A stretch of DNA of 64,000 bases, taken from IMG/VR virus record IMGVR_UViG_3300043570_004127, positions 64,001 to 128,000 of that record; one strand, written 5' to 3'. Positions 1-64,000 of this stretch are shown here, in pieces. Source of the stretch: a virus. The position numbers and the translations under genes are program-made. The notes beneath the pieces are model-generated. The model saw only the letters and a program-made list of their open reading frames with translations. It made no database searches and had not been told where the DNA came from. Positions within the stretch are counted from its first letter, which is position 1. Each line of letters opens with the position of its first letter.

Positions 1-3000
1 CTGTAGAGGAGTGCGTCAACCCACCAACCTTTTTTTCTGAGTTCGTCATCCTCGCCCCTGAAGTAAGAAACTCCTGACGGCCCACTCTCTGGGTATTGTG
101 AAACTTGTGAACGGAAAGAAAGAATAGGTTCAAATATTGAAACTTTCTTATCTTTCCAGCGCTTACCCCTGTATGTTATTCGATTTTTTTTTTCCTCTGG
201 TCCAGTACCATCAACAGTCATGGAGCCAGTAATGTCGTTGTCCTCATTATCGTCAAAAAACTCGCCAAATGGATTTCTGTTTACTTTACTGAGGTCACCC
301 ATTGGTACATCTTCGGGTTCAAATTTCCATCTCGGTGGTAGCCCTTGCTGTTCACGAACGTACCAGTCTGGAACTCGTTTTCCGGTAATCGGGTCGATGT
401 ATGAAAAGTCTTCGCCGAGTGTTGTGGTCACAGGAAATGGGTTTCCTGAATCATCAACATTGGTTCGCTTGGGTGTGCGAGTAGCGTTATTCTGTTGGCG
501 TCGCGGCCGGCGTTCGGTAGGTCTAACGGAGTCGTAGAACAGGCGTTCTTCTGGATTGCTCAGGACAGAGTATGCCTCTGAAATCTTTTTGAATAAGGCT
601 TCGTTGTTTTTATCTCCAGGATTTAGGTCTGGGTGCGTTTCTCTCGCTGCTTTTCTGTATGCGGTTCGCAGTTCTTTGTCGTTCGCATCTTCTGCAATAC
701 CAAGAATATCGTAGTAATCGTTATCTTTGTACTGTTTTCTCGGGAACCCCATAGCTCCAGTGATACCACTAGAGTTAAATCGGTTCATTGTTTCGGCTTG
801 GTCAATTTTTACCTCGACAACGTCTTTGCCGTGCAAATAGGCCATGTCTCTTATCGACACACCATCCAAGCGCATATCAATAAATTGCTTTTGGGAATCG
901 TTAAGATTTGAGCCGTTGAGAATTATGGCCCTTCTAAGTAATTGCGTGTTTGCATTGTCGGTCTTCTCGAGTGCATCTGAGTACTTCTTGAAGCTATCCC
1001 TTGCCTGGGCTGGAGTTATGTCTTCGGCCTTGGCAATTGTTTCTATGTCCAAACCGTCATGCTTGACCGCCACGTAGACCCTTTTTGGAAGACCGCGCTG
1101 CGAATTTATTGGGGCATTTATTAAATCTTTTTCTTTAACAGCCATTTTTCTTTCGAAAAGTTCCCTATTTTGCCCGCGCAGTTTTGCGAGTATTAACGAT
1201 TCAGATGTAATCGCGTCAAGAACATCCGTGCCTTCAATTTCTGCAATTTTATCGATAGGCATCCCGTCGAAGCGCATTTTCATGTGTCTGTTTTCGGCCG
1301 GAGTGAGGTTTTTCTTACTGTTCTGAAAAGCTTTCTCATATGTAGAAAGAATCTCAGTCTTGTTGTTTTCGATGAAATCAAGGTGATTCTGAACCGCGTC
1401 ATTTACTTCGCTAGCTTTTATCCCAAGCGTTTTCGCTATTTCGGAGTTGGAAATTCTTTCGTACGTCTTGCTGTAGAAGGCTTCGAGGTTGGTTTTTCTT
1501 AATTCTTCCCCCTCTTTGGACATTTCAATAAATTTAGAGAATGGAACTTTGTCAACACCCATGGAACCCGTGATATTTCCTGCTGATAGTGCGGACTTGT
1601 ATCTATTCCGTGCGACAGCCTCTGTTAGTCCTAGCTCTTTGGCTACCTCTTTAAATGTCTTACCGTTTCCAATGAGTTCAACGACCCTTGCTGACTCATT
1701 GTTCCGCTTTGCTTTTTGCTTGTCGGCATGTATCGAGCTTAAACCAATTGCTCTTTGGACTTTAATTACTTCGTTCGTGCTTATGTCTAGTTCGTTGGCT
1801 ATGTCGGAAGCAGAATGTCCACCAACAAATGACCTCTGAGCGATGAACTTTATGTTTTCCGCTGACTGAACTGGGGCAGCAGGCTTTTCGTCACGAAGTT
1901 TTGCAAAAGTTACGCCGTCCATGCGTGCCTTGTAAATTACATCTTTTACTTGCTGTGGGTTGAAAGAGTGAATTCCGCCATCGGCACGTGTGAAGTTGTC
2001 GGTCTCCCATTTTGCATTAATCGAGCGAGCTATAAGAACTGGATTTAGTTCTGTTCTTCGGAGCGCAATTACGTCTTTCATAATTTTGTCGCGCTCGTCT
2101 TTACTCAAATTGTCGGAAGACCAACTGGTTATCGGGCCACGGAAATATCTTCCTGCCATTGCCCCAGTAATTCCGCCATTGCGTCTTTCTCTGGCCCATT
2201 TCATTATCCGTTTGTTATGCAATTCAGCATCAGGGCCAAACGCTGTATAGCCGCTGTCTGCATTTTCTGTTGGTCGCGGAAACAGTTTCAATTTTTGGCC
2301 GGTCTCAATCGAGATTCTTTCCCTGGCCGCATTAACACCAGAGATGATTCGTTGTTGTCTCCTGCGCGAAATAGCGTTTAAGTTAACGAATCTGTCGTGT
2401 AATGCTTCATCGTCTGTGCCTGCAAGAGCAAGAGCAACCCATGCTGCATGGCCAAATGCTAGCGGCCTGGTGCCACCCGATATTCTTTCAAGTGAATACC
2501 ATGCCGCTGTTGATGCGTCGTCTCCGGCACGAACATCCGTATCTGGTGATACTTCAAGTACAACTCCGGATATTCTGGCGCCGTTAACGAATCTTGGGTC
2601 CCAGTCACGGGCCTCGATTTCACCGAGATGTTCCATTCTTATTACATCTTTATCCGTGACATTAACTTCTTCTAGGGCTTCTCGTTGTGCTGTGTCTCGC
2701 AATTCTTCGTCATCGTTTCTCATTCCACCAGGAAGCGACAATGACCTTGTTTGAGCGGTATGTGGACCAAACAATCTTTCTATTAGGAGTATTTCACGCT
2801 CGCCTGTTTCTGGATTTGTTCTAAGGATTACAGCATCGCCAGCCTCTTGCATTGGCTTGGAGTCATTACCTAGCACCCATGGAGTGATGGAGTCTGCAAC
2901 ATCGAGTTCAAAATTCCTATCCCCTGTGTACTCGCCCAATCTTTGACCCAGGCGCGCGGCGGTTCGCATCGTTTGGTCGGTAGGGGCGTATGGTAATTCA

Positions 3001-6000
3001 CCGCGTTTTTCTCTTTGATAAAGATTCGCAATGTGCAATGCGTCTTCATGTTTGGGGTGACCCTGTGGGAAAAGCTTGTGTCCCAATTCATTTACAACAT
3101 ACCAATTTCCATCAGGAAATTCTTCTGTGTAAAGCTGCATTGCTCCGGATATTCCGCCACCATATATGCGTTTTGCATTATCGGATAGTCTCGTTGGTTT
3201 GTAATCAATGAGTCTGGACGTGTATGCTCTCGCTCTCGAGATGTCCAGTTTTTCGGCATCCGCGGGGTTGAATACAGGCTGCGCTTGTCTTTTTTGTCCA
3301 CGCACCTTTTTGAATGTTTCCCTTGCGGACGTCTTGATATCTCTTGTGTTGTCCGCGAAGTCAGACACCATGCGTGCAATTTGTTGCAGCTTTGGCGGTA
3401 GATATCTGAACCCTGGATTGTTTTCTACGGGTTTAATGGAACCATTTGTCGCGTCTGCTATCTCTTGCGTCATGTTCCTGTTGTACCCAGAAGCCGAGTT
3501 TCGAACAGCCCTACTTATAGGAAGGCCGGCTTTGTCGTATCTTCTAAGTACGTTGGGTGCGACAAATTTAAAGTCCCCATATGCTGCTTGTCTGGCAGCT
3601 TTTCGTGAGGACATTTTGGCTGTGTCGTAGAACTCCGCATCTCTTCCACCGAGACGCATAAATCCACTTATTCCTGATTGGTTTGCTTGAGTCCTTACTC
3701 TTCCATACTCGTTTCTAAGTTGCTGTAATTCGGATATGTTTCTTTGGGCGAGCGCTGTTATTCGAGCCGTAGCACCAGAAGCAGCATCTCGTCCGTCTTC
3801 ACGGGCGGAAAATCTCATCTTCTTCAACAACTCTCCCAGGGGGCCAGGTTTTTCTTCTGTTCCCAGGTGAAGCGCGTCCCATCTTCTTATTCTGTTCAAA
3901 TACTGCGTAGCAGATTCTTTTGACTTATCCCAACCTGGGAGTATTGTCCCATCCCTAAGTGTCTGTTGTTCTCTATTGGGCGGTCGTGTTGCAAATATTT
4001 CTCGAACCAGAATCATCTGTCTTGAAAAAGCGGTCCTAAATCTTGAGTACTCTATTTCGATTTTGTCAACAATTGATTTTTGCTTGTCTATCTCTTTGTC
4101 GATTGCCTTAGCCCAATCCTTTGGTTCAAGCCCTTTAGCAACAAACTCATCTTTTATTCTCTGAATTCTCTTCTTTGTAAATTCGTCGGCTCGTGATAAG
4201 GCAGCAGTATCCGCAACCCTTCTGGCATCATTGTATTTCTGCGTACTGATGTTATTTTCCAAAGCATAACGCTTGAGCGCCAAAATCAAATTTTGAGTAT
4301 CAATCAAATTTTCATCGAATGCAATCTCGTCTGCAGAAAGAGTTCCAGAATCAAAAAGGTTCCACAACTGCGCCCTTCGTGCCGAAGATGCAGGGGTCGA
4401 AGAATTTAGGTCGTCATGTTCCTGCTTGATTGCGGCATCACGTGCTTCCTTTAGTTTCGTGCGAGCTTGAGATGCACTGTAGTCATCCGCAGAAAGATTT
4501 ACGCTAGGCATACCACCGCTGCCATAAGAACCGCTTCTTGTTATTTCATTTAAATCACCGATTAATTCTCCATTAGCGTCACGTGTAAACCATTGAGGTT
4601 CATCCGCAGCAATAACTTCAATCAGTCTGTCTAAGCCAGAAGCAACACTTTGGTCCATTGCTAATGGGTCCGGACTGTTTATGTCACCTTTGTAAAATGC
4701 GTCTTCAAGCTCTTTTGGCGGAACGGCGACATCGACCATTTCATCTAGGTTTTTATATCTATCTACCTGGCTTCCCGGGTAGTCTTCTGTCCATTCACGT
4801 AGAAAGTGACCGTTCGACAACCAGTGCCTATAGAGCACCTGGTCGAGTAGGTTCATTTTTGTTACATCTATTGGGTTGCCATTGATATCAAGATTGAATG
4901 GGTGATTATCGCTTCCGTCGTATGCTGGTGCAATTATGTTTCCCTCATCATCGTAAATTGGCTGGTTCCAAACTTCCGGTGTGTCAAGAGTTCCGTATTT
5001 GTCTTCAAATCTTGGCTGTGATGCCTTGTCCCCGTAGTTCATGAGTTCATTTAGGAATTCTTCAATCTGCCGACTGATTTCTCCTTCATCGTCTCCCATG
5101 ACTGAACCACCATCATCGTCTGGTGGCGGTGGTGGCTCTTCACTTCCATCGTCTGGCGCTGGCGGCTCGTCGCTACCATCTTCTCCTGCTTCTTCACCTG
5201 GTTGACCAGGGTCGATGGCGTCCATGTCGGAAGCGCCATCATCGTCGATGTTGTCTATTCTCCGTGTACGAGATGGATACTCTGGACGTAGTACGTCGTT
5301 TGAAAGCCAACCGTTCGATTGTCCAATATCTATGAAAAGATTAAGTTTTTCTTGAGCTGCAAGAGCTTCAATCGGGTCTACGTTTTCTCCGTCGAGAATT
5401 CTGTTGGTAACGTCAAAGAACGGTTGTGCTGATTCTTCAACCCCCTGCGACCATTCGGTGTGGGTATAAGGCATGCCCGTATTAGGGTTCAGTAGTTCTT
5501 CTGGAGTCCTATCCATCCATGCCGGGATATTGTTTAGGAAATCCTCTATCGTCGCTATACCGTTAGCAACATCTTTGTCAATTTCATTATCAATCATTTG
5601 CTCGACAAGTTTGTCGAAGTTTGGGTCACTCGTTGACAATCCATTATCTTGAAGCATGCGTTTTGCAAGCATCGTTCTAAACTCTAAGTCTTGATACTCG
5701 TCAGCTATACCATATGCCACATCTTCGGCAAGTGAAAGTGTTGTCGAGTTAAGTGGCTCGCGCACAGATTGTCTTATGTCGGAATTTGATGGATTATTTG
5801 CATTTATCAATCCAGGGATAATAAATGTATTAAAGAAATTATCAATTTCCTTATCCGACATTGCATCCGGGTCAAGTCTTGAGATATTTCCGGATGGATT
5901 TACGTTTTTGTATTCGTCTAAAAATTCCTTAACTAATGGACGTTTTATGTTTGCTGCTGCTGCCAACTCTCTTGGCGACGGCGGAGCTGTGGCTGCCCTG

Positions 6001-8261
6001 TATCCCTGCATTGAAAGTCCGGCATCGTTCAGTTCTACTGACGTCTTATCGAACAAATCATCAACTTGGTCATCCGAAAGAATATCCAAACCGCTAATAG
6101 CTCTTGCTATGTCGTCTCCAACGAGAGCGGAAGAAAGTGAAGGAAGTTTCGTGTCCCTATCTGGTAGGAGAGCGAAATTCTTGAGCTGTTGGCGCTTCCA
6201 CTCTCTTCTCTTCCAATCAGACTCTTCTTGTGGTGTCATGTTCGGACCAGTCGCCATGGCTCCGGTTATCGATGAATCCCACATTTTTCCGGCATCGTTA
6301 TCCCTCGAAAGCTCCCTATAGAAACGCGCGTTCGATGCTCGCTCGTTCGTATCCCATCTAGATGAAGAGCCATCAAATGCGCTTTGGGCAGTTCTCTGTA
6401 TTTCGTTTAACTGCCTGAATCCGTTTGGCTTATTATTTCGGTCGGCAATATCTCTGACGTATCCACGTTTATTCGCTCTGTTCGTTTCGCGTATCCCGAG
6501 TACGAATTTTGAAGAATCTTTTTCTGGAGACTGACCAGAAGGGAAGGCCCTAAAAAGGTCGGCTTCTAGTTCTCCGTTTTTATTGTTCTTCTTTGAATCT
6601 CCGCTTCGGAAAACCCAATTCAACATTGAGTCCCAATTTTTGATTTTTCCTTCGCGCGCTGCTTCTAGAATCGGTTCTTTCGATACACCCATTCTGCTCT
6701 CTACAGCACTCGACAACTTGTTGTTATTGTTTTTAAAAGCCTTTTCGTTTTCATCTCTAAAGTCTTGATGATTTCGCAATACCGTAGCAATTTCATCGCG
6801 GACCACATCGAATTTGTCGGCGAGCTCGTCAATGGAGTAATCGCCATCTTGCCAAGCGCGATAAATTTTATTCTTTTCTTGTCTATCGAGTTGATTTGAG
6901 AAATCATCGTAAGACTCTTTCAGTGCGCGAGCACGCTCTGCTTCCATGCCAAGTTTGCGAGCGGTTTCTTGTAATTCTTCAGTAGTTGAATCAATTTGCT
7001 CCACCTGTTGGACGGCTTGAGGCTTTGGCTTCGCCTCGCTAGCTTTAGGTTTTGGAGTATTAATCGGCTTGCGTTCCGCAACTCTCTCCGCCTCCCGGCG
7101 TGGTGTTGTTGGCTTTGCTCTCTCTATTCGTGCTGGTTTCTTTTCTGCGCTTTGTCCGCGAGACACAACCCTGGGAACGCGGTCTTCTCTCGGCTCACGG
7201 CGTGGGAGATTCACCCTATTTTCGGTAATTCGTTGAGCTAAACGTTCTGTTGGTTTTACGCTTGGTGCACTTGGTTTTTTGACTGGACCGATTGGATTAA
7301 TTCCAGGTATCGCTGGGCGTTCGTGAATTGTGCCTTCCTGAACAACCCTGTCAGAGTCGGCGTCTCTTGCATTTTGTTCGAATGGAACTACTGCAGCTCC
7401 AATTCCTCCCATTGTTCTACGCGCGGAACGTCCCCTGTTTTCTACTTCCCCAACTCCGATGCGACCAGCGAGCCCGCCACTAAGTCGTCTCCCAACGGCC
7501 TTGAAATCTAACTCCTCGTAGAATTCAATATGCTTTTGTCCTCTTGCTGCTCGTTTTCTAGCCTTAGCTGCTGCTCTTGTATTCGAAACCACTCGCTTGC
7601 CAAGCTTGCTTCCTTCTATTTTTTTACGATTGGTAGCAGCACGTTGCCCCACGGTTAAATTTTCCCAAGCTTTTGCTGGCAAATATCTTCTTGTGACAGT
7701 TCCACGTTTTGCTGGCTTGCCATCTATTGTGCGCCATTTTTGCTTGGTCCACCTACCCAAAGAGCGTTGAGTCTTACTCTTGCTTCCCCTGTATCCACCA
7801 CCAGCTTTTCTGTATGCATTGGCGAGAAGCTGAGCTTTTCTTGCAGACCACTGGCCCGGTGCTCCACCTTTAGAGCCAGACATTATCCGTTCTTTTAGAC
7901 GGTCGCGTAATTCTGGCTTTGTATAGTTGGCGCTTTTTTCTTTGTATTTTCGTTTCGAAGGAGAGCCAATTATTTGCCTTATCTCGCGCTCTAATTGAGT
8001 TCGACGATATTTACGACCAGAAAAACCTATTCCGGAATATTTTCTGTAGTCCGATTCGTTTGTGCATGGCATCCATGAAACACCGCCGGTTCGGTTACTG
8101 TATCGACGAATTCCGATGCATCCAAGTTGTCTTGCTCTAACGCGAGCAGATTCTGGGTCTGAATAAGTATCTGGGTCTGAAGGACGAACGATACGCGCTC
8201 CGCCCAGAACATCCTTGATTTCAGAATTTTCGTCTTCGTTAATCTGGTCCATATAGTCCAT
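1..8261 (-). CDS. Giant multidomain putative virion polyprotein (>2750 aa, truncated at the window edge). N-terminal DUF3721-like and DUF5872-like motifs, acidic/Pro-rich region, Nudix hydrolase, tandem sigma70-region-4-like HTHs, DnaJ J-domain
   Basis: Manual translation from ATG at 8261 gives MDYMDQINEDENSEIKDVLGG. No in-frame stop was found, and the ORF track omits it, consistent with no stop before position 1. Motifs in this frame: RARQLGCIG...WMPC; NYTKPELRDRLKERIMSGSKGGAPGQWSARKAQLLA; PGGMRNDDEELRDTAQREALEEV; DYYDILGI...HPDLNPGD...FKKISEAYSVLSNPEERLFYD. Seven GITGAM-type motifs are also in this frame. Confidence 0.9.
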   Translation of the reverse strand, partial: MDYMDQINEDENSEIKDVLGGARIVRPSDPDTYSDPESARVRARQLGCIGIRRYSNRTGGVSWMPCTNESDYRKYSGIGFSGRKYRRTQLEREIRQIIGSPSKRKYKEKSANYTKPELRDRLKERIMSGSKGGAPGQWSARKAQLLANAYRKAGGGYRGSKSKTQRSLGRWTKQKWRTIDGKPAKRGTVTRRYLPAKAWENLTVGQRAATNRKKIEGSKLGKRVVSNTRAAAKARKRAARGQKHIEFYEELDFKAVGRRLSGGLAGRIGVGEVENRGRSARRTMGGIGAAVVPFEQNARDADSDRVVQEGTIHERPAIPGINPIGPVKKPSAPSVKPTERLAQRITENRVNLPRREPREDRVPRVVSRGQSAEKKPARIERAKPTTPRREAERVAERKPINTPKPKASEAKPKPQAVQQVEQIDSTTEELQETARKLGMEAERARALKESYDDFSNQLDRQEKNKIYRAWQDGDYSIDELADKFDVVRDEIATVLRNHQDFRDENEKAFKNNNNKLSSAVESRMGVSKEPILEAAREGKIKNWDSMLNWVFRSGDSKKNNKNGELEADLFRAFPSGQSPEKDSSKFVLGIRETNRANKRGYVRDIADRNNKPNGFRQLNEIQRTAQSAFDGSSSRWDTNERASNARFYRELSRDNDAGKMWDSSITGAMATGPNMTPQEESDWKRREWKRQQLKNFALLPDRDTKLPSLSSALVGDDIARAISGLDILSDDQVDDLFDKTSVELNDAGLSMQGYRAATAPPSPRELAAAANIKRPLVKEFLDEYKNVNPSGNISRLDPDAMSDKEIDNFFNTFIIPGLINANNPSNSDIRQSVREPLNSTTLSLAEDVAYGIADEYQDLEFRTMLAKRMLQDNGLSTSDPNFDKLVEQMIDNEIDKDVANGIATIEDFLNNIPAWMDRTPEELLNPNTGMPYTHTEWSQGVEESAQPFFDVTNRILDGENVDPIEALAAQEKLNLFIDIGQSNGWLSNDVLRPEYPSRTRRIDNIDDDGASDMDAIDPGQPGEEAGEDGSDEPPAPDDGSEEPPPPPDDDGGSVMGDDEGEISRQIEEFLNELMNYGDKASQPRFEDKYGTLDTPEVWNQPIYDDEGNIIAPAYDGSDNHPFNLDINGNPIDVTKMNLLDQVLYRHWLSNGHFLREWTEDYPGSQVDRYKNLDEMVDVAVPPKELEDAFYKGDINSPDPLAMDQSVASGLDRLIEVIAADEPQWFTRDANGELIGDLNEITRSGSYGSGGMPSVNLSADDYSASQARTKLKEARDAAIKQEHDDLNSSTPASSARRAQLWNLFDSGTLSADEIAFDENLIDTQNLILALKRYALENNISTQKYNDARRVADTAALSRADEFTKKRIQRIKDEFVAKGLEPKDWAKAIDKEIDKQKSIVDKIEIEYSRFRTAFSRQMILVREIFATRPPNREQQTLRDGTILPGWDKSKESATQYLNRIRRWDALHLGTEEKPGPLGELLKKMRFSAREDGRDAASGATARITALAQRNISELQQLRNEYGRVRTQANQSGISGFMRLGGRDAEFYDTAKMSSRKAARQAAYGDFKFVAPNVLRRYDKAGLPISRAVRNSASGYNRNMTQEIADATNGSIKPVENNPGFRYLPPKLQQIARMVSDFADNTRDIKTSARETFKKVRGQKRQAQPVFNPADAEKLDISRARAYTSRLIDYKPTRLSDNAKRIYGGGISGAMQLYTEEFPDGNWYVVNELGHKLFPQGHPKHEDALHIANLYQREKRGELPYAPTDQTMRTAARLGQRLGEYTGDRNFELDVADSITPWVLGNDSKPMQEAGDAVILRTNPETGEREILLIERLFGPHTAQTRSLSLPGGMRNDDEELRDTAQREALEEVNVTDKDVIRMEHLGEIEARDWDPRFVNGARISGVVLEVSPDTDVRAGDDASTAAWYSLERISGGTRPLAFGHAAWVALALAGTDDEALHDRFVNLNAISRRRQQRIISGVNAARERISIETGQKLKLFPRPTENADSGYTAFGPDAELHNKRIMKWARERRNGGITGAMAGRYFRGPITSWSSDNLSKDERDKIMKDVIALRRTELNPVLIARSINAKWETDNFTRADGGIHSFNPQQVKDVIYKARMDGVTFAKLRDEKPAAPVQSAENIKFIAQRSFVGGHSASDIANELDISTNEVIKVQRAIGLSSIHADKQKAKRNNESARVVELIGNGKTFKEVAKELGLTEAVARNRYKSALSAGNITGSMGVDKVPFSKFIEMSKEGEELRKTNLEAFYSKTYERISNSEIAKTLGIKASEVNDAVQNHLDFIENNKTEILSTYEKAFQNSKKNLTPAENRHMKMRFDGMPIDKIAEIEGTDVLDAITSESLILAKLRGQNRELFERKMAVKEKDLINAPINSQRGLPKRVYVAVKHDGLDIETIAKAEDITPAQARDSFKKYSDALEKTDNANTQLLRRAIILNGSNLNDSQKQFIDMRLDGVSIRDMAYLHGKDVVEVKIDQAETMNRFNSSGITGAMGFPRKQYKDNDYYDILGIAEDANDKELRTAYRKAARETHPDLNPGDKNNEALFKKISEAYSVLSNPEERLFYDSVRPTERRPRRQQNNATRTPKRTNVDDSGNPFPVTTTLGEDFSYIDPITGKRVPDWYVREQQGLPPRWKFEPEDVPMGDLSKVNRNPFGEFFDDNEDNDITGSMTVDGTGPEEKKNRITYRGKRWKDKKVSIFEPILSFRSQVSQYPESGPSGVSYFRGEDDELRKKGWWVDALLY

Positions 8262-8372
8262 TAGATTGAGTTTTCGTGCAGGATGGCTGCACTACGGATT
8301 TGCGACGCAGGAGCTAATCTAATAGTACTCCAACAAAGGTTCTCTGGAGATGAATCAGTTTTTGTCAATAGA

Positions 8373-10682
8373 TTATTCATTGTTTAAAAGTTTTTCAAGT
8401 TCTTCCTGGTGCAGCTGTTTTATTGCTTCAATATCAATATTTATGAATTGCGACCTAGCGAAGTCTGCTAAGTCGAATTTCTCCGGATTACGTCCTTCGT
8501 CAATGTCAATCTGATAAGCAATTTGGAGCGTATCCCGGATGTCCCTGGCTTGAGAACTGGTGACCGAATCGATGGTGTTTTTTTCAAGGAATTTGGGGTT
8601 TTGAATTTTCTTTTTATTAAGGAATGATTCTCTTTCATTTTTCAAAAGTTTTGCAACCATCGCACTAGTTAATTGCTCTGAATCAAGCAGGGTGGCATCT
8701 CGTAGTTCTTCTGTTAAATGTTTTAGTGTTGTTGCTCGAGATATCTTTTCATCCACCTTTGAGTCTACTGTTTCCAGAATTTTATCTACTACGTATTCAG
8801 GTATTTTTGAATAATCGTCGCTTTCTCGAACCACCGACGTAGATTTCGGGATTGGACTAAGTCCAAAAGATGACCTTAGGTCGTCTTCTATTTGTTTTAT
8901 TCTCCTGTCAAACTCCGAGATTAATTTGCCTTCATCGTTCTTAAAGGCGAGACGAACACCAACCTCCTGCCCTTTACTGTTTTTTGCTGTGACATAAGGG
9001 TTATTCAACCATGAGTTATATCTCTCCCAATACTGGGATGGATTTATTTCTTTGGAAAATGTACCGAGAAAGTCGCGCACTTGTTGGGCTGCTGCAGTTT
9101 GGGGGTTTGCTGGGGTTTCGGAATGTGTAAAAACAACACCGAATGGGTCGTATAGAGCCCCATGGTCACTTCCTGATTTTCCCCACAGGAGCCCCAATTG
9201 TTCTATTTGTTTAGAAACTTTTTTTAATTGCGGAGCATACCCAGTCCCATATCTAGCATACTCTATCCCCCCAAATTTTGCGAATCCAATTTCAAAATTT
9301 CGTTTGCTATGTGCGTTTATGTACTTCAATCTGGTTGAGTCATCTTTCCACCAGAAAGTTAAACCACTAGATGGGTCACGTTTTCCTTGCGTAAAATATT
9401 TGAAATTGTCAATATCTTTTTGCGCCCATTTTTTAATAAATGGTAATTCTTTATGTGTGTCGCGTTGAGGTCCACCGCCAACGGCTTCCCTAAATGCTTT
9501 TGGACTTATTCCAAGTCCGGCCATCGCACCGGTGATTCCACCATTTTTCAGGTGTGACGAACGGGTGTGATAGTTATCTGGATTGTTCCAAAAAACATCA
9601 TTTCCTATTCTGTATCCTGCATCGCGAAGTGATTGAGCCATTTCTCTCGTTGAATTAAACTCGTCATTTAGTCCATGCAGCTGCATTGAGCGAGCGATTT
9701 TGAATAGTCGTGCTCCGTTTATGTTGTTTGTTGGGTCTTGACCGCCATCGAAATCCGGGTTAGCAATCCAGTCATGTTTTTTTATATCCCAGGCCATCGA
9801 CTGTAAGTAGAGCCCAGCTGCCGTCCTTAGTGATTCCAGGTATTCTGGATTGTTCTTTAAATCCTCTAATGGCTTTCCGCTGATGTCGTACCTAAAACCA
9901 TATCCGGCGCTTCCTCTGTCTATTGGGAATGTCCACCAATCAAAGTGCTGCTTGTGAAACTCTGCCCAATTTCTACTGTCGGCCCATGTTTTGAATTTCC
10001 TAGTTTGATTTGCCTGTTCCGATACAAGGCTATCAATTCCGCCAAATGGGGTGTTGTTTGTTTTCGCAACGTACTGTTTTGGTTTAGGTTTTTTGAACCT
10101 ATCCATCATCCCCATTTCGCCAGTTATTGAGTCACCTGGCGTTGGGTCTGGCATCTCTCTGGAGGTGCCATCAAAAATTAGGCCATTACTATTTGCATCA
10201 TTGCGTGTTAATGGGTTTTGGTCGCCGGTTATTTTTGCATTATTAAGAATTCGTCTTCCGATTCTGGGAAGAGCTTTTCCGGTTATGGCATCCCTATTTA
10301 TCCCGCCGTTTGTTATTGGAGGAATAATCCCACCACCAAAAGCCGTAACCGTACTCCCAGAAGGAGTCGGAGGGGGATTTAATATATCAGTATCAAGTCT
10401 TTCTCCAGAAAACGCTGCTCGACGTCGTTTTTTCTTTTTTACTCGTTTTGGAATAACTTCTTCAGTGTTTAGCTCCTTACCAGAACCGCCACCCGTCGAA
10501 CCGCTGTATGAATAGTGCGCACTGACTAATCCGACGCCATCGACAGATACTGGAGCATCAATCAATCGCTCTTTTAACTTCTCCCAGCCAGAAACGTTCT
10601 CTCCACGCAGCTTTCGTTTTTTTCGATTCTTGCGTTTTGGTGAAGATATCTCCGGCGTAATTTGTTTACTTTTATTATCCAT
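8373..10682 (-). CDS. 769-aa multidomain putative virion polyprotein with an OGFr-like module and a HicA-like module
   Basis: Long ORF. HFDWWTFP...NGARLFKIARSM follows SITGEM. GLLWGKSGSDHGALYDPFGVVFTHSETP follows GITGAM. Confidence 0.7.
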   Translation of the reverse strand: MDNKSKQITPEISSPKRKNRKKRKLRGENVSGWEKLKERLIDAPVSVDGVGLVSAHYSYSGSTGGGSGKELNTEEVIPKRVKKKKRRRAAFSGERLDTDILNPPPTPSGSTVTAFGGGIIPPITNGGINRDAITGKALPRIGRRILNNAKITGDQNPLTRNDANSNGLIFDGTSREMPDPTPGDSITGEMGMMDRFKKPKPKQYVAKTNNTPFGGIDSLVSEQANQTRKFKTWADSRNWAEFHKQHFDWWTFPIDRGSAGYGFRYDISGKPLEDLKNNPEYLESLRTAAGLYLQSMAWDIKKHDWIANPDFDGGQDPTNNINGARLFKIARSMQLHGLNDEFNSTREMAQSLRDAGYRIGNDVFWNNPDNYHTRSSHLKNGGITGAMAGLGISPKAFREAVGGGPQRDTHKELPFIKKWAQKDIDNFKYFTQGKRDPSSGLTFWWKDDSTRLKYINAHSKRNFEIGFAKFGGIEYARYGTGYAPQLKKVSKQIEQLGLLWGKSGSDHGALYDPFGVVFTHSETPANPQTAAAQQVRDFLGTFSKEINPSQYWERYNSWLNNPYVTAKNSKGQEVGVRLAFKNDEGKLISEFDRRIKQIEDDLRSSFGLSPIPKSTSVVRESDDYSKIPEYVVDKILETVDSKVDEKISRATTLKHLTEELRDATLLDSEQLTSAMVAKLLKNERESFLNKKKIQNPKFLEKNTIDSVTSSQARDIRDTLQIAYQIDIDEGRNPEKFDLADFARSQFINIDIEAIKQLHQEELEKLLNNE

Positions 10683-10691
10683 ATAGCTTTA

Positions 10692-11075
10692 TTAATGCCG
10701 GTCAGAGTCTTCTATTTCAACGCTTGGATTATCTTTTATGTACATATCGATAGCAACCATGCGATTCCCGTTGGAATCCTTTATGTACTTTTTTGCTTCT
10801 TTTATTTCTTTGGAATACTCTTTCTCCAGTGCCGCGTATGGACGAAAATTATCTGGAATTTGAGTTTGTAGAAGTTTGTTCCCGGCGGACCAAAGTTCCC
10901 AGGCTTTCTCCATAAAAGAATTTCTTTTTTCCTTGTTGACCGAAAGGCACATAGGAGGAAAGTCTGCCATATCTTCAAAATCCGATATCGGCAACTGAAC
11001 CTTTCTCAACAACTCTTCATAGGAGCGTAATTCATCTACTGTAAAATTTTCGTAGTTAATCATGTTGCCGTCCAT
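10692..11075 (-). CDS. Hypothetical protein (127 aa)
   Basis: Packed tightly between the 2108-aa and 769-aa genes on the same strand. Confidence 0.7.
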   Translation of the reverse strand: MDGNMINYENFTVDELRSYEELLRKVQLPISDFEDMADFPPMCLSVNKEKRNSFMEKAWELWSAGNKLLQTQIPDNFRPYAALEKEYSKEIKEAKKYIKDSNGNRMVAIDMYIKDNPSVEIEDSDRH

Positions 11076-11076
11076 C

Positions 11077-14000
11077 CTAAAACCAATTACTTGGACTCAA
11101 TTGAGCCGTTTTCCCATTTGGGTATTGTATCGCCCCTAGAAGGGGGGCGTAGTCGGTGTAGTCTTTTATTGGTTTATTCTCCATAATCATTGAAGAGCGA
11201 TTAAGCATAATGATTCTTCCTATTGAACCATTTAATGCGTGTTTCCATATTTGGGATGGTGTTATCGAGGAATCACTGATTCCTTCTGCGGCAAAACCAT
11301 CGTACCCCATCATGGTTGCAATGTTTTCTCCTCGCATAAACAATTGAGAGCGTATAGCTCTAATTATTTTTTTATTGTTGTCTGTAGCGCTTTGTAGACC
11401 AGCTGATTCATCTTCAAGCATTTTCACAAGGTCGCTAACGTGTGTCATTCTCTGTTGCAGCCATGCATTCCATAGGTCTTTTGTTTCCTCTATTTCCCGC
11501 AACTCATCAACCGACATTGCTGCAGCTTCCGAGATTCCTGGGAAAAGTGCTTCTCTCATATTTCTATCTAATCTCCCGTCTCTATTCATGCCCTCAATGG
11601 TTACGGCGCCCCAGCTAGCATCTGGTCTTTGACCTGGGGCAACAGGCGTACCTTTGGCGGTAAGTCTATCTATATGTGCGTCGAGCTCGACTATTTGCTG
11701 ACTACTCAATGTCTTGCTGTTTGGATTTAGTTTCAAACTGTCTACTGGAATGCCGTATATGCTTGATTGTCCATGGGATGAGTTCGTTCCGTTTGGGGCA
11801 TTCGGTGCACCAAGTGCGTTATATAGCGACCAAAGAGCTTCATAGCTTTCTCCGCTGTTTCCGCCTCCCTCTCCGCCAAAGATGCTTCCAAACTGCTTTC
11901 TGTTTACCAATCTTGACTCTTGCGAGAGGACCGCAACCATAGACCCACCCTGGTGACCGTGGTACGACTTCCATGCACTCGGGCTTTGGGACCAATACTC
12001 TCCCCTGCCGCTAGCGTTTCCGCCCTGCCCAGGTATAAACCGGTCTCCAGTTAAGGCATCGTTCACCATTTGCAACTGCACTGAAGCCGGTGCTCGTTGC
12101 TTGCCACCGACGCCTCTTGAAATAACGACATATCTTGGTTGACCGTCGGTCTCGACTTCCTTCAACATCTCGATAATTTCTTCTCTACTGGCGAGTACGG
12201 GGAAGCTATTAAATCCGTTGAATTGCCAAACAGCACCGAGGTGTGCGGTACCGGCATCCGGATAAACAATTCCAGCTATCCGTGAACCTTGAGGTCCGAC
12301 TATTGGCTGGTTTGGATTTGCCAAACCAGCGTCATAAATTTCTCCCAATACATCCAACATATCAATTTGCTCGTCGCTTATTGTTGCTGGCGCACCATGG
12401 GTAATAAATTCAAACAGCGTTTGCGCTCGGTGGTCGTCTCTTATTGTTATTATTTCACTTGCAGTTCTTAGTGCCTGTGGTGGCGTTGGCGAATTCCACG
12501 GGTCGAGAATTGATGGTTGATTGTCATACAATCCTTCTGCTCTTGGTAAACCCTGCGCTGCACGCGCAGCAACCCGTCGCGTTCTTTCGTTGGAACGTTT
12601 GGCTCTGTCTTCCATGCCAATTCTTATTGCATTTTCTATTGCAGCAAGAGCTGGAGGATTATTAACTATATGTTTTTCCAGTAGGTGGGCAGCCTGCTCA
12701 GCAATTGCTCCTTGGAAAATATAAATATCCTGGAGACCTTTATTGCGTCTCTTGTTCGTTGAAAGCTCTCTTCTCCATCCGCTCAAAGCATTGTCGCGAG
12801 CATCAACTGCCGTGGCGTGCACAGCAGAAATATGTCGTTGTGCGTCAAGCCAGGCCGAATTTGCTTTTTGTCTTAAAGTGTCTATTTCTTGCTGTGTGCT
12901 GCCGGGAATTGGATTGTTGGCTGCATGCTCTAACTGAAGCGCGCGATTGATTGGAATAGTCATTCCAGCGGTTGTTGTTCTCGAGCGATAGCTTCCATCA
13001 GGAAGATAGAACTCACCGATTGGTAAATTAGGGTCAAGACCGAGTCTTTCTACATTGAAGCTACCAGCATCTAAATATGCATTATTCGGATACGCTGCTC
13101 CATCGGCAATAAGTTTGGTGGTTGTAGGGCTCGCGTTTGTTATGGAACGCGAGAGCCAATTTGCTCCATCGAGAAGTTCGTTTGAAGTAGCCGCGTTTTG
13201 GAGTAACTGCACAGCTATTGTTGCGTCTAAATCTTTGAGTAATGGAAATACTGGCTGAGTCACGTCATTAGTAACGCGTGCACCTCTTGTGTCTATGTAA
13301 GACAATTCGCTCAGGGGTGCTTCCGTCTGGGCACTAATTTTTTTATTTCCACCTTTTTTGTGTTCTTCAAAACGCTTCCTCACTGCGTTCCTGAATGAAC
13401 TAATTACACCTATGTAGTGATTTTTGGCAGCGGCAGTTTTGGGTTTTACTGTTATATCTAGTGACGGTGTGTTTGGGTCGACGCCTGGCGCTACTCGTAG
13501 TACCGGTATTCCTTTTGTTAACGCGTTATTGGTGTCCACCGCTATATGTGGGAATATATTCCCAACCCCTGCCCCACCGTCGAGTACGAGTGGTTTTGGG
13601 GTGTAAATGGAATGCTGGTCAATCGGAAGATTTGATAAATCTTCAACAAACTCCCCGGTTGATGTGTCAATGTAAAGTCCTGACTTGGTATCAAAAACGA
13701 TTCCCAACGCTGAGTTGCCCACTCCTGGGGTAATTGTCTGTCCGGTTCCAGGGGCTCGCGGTATAGGTGTCGTCGTTGGTATTACTGGTGCACTTGGCGT
13801 AACGCTTGGAGCGATTGGGGGAGTTGGGACGGGAGGAGTAGAAGGAGTCGATGTTGGGGTAGGAGGGGCCGACGGGGTAGGAGAAACTGGAACTGGTGAC
13901 GTAGCACCACCACCCGGAGTCTGTGGGGTGTTCCCTCTATTTGGACCATACGGTGTGTACGGTCTGCGTTTAACCGGGTCAACTCCTGTTCCCGTTATCT

Positions 14001-17000
14001 TTGCATTGTCCATCACTCTTTTGCGCAAAGATGGTTTTAGGTCGTTGATTAGGTTGTGGTCTTTTGTTGATTCAAAATCAGTTAATACCAAAAAGTTATG
14101 GAGATTGGTTTCTTCTATTCCGGCTCGCCTTGCGTCTGTTTTCGAAAGATTATCTATCCAACTAAGCAATTCGTCTTCGGTTAGTGGGTTTGTGTCGCCA
14201 ACTGCTTTGCCTAATTTCTTCCTAAAACTATCTTCTCTGTAGTCCAGTTCTTTCTGCATTTCTGAAGAAAGAAGTGATTTGTCAAGAGCACTCAGTGTCG
14301 ATGCGTCTGGTAGTTCTGGTCCTGTCGTGGTTTTGCTGAAACGCAATCCACTTCTAGTACTGCTGTTTGTAACAGAACGAACTCTCGCTCTTGTTGATGG
14401 TACTGCCTGCTGTTGCTGCTGGTTCGCTGGTCTTCTAAACCTACCTAAAACGCGTTGTATGAAAGTAGGTTTGGCATTTTGTGCTGGAGTTTGACTTTTT
14501 TGAATTTCATTTTTTATGTAATCGCTAGCAATGTATTTAACTTCATCGTTGCCATTTGCATCCGTGATTACGACAGCAGAAACAATGTGGTGCCCTTCGT
14601 CATCGAGAAAATGTGCCGTAGAGGAATTTGAATCTTCAATGTAGATTGGAGGCTGATACGGGTAGTTATTGTTTGGCTTAGGATTTCTCGTGCTGTATCT
14701 TATGGTGTTCCCTTTTGAATCCACCTGTTCAATCGTAAGACCAAAATTGGATACGGCACCCTGTGTCGGAGAAGGGCCATTCGGGTCATTGAAAGCTTTT
14801 GACCACTCATCAATTATTTCTTGTAATTCTTTTTGATTAGCGTCATCAAAGGAATCTGGTAATAGAGGTTTTCTATTTGGGTCTGTCAAAAGATTGTTTA
14901 GCTCAAGTACGCCACCAAAGTTTGATTCATCTTTAGTCCATACCGAGGCAGGTACTCCCTGTGGTGGCATGAGGTCCTGGAGAAGGATGTCAATTCTTGG
15001 GTCTCCATTGTAGATATGGCGAGCGGAAAGGTTCATTGACGGTGAGACTCTTTGTCCACTTAGTCGTGGGTCGAGAGGATAATTTTGAGGGGGCGATGCA
15101 TAGTTGACTTCGTCTTGTGGATTTACTGGCTCTTGTCTAATTCTGCTAGCCATACGTCGCATGAACTTGGCTGCTCGTTCTCTCCGTGCGTCTGTGGCTC
15201 TTGGTCTTCTGCCCTGTAGTTCTCTGATTGCGCGTTCTGTGTCAGTTGGTGGAGGACCAAATATCCCAGTCGACTGACCGATTCTCTGGACGATTCCTGG
15301 AGTATTCGGTTTACTGCCACGATTTTTGCGTTTGTTGTTATTTTTTGGAGCCCTTACTTGTCCGCCAGCAATGCCAGCACTTTGGCTCGTGTTGTTAATT
15401 TTTGAGATGCGTCTATTTTTTCTTCTATCTGGATTGACTAAATCATCTGCTGTTTGCCGCATTCGCCGAGCTATTGCTGCGCGCCTATTCGAACCTCGTC
15501 TGCCAGTTCCGGTTGAAAGCAGTTCATTAACTGTTTCCTCCCCAATTATTAAGGCGTCGTTTCTATCAAAGGGGTCTAATCTTCTACCTATATCGGGATT
15601 CGGCTGCCTGCTTCCATCAGCCGCGAATTCAAATAAAAACTCTTTTGCTATGGATGAATTGTAATCAATTGCATACATCTCATTCGGGGTTATATAGGCA
15701 GGAATATTATTGTCAAAGTATCTATTAGCACTATCGGTGAGTTGTTGCGTAATTTGAGTCGACCTATTGCCAAGCCATTTCTGCGTATCTATCATTCCCT
15801 GGAAATCAAAAAATTCACCAGTTGCGTCATTGTAATAAATACCGTTATCAGCAATATCTAAAGGTATTGTTCCACCATTTGTTCTCAGCTCATCAGATAT
15901 TAACTGGTCTGGTCTCGTATATTTTCTGTTAAAAGAATTTGCTGGCGACAGGAAATCTTCTGTTTCCTTTCGAGTGAGAACTTTTGCCCCACTGTAGTTT
16001 GCTAGAGCATCACGATATGCATCTATAGTATCTATTTGTTTTTGATTGCCGTAAAGATTACTCGTCACTTTAGCTGTATGGAGTATGTCTAGTCGTTCTT
16101 TTTGAGTTATGTAATCACCGATTACATTCGTTAGGTCGTATCCTGTTTTGCTTACATCTAATGGGTCACGCACCCCGATAAGTTTGAGTTCGTTTACTAC
16201 TTCGTCCGAATCAATCATCTCGTCAAGGTTTATCAACAAGCCATCTCCCAACAGAATGGAGCCATTGTTGGAAAGTTTCTTAGGAAGTATTCCGCCGGTG
16301 TGCCTGTATTCCAGTGGGATTTTCTTATCTCTTTTAAATTTATTGTCTTTGGGGTTTGGTGTAGAAGTTGGAATTCTTCTGGCTGCTCTGCGGGAAGTCG
16401 CCGTATTGAAAGCGTCATTTCTTATGTCGTTTCCGACACGCGCTATAACAGTTCCAGCGGCGATGCGAGCCCTGTCTCGACGGGTCATGTCGGGATTGAG
16501 AGAACCATATACATCTCTTGCGGTTGGATTTGCGGCGCGGAGTTTTTCTTTTGCGGTGCGCTTATTTATTTTTTCAACACGTCTCGCAGCACGACGCCCA
16601 AATTTTTCAACTCGTGCAATTCTTCTTTTTTCTGCCCCTGCTTCGAGTCTTTGTCCTGCTCTCAAAAGGGCTGGCTTGTCAATATTGCTTAGGTCGTCAG
16701 ATGGTTTGGCAATGTCACGCAATGAAGCGCCAATCATCCCACGACCGATTCTTCTAACCATGCCGAAGGTACAACCAGTGCCGAGTCGGTTGGTGTACTG
16801 ACCACCGAACGGAGTGTTGTCTGGACAGCGCCAGCCACCGCCGCCAGGCATATTTGTATCCCAAACAGCACGGACACCCTTCACCTGGAGTGTGAGGCTT
16901 GAATTTTTGCTGTCATGGATGAATGCTCTGGTTTTATAGTTGACTGCAATCTGCTTGTATGCAACATCAATAGACGCCAATCCAATATCCGTAATTGGCC

Positions 17001-17403
17001 AATTAAGGATGTTTTCCTCTACCGAGTAATCATCCTCGATATTGAAATCATCACCAGTGGAACTATTTGCTGGAAAATATGGTGGCGCGCTCTTGGTTTC
17101 GATGATTCGCATCAGAGCTTTTTTCGAAATTTCATTTTTCAGTTCAGCGAAGGTGTTCTGTGAAAATTTTTCCTCTATTGAGTCAATGTCAAGACTGCCA
17201 ACATCTGACATTTCCCCAATCGTCAATGTTAAATCAAGTGATTCACGAATTGCTTCAATCGTCATTTTTTCATTATTGGCCCAGTTTGCCCAAACCTCTC
17301 CCTGGCCAAGTGCGCCAAATGCTATCGGCTCGCTGCTGGACAATACCAAAACGGCAAAAGTTTGCTTTGTTAGTTTGTCTTCAATTAATGCAACTTGTCT
17401 CAT
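11077..17403 (-). CDS. 2108-aa putative virion/ejection protein with a C-terminal ADP-ribosyltransferase-like domain
   Basis: Long ORF with an RCP...GGQYT...C motif and a Pro/Thr-rich linker. The C-terminus (GFNSFPVL...ISRGV...GQGGNASGRGEYWS...MGYDGF...IIMLNRS) resembles ART-like domains of phage MuF/polyvalent proteins. Confidence 0.7.
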   Translation of the reverse strand: MRQVALIEDKLTKQTFAVLVLSSSEPIAFGALGQGEVWANWANNEKMTIEAIRESLDLTLTIGEMSDVGSLDIDSIEEKFSQNTFAELKNEISKKALMRIIETKSAPPYFPANSSTGDDFNIEDDYSVEENILNWPITDIGLASIDVAYKQIAVNYKTRAFIHDSKNSSLTLQVKGVRAVWDTNMPGGGGWRCPDNTPFGGQYTNRLGTGCTFGMVRRIGRGMIGASLRDIAKPSDDLSNIDKPALLRAGQRLEAGAEKRRIARVEKFGRRAARRVEKINKRTAKEKLRAANPTARDVYGSLNPDMTRRDRARIAAGTVIARVGNDIRNDAFNTATSRRAARRIPTSTPNPKDNKFKRDKKIPLEYRHTGGILPKKLSNNGSILLGDGLLINLDEMIDSDEVVNELKLIGVRDPLDVSKTGYDLTNVIGDYITQKERLDILHTAKVTSNLYGNQKQIDTIDAYRDALANYSGAKVLTRKETEDFLSPANSFNRKYTRPDQLISDELRTNGGTIPLDIADNGIYYNDATGEFFDFQGMIDTQKWLGNRSTQITQQLTDSANRYFDNNIPAYITPNEMYAIDYNSSIAKEFLFEFAADGSRQPNPDIGRRLDPFDRNDALIIGEETVNELLSTGTGRRGSNRRAAIARRMRQTADDLVNPDRRKNRRISKINNTSQSAGIAGGQVRAPKNNNKRKNRGSKPNTPGIVQRIGQSTGIFGPPPTDTERAIRELQGRRPRATDARRERAAKFMRRMASRIRQEPVNPQDEVNYASPPQNYPLDPRLSGQRVSPSMNLSARHIYNGDPRIDILLQDLMPPQGVPASVWTKDESNFGGVLELNNLLTDPNRKPLLPDSFDDANQKELQEIIDEWSKAFNDPNGPSPTQGAVSNFGLTIEQVDSKGNTIRYSTRNPKPNNNYPYQPPIYIEDSNSSTAHFLDDEGHHIVSAVVITDANGNDEVKYIASDYIKNEIQKSQTPAQNAKPTFIQRVLGRFRRPANQQQQQAVPSTRARVRSVTNSSTRSGLRFSKTTTGPELPDASTLSALDKSLLSSEMQKELDYREDSFRKKLGKAVGDTNPLTEDELLSWIDNLSKTDARRAGIEETNLHNFLVLTDFESTKDHNLINDLKPSLRKRVMDNAKITGTGVDPVKRRPYTPYGPNRGNTPQTPGGGATSPVPVSPTPSAPPTPTSTPSTPPVPTPPIAPSVTPSAPVIPTTTPIPRAPGTGQTITPGVGNSALGIVFDTKSGLYIDTSTGEFVEDLSNLPIDQHSIYTPKPLVLDGGAGVGNIFPHIAVDTNNALTKGIPVLRVAPGVDPNTPSLDITVKPKTAAAKNHYIGVISSFRNAVRKRFEEHKKGGNKKISAQTEAPLSELSYIDTRGARVTNDVTQPVFPLLKDLDATIAVQLLQNAATSNELLDGANWLSRSITNASPTTTKLIADGAAYPNNAYLDAGSFNVERLGLDPNLPIGEFYLPDGSYRSRTTTAGMTIPINRALQLEHAANNPIPGSTQQEIDTLRQKANSAWLDAQRHISAVHATAVDARDNALSGWRRELSTNKRRNKGLQDIYIFQGAIAEQAAHLLEKHIVNNPPALAAIENAIRIGMEDRAKRSNERTRRVAARAAQGLPRAEGLYDNQPSILDPWNSPTPPQALRTASEIITIRDDHRAQTLFEFITHGAPATISDEQIDMLDVLGEIYDAGLANPNQPIVGPQGSRIAGIVYPDAGTAHLGAVWQFNGFNSFPVLASREEIIEMLKEVETDGQPRYVVISRGVGGKQRAPASVQLQMVNDALTGDRFIPGQGGNASGRGEYWSQSPSAWKSYHGHQGGSMVAVLSQESRLVNRKQFGSIFGGEGGGNSGESYEALWSLYNALGAPNAPNGTNSSHGQSSIYGIPVDSLKLNPNSKTLSSQQIVELDAHIDRLTAKGTPVAPGQRPDASWGAVTIEGMNRDGRLDRNMREALFPGISEAAAMSVDELREIEETKDLWNAWLQQRMTHVSDLVKMLEDESAGLQSATDNNKKIIRAIRSQLFMRGENIATMMGYDGFAAEGISDSSITPSQIWKHALNGSIGRIIMLNRSSMIMENKPIKDYTDYAPLLGAIQYPNGKTAQLSPSNWF

Positions 17404-19472
17404 TTAGGCAATAGTCCCAGCAACTGTTTAAATACTTTGGACGAGGATGTTAGCTGTTGAATTCTGTTCAAATATATTGCCTGGGTAATCTTTAGGTGAA
17501 CCTTTTCCGCTTCCGACAACTTTCCATCTTTTGAAAGGTAGTCAGTAAACTTGCCGAAATCAAAATTGTTAGCGTCATCTATGAGTTTCTCGAATAACTC
17601 CATTGCTCTTTTTTTCTGCTTTTCTTGAAGTCCAAGAAAGTAATTTGTGTAAGTCGCGCGTTGTTTTTTATTGAAAAATTCGTTAAGTGACATCTGCCTT
17701 CTTTGGCGCAATTCTGTGGTTGAAAGACCAGAGAATCCGGATGATGGATTTACCGAAGCTATTGCTCTGATTTGTCCGTCAATCCGCACCGGAGCAATAT
17801 TTGAAGGGTTTCTATCTCGCGTATCCGTGAGGAAGTCCGATATTGCAATTCCTAGAATGTCTTCAGGGGGCATCATGTCTGCGGGTGTTTTTCTGATTTG
17901 TCGAGCAGTGCTGTCAACATCCTGCGCTTCAGCGAGCATATAGCTCCTTCTCTTTCCGCTTCCGGTAAGCCGAACCTTTGGAGCATTTAGACCCAATGAG
18001 CGCTGAACCTCTGATGCCAGTGCGGCGCCTAAGTGTTCAAAATCTTTTGTTGGTTGCACTTCAAAAACTGTTTGACCGTCTGCTCGTTCGTGAATTATTA
18101 CTCCGTTTTTTATCTTTCCGGTCTTGTACATGGAGCTACGTTTTACGGCTTCTGCACGAATTGTTGCTGACAGGTTCTCTATCGAACCACCTGCGTTTAA
18201 GTGTCTAACAGCTGATGCAAGGTCGTCAATTTTTTCGGAATCCGGAAGTGGTTCTAGCTGTCCATCTGATGCTGATGAGCGGACTTTTGGTCCTTTCTTC
18301 TTAGCAAATATTTCATACTGCCATCTGCGCATTTGACGCTTTGCAGATTCTCCTGGCAGTTTTGCCATAATCATTTCGTTTGGATTATTGATACCCCTGA
18401 ACTTCTCTTCATAGGAAATTCCATCGCCCATTTCCGAGGCAATAAACTCAAGCGCTGCGGTTGGGTTTTCGGCCGTGCTCATTTTTTGAGCTTGGCTAAT
18501 CGTCTTGCCCAGTTTTCTGCGCTCTCCAACTGTTAGCGGGCGTGCTTTTGAGAGGCTCAATGTTGAGCCGCCTGGAAGAACGTAGTAAACACTGTCGACT
18601 CCGGTGTTCGACAATAATCCCATCTCATCTTGACCGATAATGTTTGGTGTAAGTGCGGTTGTAATAAACGAGGCACCTTCCATGTCTCTGTTGTCTGGCA
18701 CTGTTCTTAAGACTGCTGGAGAAACAACTGGCTGAAGAATAAATCCATCACGACGAACAAGACGCATGTACGGTTCGGTGACATTGGATAATTTTTCTAC
18801 GATGTTTGATACTTCCCTAACCTTCAAAGCTCTATTAGCCGTTGAGACTTTTGGTATCTGTGGAGCTCTTGATTGTAGAACCTCTCCTGACACAGAAAGA
18901 GAAGCAACTCCGCGCGAACTGCTTGCTTGTCCACGACCGGAGACGGCGTCTCGCAGCGCTCTTCCAATTGCTCTTCCGATTGCGCCAGGAAGGTCAAATA
19001 GTTGTTTTCCACACGTTGAGCGTCTCTCATCGGTAAACCGTCCACCAAACTGATAACCCTCAGGACACCTAAATCCACGGGTTGGTTTGGTCGCCCTAAG
19101 CGGGTTAAGGCTTGGAAGTCGTAGATTTGGGCCGCCACCTGGTGTTAGTAGCGATGCGGCTATTGAGCGTTTTGGCGAACGAAGCATTGTTAGATTGCCT
19201 GGAGTAACTGCGCTACCTAGGCCCTGTGCTGCCTGAAGAAGTCTGCTATCCGAAGAAACTTGACCGACCTTTACTTCGTATCCACGCTTGCCTTCTTTTC
19301 TTTGCATCTTGCATTTAAAGTTGACTGCAGCATTTTTGGTGTCAGCAAAAGAAATTGGGCTCAGGAATATATTCGGTCTTGTTATTGCTAGTTCTGGCGA
19401 TAAGTAACGAACCCTGTAAATCGGGTTTTCGGATTTTTCTCCGCAACAATCAGAAATCAAATAAGTTTGCAT
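17400..19472 (-). CDS. 690-aa protein with RCP motif and a C-terminal HipA/PI3-4-kinase-like fold (probably degenerate)
   Basis: ALASEVQRSLGLNAPKVRL...ISDFLTDTRDRNPSNI matches the HipA-like D-x-H-x-x-N loop region. Overlaps both neighbours. Confidence 0.6.
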   Translation of the reverse strand: MQTYLISDCCGEKSENPIYRVRYLSPELAITRPNIFLSPISFADTKNAAVNFKCKMQRKEGKRGYEVKVGQVSSDSRLLQAAQGLGSAVTPGNLTMLRSPKRSIAASLLTPGGGPNLRLPSLNPLRATKPTRGFRCPEGYQFGGRFTDERRSTCGKQLFDLPGAIGRAIGRALRDAVSGRGQASSSRGVASLSVSGEVLQSRAPQIPKVSTANRALKVREVSNIVEKLSNVTEPYMRLVRRDGFILQPVVSPAVLRTVPDNRDMEGASFITTALTPNIIGQDEMGLLSNTGVDSVYYVLPGGSTLSLSKARPLTVGERRKLGKTISQAQKMSTAENPTAALEFIASEMGDGISYEEKFRGINNPNEMIMAKLPGESAKRQMRRWQYEIFAKKKGPKVRSSASDGQLEPLPDSEKIDDLASAVRHLNAGGSIENLSATIRAEAVKRSSMYKTGKIKNGVIIHERADGQTVFEVQPTKDFEHLGAALASEVQRSLGLNAPKVRLTGSGKRRSYMLAEAQDVDSTARQIRKTPADMMPPEDILGIAISDFLTDTRDRNPSNIAPVRIDGQIRAIASVNPSSGFSGLSTTELRQRRQMSLNEFFNKKQRATYTNYFLGLQEKQKKRAMELFEKLIDDANNFDFGKFTDYLSKDGKLSEAEKVHLKITQAIYLNRIQQLTSSSKVFKQLLGLLPK

Positions 19473-20136
19473 CTAGCGCCTCTGCTCTTGGTTTATTAAC
19501 TTCATAACCATGTTCGTGCTCCCAGTTTCCATCATCACGCAAATAGTTGCAAAAATCAGGTTCCATATCTATGAAATCCTGGATAACTGTTATGGCATGA
19601 TTCCAATCTGCCTCAGTTATTACCGGAGAGAATGGAGATTCGGTTCCTCTTACGCCCGCAAAAGCGAGCGACTTTCCACCAGAACGAGAAGTTAGCTTTC
19701 TTAATCTATTATCAAATTCATCGTCTGACCAGAGCGAACCGGCAGTAACTTTCTTTAATTTTTTTTTGCAATTTTTCATTCCCGGATGATGGCATCCCTC
19801 GTTGGGCCACAAACCAGTTGTTTCATGGTGCAGCCAAGCACAAATTCTTTCAAGTGGATAGAGCTCTGGGTGGTCTGCAAGAATAACTCTGCATCTACGG
19901 AATCCACCTTCACGCTTCATGATTGGTCTCCAGTAGCGAAGCAATCTCTCTAAGTTTCCACGTCGTGGTCCGCGCCCCTGGAGAACATCGCCACTGATAT
20001 TTTCCTGGGGTATTACTGCACCTGCTGGTCCGCCAGCTTTTTCATCAATTGCTTGCTCCCCAGCCTTTTCGATTACTATTTTACTAGTGAGTATTTGCTC
20101 GAATATGTCCACTGCCGCTCCGATTTTTGGTGACAC
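19450..20136 (-). CDS. Head-associated hypothetical protein (228 aa)
   Basis: GGFRRCRVIL...ICAWLHHETTGLWP resembles a Cys/His motif seen in actinophage head-module proteins. TACAAT lies upstream on the minus strand. Confidence 0.6.
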   Translation of the reverse strand: MSPKIGAAVDIFEQILTSKIVIEKAGEQAIDEKAGGPAGAVIPQENISGDVLQGRGPRRGNLERLLRYWRPIMKREGGFRRCRVILADHPELYPLERICAWLHHETTGLWPNEGCHHPGMKNCKKKLKKVTAGSLWSDDEFDNRLRKLTSRSGGKSLAFAGVRGTESPFSPVITEADWNHAITVIQDFIDMEPDFCNYLRDDGNWEHEHGYEVNKPRAEALDANLFDF

Positions 20137-20187
20137 CCAATTTCCCCTGGTTTAATTGTACGCACAAAACCAGCGCGATAAATAATG

Positions 20188-20538
20188 TCAAGACTTAATA
20201 TGTTTATTGAAATATGTTTGCTTTGACGCTTTCTCCAGCGAACTCATGGATATTCGTACTTTTTCGTTATATGGGTTTGTCTCGGTTCGTCTTGGTATCA
20301 GTTTTATGAACTCTGACTGCCACTTTTGGTCCTCGAAGTCCATCGACCAAAGAAACTTCTGATAGTCGTTGTCTTTCAATGGGACCACTTCTGGATTGGT
20401 CGCGATAAAGGACATAAACGAAACTGGTGCCTGACTCTTGCCATCGGAATAAATACCGTCAAACTTGTCCGCCCCAGAGACGAAGTAGAGCTTGCCAGAG
20501 TCACCTACGTTTGCCACTAAGTGTTTTTCAATTGCCAT
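20188..20538 (-). CDS. Hypothetical protein (116 aa)
   Basis: Minus-strand ORF with GAGG upstream, directly after the 2470-aa gene. Confidence 0.7.
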   Translation of the reverse strand: MAIEKHLVANVGDSGKLYFVSGADKFDGIYSDGKSQAPVSFMSFIATNPEVVPLKDNDYQKFLWSMDFEDQKWQSEFIKLIPRRTETNPYNEKVRISMSSLEKASKQTYFNKHIKS

Positions 20539-20548
20539 AAAACGACCT

Positions 20549-23500
20549 CTATTTATCTTTCATCGTTGAGAGAATCGCATAGAGCTTGACCATTGGAGGT
20601 ATTTCATCAAGACTAACAGATTCCTGTTTTGCAGATTTAATTGACGAGCCAAGTCTCCCAAATATCGGTTTTACAATCTTGGAGGCAACATCTCTGATTT
20701 TTTCTGTCTCCTCAAAGTCGTACAGCCCACCATCAGCACCAGCTCTAAATTGTGGAACGATATCAAGGTCTTTATTCTGTCCGAAAAGCCACCATGCGCT
20801 AAATGCTTCAGCAAATTTTTCAGCGTTATTCGTAGCGCCGTACTTCGTTACCGATGATAGCTGACCAAAATCCTTTTCTAGCGATGTACTCCAACTAGAA
20901 GCATTATTTGACTTTCTTGATGCTAATGTATCGAGCACATGACCCATTTCGTGCACCATTACACCGTAAGCAAGACGTTTCGCCATCTCTTCTTTTTTTG
21001 CTTTGATTTTTAATTCATTTTCTGGCGTACGAGTTATTTTGTTGTTGTTTTCAAATTGCAAGAAGATGTCATGAACGCCATGGTATTTTTTCCCAATTTG
21101 TGCTTTTAGATTTGATAATGCCTGTCCGCGCAATTTTGTATCCATTACAAATGTATCTGCTATTTCATCAGACGCATTGGAAATTCGCCCAACCGGTATT
21201 TCCATTTCAATTATTCCAGCATCATCGTCCATGGAGACAAAACCAAGGAGCCCTTCTTCATCGTTTGTGGTTAAGTCTCTTTTGACTCTAAAACGCATAT
21301 CAGAAGCAGCTCTTCCGCCAAATAAATCTTCTGCATCAAAATTTGACAAAATGTCATCTAGGGCTTGAAGCGATGCAAAATGCGCCGTTTTGTAGGAATC
21401 GCCCTCATCGAATATGTCGTCAATTTCCATTTCTAAATCGTATTTTTTTTTAAAATATTTGGTCTGCTCTGCGGCTGTTCTGCCAAATTTTGCTTCATGC
21501 TCCTTTGTAGATGCGACCTTAACCACACCAGACTTGTCGCGGCCATAAGGGAGTGTCTTGGGTCCTTTTTCAACTACCTCATCAAGCGTTCTACCTACCG
21601 ACATTTCTCCCGTTAGCGAGCTCTCAACCACGGTATTGGGTTTTTTTTTAGTGCTCTGCGAAAGACTCATCGCGCCAGTTATTCCTGAGGCGATGTTGTC
21701 TTTATCCCCACCACCCTTTGCTTCACGCATGTCACTGATTATGTCTTCCATCTGCTTTTCAATTTTGTTTCTTATTGCTTCTTTTGCAGTGGTTTTTTTA
21801 GATGCTTTTTTATCGAAGGCTTTAGGGTCGAAAACGTTAAGTCCATATTTGTTAGTTATTGAAAGCTTTATGCCTTTTTTGTCCATTGACTTTCGCATGG
21901 CTTCTGCGGCTTCTAGTCTGAGGTATTTATCAACGTCCTGCTTCAGGTCGAACTCGGCTGCTCCAAAGCGGTTCATGCCTTTTTGAATTTTGTCAGGTAT
22001 CACAAAGTCCCTTGGTGAGGAGGAAAGCATGTCTCTAATGATTTTTCGTTCTTCTTCGGTTGGATTGATTCTGTCCATTGCGGCATCGGAGATAATCTTT
22101 TCCTTAAGACCATTTAGGAAAGATTCGCTTTCCTTGATGTATGCGTCTTTGCCCATTGCCGAATTTGTTGCTGGAGAATCAGGGTGACCGTCAATGAAGT
22201 TTTTTGGAATCGAATCGAATGGTATTTTTATTTCGTCAATATCGTCGGAGTTAAATCCCCCAGCAATAAACGCCTCACGTGGCTCCCACGAGCGACCTGG
22301 GCTTGTCGCGTACTTTTCTTTTCTATATGCGTCGTGGTTATTTTTAAAGCTATTGTATAGGTGCTCAATTATGTTTTCTGCACGGTTGTCAGTCTTGAAA
22401 GCAGCATCAACATGAGCCCTAGCAATCACTTCATTGTCTGAGCTGTTCATGCCGACTGGCTCAATATGGTTATTGAACAACTCGCCGTTTCCGTACGCTG
22501 TTCTGTCAGCAACACCAGGGTTTAGAATAACTTCAGCGTTTCCAAAATTCCAGTCATTACCCCTAGTTCGCTTGGAGTGGGGAAAATCTACAAGGTTGGG
22601 GGAGTATCTTTCCGGATTCTCTTTACCACTGTTTTTGAGGAATTTATTAATGTCGCTCTGTTCTCTTTGAAGTTCATCCATGTGTAGAACAAAACCCGAT
22701 GCCGGACGTAACTCAACTGGGGTGTCTGGGTGTATGCCAATATCGGCTTCGTATTTTGCAAGTATCTTGTCGAGACCTACAATCTCGTTTCTTTGATGGC
22801 TGTTCTTGAACCCGTTTTCAATAAGGTCTTTCAAGAATCTTCCAGGAACGTGCGTGCGAGGCTGTTTATCTAAACCCTCGTGGAAGTCAAGAATTGAAAA
22901 CTCCAGTTCCTTCTTTAGCTCTTCGATTGGTGTTTCGTTTAGGTATCTGTGGAAATCTGGGTTAAGGCCATTGAGAGCATTCTTAACATCAAATATGTTC
23001 TTCTTCCAGTCGTCGTCATTTGGGCCGTCTGGTGGAGGGGAGCCAGGTGGGGCAGCGGCAGCAGCCTGTGGTCCCTCTGAATTCGGAATGAAGTCAGTCT
23101 TAATCACGTCCTTCAACGCAGTAAGAACATTAATTCGTTCTTTGTTTCTGGCTTCCTTTGTCTCACTGATTAGCGTTGGTCCGAGCATCGTGTCGGCAGG
23201 GTTCAAATCTTTTATATAGCGCACACTTGTGTCTCCGCCAAAGTTTCCGCCAGGCCCATTGATTGAGCGCTTGATTTCTGCGGTCTTCCGATTTGATTTT
23301 CTAGTTGAAGATATTTTCATCGATGTTCGCATCGCGCCAGTTACACCGCTGCTACTTGATGATTGATAAAGAGGAGCGGATAGAACCTTTTCTGGACTTG
23401 GGTCTATGCCTTCTTTTTTCAGCTTGACCGCTCTTGCCATAAGCGCATGTGCTGCTAGGTTGTAGTTTTCGGGTTGACGAGCACTGCGAAGTCGTGACGA

Positions 23501-26500
23501 AACACCGAATATTGGCTTATTAACCCCGACTAATTGTCTTTCATCTGATGGCCCTAGATTGCTGACAATAGTGTCTTCGGTGTCTCCCACGACAAGATAG
23601 GCCGAACCACGAAGGTTATCTTCCCATCTTATGTACGAATCTTGGTCTTTGACATCTATTGCAAAGGGGCCAGCTCCCCGTGCGGTATTTTGTGCTTCCG
23701 TGTAATACTTCGCTACGTCCTCTGGGATATCTGCAGCGGCATTTCTACCGTAGTATCCATCTGTAGTAACACCGCTTGATGCTGGATATGCGCTCAAAAA
23801 TCCAAAGTCTGGGCTTTCGTTAATTCTCGCTGCGAGTTTGCTGGCTCGAGTTTGTTGTGCCTGAAGTTCCGTGAGCCTTCTGTTCCCATCTTCAATCAAG
23901 GGCCTTATTCCGTCTCGCAGTGGAAGTGCTGTTATATCTAGTTCTTCGCCCTGTTTGGCGCCATACTGGGAGGAAATACCGAGCAGTGAATTGATTGAAT
24001 CTGCTTCTTCCCTGTTTTGTGGTGTGAACTTTGTTTGTCCTGCATTCAGGGCAGACATTATTGTTTCATATGTTGCTAATTTTTTTGCATCTTGTCGGAA
24101 TTTTTCATTAAAATTACCAATTTGCATTCTGTTTAGGGCGCCAGTATCGCCAGGTGAACCAGCTCCCATCCCAGCAGTAGATGTTCGTGAAGGATTAAGA
24201 ACTCCGCCATCCAGTTGCGCCTTGCCTACGTGAATCACAGCTTCTTGATTACCGTCGAGTTTGAACGCTTCAATATCGCCATCGTTTCTTCGTTTTTGGA
24301 GTTCTTTACCCTCCTCGACGAGTCTTCTGTATTCTTCCTCAGGCACGTCTTCTATGTCGAGAATTCCTTGCTCTACTCTTTCCTTCTTGGTGCGCGCTAA
24401 GAATTCCTGAAGAACGACTTCTTTTTTAGAATCAGAAATTTTCTTTTCTAATTCTTGTTTGAACTTGGCGAGCCCCTCTTTCTCAACTTCTTCTTTTGTT
24501 AGGTTGCGTGGAGTTACGTCAGCGTCAAATCCGTCTAGGGATGTCTTGTCTTTACCGCGAGATAGGACAACTCCAAACTCCCCACCTCTCCACTCACCAG
24601 TCGCCTCAAGTGCAGCCATGGCTTTCTCTAAACTATCGACCCTATTCCTGGCTTTTTCGCTTCGTTTATCTTGCTTATCAGTTGATTCGGAAACTATATT
24701 TCTAAAGTTTTGAGGAGCCAGGGAAACATCCATCGAGCCAGTTACGCCGCCATTCCGCTCAAGTACTTGCTGTTCAAAATCAACGATTGCTTTTTCGAAA
24801 TCATTCTGAGCTTCAGTAACTCTTTCCTTTTGCGACTTCATATCGAGGACGGTGGTTGGAAGGTTCTTTTCTATGGCTTTATCAACCAACGCTGCCATTA
24901 CCATTCCTGCCGCCTCAGAGTCTGCGTCGGCAGTGTGATGCTTGGAACCCAAATCAACGCCAAGATATGCCGTAATATCTGCTAGTCCATTTGATGCTTT
25001 TCTTGTTTCTGGAATCACAGTGCCGTCATCCAGTATTTTTTCTTTTACGAGCTTGGATGGGCCTTCTGGGTTTTCAGGTGTCCAGCGTGGCAGTGTGTGC
25101 TCTGATATGTCTTTTGTATCTAGGTAACCAGAAGGCCTCCACTGAATCCCAAGTTTTTCTAGAGTCGCATCAAGTACATCTTTGTCAAACGGTGCATATT
25201 GAACTCCAAATATTGCATTTTCGCCGGCAAAATCCGCAAGCATCTGATGGGCCTTTAGCATGCTTTCCTGGGTGTCCAAATACGCATCGGTCAGTACATT
25301 GCCATCTTTGTCTTTAAGGTATTTCGCAGACCATTCACCTAATGGTTGGTCTGGTTTCATGAATACATTAAGGCGGTCAATTACTTTTCCACCCTTCATT
25401 CGTACGGCACCTATTTGGACCGGAGAACCCTTGCCTATAGTGCGACCGTCGCTGTCGTTTTCTATTCCAGTTGTTTCATAGTCAAAGAAGATTATTTCTG
25501 TTTCGTCATATATTTTTTTAAACTCTTCCCAGGTTTTTGCGCTTCCAAATATTTTTTGAGCATCGCCGAGAAATGAACCATACGTAGGTTCGCGCGGGTA
25601 GCGCGGTTTGTCTTGCTCGACAGACATTGCACCAGTAATCCCACTTCGCAGACGAGCTGCGCTGAGTGGCTGCCATTGCTTTTTAGGTTTTTTGTTTTTA
25701 TTTCTAGCTTTTCTTTCGTCTTGTTTTACCCACCCCTGAACCTGTTGTGCATGCAGGCTGGTTCGGCGCTGGCCACCACCCATGTCCATCGCCCCAGTTA
25801 GATTCCATGTTCCAGGTCGAACACCAAAGGTCCCAGACCCTGAATCGTTGAGTCTTCGTGTCACTTCTGCGGAGGTCATCGGCGTTCCAGGAATTCCTAT
25901 TCTTGCCGTTCGTGAAGGCCCGGTACCTGAAGCCGCGACTGCATCAGAGAATTCTTGAACATAATTGGCGTTTCTCGTACTCTGTCTAACCGGTCCCCTA
26001 CCACCTGGTCTTGGTGACCTGAGATTAAGCGGGTATCTTTGCGGCGAGAGCATTCTGGCCTGGCTGTTAGTTTCGCCATAGAGTCTTCTAGCTGCGTAAT
26101 ACTCTGCTCTTGTCTCAATAGGGTTAGAAGCAGCATATTCCCCACCAGCAAATTGAGCCATAAGCATTAGGTCTTCAGCTGTATCGGTAATGTTGTTTAC
26201 TACCGCTTCAGTAAATGCGTCGTAAAACTCAACGAGGTCTTTTTGTAGGTCTGCAGAGTTAAAGTTTCCGCGTCCTCCCATGTACTGTCTAGTCTTGAGA
26301 TTTTGAGCGGCATCCATTACGAGCTGGATGCTCGGACTATTCATTGGATTCCGCATGTTGGTGAAATCTATTTCCCATCCACCGTTCTCTTTTCCAGGAC
26401 GCCAAGCTGGTGCTCCACCAGTAGTGGCACTGCCGGCAAAGTATGTAGGGTTTGACGGGTATCGAGCCATTCTGTTTACGTCGAATCCAAGAGCCTGCAA

Positions 26501-27961
26501 TGCTGTAGAGAAGTGCGCAAGGTGTCCAAATTCGTGAGTGGCCGTATAGTGCATGTCGCCCTCGACGGAATCATGTATTCCGCCACTGCGTGCATCGCCG
26601 TTATGAAAACCTAACGAGCTCTGGAACAGAGCTGCAGGGTTTATTCTCATAATGACGTGAACTCCGCCCTGTCCGGCATTCCGTCCAGCCACTAGTTTTT
26701 TCCCTGCAGCACTTACAAGTCTCCCGTTGGAATCTATAGCTGGTCCGAAATGGTCCAGTGAAACTTCAAATGCACTCCCCATGTTGTAATCAACCTGGAA
26801 CTGAGTTACTAATTTTGCATGGTCCGGATTCGCAATTGCCTCAACAATTGTTGCCTCCCAGAACGCCCGAATTCCCCTTTTTGCCTCACCCTTTTGCTCC
26901 CATCTCAGATTCGATGGAATCGCATTTTGGAAATATGCTTTAAATTCATTCGGCTCAACATTGGGGAACATTTGTGTCATTACCCTCATGAAGGTTGCTT
27001 CATCGGTAATGTCTCCGATGTCGTCACCGTTCGGAAGTTTTATCAATCCGGAACGTATCATCTCGTGATTTGTCATAGCAAGCATCGTTGACCGTTTACC
27101 ACGTTGGGTTTTTTCTTTCCGGCCCAAAAGATAAGGTTCACTTGGTCCAGACCTTCTGGATGGGTCATACCTCTGACCGACACCTCCAGACATTGCTCCA
27201 ACAATTCGCCCACCAACAGCCATTCGGCTAGATACTTCGTCGTACCCCATGTCCAAAAAATCTTGCTGGGTTAGGTTGTTCATGTCTCTTGCTGCTTGGA
27301 ATCCACTTGGGGTTCTTCCACCAACTTGTGACGCATCCGCAATTGCACTTCCTGCACGTCTTGCTATTCGTCCTGCGCTTCCGGCGGCTGTGCGTGGAGA
27401 GACAATAAAACAGTTAGACATTCTTTGGTCAGTAAACTGGTTTGCTGCCGGACTTCCTTCAGGACAGCGAAGTTTGTTCTTGTCATCCACCCATGGCTTT
27501 AAACCAAACTTCCCCATCATGGAGCGTGCAAGAAGGGTATCTATTTCGTCCCTAAGTTTCGGACCAAGAGACTTTGAGTCAAGATGTAAATCTGGGTGTT
27601 TAAATTTAACTTTCGGCTTTTTTGTTTGATATTCTTTTTGCAAATTGTAATAATTTGTATCTGTATGCAATGGGTTGCCAAACTTACACAAATGCATAGT
27701 CATCCCTGGTGGGATTAGGGGAAGTGGGTCACTTTGCTTCCATGTTTTAAGAAATGCGTCGTATGGATTCTTAAAAGGATTTTCTTCTTCTTTTGATTTT
27801 TCGTCTTTTGGTTTAGACTCTTTTGGCTTGGCTTCTTTTATGTCAAGGGTCGGACCAGTAATTAATTTTGCGTCCTTGTTTTTGACAGCTCTCGCTATCG
27901 CCCTGTTGATGAAATCGTTTTGTCTATAGCCCACTGAAGGTCTCCCAGCGCGAAGCCACAC
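20549..27961 (-). CDS. 2470-aa multidomain putative virion polyprotein: zincin, DEDDh 3'-5' exonuclease, DUF3626-like module, second zincin
   Basis: THEFGHLAH...ETRAE; FFDYETTG...YAPFD...HHTADAD; RPASGF...FGNAEVIL...RTAYGNGE...REAFIAGG; VHEMGHVLD...YGATNNAEKFAEAF. Seven GITGAM-type motifs separate these modules. Confidence 0.85.
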   Translation of the reverse strand: MWLRAGRPSVGYRQNDFINRAIARAVKNKDAKLITGPTLDIKEAKPKESKPKDEKSKEEENPFKNPYDAFLKTWKQSDPLPLIPPGMTMHLCKFGNPLHTDTNYYNLQKEYQTKKPKVKFKHPDLHLDSKSLGPKLRDEIDTLLARSMMGKFGLKPWVDDKNKLRCPEGSPAANQFTDQRMSNCFIVSPRTAAGSAGRIARRAGSAIADASQVGGRTPSGFQAARDMNNLTQQDFLDMGYDEVSSRMAVGGRIVGAMSGGVGQRYDPSRRSGPSEPYLLGRKEKTQRGKRSTMLAMTNHEMIRSGLIKLPNGDDIGDITDEATFMRVMTQMFPNVEPNEFKAYFQNAIPSNLRWEQKGEAKRGIRAFWEATIVEAIANPDHAKLVTQFQVDYNMGSAFEVSLDHFGPAIDSNGRLVSAAGKKLVAGRNAGQGGVHVIMRINPAALFQSSLGFHNGDARSGGIHDSVEGDMHYTATHEFGHLAHFSTALQALGFDVNRMARYPSNPTYFAGSATTGGAPAWRPGKENGGWEIDFTNMRNPMNSPSIQLVMDAAQNLKTRQYMGGRGNFNSADLQKDLVEFYDAFTEAVVNNITDTAEDLMLMAQFAGGEYAASNPIETRAEYYAARRLYGETNSQARMLSPQRYPLNLRSPRPGGRGPVRQSTRNANYVQEFSDAVAASGTGPSRTARIGIPGTPMTSAEVTRRLNDSGSGTFGVRPGTWNLTGAMDMGGGQRRTSLHAQQVQGWVKQDERKARNKNKKPKKQWQPLSAARLRSGITGAMSVEQDKPRYPREPTYGSFLGDAQKIFGSAKTWEEFKKIYDETEIIFFDYETTGIENDSDGRTIGKGSPVQIGAVRMKGGKVIDRLNVFMKPDQPLGEWSAKYLKDKDGNVLTDAYLDTQESMLKAHQMLADFAGENAIFGVQYAPFDKDVLDATLEKLGIQWRPSGYLDTKDISEHTLPRWTPENPEGPSKLVKEKILDDGTVIPETRKASNGLADITAYLGVDLGSKHHTADADSEAAGMVMAALVDKAIEKNLPTTVLDMKSQKERVTEAQNDFEKAIVDFEQQVLERNGGVTGSMDVSLAPQNFRNIVSESTDKQDKRSEKARNRVDSLEKAMAALEATGEWRGGEFGVVLSRGKDKTSLDGFDADVTPRNLTKEEVEKEGLAKFKQELEKKISDSKKEVVLQEFLARTKKERVEQGILDIEDVPEEEYRRLVEEGKELQKRRNDGDIEAFKLDGNQEAVIHVGKAQLDGGVLNPSRTSTAGMGAGSPGDTGALNRMQIGNFNEKFRQDAKKLATYETIMSALNAGQTKFTPQNREEADSINSLLGISSQYGAKQGEELDITALPLRDGIRPLIEDGNRRLTELQAQQTRASKLAARINESPDFGFLSAYPASSGVTTDGYYGRNAAADIPEDVAKYYTEAQNTARGAGPFAIDVKDQDSYIRWEDNLRGSAYLVVGDTEDTIVSNLGPSDERQLVGVNKPIFGVSSRLRSARQPENYNLAAHALMARAVKLKKEGIDPSPEKVLSAPLYQSSSSSGVTGAMRTSMKISSTRKSNRKTAEIKRSINGPGGNFGGDTSVRYIKDLNPADTMLGPTLISETKEARNKERINVLTALKDVIKTDFIPNSEGPQAAAAAPPGSPPPDGPNDDDWKKNIFDVKNALNGLNPDFHRYLNETPIEELKKELEFSILDFHEGLDKQPRTHVPGRFLKDLIENGFKNSHQRNEIVGLDKILAKYEADIGIHPDTPVELRPASGFVLHMDELQREQSDINKFLKNSGKENPERYSPNLVDFPHSKRTRGNDWNFGNAEVILNPGVADRTAYGNGELFNNHIEPVGMNSSDNEVIARAHVDAAFKTDNRAENIIEHLYNSFKNNHDAYRKEKYATSPGRSWEPREAFIAGGFNSDDIDEIKIPFDSIPKNFIDGHPDSPATNSAMGKDAYIKESESFLNGLKEKIISDAAMDRINPTEEERKIIRDMLSSSPRDFVIPDKIQKGMNRFGAAEFDLKQDVDKYLRLEAAEAMRKSMDKKGIKLSITNKYGLNVFDPKAFDKKASKKTTAKEAIRNKIEKQMEDIISDMREAKGGGDKDNIASGITGAMSLSQSTKKKPNTVVESSLTGEMSVGRTLDEVVEKGPKTLPYGRDKSGVVKVASTKEHEAKFGRTAAEQTKYFKKKYDLEMEIDDIFDEGDSYKTAHFASLQALDDILSNFDAEDLFGGRAASDMRFRVKRDLTTNDEEGLLGFVSMDDDAGIIEMEIPVGRISNASDEIADTFVMDTKLRGQALSNLKAQIGKKYHGVHDIFLQFENNNKITRTPENELKIKAKKEEMAKRLAYGVMVHEMGHVLDTLASRKSNNASSWSTSLEKDFGQLSSVTKYGATNNAEKFAEAFSAWWLFGQNKDLDIVPQFRAGADGGLYDFEETEKIRDVASKIVKPIFGRLGSSIKSAKQESVSLDEIPPMVKLYAILSTMKDK

Positions 27962-28011
27962 ATTTACGCTTAGCCCGATTTGTTGGTTGGTATGACACCA
28001 ACAATATTACA

Positions 28012-29508
28012 TTATTCTGTATCGGTCTGATTAAGTTCTTCCTCGACGGCAAGCATCTGGAATTCCATCAGATTTGACAAGAAGTTCGATTCTGGAGAAA
28101 CCTCAACAACTTCTGCCGTTTTTTCGGCATCATCAGAAGGACCCCAGCTCATTGGAATTAGGTCCTCAAGACCCAAGGCTACGGCACGTTTCATGATGTG
28201 AGATTTTGCTTCGGCTGGATTCTTCGCTCTACCGAATGCTTGAATCGCATTGCGAAGGTCGGCTTCGTCTTTGACTGGGAATGAACCATCAGCAAGTGCA
28301 TGACCTTGTTTTGCCATTGACATTCTCGACTCTTCGGAGTAAGCACGCTTAAGTGCAACTTCTGCAGCTTCTGCTTCAATTGCTGATGCTTCTTCCTGTG
28401 TGTACTCGTCATAGCCAAGTACTTCTCCATCAAGCGAAACGAATACATCGTACGACTTGCCATTTACGCCTTCAATTTCAACTGCGTAAACATCAAATCC
28501 TTCGAATACGTCTGGCTCTACAGCGACAATATCTCCCTCAACCGACTTGACAGCAATATCTGCTGCTTCGCCAAAGCTCACAAGAACTTTGTCTTGAAGG
28601 GCTGACTTAACCTCAATCACGTCGTTTGAAAGAACATGCCAACCCATGACTTCTCCGGTCGAACCGTCAAAGAAGATTTCTACCGGCTTGCCATCTTTTC
28701 TTTCAACATCAACAACAAAAAGGTCGGCTTCGTCGGAGTATCCAGAGTCAAGAACTTTTCCTCTGAACATATCTTCGGCCATGCCTTCGACTTCAATAAG
28801 TGCTGGCATTCCTTTTTCAGAAACGCATCCGCCTGGACAGCTGTCGCAAACATTTGCGCCGCCTGGGTACACCTTGCGGTCGAACGAGCAAACATACGCT
28901 TCCTCGTCGAAGTCTGCTGATTTGAATCCCATTGACTGCATGCGACGTTGACGCATCTTTGAGCGATTCTCTTGAGTTGAACTATAAGAGTCCATCATTT
29001 TTTCGTCAGACTCATCTTCCATGTCTTCGTCCGACTCTTCCATTGGAACATTTGACATTTTTCTTACTGGCTTCGCGACCGGAGCGACATCCTCATCTTC
29101 GTCCATGTCGTCTTCCTCATCCATGTCGTCTTCTTCGTCGAGCATCTCTTCTTCTGCAGGGACAGGCATCATCTTTGGCTTCTTTTTCTGTGGAGACTCT
29201 TGCTCTGTATACATCTCGTCTGCATCTTCTTCGTCGATGATATCCTCGTCGTCGGTCATGGCTTTCTCATCAATCTCTGTGTCCATGTCTTCATCCATAG
29301 CTTCCGCTCCTGGCATTGAGTTCTTTTTCTTTTTGGGTGTATTCATGCCCATCTCGGCCATCGCCTTAACAGATGTAGCCATGGCTCCACACTTTCCACA
29401 AACTTTTGCTCCGGCTTCATAGCCGCACTCTGATGCGTCAAGACCTTTTGCACATTGGGCAACTTCGCCGTCTGAGTCCAACTTGACGACTGGTGATTTC
29501 TGAGTCAT
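28012..29508 (-). CDS. Acidic scaffold-like head protein with Cys clusters, two PepSY-like repeats and a C-terminal DUF6582-like domain
   Basis: Likely start MTQKSP at 29508 (GGAG upstream, overlapping the stop of the previous gene). D/E/M-rich tract; VSFGEAADIAVKSVEGDIVAVE...YAVEI...YDVFVSLDGEVLG; ALADGSFPVKDEADLRNAIQAFGRA. Confidence 0.7.
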   Translation of the reverse strand: MTQKSPVVKLDSDGEVAQCAKGLDASECGYEAGAKVCGKCGAMATSVKAMAEMGMNTPKKKKNSMPGAEAMDEDMDTEIDEKAMTDDEDIIDEEDADEMYTEQESPQKKKPKMMPVPAEEEMLDEEDDMDEEDDMDEDEDVAPVAKPVRKMSNVPMEESDEDMEDESDEKMMDSYSSTQENRSKMRQRRMQSMGFKSADFDEEAYVCSFDRKVYPGGANVCDSCPGGCVSEKGMPALIEVEGMAEDMFRGKVLDSGYSDEADLFVVDVERKDGKPVEIFFDGSTGEVMGWHVLSNDVIEVKSALQDKVLVSFGEAADIAVKSVEGDIVAVEPDVFEGFDVYAVEIEGVNGKSYDVFVSLDGEVLGYDEYTQEEASAIEAEAAEVALKRAYSEESRMSMAKQGHALADGSFPVKDEADLRNAIQAFGRAKNPAEAKSHIMKRAVALGLEDLIPMSWGPSDDAEKTAEVVEVSPESNFLSNLMEFQMLAVEEELNQTDTE

Positions 29509-29882
29509 GAATTTTGCTCCTTGTATTGCATCGAACTTGACAGACAGCCTTTTGGGTTGCTGCAACCACCACACGGATTCATGCGTTTTTCGCCTGAAAC
29601 TATGCAGTGATATTTATATGAAATTTTTTGTTGCTGTACAGGTTTAGCATAACCCATAACAGGGGTTCTTTGGCTGACGTTACCTACTTTAGGACGTGTG
29701 AAGCGTGTCGATTTACCACTTGCGAGATGAGTCTCTTCGGACTTGATTTGAGTCTCGATGACATCCAGTTTCTTATTGAGTTCTCCCACCAACTCAAAGT
29801 TATTTTGGACAATCGCTGAGTCGCGCTCAAATTCAATATTTTTCACAGCGTAATTGAGTAATTCCGTACGTTTCTCGTTCAT
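29505..29882 (-). CDS. Small coiled-coil protein with a C-terminal Cys4 cluster
   Basis: CIVSGEKRMNPCGGCSNPKGC; lies between the protease and scaffold-like genes. Confidence 0.7.
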   Translation of the reverse strand: MNEKRTELLNYAVKNIEFERDSAIVQNNFELVGELNKKLDVIETQIKSEETHLASGKSTRFTRPKVGNVSQRTPVMGYAKPVQQQKISYKYHCIVSGEKRMNPCGGCSNPKGCLSSSMQYKEQNS

Positions 29883-29890
29883 TTCGTGGG

Positions 29891-32383
29891 TTATCCCGAA
29901 AAACTAGATAGTTCGTAGTTCTCTAACGGTTGTTCTTTTTCAATTTGGGATATCACATTGACGAGGGCATTAACCCCATCAACGCCGACAGAGGCAAGCC
30001 CTGTCACCCATATTCCGTCATCGTTTGCGGTTGAATTAAAACCGTGGTATTCAGCGACAGTGTCAACAGCTGATTTGATATCGAATATAAATGATGGGTG
30101 AATATCTATCTGGAACCCATCAATTTGATTCGATTGAATCTGGAGGCCAGACTTGACCTCTAGGTCATGATTCTCTGAAATTGATACATATACGCTCAAC
30201 TCAGACTTACCTCTAGCTGCTGCTGCTCTGGCAAGGACGTTGCTTCTACGCTCACGCATAATTGCCTGACGAATCCTTTTGCGTGCTTTTTCTTCGGTAA
30301 TCATATTTCTTTTTGCAAGATGTCTGATTGCCGCATCCATAGCGCGCTTTGAATCGCTAGGTGGCTTTGATTCATCAATCCCAAATTCACGCAATTGAGC
30401 AAGAATATTATCGCCACGATTCCTCAAGCCCATTGCTCCAGTAACCCCACCAGCCGGAACCCTCTGAGGTGGCGCTGGTACGGACGGACGGCTCGGGCTT
30501 GGTGCTGGAGAAGGGCGGCCTGGGACACGACTTGGAGCAGGCTTCGGAACGCGAACTGGCTCGGGAAGTCTTTCTGGAATTTTGTCTGGTATTTCTTCTG
30601 GCTTTGCAGGCATTTTGGGCTCAATGTACGGAACATCATCTTCGCCGGTTATGGGGTTCGTGGTTCTGCCATCGCTGTCGCCGTCGCGTGAAGGTTTACC
30701 CATTCGACCAGCAGCACGACGAGCACGACCAATTGTCCCACCGAGAACTTTTTCGTTAATTGCTTCAAGTGCATTCATTAGCGCATTTTGTGCTTCTGGA
30801 CCGTACCAGTCCATATTCGGGATAGCAAAACCGTCTGCAAGCAACTCGACTTCAAATCCGTGCGAATTTCCGATTTCATTTGCCGCTTCGTACATTTCTA
30901 CATTTTGTGTTTTCACAAACATATGTAGACCTGGTGTTTCGTCTTTGAAGGATGTCCATGATTTCATTGCCGATTTACCTGTACCGCATTTTCCGCCACA
31001 CCCACAATCACTGTGGCTGTCGTCATTTCCATGGAGTTCAGAATCACGACGCATTAGAGAGTCGTAGAAATCTCCACCGTCAACAAATCTCTTGGGTTTG
31101 TCACTGGTAAGGGCAACCGAAGGTCCGCCATCAAGCGGGATATAAACGGTTTCTGGCTTAACTTCGTGCGCCGTGCCAAACATAAATCTTTCGCCATCCG
31201 GGGTGTGCCATCCAGCCCGCATTGTCGACGTCGAGTTGTCTTTGTCTAAATCAAAGATGACCGTACTTTCATCCGCTTCACGGATGGCTACCTGTCCACC
31301 GAAATGCATGCTTAGATGGCGAACAAGGTCGCCCATTCTCCCGCTTATAGGGTTTATTGAAGAACTCCCACCAGAGTAAATTGACATGTTTTTGACCTCA
31401 ATTTCGGAGTCTGACTTCTTTTTTGTGTTGTCATATCTGTCCAAAAGCCGACGTCCTTTTGCTGCGAGCTTTGCGGCATCCTCGGTGTTCTGTGGCACTG
31501 GTTCGCCCCACGCCGCAGCTGAAAGCGCAAGTCGTGTTGGCTTTCCGTTTTCATCCTTCATTGGACCGCTTGGATTAGTGAAGAATCTTGTAAGGAATGA
31601 ACCTTTGCGGCGCATCTTTTGTGGAGTGTCAGCAGGACCCTTGACGCCTGGTTTCAAATTTGCACCTTCGGTCTTTTTGAAGTGAGCCCTACCTGCTGCA
31701 GTTAGCCCGCCATCTGGGTCCTTAAGTGCAGACTTTGCCTCTGCGCTATCGGCTGGAACGCAATTTGGGACCATATCCCCATTCTTTCCCTTTTTCATTC
31801 CAACTTGCTTATACCCAGGCCAGCATGGACCTACTTTTGCAGCCTTCACCGATTCATCTGACTTAATCGAGATGGTTCCAGTTAACTGGTTGGCACCATG
31901 AAGAACAGGACTTACCTCGTATAGTTCAACCTCCTTAAGGAGGTTGGCTTGCTTCTTGCTATCGAAGAAGGCATCAAGTGTTTTGTAACCAATTGACCAC
32001 TCTTGGTCTTCGCCAAAGAATGTTATGTTATTGAATGCTTCGCGACCGCGTTCCGATTTAAGGTTAAATTGAACTCTCGTATAGAGTCCACCCACGCCAT
32101 TTGCTCGCATTTTTGCAGGCAAACGTGGGTCGTTTGGACCAACCTCGTAGATGTCTAAAACTTTACCAATAGGCTCATTCCAGTTGTGACCCCAAACGAC
32201 TCGTGGCTTACGTCTACGGAGCGAGGAATCAAAGCAACCAGGCAAGCAAATGTCGCCAACACTGTCCTTGTTCCCAATAGCGGCAGTGAAACATTCAACG
32301 ATACCCAATGCCTCATTGGTGCTTATCTGTCCAGGCATGGACTTGTATTGAGTTTCAGTAAAGTTTTCGGTAATATTTGTCAT
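29891..32383 (-). CDS. HK97-family prohead (capsid maturation) protease with long C-terminal extension (CWxGY motif, DUF6321-like domain, internal repeat)
   Basis: GNKDSVGD...VVWGHNWNEPIG...EWSIGY...LYEVSPVLHGAN, then GPCWPGYKQVGMKK...VPNCVP and KDPDGGLTAAGR...PTRLALS. Directly downstream of the portal gene. Confidence 0.9.
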   Translation of the reverse strand: MTNITENFTETQYKSMPGQISTNEALGIVECFTAAIGNKDSVGDICLPGCFDSSLRRRKPRVVWGHNWNEPIGKVLDIYEVGPNDPRLPAKMRANGVGGLYTRVQFNLKSERGREAFNNITFFGEDQEWSIGYKTLDAFFDSKKQANLLKEVELYEVSPVLHGANQLTGTISIKSDESVKAAKVGPCWPGYKQVGMKKGKNGDMVPNCVPADSAEAKSALKDPDGGLTAAGRAHFKKTEGANLKPGVKGPADTPQKMRRKGSFLTRFFTNPSGPMKDENGKPTRLALSAAAWGEPVPQNTEDAAKLAAKGRRLLDRYDNTKKKSDSEIEVKNMSIYSGGSSSINPISGRMGDLVRHLSMHFGGQVAIREADESTVIFDLDKDNSTSTMRAGWHTPDGERFMFGTAHEVKPETVYIPLDGGPSVALTSDKPKRFVDGGDFYDSLMRRDSELHGNDDSHSDCGCGGKCGTGKSAMKSWTSFKDETPGLHMFVKTQNVEMYEAANEIGNSHGFEVELLADGFAIPNMDWYGPEAQNALMNALEAINEKVLGGTIGRARRAAGRMGKPSRDGDSDGRTTNPITGEDDVPYIEPKMPAKPEEIPDKIPERLPEPVRVPKPAPSRVPGRPSPAPSPSRPSVPAPPQRVPAGGVTGAMGLRNRGDNILAQLREFGIDESKPPSDSKRAMDAAIRHLAKRNMITEEKARKRIRQAIMRERRSNVLARAAAARGKSELSVYVSISENHDLEVKSGLQIQSNQIDGFQIDIHPSFIFDIKSAVDTVAEYHGFNSTANDDGIWVTGLASVGVDGVNALVNVISQIEKEQPLENYELSSFSG

Positions 32384-32482
32384 TGTTTACGCGCTTTCAG
32401 AGAACTGTATTCACAATAATAAGCGCTGGAGACACTCTTTTGGCATAAGAGCGGATTAAATTACTGGACTTTAATTAAAGTC

Positions 32483-34735
32483 TCAGTTCAAGCCGAATTT
32501 TAATCTGCAACGACAGTTCATTGTCATGCGAGCTGGGGATAGTGGGTCGCCTGGGAACCTAATTACATCATCACCAACATTGAATGCATCGCCAACACTA
32601 ACCGTTTTCCCGTCGAGAAGTCTGTGCTCTGCTCTTGTTTTTGAATCCTTCAAAGAAATCCAAGTTTTTGATGCCGCACCAACCTGTTTTGCTCCAAAGT
32701 AGACACCAGCATTATATGAAGTCTGCGCCTCATGTTCAGCAATGACCCTTTGCTTCTTGGAAATTAGATTAATAAAGATTGCCACCAGGGCAGCCTTTAG
32801 CATTCCGGAACGGTCCTCGTCATCTTCAAGCGCAGAGGATATAAGTATGGCTGCTGCTATTTCTTCCTTGGTTGATGAGTTGACTTTTTGCATTCTTTCA
32901 ATTTGTGCATCAATCAACTGTTTGATTTCTTCTTCATCAATTTCTGTCGGCATTCCTGTCTGTTCATTTATCAGACGAGCTGCGTCATTTGTAATACCGG
33001 AAAGAAGCGGTCTGAAGTCTTCAAGCATTTGCTTGTCCCAAACATCAATGTCAAAAATTAAACTCGATTCTAGGGAGCCTGCTGCAAGTGCCTTTTTTGA
33101 TTTTGCGCCCATGGCCTTTTCAAGGACAACTCGTTGCTGCCGTTCGAAAAATCTATCTAAATTTCTATCCAAAATTTCAATCCAGCGTTTTGAGTTTTCT
33201 TCTGCTTTTGAGTCCCAGTCATCGATTTGTTTGTTATCTGATTTTGACTGCATCGTCGGTTCGTATGCAGACAACGCACTCGGTGACATTTGTGGTTGTC
33301 CACCCTGCTCTGCTGCGAGTGCTTCAGTCATAGTGTTTGGCTTTTGATTCATGTCAACTATTTGTGCCGGTATCTCTTGGTCTTGCGGCGCACCTTCAAC
33401 TGGAACCTCTGGTGTTGGCATTACCCCCGCTGCTGCGACGCCAGGCATACCTGGCTGTTGTCCAGCCGCTGCAGCATCGGCTGCTTGCTTGGCGGAGTCA
33501 AACTCTTTGTCTGTATAACCAATCGGAGTAAGGTTTGGATTGGCAAGAAGAGCCTGCATGAGGTCTGATTTGATATGAATTCTTCCGGTTGCGGCTCGAT
33601 ACTCGTTGCCACTTATAAGACCATTCTGAAATTCGTCTAACAAATATCTTTCACGCTCTTGCTTGTAGAGAATAAGGATTGGTACATCAGACGTATCGAA
33701 GTCAATATAAAACTCATCGTCCAGTTCGTCTAATGCCCGACCAATCAACTCCATGTGCGGAAGCATTGTCTCGTTCCAAAAAACCCTATGTTCTTCAGCG
33801 GCATTTGAGAATGTTCGACCGGATGCATTGCCAATAACGGATTCCGGAACACCGAAGGATGCAAGGATTTCCTCTTTTGTAATCTGTCGCATCTGTATAT
33901 AGTTGGCATCACGAGGGGATGCACCTGTATCGACGTAATCAACACCGTCGTCAGATGAGACAACAGTTATAGAGCCAGCCCTATTTATATTTCCACGAAA
34001 TCTACTGCGAAGCTCATCTTTGTCATCGTCATCAATTTCTCCTTTTACAACAAGCAAGCCGCCTGGCCGACCGTCGTTAAGAAGGAAGTTGCGATTATAT
34101 ATTTTAGAAAGGTTTTCAATTTCAATGGCGATACCAGCAGACTCAAGTGGAGTCATGGACAGGTATGGGTCTAGTGGATGTGGCTTTCTTACCCAGCAAA
34201 CATCTTCCGGCTTTAGGATTACCTTTGTTCCGTTTCGCATATCAACTTCAAAACCGGAAACAAACTTTTTCGGGTCAGGTATTGGCGATGTGTGTTGTGG
34301 CGGAAGTAATTGAAGGGCGATGATTCCACCATCACGACCGCGTACTTTTTCAATAAATGCCCCACGTGAGGACATTAACAATTGAGAGGAAAGTCTGTAT
34401 CTAAAAACAAATGAGTTTTCACCCATGTTTGATTTAGAGTTCAAAATATCCAATATTTTGTTACTCTGATTGTCTGTGACAATTTTCCCAGTTGGGGAAT
34501 TATCTTTTCGCAACATTGCAGGTAGGCGGGCCTGATTTCCTGCTATCGCATCAATGCACCTGTTAACCCAGGTGACCTTGGCCATTCCTTCTCTGTAGGC
34601 ACGCTCAATATCCCAAGAGTCTCGATATGGCTTTCCAGCCTGGCTTGGGTTGAACGCGACAGGAGCACCTGGCCCGAGTATCGATTTCTGTCCTGGTGAC
34701 TGGAGAGATTTGTTTTGCGAAGAGTTCCACGCCAT
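32483..34735 (-). CDS. Portal protein (HK97-like) fused to a MuF-like minor head domain
   Basis: WVNRCIDAIA...MTPLESA...NDGRPGGLL...EILASFGVP (portal). C-terminus KTWISLKDSKTRAEHRLLDG...FPGDP...MNCRC (MuF). Confidence 0.92.
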   Translation of the reverse strand: MAWNSSQNKSLQSPGQKSILGPGAPVAFNPSQAGKPYRDSWDIERAYREGMAKVTWVNRCIDAIAGNQARLPAMLRKDNSPTGKIVTDNQSNKILDILNSKSNMGENSFVFRYRLSSQLLMSSRGAFIEKVRGRDGGIIALQLLPPQHTSPIPDPKKFVSGFEVDMRNGTKVILKPEDVCWVRKPHPLDPYLSMTPLESAGIAIEIENLSKIYNRNFLLNDGRPGGLLVVKGEIDDDDKDELRSRFRGNINRAGSITVVSSDDGVDYVDTGASPRDANYIQMRQITKEEILASFGVPESVIGNASGRTFSNAAEEHRVFWNETMLPHMELIGRALDELDDEFYIDFDTSDVPILILYKQERERYLLDEFQNGLISGNEYRAATGRIHIKSDLMQALLANPNLTPIGYTDKEFDSAKQAADAAAAGQQPGMPGVAAAGVMPTPEVPVEGAPQDQEIPAQIVDMNQKPNTMTEALAAEQGGQPQMSPSALSAYEPTMQSKSDNKQIDDWDSKAEENSKRWIEILDRNLDRFFERQQRVVLEKAMGAKSKKALAAGSLESSLIFDIDVWDKQMLEDFRPLLSGITNDAARLINEQTGMPTEIDEEEIKQLIDAQIERMQKVNSSTKEEIAAAILISSALEDDEDRSGMLKAALVAIFINLISKKQRVIAEHEAQTSYNAGVYFGAKQVGAASKTWISLKDSKTRAEHRLLDGKTVSVGDAFNVGDDVIRFPGDPLSPARMTMNCRCRLKFGLN

Positions 34736-34744
34736 AAAGTGCGA

Positions 34745-34912
34745 TTATTCCAGTCCTAGTAGAAACCCGAGGGCGCCAGAACAAACCCCTGCGGTAATAA
34801 AGCCCACAGGCAACGAAATGTAAAAAGCGCCAATTGTTGTCATAATTATAAATGACACCATGAGCATATTGGCAGTTCTCCGTCTAGTAAACCATTGTAG
34901 TACTTTTTTCAT
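34745..34912 (-). CDS. Small membrane protein upstream of the portal gene (55 aa, DUF1056-like position)
   Basis: Manual translation: MKKVLQWFTRRRTANMLMVSFIIMTTIGAFYISLPVGFITAGVCSGALGFLLGLE. Below the ORF track length cutoff. Confidence 0.7.
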   Translation of the reverse strand: MKKVLQWFTRRRTANMLMVSFIIMTTIGAFYISLPVGFITAGVCSGALGFLLGLE

Positions 34913-34978
34913 ACACCCACCGGTTCTGCATCTTTCATATGGTTAAATACTAGTACGAAATACGTTGATGACAGGAAC

Positions 34979-36286
34979 ATGATGACAAATTGGAACGAAG
35001 TACTCAGATACCTAGAACCCAAGAAGCCTTTGTACTGCCCTGAAGAGGCATCGATTACACAAAGAGTATTCCTTAGAACATACGACATAGAAGCCCTTTT
35101 TGGTGGTGCAGCAGGCGGAGGAAAATCGTCTGCGTTGCTGATGGCTGCTCTCCAATACGTTGATATACCTGGCTATTCTGCAATTCTTTTCAGAAGAACT
35201 TATGCCGACTTGTCTCTGCCTGGAGCCTTGATGGACCGTTTTAAGTCGTGGATTGCAATGCATGACGATGTGCACTGGAACGCAAATAGCTTCATAGCTA
35301 CCTTCCCGTCAGGCGCAAGAATTTCTTTCGGTTACCTAAACAACGTTGGCGACTATCTTCGTTACAAGGGTTCTGAATTTCAGTTTATTGGTATGGACGA
35401 GGTTACCGAAATTAGAGAATCTGATTATCGCTATCTCTTTTCTCGTCTACGTCGTCCATCAACTGGTGAATTATCAAAAGTCCCACTAAGGATGAGGACT
35501 GCGTCTAACCCTGCACCCAATTGGGTTAGACAGAGGTTTATCGTTGAGGGACGTGAGCACGGTCGGATATTCGTTCCATCCATGCTTACCGATAACCCAG
35601 GAATTGACGCTGAGTCATACCGACAGGCGCTATCCGCCCTTGACCCCATTGAGCGCAGACGGCTGGAAATGGGCGACTGGTGGGCAACTAGCCTCGGAAC
35701 GATTTTTGATAGAACAGCATTTGTCCCAATTGACCCGATAGATGTGCCACAAGTCACATCATCAGCTAGGGCTGTTAGATTCTGGGACCTTGCAGCAACC
35801 GAGCCAAGCCATTCAAACCCAAATCCCGACTGGACCGTAGGCACTTTGATGCTTTTCGACCAAGGAATCGCCTATGTCTTGGATGTCAAAAAGGCCCGAG
35901 TAAAGAACGAACGGGTTGAGCAATTAGTGGCTCAAACAGCCTATGAAGACGGCCATACGGTGACGATACGAATGGAGCAAGAACCAGGTTCGTCAGGAAA
36001 GGCCCTAATCGACCAGTATGCCCGCTACATCCTTCCAGGGTATGACTTTGGTGGAATTCGGTCTACTGGGGACAAATTAACTAGGGCACGCCCTTTTTCT
36101 GCGGCCGTAGCCAACGGTAACGTTCGGGTTGTCCAAGCCCCATGGCTATCGGATTGGCTTGATGAATTTTCTGCATTTCCAGAAGCATGCGACCACGACG
36201 ACCAGGTTGACTCTGCCGTTGGAGCTTTTACACATTTAACTGGTTTGGGGTTGCCACAGAGGAGACCAGTCTCTATAATCATCTAG
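34979..36286 (+). CDS. terL: Terminase large subunit
   Basis: Walker A GGAAGGGKS, Walker B IGMDE, TASNP; C-terminal nuclease WDLA...DWTVG...HDDQVDS. Confidence 0.95.
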   Translation: MMTNWNEVLRYLEPKKPLYCPEEASITQRVFLRTYDIEALFGGAAGGGKSSALLMAALQYVDIPGYSAILFRRTYADLSLPGALMDRFKSWIAMHDDVHWNANSFIATFPSGARISFGYLNNVGDYLRYKGSEFQFIGMDEVTEIRESDYRYLFSRLRRPSTGELSKVPLRMRTASNPAPNWVRQRFIVEGREHGRIFVPSMLTDNPGIDAESYRQALSALDPIERRRLEMGDWWATSLGTIFDRTAFVPIDPIDVPQVTSSARAVRFWDLAATEPSHSNPNPDWTVGTLMLFDQGIAYVLDVKKARVKNERVEQLVAQTAYEDGHTVTIRMEQEPGSSGKALIDQYARYILPGYDFGGIRSTGDKLTRARPFSAAVANGNVRVVQAPWLSDWLDEFSAFPEACDHDDQVDSAVGAFTHLTGLGLPQRRPVSIII

Positions 36287-36317
36287 GAAGACCTACAAAC
36301 CTAACTATTGGAGACAT

Positions 36318-36827
36318 ATGAATATTGAGGGGAAAGAAGCCTGGAATAAGGCTTTGGACGATGCAAATCGTTCATTAATGGAATTAGAGCGCGCTTTTAG
36401 CAAGCTCGGAGAAAGCAAGGACATTGAAACTGTTTGCTCCGCATTGGTAGAAGCACACCTGCTCAAAGCAAGCATGTCCGTGGCTTACGACTCTCTTTGC
36501 CACATCGTCGATGGAGTGATGGGAAGTCTCCCAGAATTCATTACAACCGATGGAAGCAAAGTTGAAAAACGAGCCGGCAATGACCGCAAGAAGTGGAGGC
36601 ACGAAGAACTTGCGCAGAACATTGCGTCACGTTTAAGCGATATGTCGGTTGATATGTCAACTGGTGAAATCACAATGACACCGCAAGAAATGGTTGTCAA
36701 ACTTCTTGACTACTGTGCGCCATCATACTGGCGAGTAAAAGAACTTGCAAAAATTGGAATTTCCGCAGATAAGTTCTGCGAGGTAGAAGAAAAAGAAGCA
36801 AGCATTATCGTACGAAAGGCTAAATAA
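36318..36827 (+). CDS. Phage protein of the recombination module, function unknown
   Basis: GGAG RBS; RKKWRHEEL...YWRVKEL...DKFCE; immediately upstream of the Rad52-like gene. Confidence 0.7.
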   Translation: MNIEGKEAWNKALDDANRSLMELERAFSKLGESKDIETVCSALVEAHLLKASMSVAYDSLCHIVDGVMGSLPEFITTDGSKVEKRAGNDRKKWRHEELAQNIASRLSDMSVDMSTGEITMTPQEMVVKLLDYCAPSYWRVKELAKIGISADKFCEVEEKEASIIVRKAK

Positions 36828-36828
36828 A

Positions 36829-37473
36829 ATGTCAGACATATACCAACAACTATCAGAGTCGTTCCCACCAGAGATGGTGCGTTCAGTTAATAAAAGTGGA
36901 ACGAATCTTCTATACATCCCAGTTACCGAAGTAACCAACCGTCTCAATAAGGTTCTCGGTGTTGGGAAGTGGTCGCGCGAGGTAATCAAGTGTGAACGCG
37001 ACGCAATTGATACTGACTGGATTATGGCTCATGTCCGCATTACTTGGCTTGCAACGGATGAGCACCCAGCCGTATCTCGCGATGGAATTGATGCAGCAAA
37101 GATTATGCGCACCAAGCAAGGTCAGATTGTCGACCTTGGCGATGCGTACAAGAGTGCAGAGTCAAACGCGTTCAAGAAAGCAGCCCAAAGCCTTGGTGTC
37201 GGTTTGTACTTATCTCGTACTGACGACGCAATCGAAATCGAACAAGCAATGGATGCTGTTCCAGCAAATGCTGATGCTCATCCAATTTGGGACAACTTCA
37301 TTGGTATTAGCAAGAAATTCAATGCTGAGCAAAAAGCCGAACTCCGCTCCAAGTGGAGCGAATGGAGTGGTGGAAAAGCCGTTCCAACAAAAGACACGGT
37401 GACATCTGCAGAGGCTGATTTCCTTCATGTTGAAGCAGTTGCGATTGCTTTCTCCGAAAAGAAGAAAGACTAA
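36829..37473 (+). CDS. Rad52/Rad22-family single-strand annealing protein (Sak-like)
   Basis: YIPVTEVTNRLNKVLGVGKWS...KSAESNAFKKAAQSLGVGLYL. Confidence 0.85.
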   Translation: MSDIYQQLSESFPPEMVRSVNKSGTNLLYIPVTEVTNRLNKVLGVGKWSREVIKCERDAIDTDWIMAHVRITWLATDEHPAVSRDGIDAAKIMRTKQGQIVDLGDAYKSAESNAFKKAAQSLGVGLYLSRTDDAIEIEQAMDAVPANADAHPIWDNFIGISKKFNAEQKAELRSKWSEWSGGKAVPTKDTVTSAEADFLHVEAVAIAFSEKKKD

Positions 37474-37475
37474 AC

Positions 37476-38264
37476 GTGACAACGGAGTTGAATCCACTCC
37501 CACCACACCTTTCAGCATCATCTATTGGGACATTCCAACAATGTCCGCTACGTTTCAAGTTGTCGCGAATCGATAAGATTTCGGAACCGCCAACCCAGCA
37601 GACGTTGATGGGGAATTTTGTTCACGACACCCTTGAGTATTTCTACAACACATATCAACCAGAAGACCGCTCGCTTTCTAACGCGCAACATTCTGCTCGA
37701 TTTGTTTGGGAATCATCTGGATGGGTGGAACGTGTAACGCCGTATCTTCGGACATTATCTATAAATGACTTCCGATGGAATTCATGGTGGTGTATCGAGA
37801 ATCTTTTCGGACTTGAAAACCCTGGGATAATTCATCCTCGTGGAGTTGAGTTTGAGGTCAACGGTGCAATCAATGGAGTTGTAATCAAGGGTTTTATTGA
37901 CCGCTGGATACATGACGAAGACAAAATAACCATCAGTGATTACAAGACTGGAAAAGTTCCATCTTCGCGCTACATGGAAGGTAAGTTTTTTCAGTTGGTC
38001 CTTTATTCCCTGCTCCTCAAGGAGATGGGGATTACATCAGAAAACACAGAACTTGAATTGCTCTATCTAAAAGATGGGGTTCGTAAGACCAATAAGCCAA
38101 AAGAAATTGATTATGAGTCAGCAATAAACTTAATAACAACGGTAAAAAGGGAGATAGACCAAGCTTATGAAGACAACAAATGGCCAGCTGTTCCGTCGCG
38201 ACTCTGCGACTGGTGCGTTTACAAATCAAGTATCTGCAGCCATTGGAACAAAAAAAATGAATGA
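37476..38264 (+). CDS. PD-(D/E)XK RecB/Cas4-like exonuclease
   Basis: LSASSI...QCP...KGFIDR...DYKTGK...QLVLY...CDWC...C. Confidence 0.9.
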   Translation: MTTELNPLPPHLSASSIGTFQQCPLRFKLSRIDKISEPPTQQTLMGNFVHDTLEYFYNTYQPEDRSLSNAQHSARFVWESSGWVERVTPYLRTLSINDFRWNSWWCIENLFGLENPGIIHPRGVEFEVNGAINGVVIKGFIDRWIHDEDKITISDYKTGKVPSSRYMEGKFFQLVLYSLLLKEMGITSENTELELLYLKDGVRKTNKPKEIDYESAINLITTVKREIDQAYEDNKWPAVPSRLCDWCVYKSSICSHWNKKNE

Positions 38265-38748
38265 TGAGACTTTTGCTCGGATTGTCGCAGAAGATGTAAA
38301 AAACAACGTAACCGAAAGCCAGCGAGAATATTTGATGCTCCCACAGAATCGGGCACGCTGGAAGTTTGCATTAAAAGTCTTGTCCGAAAATATCAGTTCA
38401 CAAATAAAGGACATCAACGCAGACAAGGAGGCCGACAGTATTCGTTATTCGGCACTTGGTTCGCAGGGGAAGTCGATGCTTGTCGAATCAGGTGCTGCCT
38501 ATGACGCGAAGCTCAATAAGATTAGTCGCTTCATGTTCTACGTTGAAAGCCGTCTTAATTTTGTAGAAAACCTCGTTGAGGATGAGTCTGAGATGTCTCG
38601 AAAAGAGCTCTTAGAAGCAGCAATTCACAAGTATCTTGAGATGCTTGATGAGATGGACTTTGAACGCACCGAACTTGACGATGCACTTGAGCACGCATTG
38701 ATTAACAACTCCCTATCTGCGTTTGACTCAGTTACACTTGAAGAGTGA
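38257..38748 (+). CDS. Hypothetical helical protein
   Basis: Likely start MNDETF at 38257, overlapping the end of the previous gene. Confidence 0.7.
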   Translation: MNDETFARIVAEDVKNNVTESQREYLMLPQNRARWKFALKVLSENISSQIKDINADKEADSIRYSALGSQGKSMLVESGAAYDAKLNKISRFMFYVESRLNFVENLVEDESEMSRKELLEAAIHKYLEMLDEMDFERTELDDALEHALINNSLSAFDSVTLEE

Positions 38749-39047
38749 GATATAGGTCAAAGAAAAAAGAAGAAGAGTACAAACTACGAAGACCTCTCGT
38801 TATTCGCTTGCTCGAAGAGCGACCATGGTGCGAGGCATGTTCAAAATTTGCCGAACACGATGAAGTTGTTACCTATACAAGAAACAGAAGCAGCGACATA
38901 CATGAAATTATTCGTCGTTCACAGGGCGGCTCGATACTCGATGAAGAGAATCTCATGTCGGTATGTAGGCCGTGCCACATGAGAATCGGAAACTATCCGC
39001 AGTTGGCTTTTGACCTAGGTCTGGCTAAGCACGGCTGGGAGCGTTAG
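38745..39047 (+). CDS. HNH-family endonuclease-like protein
   Basis: CEAC...DIHEIIRRSQGG...NLMSVCRPCH. Confidence 0.8.
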   Translation: MRYRSKKKEEEYKLRRPLVIRLLEERPWCEACSKFAEHDEVVTYTRNRSSDIHEIIRRSQGGSILDEENLMSVCRPCHMRIGNYPQLAFDLGLAKHGWER

Positions 39048-39076
39048 GTTTTAACTAGCTAAGAGTTTTTGGGTAT

Positions 39077-39115
39077 AAAAAAACCACCTCACCCACTAGT
39101 GATGAGGTGGTTTTT
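39077..39115. terminator. Bidirectional rho-independent terminator
   Basis: AAAAACCACCTCA ... TGAGGTGGTTTTT inverted repeat with A and T tails, between convergent genes. Confidence 0.8.
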
Positions 39116-39129
39116 GTTAAAGGGTTTAT

Positions 39130-39480
39130 TTAGCCTTGGATTACGGTGAATGCAACTGTCATGTTTGAACCAGCAGTGCCGGAACCGACAGCCGATACGT
39201 CAAGGCTGACAAGAGCGCCTTGTGTGAAATCGCAGTTGGCTGCAGTAAGCGTGCCTTCGTCTGAAGTTCCTGCAGCTGCGATTGAGAACGCTGCTGCTAC
39301 ATCAGAACCGACTTTAAGGTCTGCGGTAAGTGCTGAACCTGCTGGTGCTGTGGTTACGGCTACGTAAGCGCCGGTGATTCTGCCAGCAAACGGCATGGCC
39401 ATTGTGACGATGCTGCTGGTTGACAATCCACCAGCAATGTTCATTGTGATGGTTGTTGGTGCGAGTACTGCTGTTGACAT
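39130..39480 (-). CDS. Small Ala/Thr/Gly-rich beta-sandwich structural protein (capsid decoration-like)
   Basis: Start MSTAVL at 39480 with an AGGAG RBS. The VTTAPAGSALTADLKV...VSLDVSAVGSGTAGSNMTV pattern is typical of phage structural beta domains. Confidence 0.6.
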   Translation of the reverse strand: MSTAVLAPTTITMNIAGGLSTSSIVTMAMPFAGRITGAYVAVTTAPAGSALTADLKVGSDVAAAFSIAAAGTSDEGTLTAANCDFTQGALVSLDVSAVGSGTAGSNMTVAFTVIQG

Positions 39481-39622
39481 TTTTTCTCCTATGTATAAAT
39501 GGGGTACGCGAAAAAGTATACACCAAACAATCTTGACCAAAGGAGAATAAAAAAAAACGTTTATTTTACGTGAGTGAAAAATGTTGCGGGTGTATTGTTG
39601 TAATCCTTAGGACCGTTATAGG

Positions 39623-39667
39623 CGCGAAAGTCGGGTGGGGAAACTCACTCGGCTTTTGCGTTTTTTT
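39623..39667 (+). terminator. 17-bp G.U-rich hairpin with GAAA tetraloop and U-tract (terminator or 3' end of a small RNA)
   Basis: CGCGAAAGTCGGGTGGG-GAAA-CTCACTCGGCTTTTGCG followed by T7. Full pairing needs G.U wobbles, so it forms on the + strand RNA. Confidence 0.7.
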
Positions 39668-39702
39668 GTTTTACAAACACCATAAAGCTATTTACTTTCG
39701 TA

Positions 39703-39867
39703 AGGCATCGCTGAGTGTTACTCTGAAATCCTCTAGCCGGTAGCCGTTTCCAAGGGAAGAAAGGCAGGTGGTCAAAGAGTCTAGTGATTTTTCACGGCAA
39801 AACAATTCCTCTATGCTCCGAGGACATTGGAAACCCGCCTGATGCTAGAGGTCAGGCGGGTCTTTGC
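39703..39867 (+). ncRNA. Candidate structured non-coding RNA
   Basis: ORF-free region with several hairpins. It ends in ACCCGCCTGA/TCAGGCGGGT, whose loop GCTAGAGG is complementary to CCTCTAGC at 39730-39737. Confidence 0.35.
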
Positions 39868-39876
39868 TGTACGGGG

Positions 39877-39891
39877 TAGTATTCGTCTGTG
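39877..39891 (+). promoter_or_regulatory. Putative leaderless promoter (-10 TAGTAT, 6 nt before GTG)
   Basis: TAGTAT-TCGTCT-GTG with no clear Shine-Dalgarno. Confidence 0.5.
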
Positions 39892-40404
39892 AAACTACTT
39901 GGACTAGACCTTTCTCTCACTTCTACTGGGTACTGTTTCGACGGTGAGAGCGGCGTTATCGCCACTGGCCTTTTAGGGACCGAACGTCTCGAAGCAGTAA
40001 AAGATGATATTTCGAATTTATTATTAGCTAATAAAATTGATTGTGTTCTTCTTGAAGGCTACTCATTTGCGTCTCGTAGCGGGCAAGCGTTTTCTATTGG
40101 TGAGCTAGGTGGAGTTATTAGACTTTTGATACACAATCTAGGGATAAATCTCATAGAGATACCCCCAACATGTAGGGCCAAGTTTGCAACAGGAAAAGGG
40201 AACGCCTCCAAGAATGAGGTTATCTCAGCAATATCTGCCCGAACCGGAATCGTGTGGGGGAATCCTGGCGCTGATGATAAATGTGATGCTTGGATTCTTG
40301 AAGAGATGGGTCTTGCTCGTCTCGGCAAACAAAGATATTCTTGGCCAGACGTAAACATGTCTGCTCTGGAGAAGATAGATTGGACTCCTCTCGAAGGGAA
40401 TTAA
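39889..40404 (+). CDS. RuvC-like Holliday junction resolvase
   Basis: LLGLDLSLTSTG...LLEGYSF...ELGG...FATGKGNASK...DDKCDA. Confidence 0.85.
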   Translation: MKLLGLDLSLTSTGYCFDGESGVIATGLLGTERLEAVKDDISNLLLANKIDCVLLEGYSFASRSGQAFSIGELGGVIRLLIHNLGINLIEIPPTCRAKFATGKGNASKNEVISAISARTGIVWGNPGADDKCDAWILEEMGLARLGKQRYSWPDVNMSALEKIDWTPLEGN

Positions 40405-40407
40405 TAC

Positions 40408-40746
40408 GTGGACCGCAGCAAACCGATTAGCCAAGTTGACATCGAGCAAGAGCTTCTTCGCCTGATGGATATTTTGGAAAACGAAACAGAAGCATTCGAA
40501 CAACTCGCTGTTGATGCAGCCAAAAAAGAAGCAATGTTCAAGGGTGAATGGGCAAAGCAATACCTTTCCGCAAAGGGTTCAATCAAAGAGCGTGAAGCAT
40601 GGTCGGACTACAAGCTTGCAGACCAGATATTGGATTACAAAATCGCAGAAGGCCTCGTAAAAGCAAAGCGTGAAAAACTTCTTTCATTACGTACGAGCAT
40701 CGATGCACTGCGCACACTGAACGCAAACGTGCGAGCACAAGTATGA
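40408..40746 (+). CDS. Coiled-coil protein (possibly a UvsY-like recombination mediator)
   Basis: Helical ORF ending AKREKLLSLRTSIDALRTLNANVR; next to the resolvase. Confidence 0.5.
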   Translation: MDRSKPISQVDIEQELLRLMDILENETEAFEQLAVDAAKKEAMFKGEWAKQYLSAKGSIKEREAWSDYKLADQILDYKIAEGLVKAKREKLLSLRTSIDALRTLNANVRAQV

Positions 40747-41309
40747 GTAAAAAGTATGTAGGACCAGAGTCTATTTCAATTGATGTAAAAACCCTGAACG
40801 AACCGGAGTGGCGAGCCACACATGTTCTCAAACCAGACCTGGAATTACTCCAACAATCAGTAGTTGATTACGGTCTCCTATCACCAATCATCGTCCAAAA
40901 AAAAACACTGCAAATAATCGACGGTTATCATCGTTGGATTATTTTCCGTTCTAATAAAGAAATCATGTCACGACATGAGGGGAAGATTCCTGCTCTCATC
41001 TTTGACATCGACGAGATAGATGCAATGATGATGCACCTGCGGCTAAACCGAGGGCGTGGGAACATATTTGCCAATAACATGTCAAGAATTATCAAAGATG
41101 TCTATTACAGCGAGAAGTATGACATCAACGAAATCCAAGAACTTTTGAACATGAACGTCATTGAAGCAGACATGATGCTCGATGGCTCACTCTTAAAGAG
41201 TAGAAAAGTCAAGGACCATACGTACTCAAAAGCATGGGTTCCAATTGAGGTTCCATCTGGCAAAGTAGAGAAAGCAGTTCTTGAACGACCTCCAAACGTT
41301 GACCGCTAG
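40743..41309 (+). CDS. ParB/Srx-like domain protein
   Basis: YGLLSPIIV...IIDGYHRW...LNRGRG. Confidence 0.85.
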   Translation: MSKKYVGPESISIDVKTLNEPEWRATHVLKPDLELLQQSVVDYGLLSPIIVQKKTLQIIDGYHRWIIFRSNKEIMSRHEGKIPALIFDIDEIDAMMMHLRLNRGRGNIFANNMSRIIKDVYYSEKYDINEIQELLNMNVIEADMMLDGSLLKSRKVKDHTYSKAWVPIEVPSGKVEKAVLERPPNVDR

Positions 41310-41364
41310 CAGACGTAAGTAAAATGGTGTAAACTTTGGTAAAACTTGTCCACAGTGAGGTTTT

Positions 41365-41544
41365 ATGCCAACACCAAGCAATGCAACCGATAGCGAACTA
41401 ACGCCTCCTACAAGAGCAAGAATTTTGCCATCCCGAGACAGGAATCAGCGTCCTAGTTTTTTGCGTCGCGCTGCGGCTTCAGGCCTAAATCGTCTAGCTA
41501 ATATTGTTTCGCCACAGCAGCGGCCAGCCGCTGGCACAGCGTAA
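41365..41544 (+). CDS. Small basic protein (59 aa)
   Basis: GAGG RBS; manual translation MPTPSNATDSELTPPTRARILPSRDRNQRPSFLRRAAASGLNRLANIVSPQQRPAAGTA. Confidence 0.55.
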   Translation: MPTPSNATDSELTPPTRARILPSRDRNQRPSFLRRAAASGLNRLANIVSPQQRPAAGTA

Positions 41545-41557
41545 AAGGTAATTCTAC

Positions 41558-42433
41558 ATGCTCGATACAACGGAAATGCTCGTTTCCGACAATGACCTCA
41601 GCATATATATGGATATATCTTTTTCCATGCGTCAGAAGGACGCGGCGGAGTTTGTCCTAAAGGGTCTACAGATGGAATTAGAAGCTTACCTAGGTAGGCC
41701 GGTAAGGCCTCAGGATTTTACGGAGAGCCATGTCATACCAAGCTCCTACGTTGGAATTCCTGCAACATCCTTCTTCTATGATTCAAGTCTTAACTCAACT
41801 GGGGAGAGCCTTAATTATTTAATGCCCGCAATAAATATTTCCTTGAGGAATACTCCAGTTATTAAAGTGACAGAAGTTAAGTTTAGAAATATTGCTGCCC
41901 CATATCAATTAATGGGCGAAGCTGTGACCCGTACCTGCGACATAACCGCCGCTCAACAAACTTCTGCATCAGTAACATACACATCGACCGGACACAGTCT
42001 AACGGTTGGTCAAACAGTGTCGATTAAAAACACAACTCCCTCAACATACAATCTTTCAAATAAACAGATAGTCTCCATAACATCAAATACTTTTACAGTT
42101 GCTGAAGTTGTTGGTTCGCTCGGTACTTATGTTAGTGGTGGTGTTGCAACAGCAACAGGAAATGATTATGTCGTTCATCGTTACGGTCTTGAGCTTTTTA
42201 GGGGATTTGCCAACGATATAGTTGATGTCACTTATCGCGGAGGCCTCGAAGGCGACATACAGGAAATGTTCAAGCTAATGATTCTTCGCGCTGCAACACG
42301 TGAAATGCAAAACATGCATGACGACGTTGTTGGTATAAAAGATTTGAATTCCAGGAACGTTGCTCCGCTTGAGACTGGATTCCTGGAAAAAGAACTAAAT
42401 GCTATGAAAACTTACAGGCGAAGAAGAATTTAA
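41558..42433 (+). CDS. Head-tail adaptor/connector with an inserted beta domain
   Basis: LEAYLGRPV...LRNTPVIKV...VDVTYRGG pattern; first gene of the neck/tail block. Confidence 0.7.
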   Translation: MLDTTEMLVSDNDLSIYMDISFSMRQKDAAEFVLKGLQMELEAYLGRPVRPQDFTESHVIPSSYVGIPATSFFYDSSLNSTGESLNYLMPAINISLRNTPVIKVTEVKFRNIAAPYQLMGEAVTRTCDITAAQQTSASVTYTSTGHSLTVGQTVSIKNTTPSTYNLSNKQIVSITSNTFTVAEVVGSLGTYVSGGVATATGNDYVVHRYGLELFRGFANDIVDVTYRGGLEGDIQEMFKLMILRAATREMQNMHDDVVGIKDLNSRNVAPLETGFLEKELNAMKTYRRRRI

Positions 42434-42894
42434 TGGCTGAAACAGAAATCAAAATCTCCACACGGGGACTGGGGTCGATGATTGCTAGCCTAGAAAAAAA
42501 AATAGTTAGAGCACAGGATTTTGCTCCAATTTTTCCAAAGGCAAAGGCAGAAATTGCTTTATCAACTGCCGCAAACTTTACATCCAATGGTCTCTTGGTT
42601 GGCGGGTGGTCTCCTCTTGACGCACAGTACGGCGCCTGGAAGATGACTCGTTTTCCCGGAGCACCACCAATGGTTCGTACTGGAAGATTGTTTGCAAGTT
42701 TGACATCTCAGAATATGGCGTCTGTAAACATTGCCCCAAAATCATTTACCATTGGGACAAACGTCGAGTATGCAAAGTTTCACCAATATGGAACTTCCAA
42801 AATGGCAAAGAGAAAAATACTTTTTGTTCCTGCGGAGTTTTCTGCAAAGTTTGCAAACGATGCCGCCAAATGGGTTAACTCAGGAAACATCTAA
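42433..42894 (+). CDS. Virion morphogenesis / neck protein (Mu gpG-like)
   Basis: VRTGRLFASL...IGTNVEYAKFHQYGTSKMAKR. Confidence 0.8.
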   Translation: MAETEIKISTRGLGSMIASLEKKIVRAQDFAPIFPKAKAEIALSTAANFTSNGLLVGGWSPLDAQYGAWKMTRFPGAPPMVRTGRLFASLTSQNMASVNIAPKSFTIGTNVEYAKFHQYGTSKMAKRKILFVPAEFSAKFANDAAKWVNSGNI

Positions 42895-43541
42895 TGGAAC
42901 CAGCCGAGTTGATGTATGGGGCTCAGTTTGCAAAAAAGTTTGTAACCGACTACCTAAAAACCGATATCCCAAATCGATTGGTCATGTACAGAAACGGCTG
43001 GAACCTTGACGACATTGTTCTACCCAATCCTGAATCATATTTGACATATGAGCCTCTTGCCCTTGATGCGTGGCCCACGATAATTACAGTGGTTCTTTCA
43101 ACCAAGACCTTCGATAGGCGTGGTTTTGCAAATGGCCTAGACCCTCTTTATAGAGTTGTATACGGTATGAGAACATACGTATGGGTCCGCACGGAGGGTT
43201 CTGAGCAGACAACCGATATGCGCGACAGATTGACCACCGTTGTCCGCTCCGCACTCCTTGACTACCCGTGCCTTCAGAGGGATGGGGCTGACAGGGAGGC
43301 AATGATTGACGAATCTACGGTTGGCGAAGAATTTTCGGATTTAACCCTTCTCAAAGGTGACAGAGTTCTTGCGGGAGCATATATCGCCTACGACCTAGCA
43401 ATAGACGAAGTCATAGCCAGACAGAATATTGCCGATGAAGTGACGAGATTTGAATTTGAGGTGGGACAAAACCCACTCTCTACGGCGATTTCCGGAATCA
43501 CAAACTTTGACGGAACTCCGGTTTCTATATCTGCAGACTGA
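42894..43541 (+). CDS. Probable tail terminator/completion protein
   Basis: Size and position between the neck and sheath genes. Confidence 0.55.
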   Translation: MEPAELMYGAQFAKKFVTDYLKTDIPNRLVMYRNGWNLDDIVLPNPESYLTYEPLALDAWPTIITVVLSTKTFDRRGFANGLDPLYRVVYGMRTYVWVRTEGSEQTTDMRDRLTTVVRSALLDYPCLQRDGADREAMIDESTVGEEFSDLTLLKGDRVLAGAYIAYDLAIDEVIARQNIADEVTRFEFEVGQNPLSTAISGITNFDGTPVSISAD

Positions 43542-43542
43542 C

Positions 43543-43908
43543 ATGGACGATAGTTTCTTTCAACCACTAGACAACTATACAGAAAAACTGGATAGCTCAT
43601 ATTCCGACTGCGTCCAAATACAGAATTTATCTGGGGGAATACTTCAGGCCGTAGAGGGCATTTATATGAGAAACTATTCATTCGGACTTGTTTCTAAAAG
43701 CAACAAGAATATCGAAAAGTTTTTAAAGCAAAGAAAAATAAAAGTCTATGAATTCTCTGTGGTGAAAGCTGCAAAGAAAAAGAAAACTGAAGAAAAAAAG
43801 AAGATTGAGATGCCCCCAGCAGAAAAATCAGGACAAAGCATTGACATCGGTAATTTAACAGCACTATTTACCAAAGAAGAAAGCAACAAAAATCAAGACG
43901 AGATTTAA
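43543..43908 (+). CDS. Hypothetical Lys-rich protein upstream of the sheath gene
   Basis: Likely start MDDSFF at 43543. Confidence 0.55.
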   Translation: MDDSFFQPLDNYTEKLDSSYSDCVQIQNLSGGILQAVEGIYMRNYSFGLVSKSNKNIEKFLKQRKIKVYEFSVVKAAKKKKTEEKKKIEMPPAEKSGQSIDIGNLTALFTKEESNKNQDEI

Positions 43909-44008
43909 GCGTTCCGGTTAAAACGTACGCCAAAATCAAGCTGCGAGTAGTTATACTCTCAGTAGTCTCATAACAAATAGTTCCGATTTAAATGGGACGG
44001 AGGAAACA

Positions 44009-53786: not shown

Positions 53787-54194
53787 ATGACTTTTTATGA
53801 CCACATAGACGATTTTAGCAACCCGGTTAAGGGTAACGCTGGCGCAAAACGTCCTGTAGGGCTGTATCTGGGTAAGGTCGTTCGTGTTTCTGGGGGGATA
53901 TTTATATCCATACCAACGCTTGCTCCTGGTAGTACTTTTGGCCCCTGTAAAACATTTGGAAGTTACCCAGTGATTGGTCAATCTATTTTATGTGGATTCC
54001 TTGACGGTAAATTTGAAGAACCTGTCGTAATAGGTAAATCTACTCAGTCAAAAGTCTTGAAAGATGTAGATACTCCAGTCGACAGCACCGATGGAAGTAA
54101 TAAACTATATGTGGACACTCAGATAGCAAACCTGCTTTCTTATGTAAATACGCAGCTAGCGACAAAGGCGAACAACGGTCATGGACACTCTTAA
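53787..54194 (+). CDS. Baseplate spike / gpV-like protein
   Basis: GLYLGKVVRV...PVIGQSILCGFLDG...PVVIG (OB-fold pattern); likely start MTFYDH. Confidence 0.7.
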   Translation: MTFYDHIDDFSNPVKGNAGAKRPVGLYLGKVVRVSGGIFISIPTLAPGSTFGPCKTFGSYPVIGQSILCGFLDGKFEEPVVIGKSTQSKVLKDVDTPVDSTDGSNKLYVDTQIANLLSYVNTQLATKANNGHGHS

Positions 54195-54483
54195 ACTCCC
54201 AATAGTATTTGATAAGGGTAGGGTTGGTTTGTTGCAGGAAAATACCCGTGATTACTATAACCAGGCCGTAGCTATTGCGTGCCGAATCGAAAAGGGCGAG
54301 TTGGCTCTTGAGCCAACATATGGTGTAAAAGATTCTACTTTTGAAACATTTAGGAAATCCGAGCTAAATTACACGCTTTCAACATTCTGGCCAGAAATTC
54401 GAATAGTAAAACTTGAACAAGACAGGCCTGATAAAAACGGCTCATCTCGTTTGCTTATCGATTTTGCTTTTGAGGGAGAGTAA
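54181..54483 (+). CDS. Baseplate wedge protein (gp25/gpW-like)
   Basis: GELALEPTYGV...FWPEIRI; position. Confidence 0.75.
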   Translation: MDTLKLPIVFDKGRVGLLQENTRDYYNQAVAIACRIEKGELALEPTYGVKDSTFETFRKSELNYTLSTFWPEIRIVKLEQDRPDKNGSSRLLIDFAFEGE

Positions 54484-54485
54484 TC

Positions 54486-55979
54486 ATGGCATCTCCGGAT
54501 TTTTCGAACTACATCGACCTAACAGTAAACGACAAGCAACCAGATGAGATATACAACGAGGCTGTTGATTATGCAAAAATAGCATTGCCCGAGTTTTCTC
54601 CTCGCTCCGGAACGGTTGAGGATGCAGTTTTGCAATCAACAGCGTACATGGCTGGCGTTACATCTGGAGCGATAAACCGACTTCCGAATGGCCTCATGGA
54701 AGGAATAATGAGGTTAATCGGTGTTGTTAGAAAAGAAGCAACATTCGGTTCTGTGGATGTTGAATTTACCCTTAGCGGTGATGGACTAACGGTTCCAGCT
54801 GAAACAATTGTTTACTTCCAAACGACGGATGGAGACATAACGGTTCAATATCCATTTATTCTATCGGCCGATACAACTGCTGTTAGTAGTGAGTCGACAG
54901 TAACCGCCACCCTAACATCCCAAATCGGTGGAATCCTGCCAACAATGGACATCGGAACAATTCTTAGTTTGTCGCAAGCAAATACTGTTGTTCTGTCGGC
55001 AGCGACCGCGTCGAACGTAACGCAGGGAGCAAGAGCAGAAACCGAAGCCGAATATTTTGAAAGGGCAACTACTTACTTGGAATCGCTTTCCTCCTGTCTC
55101 GCCACGGCCAAACAGGTTGAGAACTATATTCTTGCAAACTATTCCGAAGTATATAGATGCAAGGTTTACGATTTAACACAAGCGATTACCTACGAAGCAC
55201 CCGCGAGTGCCGTAAATGCTGAAAAATCCGGATACTCAACAACCGTTCTTGCGGATTCCGATTTCGTCATAGCTCTCTATCAGCTCGACTCTCAGATAGT
55301 TAGAGCCGTGACTCCTTCATTGTCTCTCTCTAGTTATGAATCAACAATTCCTTCTGGACATTACATTGGAGCATCGGTTGGGGCTTCGGCTGGAAGCTCT
55401 TCGGTTGCTTACTCAGATTCAGCATCCGTGCTCGGGCAATATGGTCCTATAAGCCTTATTGCACTTGAATCGCTGCTTCTCGCAGACGTAGGCGACAACC
55501 CAGGGCATTTTGTTATCTTCATGTGCGACCAGGACGGAATGCCGGTTCTATCCAGTATTAAAAATGAGATTTACACTGATGTGGCTGAAAAAATCACAGC
55601 CGGTTTAACCTTTAAGATATTAGACGCATTTCCAGTGGACATCGATTTCACTGTAACTATTTCTGTTGATGCAGAGTTCGGAGCGAGCACTGTTGCCACA
55701 TCGCTAGCCGCAGACCTCGAAACGTACATGTCCGTTGCGGAATGGCCAAACTGGAACTCTTTTGTCCGTATATTCGACGTCGTTGTAAGGTCAAGCAAGA
55801 TTGCCGGAGTATCTTACGTTTACAGCGTTACACCATCGATACCAACTTCGGCAGAAGGTGCAATGGAGGGAAATGAAGACCTTCTCTCTGAGGTAACTGA
55901 CGATGGAAACCTTCTTGGTTATCAATTTCTTTATGCTGGAGTGATGCCTAGGGCGACAGTGGAAGTGCTCGTTATTTAA
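54486..55979 (+). CDS. Baseplate J-like protein
   Basis: LPEFSPRSGTVE...RLIGVVRKEAT...GARAETEAEYFER. Confidence 0.85.
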   Translation: MASPDFSNYIDLTVNDKQPDEIYNEAVDYAKIALPEFSPRSGTVEDAVLQSTAYMAGVTSGAINRLPNGLMEGIMRLIGVVRKEATFGSVDVEFTLSGDGLTVPAETIVYFQTTDGDITVQYPFILSADTTAVSSESTVTATLTSQIGGILPTMDIGTILSLSQANTVVLSAATASNVTQGARAETEAEYFERATTYLESLSSCLATAKQVENYILANYSEVYRCKVYDLTQAITYEAPASAVNAEKSGYSTTVLADSDFVIALYQLDSQIVRAVTPSLSLSSYESTIPSGHYIGASVGASAGSSSVAYSDSASVLGQYGPISLIALESLLLADVGDNPGHFVIFMCDQDGMPVLSSIKNEIYTDVAEKITAGLTFKILDAFPVDIDFTVTISVDAEFGASTVATSLAADLETYMSVAEWPNWNSFVRIFDVVVRSSKIAGVSYVYSVTPSIPTSAEGAMEGNEDLLSEVTDDGNLLGYQFLYAGVMPRATVEVLVI

Positions 55980-55980
55980 T

Positions 55981-57252
55981 ATGGGCGCCATAACCAACAG
56001 GCTTTCTGGTGCGCAGTTCACGCTTTCGGAGTTCGGCACTGCCAATTCATGGACCAGCGATGACATGGGCATTTCTGTTGATACAACTTCAGAGCTTTGG
56101 ACTTCTTCGGCCAACAAGCAACTTGCATTAACAATTCTTAACGACGACCATACTGGGACAATACGATTAGATTCTGCAGAAATAGGTTTAAGTGATTTAA
56201 CTAAACCCATCATTTTTACATGTGGTATAAAAATGCCATCTGGAGGAACGGTTGAAGTTAGTCTTGGGCACTCTAGCCAAGAAGAAGAAAACTCTGTCAA
56301 TACCCTCAAGGCAGTGCAGGGCTCGACATCCGTAGTTAACGCAGTTGGAGTTGTAAACCCACAATGGTTCATATTTAGAAGCGACCCGATTATCCCGATT
56401 TCTCCTGTTGGCACAACGGGAATGACAATCCACATAACTTTTACAGCAAACGACGCAACCGCACCTATCTACTTTACTTTGCCGGTTCTATGTCAAAATT
56501 ACGAATTTGCTTCAAAAAACACAATACTTAGCAGCGTGGCGCAGAATATACCAAGAGTGTTTTTGGATATTGACTTTGAACAGACCAGTGGGATAGACCT
56601 CCCATTTATGAGATTGCTTGATATTTTTACAAATGGACTGGATGAATCATATCAACAAATGGGAAAATACGCATATCTGGATATCGAACAAGGCTACAAC
56701 GACTCGGACAACACAACAAAAAGTACGCTAGTCAATCCTGACGTGGCCGACTTTGAAACGCTTACATGGTTGTGTAAATTTACGGGAACAAAACCCGTAA
56801 CACGATACGAATCATCACTAGATACGGTGACAGTACCATTTATTTTGGGAGATGAAATTTCCTCTGGTTCACTTCTTGACAGCGATGATGGTTTGCTGCT
56901 TACCAGTTACACAGAATTGAGTCCTCCGGTTTTCACGCTTGCGAAACAAGTTGAACTACTTAGTTGGCAGGTTGACAATGGGTATTATGGGATTAATGCT
57001 GGTACTCTTCCTGCCGTTGTGGATGCAGCTAAACAACAGCTAACAGGGGAGAAATCAGTTGTTGTGGAGTATGACTATGAAACAACACCATGGGTAATCA
57101 ATCTTTCCAGTGAGTGGTATGAGACATACGGCTCAACGGGCGAGGAAGATGTTGGGAGTTCATCAAAACTCGTTTTGGGTGCTGTTGAATATGCCCGTCC
57201 GCTCGGGGTGAAAATAACACACACAATGACGCATACCGTGACCATACAATGA
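55981..57252 (+). CDS. Baseplate wedge / gpI-like tail protein
   Basis: After gpJ; LVNPDVADFETLTWL...GTLPAV...ARPLGVKITH. Confidence 0.65.
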   Translation: MGAITNRLSGAQFTLSEFGTANSWTSDDMGISVDTTSELWTSSANKQLALTILNDDHTGTIRLDSAEIGLSDLTKPIIFTCGIKMPSGGTVEVSLGHSSQEEENSVNTLKAVQGSTSVVNAVGVVNPQWFIFRSDPIIPISPVGTTGMTIHITFTANDATAPIYFTLPVLCQNYEFASKNTILSSVAQNIPRVFLDIDFEQTSGIDLPFMRLLDIFTNGLDESYQQMGKYAYLDIEQGYNDSDNTTKSTLVNPDVADFETLTWLCKFTGTKPVTRYESSLDTVTVPFILGDEISSGSLLDSDDGLLLTSYTELSPPVFTLAKQVELLSWQVDNGYYGINAGTLPAVVDAAKQQLTGEKSVVVEYDYETTPWVINLSSEWYETYGSTGEEDVGSSSKLVLGAVEYARPLGVKITHTMTHTVTIQ

Positions 57253-57346
57253 TTTTGCTTATTGGTACATCTATTGACGTAAATAATTGACATAAATTTA
57301 ATAGGTTATAATTTAGAGACTATCGACGATAAAGGCCCTAGTAACC

Positions 57347-58633
57347 ATGACAATCCAGACATTTACAGCAGGACAAAGACTGACAGCGCTTCAGCTGAAC
57401 ACGCTCCAGGCAAGTGATTTTAATTTTACACGTAACGTTCGAAATGATTTGACGTACACTTTCGCCCTTTCAGATAAAGGTAAATTGGTAGAAAGCACTA
57501 ATGCTGGTGCGGCTGTTTTCACGATAGCCAATGACAGTTCTGTCGAATTTACCGTCGGCGACAGAATCGATGTTCTTCTTGCTTCTGTTGGCTCGGTAAC
57601 CATTTCTCCTGCCTCTGGGGTGACCCTGTATGCCGAGGGCGACATCACAACAGTTGCCTCAGCATGGACAAGGCTCACCCTTATCAAGAGAGCGGAAAAT
57701 TCCTGGGTTATGACCGGTACTGGAATGTCTGTCCAGACCGTGGAACTAGACGACCTTGCAGTCACGACTGCAAAAATCGCCAACCTCAACGTTACAACTG
57801 GAAAAATAGCAGATGATGCGGTTAACGGCGACAAAATTGCGGACTCTTCTGTAACCTCGGCACACATTGTTGATGGGACCATCGTCAACGGGGACGTCAG
57901 TGCTTCTGCAGCGATTGCTTATAGCAAATTGAATCTTGGGACGTCAATCGTTAATGCTGATGTGAGTGCATCTGCTGCGATTGATTATGCCAAGTTAAAT
58001 CTTGGCACATCAATTGTTAATGCTGACGTCAGTGCATCTGCTGCGATTGTTGACACAAAACTTGCAACCATCTCAACCGCCCTAAAGGTATCGAACTCAG
58101 CAACGACAGCAACGAATGCTAATACGGCTTCTGCAATTGTTGCCCGCGATGCTTCTGGCGACTTTTCCGCTGGAACCATTACTGCAAATTTGACAGGCAT
58201 AGCAACCTATACGGCGGAGTGGGTTCTTGGAGCAAATGGTTCTAGTCACTACACTTTTGCAGGACCAGGTTTCACTGGTTCTGAAGACGACCCCATCCTC
58301 CACCTGGTTAGAGGGCAAAAATATAAATTCACAAATACGATGGGAGCTCATCCGTTCAGAATCCAAAGCACTGTAAATGGTTCTACGGGAACTGCGTACA
58401 ATGACGGAATAACAAACAACGATGTTTCGAACGGAACATTAATTTGGGATGTTCAGTTTGACGCTCCTACTGTCCTTTACTACCAATGCACTGCTCACGG
58501 AACAATGGGTGGCGCAATTTATATTGTTAACGACACTGCTTCAATGATTGGTACTCGCACTGTGTTCGTTCAACAAGCTACGCCAACCGCTCTTGCGACT
58601 GGGGATATCTGGTTCCAGGTAACAGGACTCTAA
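57347..58633 (+). CDS. Tail fibre protein with 22-aa repeats and a cupredoxin-like domain
   Basis: FTAGQRLTALQLN N-terminus; VTTAKIA repeats; GAHPFRI...LYYQCTAHGTMGG. Confidence 0.8.
   Translation: MTIQTFTAGQRLTALQLNTLQASDFNFTRNVRNDLTYTFALSDKGKLVESTNAGAAVFTIANDSSVEFTVGDRIDVLLASVGSVTISPASGVTLYAEGDITTVASAWTRLTLIKRAENSWVMTGTGMSVQTVELDDLAVTTAKIANLNVTTGKIADDAVNGDKIADSSVTSAHIVDGTIVNGDVSASAAIAYSKLNLGTSIVNADVSASAAIDYAKLNLGTSIVNADVSASAAIVDTKLATISTALKVSNSATTATNANTASAIVARDASGDFSAGTITANLTGIATYTAEWVLGANGSSHYTFAGPGFTGSEDDPILHLVRGQKYKFTNTMGAHPFRIQSTVNGSTGTAYNDGITNNDVSNGTLIWDVQFDAPTVLYYQCTAHGTMGGAIYIVNDTASMIGTRTVFVQQATPTALATGDIWFQVTGL
57881..58063 (+). repeat. About three tandem 66-bp repeats encoding IVNADVSASAAIxYxKLNLGTS
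   Basis: Visible in both the translation and the DNA. Confidence 0.85.
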
Positions 58634-58634
58634 T

Positions 58635-60521
58635 ATGGCAATTCAATGGGGTGCATACGTTGGCCCTGCGTCAGGCTCAGGATTTAGTACTTCCAACAGG
58701 ATGCGCGTTGGCGTTGAGCTTACCGCTTCAACTCCAGCGTCAGGTCTGGATACAACCAGCACCATAACTGCTCAGATGTACACCCAGAACGAATTGTCTG
58801 GTACATCAAACTGGAATGATGCTCAAACACTGTCATCCGTTGCAAGCGTTGCTGGAGCCACATGGGGAGCGGGTGGTGCGGCTTTTACAAACCAGGAGTC
58901 AAACGGAATAACTGCTAGAGGTGTTCTTAAAACCTACACCTATACATACTCAACCTACGGTTCCAGCCCTGGAAATATCTCTTTCCAAGCAACTCTCGGT
59001 GGAGCGTTTAACGGCATCACTCCGACCGTGACTGCAACTCTTGCAATTCCCGCAAGACCTGTTACAACGACTACCACAACTACTACAACTACTACCACAA
59101 CGACCACACCAGCACCGCCGTTTTTCCCGCCAGAATTTACACCGGCAACGACTACAACAACGACTACCACTACGACGACTACGCTCCCTCCGGCTACTGC
59201 TCCAGGCGCACCAACAACAGTTCTCGGAACTGCTGGTAATGCTCAGGTTGCATTGTCTTGGACAGCTCCAGCTTCGAATGGTGGGGCATCGATTACCGAT
59301 TATGTAGTGCAGTATTCTTCTGACTCGGGCTCAACATGGGCAACATTTGCTGACGGTACATCAACTGCAGCGTCCGCCACAGTAACGGGTCTGACGAACG
59401 GAACAAGCTACATATTCCGTGTCGCAGCAGTGAACAGTGTTGGGACTGGAAGTTACTCAACATCATCGTCGGCAGTGACGCCGGTAACTACGCCGGGGGC
59501 ACCAGTAACGATTACCGCAACTCCTGGTAGTGGAGAAGTTGGATTGACATGGCTTGCCCCTGCATCAACAGGTGGGTCAAGCATCACTGATTATTCCGTT
59601 CAATATTCTTCTGACTCGGGTGGAACGTGGAGCTTGTTTTTTGAGGGCGTGTCAACCGCAACATCAGCAACTGTTACAGGCCTGACGAACGGAACGAGTT
59701 ACACATTCCGTGTTGCTGCGACAAACAGTGTTGGGACTGGACCTTACTCATTGTCATCGTCGGCAGTGACGCCTTCTGCTGCAACAACTACGACTACAAC
59801 CACCACTACAACTGCTGCCCCTACGACGACTACAGCTACAACCGCTGCTCCTGGTGTGAGTATCTCCAAGGTTTGGAATGGTTCATCCTGGGTTGCTACA
59901 ACCCCCCAGGTATGGAACGGAACGGCATGGGTGTCAGCAATATCCCGCGCATGGGATGGTATTCAATGGGTGGCTCCAGGGGCTACGACTACGACGGCTG
60001 CTCCAACGACAACTACCACTACCACGACGACGCTTGCTCCAACGACTACAACAACGACTACCACTGCCGCCCCTACGACTACAACAACGACTACCACTGC
60101 CGCTCCTACGACTACGGCTGCGCCTACAACAACTGGAGCCCCTCCATGCTTCGGTTGTACTACTGCCTCGTGGGACGGTGTCACGTATTCATGCGATGGC
60201 ACAATGAGTTACGAGTATTGGACGGCTGGATGTCCTGGATGTACAGGTGAAGGCGGATATAACGGAGCCTACAGAGACGGGAAGTGCGGTTACACGGCAC
60301 CCGTGACCACCGAGGCCACGGCTGCACCAGTTGTTTGCACTCCTTTCGACGGATATTCCTGGACTGGGGGCTATTACTATGGAGCACTCAACGAAGGTGG
60401 AGCGAGCTGTGCAACTTGGTGTAGCTGCAACCCAGTCACCAATGGCTATAGTCAATCTGTATGGAAAATATACGCCAAAGCCGGTTGTGGAAACGCCAAC
60501 CTATTCATAGGCTGTAGTTAA
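58635..60521 (+). CDS. Fibre/adhesin-like virion protein: two fibronectin type III domains, mucin-like Thr/Pro tracts, Cys-rich C-terminus
   Basis: Two copies of W.APAS.GG.SITDY.VQYSSDSG.TW...TVTGLTNGTSY.FRVAA.NSVGTG; poly-Thr runs; Cys-rich end. Confidence 0.85.
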   Translation: MAIQWGAYVGPASGSGFSTSNRMRVGVELTASTPASGLDTTSTITAQMYTQNELSGTSNWNDAQTLSSVASVAGATWGAGGAAFTNQESNGITARGVLKTYTYTYSTYGSSPGNISFQATLGGAFNGITPTVTATLAIPARPVTTTTTTTTTTTTTTTPAPPFFPPEFTPATTTTTTTTTTTTLPPATAPGAPTTVLGTAGNAQVALSWTAPASNGGASITDYVVQYSSDSGSTWATFADGTSTAASATVTGLTNGTSYIFRVAAVNSVGTGSYSTSSSAVTPVTTPGAPVTITATPGSGEVGLTWLAPASTGGSSITDYSVQYSSDSGGTWSLFFEGVSTATSATVTGLTNGTSYTFRVAATNSVGTGPYSLSSSAVTPSAATTTTTTTTTTAAPTTTTATTAAPGVSISKVWNGSSWVATTPQVWNGTAWVSAISRAWDGIQWVAPGATTTTAAPTTTTTTTTTLAPTTTTTTTTAAPTTTTTTTTAAPTTTAAPTTTGAPPCFGCTTASWDGVTYSCDGTMSYEYWTAGCPGCTGEGGYNGAYRDGKCGYTAPVTTEATAAPVVCTPFDGYSWTGGYYYGALNEGGASCATWCSCNPVTNGYSQSVWKIYAKAGCGNANLFIGCS

Positions 60522-60557
60522 GCGCAAATTCTATTCCTAGAATAAACAGGAGAATAC

Positions 60558-60794
60558 ATGTCAGACGCACCAAGATTCATCAACCCACGAGAAACACCAG
60601 ACGGATTCGAATGGTTTGCCTTTGTTGTAGATGGCGAAGTGGCTTGGTCGGAGCCTGTACCAATCCAAGAAGAAGCAAAAATTGCTGCACTTTTGTCTGG
60701 TGTGCAAGCGGTACGTCTTGCCGGAGATGAAAGATTCACGGTTATTTCTGGATACGGATACACGGATGGTGTATTCACTCCTCCGACTGTCTAA
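60558..60794 (+). CDS. Small protein following the fibre gene
   Basis: AGGAG RBS; FAFVVDGEVA...GYGYTDGVFTPP. Confidence 0.7.
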   Translation: MSDAPRFINPRETPDGFEWFAFVVDGEVAWSEPVPIQEEAKIAALLSGVQAVRLAGDERFTVISGYGYTDGVFTPPTV

Positions 60795-60824
60795 ATTTTC
60801 CTTATATTGATGTAGGATGCCTTT

Positions 60825-61055
60825 ATGACAAGTCCATGGCAAGAGTATAAAAAAAAGCTCGGCGACACACGTCCGTGGGATTTGGTAAACCCACATATTG
60901 AACACGTTTCCGAGGACGTTTCATCAGCGCGATACGCAATATGTGAAGCGTGTCCAAGTTTGCTAAAACTTACCCACCAGTGCAAAGAATGTGGTTGCTT
61001 CATGAAACTAAAAGTAAAACTACCTGCAGCAGCTTGCCCGCTCGGCAAATGGTAG
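60825..61055 (+). CDS. Small Cys-rich protein (DUF6171-like)
   Basis: RYAICEACP...QCKECGCFM...CPLGKW; TAGGAT 6 nt before the ATG. Confidence 0.75.
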   Translation: MTSPWQEYKKKLGDTRPWDLVNPHIEHVSEDVSSARYAICEACPSLLKLTHQCKECGCFMKLKVKLPAAACPLGKW

Positions 61056-62068
61056 TAAAAGAGAATTTAAATAAGTACAAGATAACCGATGCCCAAATAG
61101 ACCCATTCGGTTACTGTAACGCGAAGTGCTGGTTCTGCCCTGTCAGGTATCAAAAGAATCCCCCACATGCAGCAAAGCATATGCCGGTTGATTTATTGGA
61201 CAAGATATTTTCTGAGTTGATAAAAGAAAAAGAAAAACCAAACGGTGTAGTTGAAGCAAACTTTAATCATTTTTATACCGCTCACTACAATGAGATTTTG
61301 CTATACAAGCACTTGGACGAGATGCTGTATTTGGCCAAATGTTATGGGTTAAAAACCATGATACTTTCAAACGGTGTCAATCTCACCGAAGAAAAGGTGG
61401 AGATACTCCAACGACACAAAGACGTTATAAGCGGAATCAATTTAAACATTCCCGCATTTGAGGATGGTTTATGGCAGGAACGTTCAGGAGTCACAAGATA
61501 CGATTTTGACCATGTAAGACAAAACGTATTACGAACAATGGAAGCGTTTCCAGAATACACAGCAAATGGAGCGTTTTCAATAGGTGTAAATATACCCACC
61601 GCGCCGCACATGGAAGAAAATGGCGGACGGATGGAGATGCTCGAGAATGCACCAAAGATAGATTTGGACCCCTTGACAGGAGAATCTCCGACACAAGTCG
61701 CATTGGCTAAATCGCTATTTCCCGGTCTCACTGTTTATCCAGTGGAATCATTAATTGATAGGGCTGCGATACTGGCAGAACATAAAGTGATTGATAATGC
61801 CAAAGCAATTTTGAGGTACAACAAAGGCGATAAAACTAGAGTAGTTGGTTGTTCTAATGGAACAATTGGGCGAATATATGGCTGGCTGCATGTCAACGCC
61901 CTTGGGGAAGCGTTTCTCTGCTGTAACGATTATGACTTTGACTATACTTTTGGCAACATGAACGACAGCACACTCGACGAGATATGGCGTAGCGACGAAC
62001 ATGCCGCAATGATAGAGAGAGCCTTGGGTTCAATATGTGTGTCTTGCGCAAGCGCTATATGGAAATGA
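61049..62068 (+). CDS. Radical SAM enzyme with a SPASM/twitch domain
   Basis: CNAKCWFC (CxxxCxxC); C-terminal C...LCCND...FGN...CVSC; likely start MVVKEN at 61049. Confidence 0.9.
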   Translation: MVVKENLNKYKITDAQIDPFGYCNAKCWFCPVRYQKNPPHAAKHMPVDLLDKIFSELIKEKEKPNGVVEANFNHFYTAHYNEILLYKHLDEMLYLAKCYGLKTMILSNGVNLTEEKVEILQRHKDVISGINLNIPAFEDGLWQERSGVTRYDFDHVRQNVLRTMEAFPEYTANGAFSIGVNIPTAPHMEENGGRMEMLENAPKIDLDPLTGESPTQVALAKSLFPGLTVYPVESLIDRAAILAEHKVIDNAKAILRYNKGDKTRVVGCSNGTIGRIYGWLHVNALGEAFLCCNDYDFDYTFGNMNDSTLDEIWRSDEHAAMIERALGSICVSCASAIWK

Positions 62069-62069
62069 T

Positions 62070-62993
62070 ATGGCATCGATATTCATACAAATACCTTCTT
62101 ATAGGGATTTTGAATTAAACAAAACTGTTGCCAGCGCAGTGACCAATGCGAGCGGAGCAAACAAGCTTTCGTTTGGTATTCATAACTGCATTTTGTTTGA
62201 TGGCGAAATAGAAGTTAAAACAGATTACCCAGAATGGGTCACTATTAACTCGGCGACAAGTATTGCACCGCAAAACATAGGCCTACAGCAGGCAAGGTAT
62301 TTAGCAAACGAGTTTTACGACGGAGAAGACTACTACCTTCAAATTGACTCGCACATGCGATTTTTCGAAAATTGGGACGCATCACTCATCAACGATATAC
62401 GCTACTATCAAAACCTGGGCTTGCCTAAGCCACTTATTACTCAGTATCCGCCAGCTTATACATACAACGACGACGGAAAAGAAAACATTCAATTCAATCA
62501 GCCGTTTTATCAATGTGGAATCTGGTTTGGCGAGAAGGTAGAAAATTTTAAGGAAACCCTAATTCCCACACAGCAAGCTCGGGTTCTTTTTGATACTTGT
62601 GGATTTATTAAATCTGTTTCTGGCGGTTTTATATTCACACTCGGAAGTTTTGCAAAAGTTAAACCAAATCCAAAAATTGCCTTTTGGGGAGAGGAACCAC
62701 TGATTGCCGCAAGGGCTTTTACTCATGGATTCGACCTGGTGATGCCCTTCTCTCACAATGTGTCTCATTTATATCACTCTCAACAGACATTTGCCAAAAC
62801 ACGTCGCCACCACATATGGGGTGATTTTTCAGAAATCTGGGGGATGATGGATGCTGAATCCAGAACAGAATACAAGAGAATATTCACCGAACGAATAATT
62901 GGCGAAGGGGCATTAGGGACAGAACGCACCCTAGATGAATACGAGGAGTTTTCTGGTTTAAATTTCAGAGACGGAACCATAACCTCATTATGA
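62070..62993 (+). CDS. GT60-like polypeptide GlcNAc transferase (Skp1 Gnt1-like)
   Basis: IFIQIPSYRD...YYLQIDSHMRF...WD...FWGEE...ARAFTHGFD; likely start MASIF. Confidence 0.85.
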   Translation: MASIFIQIPSYRDFELNKTVASAVTNASGANKLSFGIHNCILFDGEIEVKTDYPEWVTINSATSIAPQNIGLQQARYLANEFYDGEDYYLQIDSHMRFFENWDASLINDIRYYQNLGLPKPLITQYPPAYTYNDDGKENIQFNQPFYQCGIWFGEKVENFKETLIPTQQARVLFDTCGFIKSVSGGFIFTLGSFAKVKPNPKIAFWGEEPLIAARAFTHGFDLVMPFSHNVSHLYHSQQTFAKTRRHHIWGDFSEIWGMMDAESRTEYKRIFTERIIGEGALGTERTLDEYEEFSGLNFRDGTITSL

Positions 62994-63568
62994 AGAATCT
63001 CAAAAAGATAAGTGACGATATATATATTGTAAACCTTGTTAGCGGTCGACTTGCTGCGAGGATTATGGATTCCATAAAATTACTCGAAAAGAAAGAGCCA
63101 TGTGGAGGAAGTGAACGAAACCAGTTTACGACACATTCCATAAGTGATTCCGCCTGTGTTGGTGGAATAAGACTTACAACAATTCTGCAATCGATATTCA
63201 AGAGACTAACAAATCAATACTTTCTGAGTACTGGCGTAAGACTAGAAGTTCCATCGTTCCCGAATCAAAGCTGCAATATCAAGAGTCAAGTCAAAGGCCA
63301 ATCACACGGGGTGCATACCGATGGAGGGGACAAGGATTACGGAATTGGCAGGATTCTCCACTCGTCGGTTATATGCCTAAATGATGACTACGAGGGCGGG
63401 AGCACGCAGTTTTACCTAACTGGGACAATGGAAGAACCAAACATTGATATTGACATAAAACTCAAGGCAGGTCAAGCATTAATATTTGACGCGAATCTGA
63501 ACTATCATGGGGTTACCGAAGTCCTATCTGGGACTAGGTTTAGCTTGATTCAATTTTGGAGAGAGTAG
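62990..63568 (+). CDS. 2OG-Fe(II) oxygenase (prolyl-4-hydroxylase-like)
   Basis: HTD...LNDDYEGG...HGVTEVLSGTRFS. Confidence 0.9.
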   Translation: MKNLKKISDDIYIVNLVSGRLAARIMDSIKLLEKKEPCGGSERNQFTTHSISDSACVGGIRLTTILQSIFKRLTNQYFLSTGVRLEVPSFPNQSCNIKSQVKGQSHGVHTDGGDKDYGIGRILHSSVICLNDDYEGGSTQFYLTGTMEEPNIDIDIKLKAGQALIFDANLNYHGVTEVLSGTRFSLIQFWRE

Positions 63569-63570
63569 TC

Positions 63571-64000
63571 ATGAATACAGATAGCGATAACAGATTCTAC
63601 GGAACGACACCAGATGTCCGCAATGACGAAACTGTGTCCGAAATCTTTAACATGCAATTTGAAGATTTGGGTGGTGGGGTAATTCGTTTCCCGGCAGCAA
63701 TAGATGTTGACAAAGACATGCTTTTACCGTATATAGATAAAAACTCAAAATCCGCGCACGAACAAAGATGGACGTGGGCCAAGGATGAAGAAGGCAATGA
63801 CTACGCAATAAACGAAGATGGCAACAAGTTTTCTCCAGAACAGGTAAAGATGGTTCCAGTAAGACTGCTTGAAGTAGTTAACTCTGGGACAGAGCCAGAG
63901 ATGATAGAAGTGTTTAGATACTGGGAAGACACTATTTACAAGTGTCTCCTGCGGTACATAGATATATTCCCAATGGTCCTTGGAACAATCTGGTGGAGAA
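63571..64000 (+). CDS. Partial ORF, possibly another 2OG-Fe(II) oxygenase
   Basis: Open from ATG 63571 to the window edge (MNTDSDNRFYG...EDLGGGVIRF...TIWWR). No catalytic motif lies inside the window; the call rests on context. Confidence 0.45.
   Translation, partial: MNTDSDNRFYGTTPDVRNDETVSEIFNMQFEDLGGGVIRFPAAIDVDKDMLLPYIDKNSKSAHEQRWTWAKDEEGNDYAINEDGNKFSPEQVKMVPVRLLEVVNSGTEPEMIEVFRYWEDTIYKCLLRYIDIFPMVLGTIWWR

Follow-up and report, generated by a model that had tools for sequence, protein, structure and literature searches.

The window analysed here, a 64,000-nt stretch of viral DNA, begins inside an open reading frame of unusual length that is punctuated by one short peptide and lies among the head genes of a tailed phage. 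The locus raises the question of what such a giant does beside a capsid gene, and whether it acts as a single chain or as a string of separate proteins.

Open reading frame and joints

One minus-strand frame is open from the ATG at position 8261 past position 1; the first-pass annotation had reported this, and the ORF listing (3..8261; 2,753 aa; 3'-open) and a formal translation agreed with it. The window part (1..8261, minus strand, as are all features below) encodes aa 1-2753 of 3,687 and yielded 0 in-frame stops on formal translation, the first of two objections that the annotation itself had anticipated. The window is contained at 9528-73527 in a 108,378-nt virus record (L002). Translation of the adjacent DNA, the check proposed at the time, showed that the frame extends a further 2,802 nt beyond the window edge to a stop codon at L002 6725-6727 and carries further motifs and modules. 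The full ORF (L002 6725..17788) encodes 3,687 aa with a mass of 414.6 kDa. The annotated length of >2750 aa holds as a bound, although the real value (3,687 aa / 415 kDa) is well above it, and the ORF is indeed the largest multi-module ORF of the locus, others in the head operon measuring 2,470 and 2,108 aa. Misassembly, the second objection, is unlikely because the same frame was intact in independent assemblies, with 98% identity on a 167,780-nt contig and 91% on two contigs; in addition, a 2,633-aa fragment with 12 member sequences was 100% identical to the giant ORF.

The whole ORF contains ten joints of the form I-[T/S]-G-x-M, against 0.05 expected, which divide it into eleven segments (s1 to s11). 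Seven I[TS]GxM motifs fall in the window: joint 1, ITGAM (6255..6269; aa 665-669); joint 2, ISGFM (3657..3671; aa 1531-1535), of which the F is retained in all homologues; joint 3, ISGAM (3138..3152; aa 1704-1708); joint 4, ITGAM (2157..2171; aa 2031-2035); joint 5, ITGSM (1560..1574; aa 2230-2234); joint 6, ITGAM (750..764; aa 2500-2504); and joint 7, ITGSM (219..233; aa 2677-2681). Joints 8-10, at aa 2846, 2894 and 3122, lie beyond the window edge. The modules had been correctly described as motif-delimited, but their count in the window had been given as seven where there are eight, with eleven in the full ORF. The record as a whole holds 27 joints, compared with 1.45 in shuffles (maximum 5), including ten in the giant ORF, six in the 2,470-aa ORF, two in a 769-aa ORF, two in the ORF of the S78 protease and three in the ORF at the tape-measure position; the portal ORF of the record has none.

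Joints persist in homologues to about 31% identity, whereas their flanks diverge, and they are the sole conserved feature of otherwise unconserved linkers. Tandem joints 6-7 residues apart occur. The codons of the joints vary synonymously, at all synonymous positions, and this shows that selection acts on the peptide. A signal in DNA or RNA at these places (an internal ribosome-binding site or start, or a recombination box) is excluded by that variation, and one sister joint lacks Met. Autoproteolysis is unlikely, since the unconserved flanks offer no fold to drive it, and a DnaK-binding motif was ruled out by composition.

The view that the ORF is an artefact, arising as a chance open frame, by misassembly or from internal starts at the Met codons of the joints, could appeal to the lack of a clear Shine-Dalgarno sequence upstream of ATG 8261. 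Significant Pfam and PHROG domains are, however, spread over the whole frame, homologues are known from 15 protein clusters and many IMG/VR loci, and the joints of lineage G004 have no Met from which to start. Together with the independent assemblies and the synonymous joint codons, these observations refute the artefact and leave it a negligible probability.

The family-specific core

The first four segments form a core common to the family: a basic head (s1), an acidic segment (s2), a second basic segment (s3) and a Nudix segment (s4). Segment s1 (6261..8261; aa 1-667; 75.6 kDa; pI 10.2) is the family's most conserved part. Its DUF3721-like Cys-pair domain spans aa ~25-100 and its DUF5872-like basic block aa ~105-235; a DxDxD...ERP loop lies at aa 298-316 and a single HTH at ~aa 461-509. 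The Cys-pair domain is the only confidently folded part (aa 21-100) and matches only uncharacterised phage proteins, most of s1 being of low confidence. The DUF3721-like/DUF5872-like character of the head, noted in the first-pass annotation, gains support from matches of this stretch to PHROGs 17747 and 14910 at 2.8e-20 and 2.2e-16, but in Pfam both assignments stay below threshold (18.7 bits vs a cut-off of 27 for DUF3721 and 21.3 vs 27.5 for DUF5872). No feature that would target a capsid could be recognised in the head domain. When aa 1-1706 were compared with cultured phages by tblastn, only the DUF5872-like block was matched, by small genes of Pelagibacter, Roseobacter, Methylophilales and Synechococcus phages.

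The acidic and basic modules that had been described in succession behind the head are borne out by the composition of the next two segments. Segment s2 (3663..6260; aa 668-1533, 866 aa; 96.8 kDa) has a pI of 4.4 and a net charge of -67. It has no Pfam family, no usable Atlas match and no PDB profile match below E 0.07, and when 1.84 billion representatives were searched exhaustively with HMMER, it was found only inside giants of this polyprotein family. Segment s3 (3144..3662; aa 1534-1706; 19.4 kDa; pI 10.4) likewise has no Pfam family and no free-standing homologue.

Segment s4 (2163..3143; aa 1707-2033) is a Nudix hydrolase, as annotated, with a Pfam NUDIX match over aa 1811-1939 (39.8 bits vs a cut-off of 21.1; 5.6e-10). 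Its intact Nudix box (2658-2726; aa 1846-1868) reads GMRNDDEELRDTAQREALEEVNV from aa 1846 and agrees with the consensus used, GX5EX7REUXEEXGU, the last G being replaced by N.

The variable tail

Behind the core lies a variable, exchangeable train that opens with HTH arrays and a J-domain, continues with a GNAT-like module, a peptide of 48 aa and an ART-like module, and closes with a zeta-type kinase bearing HTHs. Segment s5 (1566..2162; aa 2034-2232) has two sigma-70 region-4-type HTH units and s6 (756..1565; aa 2233-2502) is a four-unit HTH array, which confirms the HTH module and the second HTH array seen earlier. The J-domain recognised in s7 (225..755; aa 2503-2679) is equally secure: it occupies 531-719 (aa 2515-2577), carries the HPD tripeptide at aa 2543, and scored 77.6 bits against Pfam DnaJ (7.9e-22) and 1e-14 against DnaJ J-domains in the PDB. 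The module that had been seen cut by the window edge is s8 (1..224 in the window; whole at L002 9245-9751; aa 2680-2848), which is GNAT-like with a sub-threshold score of 19.3 vs 20.7 bits.

The remaining segments lie past the window edge. Segment s9 is a basic peptide of 48 aa (L002 9101-9244). Segment s10 (L002 8417-9100) is ART-like; the R-S-E criterion applied to it was a triad of catalytic Arg, Ser-x-Ser(Thr) and Glu-x-Glu on an ART fold. R160-G161, S172 and E217 do not vary among 44 sequences (YRG...SWT...ExE), and the AF2 model has a pLDDT of 94. The C-terminal 90 residues resembled KptA/Tpt1 (Z 6.9, with 74 residues aligned at rmsd 2.8) and, at Z 5.8 and Z 5.7, diphtheria toxin and TreX; none of the three reached Z 8, and the top Foldseek match was to Vis toxin at E 0.09. 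Segment s11 (L002 6728-8416) carries two HTHs and, judged by its sequence, is a zeta-toxin-like P-loop kinase (Pfam Zeta_toxin, 66-67 bits vs a cut-off of 22.3) with the Walker A motif GPPGSGKS at aa 3245. In total the giant ORF contains a Nudix domain, a J-domain, a zeta-type kinase, GNAT-like and ART-like modules and at least nine HTH units.

Module exchange among homologues

Fifteen giant homologues with 31-98% identity retain the joints. Among the 15 protein clusters and 12 IMG/VR loci compared, modules have been inserted, lost and permuted, and these insertions, losses and reorderings fall exactly at joints; the insertions in relatives include unrelated modules, 428 aa and 291 aa long, placed precisely between joints. 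Blocks of homology begin and end at the motifs. Of 548 pairs of segments cut at the motifs, 158 aligned end to end, compared with 0-4 when the cuts were random, a figure that is largely a consequence of colinearity and carries little weight. Segment s10 and LeBron gp117, a free-standing mycobacteriophage protein, align from end to end, and the segment has 170 free-standing relatives of equal size. In a tblastn search of cultured phages with the last 935 aa, it was the only part matched, by small genes of Mycobacterium cluster phages and a few others. These observations support the modules as real units.

The head operon

The operon is one co-directional block in the order portal-MuF, S78 protease, scaffold-like gene, giants, giant ORF and HK97-type capsid protein, with a terminator after the capsid gene. 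The Mu F domain is the C-terminus of the portal ORF. Gene order is conserved on the contigs of two homologous clusters (P0012 and P0017). Modules of early-type function (Nudix, J-domain with HPD, zeta kinase with Walker A and R-S-E ART-like) are encoded in a late operon, and the ORF is a genuine gene of the late head operon of an uncultured contractile-tailed phage. A role as virion 'payload' fits because the gene sits between those for the prohead protease (S78) and the major capsid protein. The first-pass annotation had called the product the largest payload polyprotein of the locus; this stands as regards size, modules and placement among head genes, while its cleavage, packaging and ejection we infer. 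Kinases and glycosyltransferases are also encoded by this phage.

Sister lineages and candidate proteases

Sister lineages carry joints unrelated to those described above: GSKS[ST]T (29 vs 0.36 expected), GMRS[KR] (28 vs 0.07 expected; GM[KR][ST] sites, 37 vs 0.48) and a third type, [KR]LSSG. Across lineages with unrelated joints (ITGAM, GSKSTT and GMRSR) the S78 domain is 65-78% identical and the capsid protein 70-77%, and the latter has no joint in any of four lineages. Homologous ORFs at the tape-measure position each bear the joint of their own lineage, in three lineages. A zincin with the motif HE[FA]GH occurs in a punctuated polyprotein in 4 of 4 lineages and is too divergent to be aligned between joint types; the HExxH zincin of the present record (HEFGH) is fast-evolving and forms module one of the 2,470-aa polyprotein next to the giant ORF, a polyprotein that also has an ATLF-like module at its C-terminus.

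The S78 domain of the present record is encoded in the region of window positions 31850-32383. One of the two joints in the S78 ORF, NP-x-[ST]-G-R-M-G, has been retained across four lineages. A conserved ...G-R-M-G site stands approximately 50 aa after DUF6321 in the S78 ORFs of four type-A lineages; it looks like a canonical self-processing site, a resemblance that favours S78. Lineage G005 has a punctuated polyprotein of 3,661 aa whose first unit is the S78 domain. The nearest cultured relative of the protease, a 1,633-aa protease fusion of Gordonia phage DalanDe, has no joint motif.

Proposed function and alternative explanations

The explanation preferred here, at a probability of roughly 60%, is that the giant ORF encodes a 'beads-on-a-string' polyvalent protein that would be delivered by the virion and cut at its joints. 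The units are joined by the short peptide [ILV]-[ST]-G-x-M, which would be read in trans by a phage-specific factor. The chain would enter the prohead along with the neighbouring punctuated giants and leave the virion with the DNA, like the tape-measure-position protein that bears the same joints. Cleavage at the joints would yield about eleven proteins of 5-97 kDa, and the released modules, those of the tail being presumably autonomous and host-directed, could act on the host ahead of all phage gene expression.

The HExxH zincin of the 2,470-aa polyprotein is put forward tentatively, at somewhat less than even odds, as the enzyme that cuts, outside the sealed prohead and possibly after ejection. 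It is favoured because S78 and capsid stay 65-78% identical while joints differ between lineages, and because the tape-measure-position ORFs carry lineage joints and a zincin is found in all four lineages. Zincin modules could nevertheless be effectors rather than processing enzymes, and a conserved S78 domain is compatible with a specificity shifted by a few substitutions. That S78 itself cuts the joints inside the prohead, in a maturation of the T4 or phiKZ style before DNA packaging, is a doubtful but serious alternative. The position of the giant ORF between the S78 and capsid genes, the joints in the S78 ORF and the G005 arrangement all speak for it. So does the form of three of the joint types, in which an aliphatic residue stands two places before Gly ([ILV]-x-G), resembling P3-P1 of the T4 prohead protease gp21, which recognises Leu/Ile-x-Glu and cuts after Glu. 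There is also a precedent in gp245 of SPN3US (PMC10052503). Against it, the S78 domain stays 65-78% identical among lineages with unrelated joints, its expected main substrate, the capsid protein, lacks them, and the tape-measure-position protein, which is assembled outside the head, has them; a site in which an invariant Met comes after a variable residue would also suit the S1' pocket of a metalloprotease better than the P1 of a serine protease. A more elaborate scheme is speculative and, taken whole, unlikely: a private, lineage-specific 'protease and site' code ([ILV][ST]GxM, GSKSTT, GMRSR, [KR]LSSG) would plug free-standing genes as cassettes into head-operon giants, the chain would be packed uncut, threaded in as one string behind the tape-measure protein and only then cut by the co-delivered zincin into a set of take-over proteins, and the J-domain might enlist host Hsp70 for drawing the chain in and refolding it.

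It is improbable that the giant is an uncut polyvalent protein, packaged whole like the N4 virion RNA polymerase, and that its joints are linkers serving some other purpose, for example as sites of Ser/Thr modification, peptides for docking or signals for threading. Every joint type does contain Gly and Ser/Thr, the phage has kinases and glycosyltransferases of its own, and in some polyvalent proteins it is the full-length chain that is transferred or packaged (PMC5512222). Tandem joints 6-7 residues apart and an inter-joint piece of 48 aa are, however, hard to explain as structural linkers, and the joints alone are conserved within the linkers. From one lineage to another they are also replaced entirely, the pattern expected of an enzyme together with its site, and the modules they separate are complete free-standing proteins. 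Very improbable, finally, is an expression device in the producing cell, by which the chain would be processed into equimolar products that act late and are not virion cargo. Polyprotein expression is a common viral strategy, and the placement of the products in the virion is an element of the interpretation. The gene lies, however, inside a portal-protease-capsid operon that ends in a terminator after the capsid gene and whose portal carries a Mu F domain, and the joints recur in the tape-measure-position protein, a virion part. Sigma-like HTHs, ART, Nudix and J-domain are take-over functions that, made late, would be useful only in the next cell, a view that follows PMC5512222.

Relation to known systems

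The closest described counterparts are the polyvalent proteins of phages and conjugative elements (Iyer, Burroughs, Anand, de Souza and Aravind 2017; PMC5512222), defined by two to fifteen distinct independent domains in one polypeptide. Protease processing was predicted for them, and zincin MPTases were proposed to release the domains before packaging, in the head or after injection (PMC5512222). The giant ORF agrees with that description in its multiple domains, mosaic make-up and neighbourhood of virion and packaging genes: many unrelated conflict and take-over domains stand in one giant beside virion genes including Mu F, and zeta-toxin-like kinase and NUDIX domains are both named in PMC5512222, the zincin here being in a neighbouring ORF. 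It differs in that its modules are split by a strictly repeated, lineage-specific short peptide, in the family-specific N-terminal core (s1-s3) that precedes the effectors, and in its J-domain, a domain without mention in PMC5512222. Literature searches turned up no account of phage polyproteins punctuated by motifs.

Ejection proteins processed by prohead proteases share other features with the giant ORF as interpreted here. T4 Alt is an injected ADP-ribosyltransferase, and s10 is ART-like. The genes of such proteins lie in the head module or close to it, their products are packaged in the capsid and ejected along with the DNA, and a short consensus cleavage motif is common to several head proteins; examples are those of phiKZ, 201phi2-1 and SPN3US, processed by gp175 or gp245, and Alt and IPI-III of T4, processed by gp21 (PMC10052503). 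Cleavage there mostly strips an N-terminal propeptide from single-function proteins (PMC10052503), whereas about eleven different proteins would be released here. The motif there also occurs in the major capsid protein, which here has no joint, and the protease is of the T4 gp21 type there and of the HK97-type S78 here.

The MuF-type polymorphic toxins of temperate phages, reportedly described by Jamet et al. in 2017, link a head-morphogenesis domain with variable toxin-like C-terminal modules, and Mu F is present in this operon. It is fused here to the portal, however, and many motif-joined modules take the place of one toxin; Pfam and PHROG scans of the whole giant ORF found no Mu F in it. 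Positive-strand RNA viruses make many mature proteins from one ORF by cleavage at virus-specific sites with a protease inside the polyprotein. The likeness is an analogy only, since the present case concerns a dsDNA tailed phage whose products, of which we infer the cleavage, are accessory take-over proteins rather than a replication core. The virion RNA polymerase of N4 (about 3,500 aa), like the presumed cargo, is a polypeptide of approximately 400 kDa carried in the capsid and injected (PMC5512222 and established knowledge), so that proteins of such size are deliverable; it differs in being packaged unprocessed and in being one enzyme rather than a train of modules. Pfam, PHROG and PDB sequence searches found no RNA polymerase family in the giant ORF, and s2 or s3 could hold a very divergent fold.

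If the joints are cleavage sites, a multi-enzyme polyprotein of a tailed dsDNA phage would deliver about eleven pre-made proteins with the genome. The family would then show how free-standing phage genes (the LeBron gp117 family, Nudix, J-domain and kinase) are recruited into virion cargo, and the lineage-specific joints would imply several non-cross-reacting pairs of protease and site, which are possible tools. The joints mark module borders without structural work, so that giant ORFs may be read as parts lists of anti-host proteins that are candidates for injection; no fold is assigned to many of these, including s2 and s3 as well as the unrelated inserts found in relatives.

Extent and integrity of the giant ORF

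The record holding the window is a 108,378-nt IMG/VR virus record, of which the window forms bases 9528-73527. The minus-strand frame that the first-pass annotation described as open from the ATG at 8261 past window position 1 was translated and yielded 2,753 aa without a stop; the stop codon sought beyond the window edge lay after 2,802 further nt of the same frame. The complete gene spans 6725..17788 (-) of locus L002 and encodes 3,687 aa (414.6 kDa). Misassembly was checked against independent assemblies, in which the frame was unbroken: a 167,780-nt contig carries it at 98% identity and two more contigs at 91%. A 2,633-aa fragment with 12 member sequences was 100% identical. The giant ORF is a real gene, a chance frame or a misassembly being very unlikely.

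No Shine-Dalgarno-like sequence was found upstream of the start (window 8262-8372 (-)); a short inverted repeat, GTGCAG...CTGCAC, lies ~25 nt upstream of ATG 8261 (-), and a second in-frame ATG occurs at codon 4. Two overlapping frames, 9983-14467 and 14394-21767 (+), make up the giant ORF in the related locus L011, whereas the near-identical L014 has it as a single frame (9983-21793); the difference is a frameshift or sequencing error in one record.

Joints and segments of the giant ORF

The giant ORF is punctuated by a short repeated peptide, I-[T/S]-G-x-M, termed here the joint. Seven motif-delimited modules had been described; seven of the motifs do fall within the window, but the whole gene contains ten, and cutting at these gives eleven segments (s1-s11). 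Segment s1 (aa 1-667, pI 10.2) carries a DUF3721-like two-Cys domain and a DUF5872-like basic block, the latter matching PHROGs 17747 and 14910 (2.8e-20 and 2.2e-16). It also has a DxDxD...ERP loop, which is conserved, and a single HTH. The DUF3721-like domain is the sole confidently folded part of s1 (pLDDT 82-96, aa 21-100), and its matches were limited to uncharacterised phage proteins. The acidic module followed by a basic one, noted from the sequence, corresponds to s2 (aa 668-1533, pI 4.4, net charge -67) and s3 (aa 1534-1706, pI 10.4); neither family nor fold was found for s2, and no family for s3.

The Nudix, HTH and J-domain modules claimed were each recovered: s4 (aa 1707-2033, 36.7 kDa) is a Nudix hydrolase with its box intact, s5 and s6 (aa 2034-2502, 21.9 and 30.5 kDa) contain six HTH units of sigma-70 region-4 type, and s7 (aa 2503-2679, 20.5 kDa) is a J-domain with HPD. 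The further module cut by the window edge is s8 (aa 2680-2848, 19.1 kDa), GNAT-like with a score slightly below threshold. It is followed by a short basic peptide of 48 aa (s9, aa 2849-2896), s10 (aa 2897-3124, 26.6 kDa; PHROG 4776, 1.3e-74) and s11 (aa 3125-3687, 62.3 kDa), a Zeta-toxin-type P-loop kinase with two HTH units. Segment s10 is probably an ADP-ribosyltransferase (ART), on moderate evidence: an R...S...ExE triad was invariant across 44 sequences, and the C-terminal 90 residues of the AF2 model (pLDDT 94) gave repeated ART-fold matches at Z 5-6.9, never reaching Z 8.

Genomic neighbourhood

The giant ORF lies in a minus-strand head operon in which a portal-Mu F fusion is followed by an 830-aa ORF (window 29891-32383) that combines DUF6321 with an S78 prohead protease of HK97 type, a scaffold-like 520-aa ORF (window 28012-29574) of acidic composition with a DUF6321-like block at its end, and a 2,470-aa punctuated ORF containing a zincin, a DEDDh exonuclease and an ATLF-like zincin. 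ORFs of 228, 690, 2,108, 127 and 769 aa follow in that order, then the giant ORF and, directly downstream, the gene for the HK97-type major capsid protein (Pfam Phage_capsid, 2.4e-41) at L002 5034-6395 (-), which lies 3,133-4,494 nt ahead of the first window base. The order closes with a strong terminator (L002 4981-5020 (-)). The interval between the protease and capsid protein genes, the usual place of scaffold genes, thus holds ~33 kb of giant ORFs. The order of a ~2,000-aa ORF, a small ORF, the giant and the capsid protein is maintained in relatives.

Joints and Pfam or PHROG matches are both absent from the 2,108-aa ORF (window 11077-17403 (-)), yet it is conserved: counterparts of 1,800-2,130 aa stand at this place in almost all related loci, also where the head-domain protein is small. 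The opposite strand encodes the terminase, the tail sheath and, behind the sheath and tube genes and one small ORF, a 1,671-aa ORF in the tape-measure position (window 46701-51716 (+)) with a weak Peptidase_M15 match close to its C-terminus.

Selection on joints and exchange of modules

The wider pattern [ILV][ST]GxM occurs 27 times in the record, whereas shuffling the residues gives 1.45 (at most 5). The copies cluster in five ORFs: besides the ten in the giant ORF, six joints occur in the 2,470-aa ORF, two each in the 769-aa and S78 ORFs, and three in the 1,671-aa ORF (stop-to-stop frame residues 47, 590 and 854). All synonymous positions of the joint codons differ among copies, so selection acts on the peptide and not on a DNA or RNA signal. 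Joints are retained in homologues only 31-40% identical overall, while their flanks diverge, and tandem joints 6-7 residues apart occur.

An IMG/VR pattern scan found 135 related loci, of which 80 were retained. Giant homologues fall into fifteen clusters of 2,048-4,000 aa, with BLASTP identities of 34-98% over the best local alignment. The core order s1-s2-s3-s4 is constant, and the composition behind it changes at joints. Unrelated inserts of 428 aa and 291 aa stand between s10 and s11 in relatives, with the flanking segments aligned from first to last residue; in cluster P0012 the kinase precedes the ART-like module, and L012 and L014 have the order J-domain, kinase, unknown, GNAT-like, unknown. 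Segment s10 behaves as an autonomous module: it aligns end-to-end, at 40% identity, with a free-standing protein of 245 aa, gp117 of Mycobacterium phage LeBron, and has 170 free-standing relatives of 200-310 aa. Of 1.84 billion representatives searched, s2 occurred in 12, all of them giants from this family, and a search for free-standing relatives of s3 found none. The picture is one of a private core with borrowed genes appended as cassettes.

The DUF3721-like domain is also found in many proteins of 150-900 aa at the equivalent genomic position in relatives without a giant. In these small proteins (L029, L031, L032, L050, L063, L067, L081 and others) a conserved stretch, D-T-L-x-G-G-G-[LI]-V-[ST]-G, lies 20-40 residues upstream of the domain, and a DxDGDG...(E/D)(G/N)T...ERP loop often follows it.

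Sister lineages carry joints of other types. The complete record G003 (137.8 kb, terminal repeats) has I-S-G-R-M-G-N at 21 sites. No [ILV][ST]GxM joints were found in G004 (record of L081; loci L111-L115) or G005 (record of L085; loci L107-L110), whose own types lie in giant head-operon ORFs: G-S-K-S-[ST]-T in G004 (29 vs 0.36 expected) and G-M-R-S-[KR] in G005 (28 vs 0.07 expected; 37 vs 0.48 in the form GM[KR][ST]). A fourth type would be [KR]-L-S-S-G, present at ten sites in a 2,420-aa ORF of L027 (7142-14401 (+)) that has only the GNAT-like module in common with the giant ORF. Since the joint is the sole conserved linker feature and is swapped wholesale between lineages, the comparison suggests a factor that recognises the joint and co-evolves with it, for which a protease is the simplest candidate.

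Proposed function and candidate cutting enzymes

T4 Alt is an injected protein comparable to the ART-like enzyme. Because take-over functions are encoded in a late structural operon, we infer that the giant chain is delivered: it would enter the prohead, exit with the DNA and be cut into about eleven proteins acting before phage transcription. The cargo would include the Nudix hydrolase and the ART-like, zeta-type kinase and GNAT-like enzymes; the J-domain could engage host DnaK. Nine HTH units would be delivered too, along with two strongly basic segments that may bind DNA. The N4 virion RNA polymerase is a precedent for delivering chains of ~400 kDa (PMC5512222).

The giant ORF shows the testable features of polyvalent proteins (PMC5512222) and is similar to the ejection proteins that are processed in T4, phiKZ and SPN3US, although cleavage of the latter is mostly propeptide removal at a motif common to the capsid protein (PMC10052503). 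The literature search turned up no account of phage polyproteins whose parts are separated by joints specific to a lineage. A MuF toxin identity was ruled out, the chain being without a Mu F domain, and an N4-type polymerase identity was rejected, searches of Pfam, PHROGs and PDB having given no polymerase match.

Two candidate enzymes for cutting the joints were compared. S78 is the canonical head protease, and its ORF itself has joints at stop-to-stop frame residues 347 and 648. Only the former is conserved: it reads NP-x-[ST]-G-R-M-G, stands ~50 aa behind DUF6321 and recurs in four lineages (G000-G003, G000 being the window's own record). In G005 a 3,661-aa polyprotein with 15 joint sites starts with the S78 domain. 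However, lineages whose joints are unrelated share 65-78% identity in the S78 catalytic domain, and the capsid protein (70-77% identity) has none of the joints. In G000, G003 and G004 the homologous ORFs at the tape-measure position, whose products assemble outside the head, each contain the joint type of their lineage. Cleavage by S78 is judged the less likely option, and the zincin, an HExxH metalloprotease module of the 2,470-aa ORF, is tentatively preferred (probability about 0.4). It would cut outside the sealed prohead, possibly after ejection, an option considered by Iyer et al. for MPTase domains (PMC5512222). An invariant Met behind a variable position, as in the joint, would suit the preference of an S1'-specific metalloprotease. 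Also counted for the zincin, each of the four lineages has an HE[FA]GH module within the leading segment of a punctuated polyprotein, and between joint types this module is alignable only at a shared N-terminal Cys motif, the rest being too divergent.
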